Below are positions 1-20,000 of a stretch of 20,000 bases of DNA, in pieces; the first letter of the stretch is position 1, and each line of letters starts with the position of its first letter. A program made the translations under genes and the position numbers. The DNA comes from Psammoneis japonica (lineage: Eukaryota), in NCBI GenBank assembly GCA_008632985.1, contig QPGO01000275.1:57555-77554 (forward strand). The letters run 5' to 3'. Under the pieces are notes generated by a model, which was not told the DNA's origin, searched no databases, and saw only the letters and a program-made list of their open reading frames with translations.

Positions 1-88
1 GCTCTGATTGGCTGAGGAGATCTGTGTGATGCAGTTTTTTAATCAGTTCCTAAAAACATCGTAGACTCGGGTCGAGCTCCACAATCAA

Positions 89-400
89 TCTAAAATCATC
101 TAAAATGATCGGGAGCTCCGGCGCTAAAAGGGTCTAAAATGGAGATGTTGAAAATGGAACGCCAGTGTCCACAAAACGCAGCATTTTTGAACGCTTTTGT
201 TGCAACGGGAAACAACAGAGTCTCTTTTCTCTTTTTTTCTCTTTTCTTTTCTCTTCTTTCTTTTTCTTTCCTTTTTCTCCTCCTCTGTTCCCTCTCGGTC
301 TAAAATGCGCTCCAGCAACATGGTATAAAAACCTCCCGCATTGATTTCCATGGGCACAACATCCCGTAGAAACCATTCTATAATCAACTTTATCTAAAAT
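89..400 (+). repeat. Dispersed TCTAAAAT octamer (5 copies) around a pyrimidine-rich low-complexity tract; possible TE subterminal region
   Basis: TCTAAAAT occurs at 89, 99, 133, 299 and 393. A CT-rich tract spans ~220-296. Confidence 0.5.
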
Positions 401-599
401 TGAAAAAATTAATAAATTTGGTGTTCGCAGAAACTTGACTAGTTCGACTGCTCGTTTTTGCCCGCTCGCCCACGCACTGAAACACGAGGGAAGTCGACAA
501 ACCATGATGGAAAAGAGCCGATGCGGCCCCGTTCTTGAAAACCACCTGTCAGTGGCTAAATTAATTTTGCAGACTTGTTCATAATGCCACAATTGAGTG

Positions 600-3500
600 C
601 ATGTCAAAATTGATTTAGCCACAGGGAGAAATTGAAGAAGATGTTGTCTCGAACAGCTGCAGGCACACATTTCTCCAGAACATGTCAGAGGCAAATCGAC
701 CTTGCTCAGTTCTGCTCATTCCATCAAAAGGGGGCACCAGGTGAATCCCTTGAGCATGTGTTGTTGTGCCCACCCCTTGATGTTGAAAGGACGGTTTTGA
801 CTTTTCTGCAGCAACAGGTGTCGGCAGCAAGTGCTGTTGGACACGAAGAATTGGCCTGGTGATGAGAGCAAATTCAAGACGCGCTGCTGTCAATGTCAGA
901 GAATGTAAGAGAACAAACAAATGATTCAAAGGTTGGTGAGATTGTCGAAAACTGGGACAAGGAGAAAGCAGCGAATTCATTTCAACTGAGCAGAGGTGGG
1001 CTTGCCGCCGCAACATTTGGGTGTTGTTCTTGTTTGTTCTTGTCGCCCTCTCGGTCTGAATGCAACATAAAACAATTGGAGCAACAGATGTTTGCATTTG
1101 TCTTCACCCACTTTGTCACAATGCTCAACGTTGCAAATGACATTGCCACTCTGAAGAGACACGAGAGCGAGCGGCATGAGAGTGAGGTTGACGACGAGCT
1201 AACTTCCCCGGGACTTTCCCACTCTGGTCAGCTTAAACTCACCTCCAATGTTCAGTGAAAATGGCAAGAGCATTCCCAATTGACTTTGTGTTGCCATCGA
1301 CAAGTGTTTCTTGAAACAGTTGTCGTCAGTTCCGGCCGACGTCTTTGACATTGCGATGGGAGCGGCGACGGTTGCGAGTTTTATTTTTCTGAAATTTGAG
1401 GTTTGTCTTCTGTGATCATGTTGTGGACAAACAAATGTTGTGCGAACACCACCATCGCTGGCACGATGTTGTGCCCATGAGTGGTGAAGACCCAGCACAA
1501 AACCCCCGTAGAAAAATCGTGCACGCCTTGTTCGGTCTGGTCGGATCTTTGCACGGGAGCGATTCGTACACCAGAAGCATGCCAGCGGGGGGATGGACAG
1601 GCAGGCACAATCAGGGGGGCACCAGAGGTGCACAAATCGTCTTGTCGTCTGTGCGTGTGCTTCCTTGCGCACAATCAATGCGCGAATGCGTGAATGACAA
1701 AACGATGAGGTGGCTCACGGATGCAGGTGGGCTACGAAAGTGTCTGTGATGACGTGCTGCACGTGAGAGAATTTTCATGGGGCAAAGTTCCAAATTTTTG
1801 CAAATTCGCCGCGACGCAACGCGTGCCAAATGACAAGTTTGGGTCCACATTCTGCCATGCCCGACAACACAATCACTTTTGCTGACATCAGACACTCCGT
1901 GCAATGTTCCAAGGTCACAGTTGCTGGCACATGATCCAAGCCAATGCAATTGGATCGAATGCAAAAAGCACTTTGCCGACATTGCCAAGTGCTGCATTGA
2001 CGCACAAATGCCGCATCCGTTGTTGGGTTGTTGTTGCGTTCCAGATGGGACGAAGAAATCTGCTGTTGCATTGAGAGCATCATTTGTTCATCTGATTGGG
2101 GAGGGTTCAAAGGAAAAGGTGAAATGGTCATTGCAAGGCATCATTTTTACCTCACATTGATGGAGAGGATGGGAACAAGGCAGTCCATGCGCCTCAGTGC
2201 GGATGATGGAGGGCATGTCCAGTTAGAGCCTTTGCCTGGTGCTGGAGGGGCATTTGGCAACATTGCTGCGCCCATGGATGCAGACACTGCCCACAGAATG
2301 GGCATTGTGCATGATTCTGAATGCACTTTCCTCCGGTTTGAGGCTTGAGACTTTGTTTCGCGTCAACGATGGAGAATGTAGAAAAGGTGGATCGTAAGTG
2401 CCACAGAGCGAACGCACCGACGGATTGCATGGCAATGTTCTGGACCGCCTCTCACCATTTTGCCACTTGTTTGTAGACACTTGGGTTGTCACTGCCTCAG
2501 GAGCTGCATCAAGTTTGACAGAGCCGGCAAGTCACGGACAAAACAGCACAAAAAATAGAGAAGTGGACAGGGCTGCTTGCAAAGCGCAACTGTCCTCACT
2601 GTTGAGGCTGGCTTTCAAGAAAGATTTCACGGGACACAAGGGAGTGCTGGAAGCAGTTCGTTTGTGTTGTTCTGGATTGGGAATTGAGAATTTTGGCTTG
2701 GCAGTGCAGCTCTGCTCTAGTCTAAACTAACATCTGCATGCCTTCTCCACAAACTCCCGCACAGCATGAGTTTCTTCACTGGCAAGGACGTGGTCTTCAG
2801 GCTCATCATGTTGGAGCATCATCCACATGCCCTCAACACAGTCACAGGCTTTTCCCTGATCATGCTTTGCATCAATGTTTCCCAGGTGCAAAGAAGATGA
2901 AGAGCCTGCAAGGAGCCCCACTCCGGATCACACGAACAGCACGAGAAACCAATGATGAAATGAGTCAACTTGACAAAGGAGCCATTGGATCTCGCAGAGT
3001 GCTTTGAAAGAACCGGCAGCGCAAACTAAGAAAACGTTGTTCGAAAGCGAGCCAGTGACGTTCTGTTATTTTATCGGGATGTCATTCCCAAACCGCAGCC
3101 GGAAACCTTAACCACAACAACACAAGCATCTTTTTGCTGCACTCCAGTCCACACCCAAATCATAAGTCAGCCACCGGTGCCATCCTCATGTTGCCCGGGA
3201 ACAGGCGCAGGTGAAAAATTGACGTCCGTTGCTGGCGCACAATGTCGATTCCAGAGAACGTGTGCAACAGTGAGTGCGATGAAACAATCAAGAGCCTTTT
3301 CGTCTTCATTGTCCAAAAAACATTTGTTGCACGTGCGTCGCGAGTCGTTGATGATTTCCGGGAGGAACACACCAGCAGGTGTGCATCAAAAGCCATGGAT
3401 GTTGCATTGCGGGAGGGATTGAAGGCAGTGGCGAAACGGGCGAACAAAAAAGAGGATGTCAGCAAAGGAGAGTGACAACAACAATGCACCTTTTCAATCT
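600..3500. other. TpA-depleted degenerate, probably TE-derived coding remnants; family not identifiable
   Basis: Very few TA dinucleotides (none in 3165-3700). Many short Cys/His-rich ORFs in all frames. 3242-3475(+) reads like a protein C-terminus, but I recognise no domain. Confidence 0.4.
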
Positions 3501-3639
3501 TGCCTTGCTGTTCATTGCTGTGCATTGTCAAGAAGTGACAAACAGCTGTCCCATCTCATCCGCAAAAAGGATGGAAAACCACGGACACTGACACCACCGC
3601 GCACGCACACACGACAGTCCATCCAGCTTCAACTGGAGC

Positions 3640-4360
3640 AGGTCCATTGACAATGCCTGTGGCAATGCACAAGAAATGAACAACACAGTCTGTGAGAATT
3701 TATCTTCTGCATGCTGTCAAAACCGGCAGGGCTCGCCCACCATTTTGCTTCGCTCAAACAACAGATGCAACCAAGCCACTTCAGAACAGATCAACTGACA
3801 GATGCTTCCTGTGGCAATGGCACAAGAGAAACAGACAACAGAGTCCGTGAGTGTGTGTCTTCAACATGCAGCTGTCCAAGCCATGAACTGTAAAAAGCAG
3901 AGAATGCGAGCTCACAAGATGGGCGCACCGTTTTTTGAATCACCAGAACAACCGATGCAACCCAAGCAATTCGGATTGAATGAACCAACAGATGCTTCCT
4001 GTGGCAATGGCACAATGAACAGATGACAGAGCCCGTGAGAGTGCAATGGTTCTTTGACATGTGGCCATCCAAGCCATGAACCGCAAAAAGCAGAGAGTGC
4101 GAGCACGTGAGAACTGAGTGCCGTTTTGCTTCGCCCAAACAACAATTGAAACCAACCCAATTCAGACCCATCAACTGACAGATGCTTCCTGTGGCAATGG
4201 CGCAACAAACAGAAAATGGAGTCCGTGAGAGTGCTGCTTTGATTTGGCCAAACCACAAACTGCAACAACAGGAAAAAACAAGCTTGTGAGAACTGCGCAC
4301 CGTTTTGCATCACCCAAACAAGTCATGCAACCAAACCCACTCGGATTCGATCAACCCACA
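3640..4360 (+). repeat. Degenerate ~190-bp tandem repeat (3 clear copies plus a partial upstream copy)
   Basis: Core GATGCTTCCTGTGGCAATGGC starts at 3801, 3991 and 4181 (period 190). Related CCTGTGGCAATG at ~3656. Shared CCGTGAG, CCAAGCCATGAA and CCGTTTT blocks in successive units. Confidence 0.9.
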
Positions 4361-4922
4361 GTTGTGACACTGCCGGACCCCTTTGACATGTTGTAACTTG
4401 GGAGATGTTTGGTGCCGGGAACACACAATTGCCGGGCAAAATTCATCCTGAGAGAAGCCAAGAGGTCGTAAGTCTAAATTGCACATTTTCTCCACAACCA
4501 ACAGCCCTGCTGCACTTTGCTTGCCATCACAAATGAAGCAGATGTTGTAGATGGAGAAGGAAGCAGTGAGTCGAGGTGTCACAGCTCTGCTTTCGAAAGA
4601 GAGCTGTGTGATGTGTTGATGATGCGTCGTGTTGTTGTGTGCAGATTTTGGCGATCGAACCGCTTCTCGCCCCATAAAAATTCTCTCAGGTACGGCACGT
4701 CGTCACAGCCGGAAGTACCGTCGTGATCCACCTCATCGTTTTGTCGTTCGTGCGCGCGCTGAGTGTGCGAATGCGCGTGTGCGAACGACAACAGACGATT
4801 TATGAACCTCTGGGGGGCACTGTGAACACCATCCAGGCTAACACACTGCCAAACTCAAACACAGACAAAAAAACTCCCTCCGACACAACTCAAATCTGCA
4901 ACACACAATGATGTGCGCCGTC

Positions 4923-5355
4923 GGTGTCCCACTTTACGGCGTGATATCTCAATGACTCTTTCACCGATTTTCCCGTTTCTTGTTTCCTTCTTAACGATAA
5001 CATCACGATGAATTCCAAAAGCTTGGTCCCATTCTGTGTCAATCAGAATTATGGATTTCTGTTTTGTCCAAAGCCAGGTCAGTGAAATTTGGTTCGAGTG
5101 AGGTGTCCCACTTTACGGCGTGATATCTCAAAGAAGCTTTAACCCATTTTCCCGTTTCTTGTTTCCTTCTTAACGATAACATCACGATGCATCCCACAAG
5201 CTTGGTCCCATTCTGTGTCAATGAGAATTATGGATTTCTGTTTTGTCCAACGCCAGGTCAGTGAAATTTGGTGCGAGTGAGGTGTCCCACTTTGCGGGGT
5301 GATGTCTCAATGATACTTTCACCGATTTCCCCGTTTCTTGTTTCATTCTTAATGA
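4923..5355 (+). repeat. 179-bp tandem repeat, ~2.4 copies, downstream of the Crypton ORF
   Basis: GGTGTCCCACTTT starts at 4923, 5102 and 5281. Copies 1 and 2 are highly similar along their full length. Confidence 0.95.
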
Positions 5356-5609
5356 GAATTGTCCAATTGACTTCAAGACGTTGGGCTCGTTACACAGTGT
5401 TGAGCTTTAAGCACAGAAATATTTGCCCAAAATTTGCCACCAAAGAATGTCCTCACTAAAATTTTAAATTTTAGAAGCGCGCACGAAGGAGACCGGTGCG
5501 TCTAATTGGCTACGAATAAAATGAAACGGTGAGTTCTGTCTACAGCTGGCTGTACGTTGCACACCATGTGCATGTGTTGTGTAATGCATGCATGTACTAC
5601 TAACCAATT

Positions 5610-8600
5610 TTAATTATCTACCAAGACGTGCAGATTTAGTTCTCGAAGCGCCTGGTCGCTTGGATCAATCCAGTTCTTTCGGAGGCTATGCTCTATGTGT
5701 GCTCTGCCACGTCTGCCCCAATGCTCGGCACCTGGTCCATTGAACTCAGCCCTTACCCAAGCCATTTTTGTCAGAGACTCAGGTTTTTTATAGTTCTTGT
5801 CAAACACACCAGCAATCATCCGTGATCGGAGGTACAGTGCTGCCAGGCAACACGTGAAAATCCCGCAGTCTTGGGATCTACTGTATTGAGCAGGCATCTT
5901 CTGACAATGATGGAAAACACTGTGCTCCTTCCAAAGAGAAGATGTCTTCAGATATTCCGAAACCCTCTCTGCTATTGCCTTTGAGCCACTTGGGTAGGAA
6001 TCGAAATAAATGAAAATCCCGTCATCCCACAACGTCCGGTCCACTACCAGAAGAGAGAAGTGGCCGTACGAAGCATCACCGGTAAAAATAGGCGCAAAAA
6101 TAAGGTTGTCATTTTCAAAATCAATTTGGTGTCCTCCTCTGTTTGAGTACGCTTTCCATGATCCACTGGAGAAAAAGGAGTCATCCGCAGCTTTTACGCC
6201 CTGATCAAAATGAGGCCGCACCAAAGTATTGAGATAACCTCGCACCACTGAACCTTTAATCATTTGACCTTGCCGCCGGAGCTCCGACATAAAAGCACAA
6301 GATATCACAGCATCTCCAACATTTGGAAGGGCTGGATTCTGCCCTGGTGTCGTGAGGTCGTCACTCTCGCCCAAAATGGAGTCAGCCATTGCGCCGCACC
6401 CAACTTGCTCGGCTGAAACGTCATCAGATGTTTTCAGGGGCTTCTTGTTTGGGACGCCTTTGTTTCCAATAGAATCGTGCGCAAATTCTGCTTTGCGTTT
6501 CCGAGAGGCAGAGGCGGCACGATTGTATTCTGGGTGTGATTTGTTGTTTATGGTAGCCAGTGGCAGCTGCGCCTTGTCGGAGTCCGTGCCATCCTTTTCA
6601 ATGGCAGACCGCATGATTCGCTTTGCCCAACTCGATATTTTCCAAGTCTCGGGTTTGCTGCCTTTAAGCTGCCACATGTATGAGGCCCGCAATCGAAGGT
6701 GGTCCGTCCCTTCATTGTACAGTCTCAAAGCAACTGACGAGTCGATGACTTCAGGAATTTCTGAAGACAGTCCCGCCTCCATCATCAAAAATAGCGGCTT
6801 CCATTGCGTCTTGTGCTGATCCTGCAGCTTCTTGGAAGGCAGCATTTTTGGTGATAACAAACGAAAAGGCCGAACTGGACATGACACAATGTGACCTTTG
6901 CGGTCTGTCATCTGATTTGCCGGTTGGCCAGACATCCACAGGCACCATCCAGTGCTTCTGTTCACCTTTTTCGGAAATTCCCAGCCTTCGGGAACGTGCC
7001 AAGCGGCCTGCAGTTTCCCGGGAATTCTGCACATGCACTGCTGATGCCCGCCCTTGCTCTTTCCATCCTCCAACTCTGGTGGTGAAACACTGGCATCTTT
7101 TCTCTCCGCAACCGCTGCAGCACCAAGGCGCTCGTCCATCACACTTCTCACTGCAAGAATGAGCTCTTCCTTTGCACCACCGAGCTTGTTTGCAAGCAAA
7201 TCCATGGTCATCTGGCCGCTCCGCACATCGTTGCTTTCCATGGCCGAATGCACAGCAGACTCAACAACGCCAACCATTTCATTCACTTTCTGCAGTGTTT
7301 GTGCCGTGGTCGTCAGCAGCTCTTGAAGAAGCTTGCACTGCTGCACATGTGGCGGCATCCCAGTGGGCTGAAGCGTTGTCGGATGCTTCCCCTTGGTGCC
7401 ACCGCTGAGGTGTTGCTGCAGTCTCATTGTCAAGTCAGCCCGTTGAAGCAGTGGCAATGAGTCAAATGGATGTGACACGTCTCGGGTGGCGTGCAATTTA
7501 ATGAAATCGATGTTGTGCGCCAACAATGCTAGAAGGAACGACAAAATAGACTGGATGCCCCAGATTGTTCCCATCGATCCAAAGCACAATGCAGTGGCCT
7601 CGTCGCATGCTTCCCTGAAATCTTTTTCCTCAACACTCGTAAAATGAGGCGGCAGCACAGAAAAATCAGCCGAGTTGGGATCCAAACCTGCAGTGCATCG
7701 GCCAAGACATTGATCCCCAGGCTCAGCAAAAAGGAAGCACACATCAAATACAGTTCCCTGGGACCACTCACCTCTGCGAGCAATGGATGGCAGTGGCAGG
7801 GGATTTGTTGTTCCAGAAGCAGCAAAAAGCGCGGCACCCTTCCGAGTTCCATGCGCACCAGTGCGATCGGGCCGGGCAAACTTGCAAACGGCACCCCGGA
7901 ACGACTTCAAAAGCTCCACAAGCTGCTCACAGCATCTGCTGGCTGCAGCTCCTGTTTTTCCAGCAAACAGAAAAAGCTTCTCACGCAGTTCAAACTGTGT
8001 TTTGTTCAATGAAATCCAAACGGCAAGAGCCGTGAACACACAAATGTGTGGCTCCAGAGGATTCGTGCACAGATTCTTCGGTGACACTTTTTCACCCACT
8101 TGATCGGCCTTGGATTTATCACAAGTGACTTTGATTGAGTCGCTGCCAACTGTGAAGTTGTGGAAGCCCAACGGATCAATTGAAATTGATCTTCCCATGC
8201 AGCTCCATTGAAGCAAGCCAAAAACCCACAGAAAAATGTTGCCCGTGTCGAGCGCACACTGGCAGATCAATCGGAGCAAGGGAAAGGGAATGGGGTCCGA
8301 CTCGGAAGTGTCCATTTCACCCGATTGCAACAAACCTGTTGCCTCCTTCCTGCAAGCTGGGAGGAAGTCTGAACCGACTTTAATGTGATGATCCTCCGGA
8401 AGCGCCTGCTCTGCGGATCTGGCACCATGCAGAATCGCATTGTGAAATTTTGTCATGCTGCTGCATGAGCGAAACGTGCCGGCCCGTTTTTTTTTTTTGG
8501 TGGATTGCTTTTTTGGTTCTTTAAGCTGCTTCATGTCTGCAAAGCACGCAAGAATTACATCCACGTTCATGCCATCATGCACAAGGTCTTCCGTGTTTGT

Positions 8601-8897
8601 GTGAAAGAACTTGGTTGGGTCAGCCAAATCATTTTCCGATGCTTTCACAATTCCACCCTCTTCGGCGCACTGTGGATGCTTTTCCTTGATCCAGGCCATG
8701 ATGGTTTTGAGCTTGTTGTGATGCGACTTCACCGTTTCCTCAGTGACTTGTTTGTTTTTGGTTTTGGCGACACCAATCTTGTGCTCAGTTTGTGTCTCGA
8801 TGGACGCTCCGATCATTGGCTTGGCTGTGGCGCTGCCAGAATTCCCATGTCGTGCATCCTTCCCTCGCCTCATCGACGGGCACTGTTTTTTCCCCAT
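5610..8897 (-). CDS. Crypton-type tyrosine recombinase fused to a C-terminal C48 (Ulp1/SUMO) peptidase; frame open but predicted catalytic Tyr replaced by Cys
   Basis: Numbering follows the 1115-aa ORF translation. YR motifs: CMGR256S, AH369GTR372KGAA, RRGEW398SQGTVFDVC407...GDQCLGR. A VPEGWEFP...W.LW..G...VRPF module follows. C48 motifs: GH966FSLLVVD, YFD986S, Q.SRSQDC1031G. Probable start is the ATG at 8897. Confidence 0.85.
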   Translation of the reverse strand: MGKKQCPSMRRGKDARHGNSGSATAKPMIGASIETQTEHKIGVAKTKNKQVTEETVKSHHNKLKTIMAWIKEKHPQCAEEGGIVKASENDLADPTKFFHTNTEDLVHDGMNVDVILACFADMKQLKEPKKQSTKKKKRAGTFRSCSSMTKFHNAILHGARSAEQALPEDHHIKVGSDFLPACRKEATGLLQSGEMDTSESDPIPFPLLRLICQCALDTGNIFLWVFGLLQWSCMGRSISIDPLGFHNFTVGSDSIKVTCDKSKADQVGEKVSPKNLCTNPLEPHICVFTALAVWISLNKTQFELREKLFLFAGKTGAAASRCCEQLVELLKSFRGAVCKFARPDRTGAHGTRKGAALFAASGTTNPLPLPSIARRGEWSQGTVFDVCFLFAEPGDQCLGRCTAGLDPNSADFSVLPPHFTSVEEKDFREACDEATALCFGSMGTIWGIQSILSFLLALLAHNIDFIKLHATRDVSHPFDSLPLLQRADLTMRLQQHLSGGTKGKHPTTLQPTGMPPHVQQCKLLQELLTTTAQTLQKVNEMVGVVESAVHSAMESNDVRSGQMTMDLLANKLGGAKEELILAVRSVMDERLGAAAVAERKDASVSPPELEDGKSKGGHQQCMCRIPGKLQAAWHVPEGWEFPKKVNRSTGWCLWMSGQPANQMTDRKGHIVSCPVRPFRLLSPKMLPSKKLQDQHKTQWKPLFLMMEAGLSSEIPEVIDSSVALRLYNEGTDHLRLRASYMWQLKGSKPETWKISSWAKRIMRSAIEKDGTDSDKAQLPLATINNKSHPEYNRAASASRKRKAEFAHDSIGNKGVPNKKPLKTSDDVSAEQVGCGAMADSILGESDDLTTPGQNPALPNVGDAVISCAFMSELRRQGQMIKGSVVRGYLNTLVRPHFDQGVKAADDSFFSSGSWKAYSNRGGHQIDFENDNLIFAPIFTGDASYGHFSLLVVDRTLWDDGIFIYFDSYPSGSKAIAERVSEYLKTSSLWKEHSVFHHCQKMPAQYSRSQDCGIFTCCLAALYLRSRMIAGVFDKNYKKPESLTKMAWVRAEFNGPGAEHWGRRGRAHIEHSLRKNWIDPSDQALRELNLHVLVDN

Positions 8898-9522
8898 GGT
8901 CGCAATGCAAAGCCAAACAGCTTTTGCAGGGACGCAAGACCCAAACACAGACACCACACGTGAGATCCCCGTGCTTTGTCGTGTTAAAACGAAAAGGATC
9001 CAGGGCCGATGTGAGGTTGGTGTGCTTTTCCAAAAGGATTTGTCGTTTCAAATTTTCTCACACATGTTGTGCACATTTCCACTAAAAAGGATTTCTCACC
9101 CTTTTGGATTTAGAGACGAGATTTGGTGTGCTCTGACGCAATGATGACGATTTGCGAGAAATTTGGCATGCTTTCCTGGGAGATCTCGAAAATCCTCCCA
9201 AAATGGCCGATTGCTTGAGCGACTGTTCATTGACAACTGTGCATGTGTCTGCGAGGTCGCCGCAACTCCCTCCCATGTCTCATGCATTAAAACCCTTACG
9301 AGTGTTGTGTGTTGTCAACCATTTGTCTCCACCCACACTCTGGCACCCAAAGTGCATTTCGCCGACACAAGCAGGTGGGTCTGTCATTGGGTGTCTCGTC
9401 AATGACAGTTTCTGCTGTTGCTTCTGCTGACTCGCTGCCTCCTCTCATTTTCCCATTACATTGCTTGGCCCATGTGCATGCCTTGCAGGAGGATTGGGTG
9501 TGCAAGAATTGGCTTTGTTGTC

Positions 9523-12074
9523 ATGGAGCGATCGAAAAGCATCAGTCCCATTGTTGCATCAAGTCGTGATTCATCAAGTGACGAGCCTCGAGTCACTTGG
9601 AATGACAGGTGTCTCTGCAATTGGGAAGAGTGCAACAAATGTCGAAAACATTTTACATCAATCAAGCATGCACTTGGGGGTGACTTTGTGAGGCTAACTT
9701 ACAATGAAGATTCTTGCAACGCAGTCAATCTTCTTGAGGCTGTCTTCCTCAACCTTCACGTGTCAAAGAGCGACTGAGACATGATCAAACAGTGTCACTC
9801 CGACAGGAAAAAAGGTGGTGAATGTGGCAGAATGTCCCCTGCCGGTGATGCCAGGCGTGTTCGACCACAGGTGGCAAGACATCACTGGAAAAAAGAGATG
9901 CACGAGATGCTTGACCATGCCAACGAAAACTGGTCCACACCCATTGCCCCCTGATGTTGCAGCAAAGTGGAGTTGCTTTCATGGTGATTACAAGAGCAAC
10001 AAAAGAATGAGATGCAACCCTGATCTAGGTGAACCCAGGCCTTTGCAGTGACGAATCGAAAATCCCATCATGCACGTGAATGCCCCGAATGTTGACAAGA
10101 GCACGGTTGGGTCGTTGCGCGACTTGCTGACGTCCACTTGACCTGATGCACCGAGGAAGATTCATCAAAATCAACATGTCTCTCCACATGAAGAAGAGTT
10201 GCAGCATGTGGTTCATGACAGGGATGGAAAGTTAGCTGCTGAAAGGCATGAAGCTTGGTGTCGACAGGATGAGATTGACGGGTTCAAGAGAAAGAACAAG
10301 GCGTTGACGGAGAAGAATGCTCGTTTGTCAAAAAAGCAAAAGTCGTCAGCTGAAAGCTCTCAAGATCTACAGTGTAAAGACCACCACTTGGCCTGGGACC
10401 AAGTTGAGGATTTTCCAGCTGACTCTGGAGGGTTGTCTCGTCTTGCTGTTTTCGACGATGAGTGGCATTCGAACCATCCAAATGCGGCGTCTTTGTTGCA
10501 TGGTTTTGTTTCATGGGAGGAAATGAAGCAGCATGTTCAAGATCTTTTTCCTGAGATCAATGCTGATGCTGCGCCTTGCCCTGTGGCTCCAACCAAAGTT
10601 GGTGGAGCCGTTGATGTGCCCCCGATTTGAGAGCCAGAGAAATGCTTGATTTGTCGACCATTTTTTCACCATCAGGAGGTTGAAGGTGTGATGGGCCTTG
10701 TGATGAACCGACATCGCGTTCGAGTGGGGCAAATGCTTCATGAGTGGGCTCCAAGATGGGGAGAGGCTGGAGAAGATTTGTCAATTCTTGACATCACCTG
10801 GGGGGACTTCATCAAACGAGAACATCCAGACTTGGATGCAGGCAGTGCACGAGTTGGGCCATCGATTCTCGTTGATGGTCAAGACACGAACACAGAGTCC
10901 AAGCAAAAGGATGGAACCACCAACAGGATGCAATGCAGCTCAAAAAATGATTGCAACTGTGGGCACTGCTTAACGTGGTCTACACTGTGCGGCACTGCAT
11001 TTGAGCACACTCCGCTGTTTGGAGCCAGAGCGTCAGAGAAGAGCACACTGTGACTGTGGGGATTGCTTGGCATTGCATGCGCACCTGTGTCTGAGTGGGA
11101 AGATGCTGCCAACAAAGATGATGACCCAGAAGGAGCTCCAAATTTCTGCACGGCCCTTGACGACATCACAACAGCATCGGAATTTGAGGAGATGATTGAC
11201 CAAAATCTGCTTGGTGGTGAAGATGCGGTTCATGATGACGTGCTAGTCACAGCCACAACATCGGGACTTGAGGAAGTGGTGGGCGACAACAAGCCCCCCC
11301 GTGGAGGATGCACTGGAGGAGGAAACTGAATCTGGCTTGATGTCAGAAGCTCTCAATTGGTGGAGAGAACACAAGCTGCTCAAACGAGCAGAGAAGGTGA
11401 CAGGGGGGCAAAAGAAACAACCCACAACAACACCGGAGCACTTGGAGGAGCAAAATGACAAAGTCCTCCATGGAGGGGTGAACAACAGTGGAAAAAGAAA
11501 ATTGATCCAGCTTGAACGACAAGAGCGGCTTCATCGATCATGTGAAGCTTGCACGTTGAGAAAGTGTTTGCTTTCATGCTGTCTTTTAGTGACTGCGAAT
11601 GAGCGACAAAAGCTTTTGGCGTGGCTTGGCAGCAGCATGGACGGTCTGCCGCAAAAGCCGAAATTGGAAAATGCCCCAAAGATCCCGCTGCGACTGGCTA
11701 AGATTTCAAATGGTGTTTCTGTAATCGGTGACAAGGGGTTTGCCGGAACAGAGCGAGACCATCCCTACTTCAACGACGTCAACACTCCAGAAAAGCTCAG
11801 TGAGTCGAAAGGCTACAGGAAAACTGCGCAACACATTTCTCGAGACCGTCCATTGTTCAATGCAAGGTTTCCAGCAGAGACGGTATTTAGTCGATACACT
11901 GATGAGGACATCGTAAAAGCTGTCGTCCCTTGTTATGTGGTGCCGATTTTACCATGTGCTCATGCATGGGCCCACGCAGCTGCAAATCTTGATTTGCCAT
12001 TCCGGAAGCCAGGCGCAGAGTCTATCGTCACCGACAGCTACTGGCAAAACAAGAAAAACTACGGCAGACGTTAA
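9523..12074 (+). pseudogene. PIF/Harbinger/ISL2EU-like DDE transposase (DDE_Tnp_4-like), disrupted
   Basis: Fragments in order: Cys-rich N-terminus (RCLCNWEEC), HTH-like segment (GQMLHEWAPRW), ILVDG...CSSK...G...HTPLFGARASE, VIGDKGF, R..AETVFSRY. In-frame TGA stops end at 9777, 10051, 10630 and 11053, and there are frameshifts (e.g. ~11290). Start position tentative. Confidence 0.75.
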
Positions 12075-12253
12075 GGTGCAATAGTTCGATACGTGGTCTA
12101 CTTCCGGCATGCGCCAAGGTGCAATAGTTTGTAAAAGCGATCTGCTGCGGCAGACGATAAGGTGCAATAGTTCGTTACTTGGTCTACGCCTTATTCATTT
12201 TCGCTACCCAATAGTTCGTTACTTGGTCTACGCCTTATTTATTTTCGCTACCT
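12062..12253 (+). repeat. Four 43-44-bp imperfect tandem units between the convergent stop codons
   Basis: CAATAGTT at 12079, 12122, 12165 and 12209. AAGGTGCAATAGTT at 12073, 12116 and 12159. Units 3 and 4 are nearly identical. Confidence 0.9.
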
Positions 12254-13002
12254 TTTTAGTAACGTCGTCGCCTCGTCGCCTTTTCTGGCCCATTGCTCTC
12301 TTGAAGCTGTCCTTCACAACAAGATTCTCAATCAGCATTGGAACAGCTTGGACTAGCTCAGGCGACACGGGATAACACAACTCAAACTCATCTTGAGACT
12401 GCTCTAACTGCACCAAACCAATCAAATATAGGAGTCCCAACAGGTGTGAACAGAAGAGACTGCCGTCCTCACAGCTGCAGGTAGAAAAAGGAGCAAGAAT
12501 AAAGTCGCCATTTGGTTCATCCTTAAAGACAGCACTTGTCGAGTGGACGATACCTCGTTCCGAGCTGAGCGTGTCGTACCTCAGCATGACGTTCTTGCGC
12601 GCTTTCATAGCGTCCTCAAACTCGGTGTCCGACACAAATCCAGTAGCCTTGTAATCTTGAACGGCTTCATCGTATATTTGTTTGTGTTTCTCTCGGTCAT
12701 GAAGACGTTTGTCTTTTTCTTCTTTCTTAACTGGCGGGGCGACACCATCAAAAACGTACACGGGTGTAATGCCAGCTTTTTCTAATAGCCCATGTATCCG
12801 CTGATTTTCTGCAAGTATTTCAGGAGAGGGGTAGCACGGGTTACAAGTGGTGGCGAGCTGAGTCTCTTCTCTGCTGTTGCATTTGTTCAGAAGAATAGAA
12901 ACATCAACACCAATGCGCTTTCCCTTGAACTTGTCAGCTCGTTCATGTGGCTTATTCTGAAAAAGCCCGAGGGCAGGGCCCCAAAAATTGTTTCGGCCCC
13001 AT
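12228..13002 (-). pseudogene. XPG/FEN1/Exo1-family nuclease N-domain joined to a SWIM-type zinc finger; likely second ORF of the DDE element; 5' frameshift and apparent internal deletion
   Basis: KGKRIGVDVSILL and GITPVYVFDGVAPPVKKEEKDKR are XPG_N motifs. CSCEDGSLFCSH fits CxC-xn-CxH. The ATG GGG at 13002 (MG start typical of the family) is out of frame with the ORF by one base. No XPG_I EA(D/E) motif is present. Confidence 0.75.
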
Positions 13003-13349
13003 GTGTTGTTATGCGGCAAACGGGACAGAAATTCGGGTCACCTTTCCGACAAAAACGAGAGCGCTAGCTCTGAAGTGGTAATTTAACCACTACCCAGTGC
13101 CATGAATAAACCGCAATTTGAGTACACACTGAGGAGGCACAATCATAGGAGGCCACGAGTTAGCAGCGGCGACCATAGAAATTGTTTTTGATGCAAAACC
13201 CAAGAATCGACCTACCTTTGTTGGTTCTCGAAATGCACTTTTGATTCAGAACTTTGGAGGAGATGGTTAGCCAGCAATGGAGGGTACTTTCACTATTTTT
13301 GAAAGGACGAATTGCAAGAAAGAAAAGAGAGGAGTCGGAAGAGTGACAA

Positions 13350-14341
13350 ATGTTTCTCCGACGGCTGCCGTGTCATGGAGCGAGTGATTCTGTGCGATTT
13401 TTGCAACTCAACCCAGACCGAACATCGCGCACGAAATCGCACGTAGGGGGTTTCAGGGCTCATAGATTCCTCCCGGATTTTGTACGCCGCCGAGTGAAGC
13501 GAAGCACAACAGCCTATTCCAACAGTTCAGCCGCCCACCATTCAACAACCGCAGCAACCCATTCTCATTCAACAACCTCAGCCTCTATTCTTACTGTTCA
13601 AGACCGCCCACTCGTTCCTCCTATATACAATGGCGTCAATCCCAACTATCCCGGCGTCACCATGGTGCACGGATCGCCTCCCATTTTTTCGGTCGAGAAT
13701 TTTTTGACACCGCACGAGTGTGATTTTTCGGTCGAGAATTTTTTGACACCGCACGAGTGTGATTTTCTCATTGCGGCCGCATCCGATTCCTTTACCCCCG
13801 CACCCGTGGTGGGCAAGGGCAGTGGCGAAATCTCGCCGTCGCGAACCTCCTCGACTTGTTATTTAGCACGCGAGGATGTTCCAGACTTGATGCGCAAAGT
13901 GACAGTGCTCACGGGCAAACCCGTGCACACGTGCGAATTGCCCCAAGTGGGACGGTACGAACCGACGCAACAATATTTACAACACTTTGACGCGTTTGAT
14001 GTTTCCACGGAAGATGGATTGCGGTTTGCCACCAATGGTGGACAACGGACCGTGACCGTGACCGTGCTGATTTATCTCAATGATGTTGCCAACGGAGGTG
14101 ATACACGATTTCCCTTGTTGGATCTCTCAATGTACAGCCTCGCAAGTGCATGGCTCTTGTCTTTTTCCCAGCCACCATTGATGGGCTCTTGGAAAAAATG
14201 GCCTTGCATGCGGCACTACCGGCGGTCGATACCAAGTTTGTTAGTCAAGTGTGGATTCGACAAGCCGAATACAAGGGACAACCCTCCAAGCGACTGGACA
14301 CCATAATGGGGGTGCCGTTTGGACAAGAGGTGATGAATTAG
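13350..14341 (+). pseudogene. Prolyl 4-hydroxylase-like 2OG-Fe(II) oxygenase, frameshifted
   Basis: Motifs PPIFSVENFLTPHECD, SRTSST, ELPQVGRY, HFD, GGQR.VTVLIYLNDV..GG.T.FP, then in another frame ALVFFP...LHAALP...KFVSQVWIR. Frameshift at ~14125 (extra TC). True 5' end uncertain; recognisable similarity starts at ~13600. Confidence 0.85.
13686..13763 (+). repeat. Perfect 39-bp tandem duplication inside the P4H-like gene
   Basis: TTTTCGGTCGAGAATTTTTTGACACCGCACGAGTGTGAT occurs twice, giving FSVENFLTPHECD twice. Confidence 0.95.
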
Positions 14342-14591
14342 AACGTGAAGAAGAGAGAAGCCAGTGTCATGTGGTTTTGGTGTTTAGAAAATGCTCCGTC
14401 GGCTACAGTTTTGGAGCTCTCGTTCATTCTGGACGAGATTAGTGTATAGTTTTTAGAGCTTTCGATCGCGGTTTCAACAGACTTTCAAGTGCTGAATTTC
14501 TGGAGAAAGACGCAACTTCGAGCAAGTAGCAAAATATCTCATAACTGTAACAACAAGTTTGATTAGTAAAGTTCGCATGCATTATCCTCCA

Positions 14592-17500
14592 TCACATGTC
14601 CATCCACGCTTGCGGAAACAAATGGTCTGGTATGCCAATTTCGTATCGAAACGCGGATTGTACAAACATATCGGACGTGTATTCGTCATCCATAAACTCA
14701 ATGGTTCGCCGCGGAACGTCCGTTACGATCCAATCGTCATTAGGGGTGCGATGCACACGAACCACGTACACATCTTGCGGTGGAACAGTGGTGTCCGCTA
14801 GATACGGATCGCCCTCATGACGATGCAGCACTTGACAACGGTAGGCATCTTGCGTTCCAGTGCTGTACAAATGCGGAGAGTATTCCCACTTGCACTCATT
14901 GTCGTGTTTGCCCGTCCGAGTTTGCTTTTCGTCCAAATTGCCCACATAACAAATGGTTTGAAAGTTTTCGGGATATGGACCCGCTTCTTGTTCCTCGAGT
15001 GTCTTGACTGGAACGTAAAAGTCATTGTGCTCGGCCGCCGAAACGTACTCATCATCATCATTGGGTCGCCCGTTTTGCAAATGCGTATTCCACGCATCCT
15101 CCGATTGCTGGCCATAATCCAAAAACACTTCTTCACCCTCTTGAATGTCACGGGTGGCAACCACTTCCATAATGACACCCGCGCGGTTTTCGCTCATGAG
15201 CTCCTCTACCGGTCGATCCAGCCAATCGGCCTGATTGGGCAGCTTGGATTACCGGCGTAATTCGGCATTGAATTCCGGGTGATGATGATTCAAGTAATTT
15301 TGTCACGGGCGAGTATGGAAAGAGCAACAAGTTTGACTTGGGGTGGCCATAACAATAATTGAGCAAGAGCTGTTGGCCCGTGTAATACGGTTCCACATTC
15401 TTGTCGTCCATGTCGTCGCTGTCGTACACTTGCATGTGTCGACGATGCAATTGAACAAAGGGCAACGGAGCAATGATGCTACCCTGTGCAAACGAGTCGC
15501 AAAGGCTCCCTTTCCAGCCTGTGGGAGCGTGGACGTGTCGGGGCGGATATTGTCAAGACAGACACCATTCTCCTCGAGCCATTCGGGTGAAGGCACCGCG
15601 TTTGGTACCGAGTGGAGGGCCGTGCCCTTCTTTACCACCTCTTGTACGTGAGACAACTCCCTGGGCAACGCCAAGCGGACGCGATTGCCATCATTCTTCG
15701 AATCCGTCTCATTGTACCAGAGCAATGACCACAAGTCATTGGCAAATTCCGTGTTGGGATTGTGATCAATGAGATCCCAAAATTTACGCAAAACCTTGTC
15801 GGCGTTTCTGAAATCATAACTCAAGGGAATCACACCCAACTTTTCGGCTCGGTCCTTAAACCACGTGTCTCCGTATTGCACAAAGAGTTCCATTCCAGCC
15901 TGAATGTGATTCTCCGCCGTGTACCTTCCTCCATGATAGGTTATGGAAGCACCCGTTCCAGGATCCTTGCTTCGCTCCATACCCATGGTGTCTACATGGG
16001 GTGGACGCATAAAGGCACTGACCAAGCCCGTGTGGCTATTGGCAAGCATGCCCAGGCCCGGCACTATGGATTGTACGTCATCTGCCTCGAATTCTCCACC
16101 CGTCGTATCGGGATCCCAGTAATAGCTATGCATCAACCAATCGGGTTCCGTGTTTCTACCAATAAACTGTTTTTTGTCTTTCCGTCGACGCAATTTTTGG
16201 TTGAATTCGATATCTTTCACTTGCACCACTACGTCGGAATGGAAAATGTCGCTCTTCTCTGGAATTTCCACAGCCGTGTACATTCCCATGCCTGCGTTGG
16301 GAATGGACGATTCCGCCACATACAATTGACACGACAAAGCTTCTTTTTCTTGTTTGCTTTTTTGTTCCAAATCACGCCACGACGGGGGAATCATGTCATC
16401 GGGTAATTCCAAGTAATGACGAAAGGCATTTCGTAAATACGAATCATTGGTATAGGGCAAATCGACAATGACAAGTGCCTGACGAGGTATACCATGAACG
16501 ACCTTTTCCGTCCACTCGTCATTGTCTTCCTCTTGCTTGTAACGAATGCGTGATGTATAGGTATTGTGCTTAGCATTGCGTTCCAACACGGTACACTCGT
16601 CCGTTTCATCCGTGTGACGATAATAGACCATGTCGGATTCTAACTCGTCCTCTATGACCCAAGTGTATTCTCCATTGGTGTCGTCTGTTGGATCCTCCAA
16701 TTCATCAAACCAACAACGTGTTTCGACATTTGCGGGATATGCCGGCTGCTCGTCTTGAATGGTTCGAATGTGACGTTCCTGGTTAAAGACAGCTGCCGGT
16801 ATGTAGTCTTGCGGTGATGAGCGTGGTGCCTTGAATTATTCCTGGACATGCTTGTCCCAAGATTCTTGCCAATCGTTACCATAATCCACCAGAATCTCGT
16901 CTCCCTTGGAAATATCCCCCGTGGCGACAAATTCCATCATGAGTCCTGTTTTCTTGTTGTTTTCTAAAACTTGTGTGCTGGTCCAATTCAACCATTCCGG
17001 ATGAGATTGACGAGAGGACCAACGAAGTTTGACATTGGCCGTCTTGTTGTCGCTACTTCCGTGATTGATTGTGTTTGTGGCGGGTGCATAGGGATAAAAC
17101 ACCAACGATGTAGACGGATGGCCATAGACATAATTGTACAAGAGTTGATGACCACGATGGTAAACCTTTTCTTCATCATGTTCATCAACGACCCACAAAT
17201 CCAAATGACTACGATGCAAATGAATCAAGGGTGCTGGCGTCACGACGGTGCCCTTCTGTAAATCACGAGACGCAAAGGCACCCTTGCCGGCACCGTCAAT
17301 GGTAGATTCCTTGACAGTCATGTGATCCAGACACAATCCATTTTCTTGCAACCACGCTTGGGATCGAATGACATTGGGTACCGTAAGCATGGCGGTACTA
17401 CCCTTGAGGTGAAACCAAACATGATGTGCGTCTTGATAGGTTTTGGGCAATGCCCATTTGATGCGTGGACTGACATCGTCCCGCTCCTCAATCTCCTCAC

Positions 17501-18118
17501 GCCATGCATCCCAATGTCCTTGTCGTGATCCACCCACAAAATAATCACGCAACCACTTGTCGGCAATTTCAAAGTCACCACTGAGTGGCAAATCGTTTCC
17601 AAAAATTCCATTTCGTTCTTAAAACCATCCATCACCGTACATGGCAAAGAGTTCCATACCCGCCGGTATATTTTGATTGGCTTGAAATGTCAATTCCGTA
17701 TTGTACGTAAATGCTCCCGCTTGTGGAGGATGATGACGACTGCGATTTTTGTTGGCAGCAATTTGATGGAGTGGACCACGATTCAATGCATTCACCAAGC
17801 CGGTGTGACTGTTGGCCAGCATGCCCAATCCAGCAATAATGGTATCAATATTTTCCGCTTCAAAACTTGCACCCTGCCAACGTGAAAACCAATAATACTC
17901 GTGCATGAGCCAACTTGGAATGTCATTGGAAAAAAGAAGTTTGCGGATATGCTCGTGTTTGGCACAATCGGCAACATTAATCACAACGTCCACATGCCCC
18001 AACCCGAATGGGGAATGGAGGACTCTGCCAAGTATAAACCGCATTCAAGTTAATGTGCAGCCGATGACAAGCAAACAAGTGATACAGTGATGCACCGTAG
18101 TAGTAACAACAAGAACAT
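14592..18118 (-). pseudogene. Diatom-type signal-peptide-bearing protein with four SET-like domains (two tandem di-SET units), disrupted
   Basis: Hydrophobic N-terminus MFLLLLLRCITVSLVCLSSA. Each motif occurs twice: C.LY.AESSIP..G.GM, GLGMLANSHTGL, AGMELF..YG, ENG.CLD....ST...AGKGAFA.R, NY.YGHP, ME.VAT.DI..G.E...DYG. In-frame TAA at 18050, 17619, 16836 and 15249. Frameshifts or deletions at ~17990, ~15490 and ~15298. Confidence 0.85.
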
Positions 18119-18343
18119 TTTGGTGCAATTCTTTGTTGCGGCCAGATCTTTGCGAAAATCCGCGATGCCCAAAAGAACGTTGAGTGGATTCAAATAGGGT
18201 TTCGAATACTTGTTTTTATTTTTTATTGAAAATATAAGCCAGATTTCAACCCCCGCCCCCCCCCCCAGCCAGGGAGGATTAGGAATGGCGCTACGATCGA
18301 GAGCCAATCAGAATTTAGCATTTGGGATTTCTACTTAGGGAAG

Positions 18344-18370
18344 GTCCTCGGAAAGTCGAGGACTTTCCGA
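18344..18370. other. Overlapping inverted repeats upstream of a TE-like ORF
   Basis: TCGGAAAGTC (18348-18357) pairs with GACTTTCCGA (18361-18370). GTCCTCG (18344-18350) pairs with CGAGGAC (18357-18363). A CCAAT-like AGCCAATCAGA lies at 18302. Confidence 0.6.
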
Positions 18371-18463
18371 CCAATTAATAAACATTTTTTCGGAAAATCT
18401 GACGCAATCACTTAGGGACGAGGAGGCTGAGACAACCCTCCAAAAGCAGACACAAGAATCAGA

Positions 18464-19500
18464 ATGATGCGGAGACCGACAATCATCTCCTTTCGCGCCA
18501 CGGAAAATCACAACAACACAGACTTCTCGCGCGATGAGAAAAATTCTCTCACAAAAAAAAACACGAGAGAGAAAAGTACAATCTCTGCTGGTGCTTCGAT
18601 GATGACGGACGAAACGGAAAAATCTGCTCCAACAAAAGTGGCTGCAGAGCGGCAGCCACATCCTTTCTTTAGTGACATGGGAGCTCAGCCCCAGAAACGC
18701 AAAGGCTCCATCAAAACGAGCAAAAGCCAAGCGTGCACACGCCAGAAGCGCACTCATCAGAGCGATTTAAGTGGGCGCAAGGTGCCAAGAGTAGACGACG
18801 GAATGAAGAAATGCAAGAGGTGCAAGAATGGGCCTGCATGTCATCATGGTCACGATCCCACATGCAAGCATTCGACACGATGCACGCAAGTCAACGTCGC
18901 CACGGCTGCGAAAGACGCAGAGCGACGTGACAAAGAGCTTCACGGAACAAACAACATGATCCCGGCTGCTCCAGAAAAGGGAGCATCAACCACACGAGAC
19001 CATTTTGGAGTGCAGAAACCTGCAGCTCGAGTCATGTTGCCTTCTCCAGGTGTTTCCAATGTTTGCAAGCCGGTAAATTCGGGTGTGGCTGATGCTGCAG
19101 GCCCCGTGCAGTGCACCAAGAACACCCACAAGTCGGCCACTGATGCAAAATTTTTGGTTGAGACTTTGAAAGGAGAGACTCGAGCAAGAGCAAAAAAACA
19201 TGAGAACTCAGAGGAGAGGATGAAGTGCCCAGCTGCAGTGAGTGCTCTTGTCAGTCATCTGTTGGATTCTGTCAAGCCGAGATTCGAACAAGGCAGCAAC
19301 AAGTGTCCTGTTGCCACAGCAAAAAGCACCAAGCTCAATGAGATTCTGGAGGTCAAGGATGGTGCATTTCCTCCTGGCACAATGTCTTTTCAAGTTCCCA
19401 AGGATGACTGCACTTCGCCGCCCTGATTGTTGCTGCCATCAGCTGCAAGGCACGACAACACACATCGTTTGTTGGGAGCTGAGCTGTCCTGACATCTGAC
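18464..19500 (+). pseudogene. N-terminal part of a probable TE-encoded protein with a Cys/His zinc-finger-like motif, TpA-depleted and frameshifted
   Basis: 320-aa ORF with zero Tyr and the motif CKRC....CHHGHDPTC. It appears to continue after a frameshift at ~19420 as PDCCCHQLQGTTTHIVCWELSCP. Family not securely recognised. Confidence 0.5.
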
Positions 19501-20000
19501 GCATTCCAGCCCTGGGTGGGAGCTTGCAGTGCCGACGTGTGACACAATTTATTTTCATCATCCATTGCATGTTTCGCATGTGCATTTCTGCGTGTGACAT
19601 TCCAAAAAAATTGTCCAGACTCGCTGTTTTTGCGAAGCCCCAGACGTTTTATGTGACGAATTCATCGGAACTTTAATGCGCCAGTTACGTTCTTCAATGT
19701 CTGAAGAATGTAACTGTCCAAGTAAAAAATGATGTGCTTCAAGCATGGACGAGTTTGTGCGTTCACAAAATTGCCTCATTTTCTGTTGGCGATCATTGAC
19801 ATTTTCATTGCCTGACAATTTTACTGCGGAGCTCGCACGTAGAATTCCAAGGGCCCAATGTTACACGGATTCCCACCTGCGTCTGGAACGCATCATCTGT
19901 CTCTCCTGCATTGGCGGAGAGTGCAACGGGGAAATGATTCATGACCGTGTGGACTTTGCTCGACATTGTGGGGCAACACCAATGTGTTGTGTCAGCGGGA

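Follow-up and report, generated by a model that had tools for sequence, protein, structure and literature searches.

A Crypton-like tyrosine recombinase gene lacking its recombinase tyrosines in a TpA-poor block of Psammoneis japonica DNA

Open reading frame and domain organisation

The DNA analysed here (the window) is a stretch of 20,000 nucleotides from a Psammoneis japonica contig. An open reading frame (P0001, 1115 codons) occupies positions 5610-8957 on the reverse strand. It encodes a Crypton-like tyrosine recombinase followed by a conserved middle region and, at the C-terminus, a Ulp1/C48 protease; its true start is likely Met21 (ATG at 8895-8897). Two homologues, P0002 with 1093 aa and P0003 with 1108 aa, show the same fusion of recombinase and protease, and conservation of the middle region (residues 480-760) was seen across 21 homologues. 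The peptidase domain (residues 946-1044, positions 5826-6122, reverse strand) was detected with Pfam PF02902 (E 2.1e-6, 28.2 bits for a cut-off of 20.7). The motifs GHFSLL, YFDS and QDCG, which we take to carry the His, Asp and Cys triad of the Ulp1/C48 peptidase, are common to the three proteins.

Comparison of the window with itself revealed no large duplicate and no second copy of P0001, and the reads indicate that the locus is single-copy at a likeness of at least 85%. The other open frames of the window shared no common flank with 77 metagenome loci. An antisense frame at 7714-8100 (forward strand) was considered as a gene and rejected, its many matches being the mirror of the conserved sense frame.

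Recombinase fold and catalytic residues

No match to Pfam Phage_integrase was obtained for P0001 or for any of 22 family members (E <= 0.01), and a profile search of PDB sequences with P0001 returned low-complexity noise and nothing relevant. As Pfam and sequence profiles see no recombinase, membership of the tyrosine recombinases rests on fold and motifs. The AlphaFold2 model of residues 60-480 (7518-8780, reverse strand; pLDDT 93.4, pTM 0.91) has the two-domain fold of these enzymes, with core-binding and catalytic domains. The best Foldseek matches of the model were Cre chains (probability 1.00, TMt 0.62-0.71), and VIA-align superposed residues 3-343 of the model on residues 28-319 of Cre (Z 18.6, rmsd 3.3 A, 273 aligned). 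Further VIA-align matches were Flp (Z 16.7), XerH (Z 14.7) and lambda integrase (Z 13.4), and Ndc10 structures were also among the fold matches (Z 10-12).

Catalysis by tyrosine recombinases needs the residues R...HxxR...H/W...Y, of which the nucleophilic Tyr forms a 3'-phosphotyrosyl bond with DNA. All but the last are in place in P0001 (codons on the reverse strand): R256 (8190-8192) is R in 73 of 74 homologues, H369 (7851-7853) is H in 62 and Tyr in 12, and K283 (8109-8111), R372 (7842-7844) and W398 (7764-7766) are invariant in the 74. Their spacings match those of R173, K201, H289, R292 and W315 of Cre (Cre numbering). The sequence-only reading had called the protein a tyrosine recombinase with R256, H369, R372 and W398 intact; the Cre-fold model and the retained R-K-H-R-W agree with this, these five columns being 84-100% conserved in the 74 homologues.

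The same reading had placed the nucleophile at Cys407 and had pointed to Cys417 in a GDQY motif, and both positions were upheld by the homologue alignment. Codon 407 is TGC (7737-7739, reverse strand), one TpA to TpG step away from TAC, in a column that is Tyr in 74 of 74 homologues. As model residue 347 pairs with Cre 323, C407 (model 348) falls at Cre 324, which we take to be the nucleophile Tyr. Codon 417 is TGT (7707-7709, reverse strand), and the homologues as listed have Tyr in 59, Phe in 9, Leu in 3 and Thr in 1 of 74. Close homologues sharing Cys at both positions would have spoken against this reading; the opposite was found. Having lost its nucleophile Tyr, the recombinase would be unable to cut and rejoin DNA. 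The P0001 copy descends from the recombinase family and is almost surely catalytically dead.

Loss of tyrosine from the recombinase part

Translation of 5610-8957 bears out that residues 1-746 of the 1115 contain no Tyr, as had been claimed, and that the 12 Tyr present (747, 760, 811, 908, 937, 964, 984, 988, 1002, 1025, 1042 and 1056) all belong to the last 369 residues. Tyr has a median of 3.0% in the family (167 proteins including P0001), and the probability of finding none in 746 residues is ~1e-9 at 2.7% Tyr and ~1e-11 at 3.3%. Over the same residues Cys and His both reach 3.5%, where the family as a whole has medians of 2.0% and 3.1%.

Within residues 1-746, the homologues have Tyr at a frequency of 70% or more in 10 columns, and P0001 has Cys (7) or His (3) in every one of them, as the sequence-only reading had expected of conserved Tyr columns; the codons at these former Tyr positions are TGY or CAY. 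Tyr is kept in P0001 at the two such columns beyond residue 746. When the alignment of 75 sequences is used, 10 columns reach 50% Tyr, and in 2 of them P0001 has Phe or Leu, not Cys or His. The nearest relative at the DNA level, L040, is 64% identical in its best segment, and its 11 aligned Tyr correspond in P0001 to Cys (6), His (4) and Phe (1). The ancestral state is thus read from relatives at 64% identity or less.

Single reversions of TG or CA to TA, a test suggested by the earlier reading, were scored with the family HMM and proved enriched among the score-raising changes: gains of more than 2 bits were given by 18 of 221 TpA-type reversions and by 8 of 433 transitions taken as controls (Fisher p 2e-4). 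Within residues 1-700, 14 of 69 departures of P0001 from conserved columns (about 20%) are TpA-type, so that most of its divergence is ordinary.

TpA-poor blocks in the window

The 5' two thirds of the frame lie in a block (6861-11580) with 26 TpA in 4720 bp, that is an observed/expected ratio (o/e) of 0.09, with TG at 1.60, CA at 1.49 and CG at 0.62; the Poisson probability of 26 TpA or fewer, given 166 expected, is 1e-41. The block takes in the ORF from codon 1 to roughly codon 699 and reaches 2.6 kb upstream of it. Inside the frame (6861-8957) TpA occurs 9 times, for an expectation of about 74 had the frequency of the window's TA-normal parts (o/e 0.43-0.55) applied. Within the ORF, at about 6860, the block gives way sharply to a TA-normal island (4401-6860, TpA o/e 0.43) that contains the last third of the ORF and its 3' flank. 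The first Tyr codon, TAC of residue 747 (6717-6719, reverse strand), comes 142 bp into this island, and the Ulp1/C48 domain, in TA-normal DNA, has retained its Tyr.

Two further TpA-poor blocks were delimited. The first, at 620-4400 (o/e 0.10, TG 1.66, CA 1.59), is multi-copy by read depth; the other, at 18421-19550 (o/e 0.08), encloses a Tyr-free open frame of 331 codons (18431-19423, forward strand). The density of TAA and TAG is 5.3-8.5 per kb in the TA-poor blocks and 29-31 per kb elsewhere. The blocks are poor in CpG as well (0.62-0.71), and part of the TG and CA excess may therefore stem from CpG decay.

A regional constraint on composition, with selection or repair bias acting against TpA in certain chromatin and no targeted defence, would agree with this low CpG and with the scarcity of TpA even in the "normal" parts of the window. 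It accounts poorly for the block edges, where TpA changes five- to seven-fold within a few tens of bases (6855-6900, 11580 and 18420); inside the ORF, the last normally spaced TpA is at 6855 and the next at 7499. Nor does it explain why the blocks hold a transposon gene or multi-copy DNA and spare host-like genes: XPG_N, 2OG-Fe(II) oxygenase and SET all lie outside the affected blocks, and a Pfam search of 50 other open frames gave no domain in the TA-poor blocks. This constraint is regarded as extremely unlikely.

That the loss of Tyr is an effect at the DNA level, as had been proposed, is substantiated by depletion in all codon phases and by the extension of the block past the ORF. TpA per codon phase amounts to 0/3/6 in 1473 nt of P0001, and L003 has 16/24/28 in 1440 nt; for the C-terminal part, P0001 has 6/6/4 and L032 has 9/7/12. 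These counts bear on the possibility that P0001 is a domesticated, inactive recombinase-derived protein maintained by selection, on the model of the DUF3504 genes. Retention of R, K, H, R and W, together with non-TpA departures from conserved columns that stay inside the family range (55/257, 21%; range 12-28%), would suit such a protein, and domesticated Crypton recombinases without the catalytic Tyr have been described (Kojima and Jurka 2011, PMC3212892). Against it, every Tyr of residues 1-746 is gone, not merely the catalytic one, and the depletion of TpA extends to synonymous and between-codon phases and to the 2.6 kb non-coding flank, a loss that selection on the protein cannot explain. 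The frame is open over 1115 codons, which carries no weight here because this type of mutation cannot create stops. Domestication is thus judged very unlikely.

Strand symmetry and reads

A strand bias of hypermutation was sought in the blocks and none was found (TG versus CA 477/434 in block 6861-11580, and 367/399 and 88/122). This symmetry speaks against A-to-I editing of a double-stranded transcript by an ADAR-like enzyme followed by fixation through reverse transcription, as does the occurrence of both Tyr to Cys and Tyr to His changes on one coding strand. The neighbour preference of ADAR cited in a preprint on Bigelowiella natans (10.64898/2026.01.13.699255) does fit a change of A to G with T or U on the 5' side. 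On the other hand, Cryptons are DNA transposons, no reverse transcriptase was found among the ORFs of the block, and the block ignores ORF limits. An origin through RNA is, on these grounds, exceedingly improbable.

A contig from run X1 (4260 bases, word depth 33.5) showed 0 differences from the assembly over 5323-9582. Run X2 gave no cover over 7338-12006; its library type is not recorded, so it is not taken as evidence on expression. X2, possibly RNA, covers only TA-normal segments, and one X2 contig ends within about 25 bases of position ~6860.

The context-specific, near-complete change in blocks resembles a modification domain, and a modified base in TpA context (hypermodified T or methylated A) might have been miscalled where the true DNA reads TA. 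The X1 library type is likewise not recorded, and since X1 may be the assembly's own data its agreement is not independent proof against such a base-calling artefact. Contigs built from exact words are nevertheless hard to obtain from error-prone reads, the same signature occurs in independent metagenome contigs (see below), and de novo TpA mutations have been reported in Illumina-sequenced B. natans lines (10.64898/2026.01.13.699255). Sequencing or assembly artefact is therefore held to be highly unlikely.

Independent recurrence in environmental relatives

The signature of TpA loss is also present in the environmental relatives L034, L069, P0100 and P0132, Tyr-free copies with open frames from microbial-mat and other metagenomes. 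The nucleophile column is Cys in L034 and L069; it is Tyr in L068, a sister copy sharing 95% DNA identity with L069, and 10 of the 28 substitutions between L068 and L069 are exchanges of TA with TG or CA.

Proposed origin and significance

Our preferred reading, in which we place high though not full confidence, is that P0001 is the lone, dead copy of a gene from a Crypton-type DNA transposon, and that its 5' two thirds sit in a TpA-hypermutated chromosomal block. Changes of TpA to TpG on one strand, equivalent to TpA to CpA on the other, would have hit block 6861-11580 and converted the TAY codons of the recombinase part into Cys (TGY) or His (CAY) codons, that of the catalytic nucleophile included. 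Every Tyr codon being TAY, a TpA process yields Cys or His. The earlier claim of A to G change at TpA stands as regards the type of change (TpA to TpG or CpA); whether A or T was the base attacked cannot be distinguished, since TpA is its own complement.

The claim that such changes cannot make a stop from a sense codon and erase TAA and TAG follows from the genetic code and agrees with the TAA and TAG densities above; the frame thus stays open and the gene looks intact. The agent may possibly be a targeted DNA-editing defence of the B. natans kind, to go by likeness of signature, and could be an adenine deaminase.

TpA hypermutation removes Tyr, which is encoded by TAY alone, and thins ATA-Ile, and it never adds a stop codon. 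As the process makes no stops, its victims look intact to every ORF-based annotation filter and yet are dead; tyrosine recombinases, whose nucleophile is Tyr, are struck directly. A caution for the annotation of transposons and proviruses results, together with a cheap diagnostic for genomes and metagenomes, namely open frames that lack Tyr, are rich in Cys and His and lie in TpA-poor DNA. A bounded single-copy locus with 26 residual TpA is moreover usable for studying how the process is targeted.

More speculatively, and with odds that we put on the unfavourable side, TpA-directed hypermutation could be a wider eukaryotic defence acting in sharply bounded chromatin domains and guided by whether the DNA is silent or transcribed. 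In that case the recombinase half would have been erased and the Ulp1 half would have escaped, perhaps being expressed, and L034, L069, P0100 and P0132 would stem from the same system at work in other protists. If this were true, long ORFs without Tyr and rich in Cys and His would offer a simple way of tracing the TpA process throughout a genome.

Comparison with known systems

DUF3504 proteins and Ndc10/Cbf2, which are domesticated Crypton recombinases, resemble P0001 in keeping the recombinase fold and having lost the nucleophile; they lost specific catalytic residues under selection, whereas here every Tyr of the recombinase part was lost, through a process at the DNA level, and R, K, H, R and W were kept.

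Repeat-induced point mutation (RIP) of ascomycete fungi converts CpA to TpA, thereby creating TA and numerous stop codons and reducing GC. Both RIP and the present case are context-specific transition hypermutation in sharply bounded blocks that leaves mobile DNA inactivated and a dinucleotide signature behind. Their directions are opposite: TpA is destroyed here, no stops can arise and GC rises. Repeat dependence, a trait of RIP, is not evident for P0001, which is single-copy at the likeness given above, and no large duplicate in the window would account for a repeat-induced process.

In animals, retroelements and viruses are hypermutated by APOBEC3 (C to U on DNA) and ADAR (A to I on RNA). 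The likeness lies in deaminase-type, context-biased clusters of transitions that cripple genes of invaders. APOBEC3 and ADAR act on single-stranded DNA or double-stranded RNA intermediates and are strand-asymmetric, whereas both strands of a resident DNA transposon are affected here.

Among element families, the published description of CryptonS suggests that P0001 is CryptonS-like: both have a tyrosine recombinase, a conserved region after it and a C48/Ulp1 peptidase (PMC3212892). By that description the peptidase of CryptonS is an additional protein, whereas here it is fused in the recombinase ORF, and the ends of CryptonS are 5-6 bp terminal direct repeats, often TATGG (PMC3212892). P0001 also differs from the CryptonS elements so described in being single-copy and without recombinase Tyr. 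The nearest language-model clusters were Oomycota "core-binding domain" proteins (scores 0.95-0.96), to be taken as a lead only.

Beside work on RIP, APOBEC and ADAR, the literature search for the same TpA signature gave the B. natans preprint alone. In this 2026 bioRxiv preprint, the process is known from mutation-accumulation lines, where two integrated viral regions acquired 231 de novo mutations, of which 230 were A to G or T to C, all on TpA; 124 TpA-poor clusters are also reported, as well as 324 TpA-poor CDS rich in transposon domains (Mettrop et al., 10.64898/2026.01.13.699255).

As far as the text of the preprint describes them, the B. natans blocks have a signature identical to ours: TpA to TpG or CpA only, in kilobase blocks that are enriched in CpA+TpG and lie on foreign or mobile DNA, with normal host genes alongside. 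Its cut-offs are TpA <=0.43 and CpA+TpG >=1.52 over 3 kb or more (10.64898/2026.01.13.699255); TpA in the window blocks (0.08-0.10) passes the former, and TG and CA (1.41-1.66) straddle the latter. Depletion is far deeper here than in the active NCLDV region of B. natans as given there (Rho 0.45). The enriched domains named in the preprint are DDE endonuclease, reverse transcriptases and zinc finger; the gene hit in the window encodes a Crypton-type tyrosine recombinase.

The terms tyrosine, stop codon, Crypton, recombinase, integrase and Ulp1 occur nowhere in the main text of the preprint (10.64898/2026.01.13.699255). The mutational process having already been reported, the present results are a corollary and a new target class, not a new principle. 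What is new is a CryptonS-like recombinase fused to an Ulp1 protease as a target of TpA hypermutation, the outcome at the protein level, a block edge inside an ORF, and the signature in the four environmental relatives.

TpA depletion and its boundaries

TpA dinucleotides occur at 0.31 of expectation (observed/expected ratio, o/e) over the whole window, with a strongly bimodal distribution. Three TpA-poor blocks, at 620-4400 (block 1, o/e 0.10), 6861-11580 (block 2, o/e 0.09) and 18421-19550 (block 3, o/e 0.08), alternate with TA-normal segments at 4401-6860 (o/e 0.43) and 11581-18420 (o/e 0.55). Block 2 holds 26 TpA in 4720 bp where 166 would be expected at the TA-normal rate (Poisson P = 1e-41), whereas the TA-normal segment 4401-6860 holds 74. 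Block 2 spans codons 1 to about 699 of the ORF at 5610-8957 (-), which encodes a recombinase, a conserved middle region and a Ulp1/C48 protease in a single frame, and continues for 2.6 kb past the ORF start. The edge within the ORF is abrupt: TpA are spaced about 43 bp apart up to 6855, and none follows until 7499. This edge does not mark a rearrangement, as two homologous proteins (P0002 and P0003) align with the ORF through residue 700 without a break.

Counted by codon phase, the ORF has 0, 3 and 6 TpA in 1473 nt, versus 16, 24 and 28 in 1440 nt of a metagenome locus encoding a relative (L003); the C-terminal part, with 6, 6 and 4 versus 9, 7 and 12 in a second such locus (L032), is ordinary. 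Because all three phases are depleted, selection on the protein does not explain the loss. TpG and CpA in block 2 are raised to o/e 1.60 and 1.49 (477 TG and 434 CA), an about equal excess which indicates that both strands were hit. CpG is lower in the blocks (o/e 0.62-0.71) than outside them (0.85-1.03), so that part of the TG/CA excess may be CpG decay; the low CpG would fit methylated cytosines in these same, silent blocks. Surviving TpA are mainly in TTAN or NTAA contexts and NTAT is nearly absent, with no ATAT, GTAT or CTAT among the 56 survivors in the blocks; ATAN accounts for 5/56, versus 98/327 in the TA-normal parts. These residual contexts suggest a TpA process with a flanking-base preference.

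A base-calling artefact was considered using contigs of a public sequencing run (X1). An X1 contig (4260 bases, word depth 33.5) reproduces 5323-9582 with 0 differences, in a region that is apparently single-copy at a likeness of at least 85%. This argues against such an artefact, although X1 may be the source data of the window and its library type is unrecorded. A second run, X2, comes from the same sample (30 Mb of contigs, library type also unrecorded), and its contigs cover almost only the TA-normal stretches 4400-6880 and 12007-18000, plus some repeat copies at 2002-3335; one contig corresponds to 5625-6879, and coverage of 7338-12006 is nil. If X2 is RNA, the hypermutation edge would match a transcription edge. 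A fraction of 0.54 of the matched X2 contigs continue into unlike sequence, a behaviour that spliced transcripts would also show.

Tyrosine loss in an open reading frame

The ORF translates into 1115 residues, the first 746 with 0 Tyr and the last 369 with 12 (at 747, 760, 811, 908, 937, 964, 984, 988, 1002, 1025, 1042 and 1056). Translation agrees with the sequence-only reading, which had reported this Tyr-free stretch, Cys at residues 407 and 417, and the first Tyr at 747; the codons are TGC (407, 7737-7739), TGT (417) and TAC (747, 6717-6719). At 2.7-3.3% Tyr, the probability of 746 Tyr-less residues is 1e-9 to 1e-11. Residues 1-746 contain 3.5% Cys and 3.5% His, and the remainder 3.3% Tyr, 1.6% Cys and 3.5% His; family medians (167 stored proteins) are 3.0% Tyr, 2.0% Cys and 3.1% His.

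Conserved Tyr columns had been predicted to read Cys or His in this copy. Within residues 1-746, ten columns of a 22-sequence alignment have at least 70% Tyr (94, 97, 127, 190, 279, 297, 342, 407, 417 and 643), and 10/10 behave in this way (Cys at 7, His at 3, all encoded by TGY or CAY); Tyr is retained at the Tyr columns past residue 746 (747 and 760). In a 75-sequence alignment, Tyr reaches 50% or more at ten columns, where the ORF has 6 Cys, 2 His, 1 Phe and 1 Leu. Likewise, the 11 aligned Tyr of L040, the nearest relative with a DNA sequence (64% identity in the best segment), correspond to 6 Cys, 4 His and 1 Phe.

Under the genetic code, a change of TpA to TpG or CpA converts TAY to TGY or CAY, NTA to NTG or NCA and, across a codon boundary, NNT-ANN to NNT-GNN or NNC-ANN. 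It also converts the stops TAA to TGA or CAA and TAG to TGG or CAG. As proposed from the sequence, it thus makes a stop from no sense codon and erodes two of the three stops, and an open frame in such a block is therefore no sign of selection. Summed over six frames, TAA and TAG have a density of 5.3-8.5 per kb in the blocks versus 29-31 per kb outside, and TGA is unchanged or slightly above its outside level. Among the 28 frames of at least 100 codons wholly inside TA-poor blocks, 18 are Tyr-free.

The share of TpA damage in the divergence of the protein was estimated at conserved columns. The ORF departs from the consensus at 69/257 of these in residues 1-700, with 14 of the 69 departures being TpA-type steps (7 Y>C, 3 Y>H, 3 I>M and 1 T>A), and at 14/46 in residues 701-1115, 1 of them via such a step. 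The rate of 26.8% for residues 1-700 is among the highest in the family (range 12-28%), and falls to 21% without the 14 TpA-type changes. Back-mutation, also put forward in the sequence-only reading, was performed site by site on the first 2100 nt with a family HMM from which this copy had been left out, using as controls transitions in the same direction in other contexts. Non-synonymous TpA-type reversions added more than 2 bits in 18/221 cases versus 8/433 control transitions (odds ratio 4.7, Fisher p 2e-4), and so raised the HMM score more often. The 21% rate and this enrichment together point to a fairly well preserved gene overlaid with specific TpA damage.

Domains, fold and catalytic residues

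The sole domain that Pfam detects in the ORF is a Ulp1/C48 peptidase, spanning residues 946-1044 (E 2.1e-6, 28.2 bits for a cut-off of 20.7), and it finds a recombinase domain in 0/22 aligned family members; a profile search of PDB sequences gave no relevant match. A word search retrieved 21 relatives near full length (31-53% identity). When representatives were searched exhaustively with HMMER, 2619 proteins reached E <= 1e-3, 166 of them E <= 1e-30. P0002 and P0003 (about 1100 aa) share the recombinase-plus-Ulp1 layout of the ORF. An open frame at 7714-8100 (+) was rejected as a gene: its translation resembles that of the opposite strand in nearly all relatives, so that it mirrors the conserved sense frame.

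An AlphaFold2 model of residues 60-480, computed from the 75-sequence alignment, is confident (pLDDT 93.4, pTM 0.91). Its top Foldseek matches are Cre recombinase chains (probability 1.00, TMt 0.62-0.71), and VIA-align superposes 273 residues on Cre (Z 18.6, rmsd 3.3 A), followed by Flp (Z 16.7), Xer recombinases, integron and Tn1549 integrases, lambda integrase (Z 13.4) and Ndc10 (Z 10-12). A language-model look-up gave leads only, in which the domain adjoins oomycete 'core-binding domain' proteins and Phage_integrase/ALOG/NDC10_II clusters. In one Cre alignment, model positions 4-347 lie on Cre 29-323, which places model position 348 (ORF residue 407) at Cre 324, the nucleophile of Cre; the C407 column is accordingly called the nucleophile column here.

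Among 74 homologues, K283, R372 and W398 are each conserved in 74/74, R256 in 73/74 and H369 in 62/74 (Tyr in the other 12). C407 occurs in 0/74, the column being Tyr in 74/74. The proposal of a nucleophile replaced by Cys, with R256, H369, R372 and W398 intact, is therefore borne out, and the opposing case of homologues sharing Cys at 407 is absent from this set.

Tyr-poor relatives in other data sets

Two Tyr-free family fragments, P0100 (257 aa) and P0132 (207 aa), were found in the public protein set; they derive from ENA assemblies (contigs of 1-1.7 kb) and have Cys, His or Trp at conserved Tyr columns. The 77 metagenome loci encoding relatives have a median TpA o/e of 0.65, in a set biased against Tyr-less copies since one search pattern demanded Tyr. 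Four related loci are outliers: L069 (0.18), L034 (0.20), L068 (0.23) and L065 (0.36). The L034 frame is open across 776 aligned residues, where 10 of 21 query Tyr appear as Cys or His and a single one is retained. The nucleophile column is Cys in L034 and L069 and Tyr in L068 and L065; the second motif Tyr is Cys in L034 and L065, His in L069 and Tyr in L068. L068 and L069 share 95% DNA identity, and their 28 substitutions include 10 between TA and TG/CA and 8 between CG and TG/CA. On small numbers, these loci show that the same damage arose independently in a remote family branch, 31-39% identical to this copy, which hints that the TpA process is present in other environmental eukaryotes.

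The four loci form one environmental subfamily with copies at differing stages of TpA loss. In L068 the gene fragment is TA-normal and the downstream DNA TA-poor.

Other features of the window

Blocks 1 and 3 have a summed read depth of 150-1445, rising to about 47,000 at 19344-20000, which is several to many times single-copy depth. Their open frames contain no Pfam domain, and each block is probably an old repeat present in many copies. A 331-codon frame at 18431-19423 (+), wholly within block 3, has 0 Tyr, 11 Cys and 12 His and no family match; it may be a second hypermutated gene, or a frame merely open through stop-codon loss. A 275-codon frame at 11247-12071 (+), with no Pfam match, straddles the right-hand limit of block 2 (about 11580) and has 6/6 Tyr in its TA-normal 3' part, so that a block ends within an open frame here too. 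A tandem repeat (4923-5358, period about 179 bp, units 91% identical, depth about 1445) lies just downstream of the ORF. TA-normal, host-like genes encode XPG_N and SWIM zinc finger domains (12231-13037, -), a 2OG-Fe(II) oxygenase (13347-14303, +) and several SET-domain paralogue fragments (14595-18044, -).

Comparison with known systems

The Tyr-free stretch is confirmed and its interpretation in the sequence-only reading is supported: the ORF is a CryptonS-like recombinase-Ulp1 gene in a hypermutated copy that has almost certainly lost catalytic activity.

A full-text search identified a single precedent for the signature, a preprint by Mettrop et al. (bioRxiv 10.64898/2026.01.13.699255). 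According to its main text, 231/302 nuclear single-nucleotide mutations in Bigelowiella natans mutation-accumulation lines fell inside two integrated viral regions, at rates about 1000-fold over background, and 230/231 of these were A->G or T->C, all on TpA. The same text describes 124 TpA-poor, CpA+TpG-rich clusters in the genome and 324 TpA-poor CDS among which DDE endonuclease and reverse-transcriptase domains are over-represented, and suggests an ADAT2-like adenine deaminase. The terms tyrosine, stop codon, Crypton, recombinase, integrase and Ulp1 are absent from this main text; the supplements, which lay outside the search, may list such genes. The blocks of the window fit the description of the B. 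natans clusters, and the mutational process is in this respect already known from the 2026 preprint; new here are the corollary of tyrosine loss without any new stop codon, and the target class.

In the passages of Kojima and Jurka (2011, PMC3212892) on CryptonS, these elements are known from oomycetes and one diatom, and have a conserved region 3' of the recombinase with, in some, a C48/Ulp1 peptidase. On that description, CryptonS is the nearest described element type to the recombinase-Ulp1 ORF.
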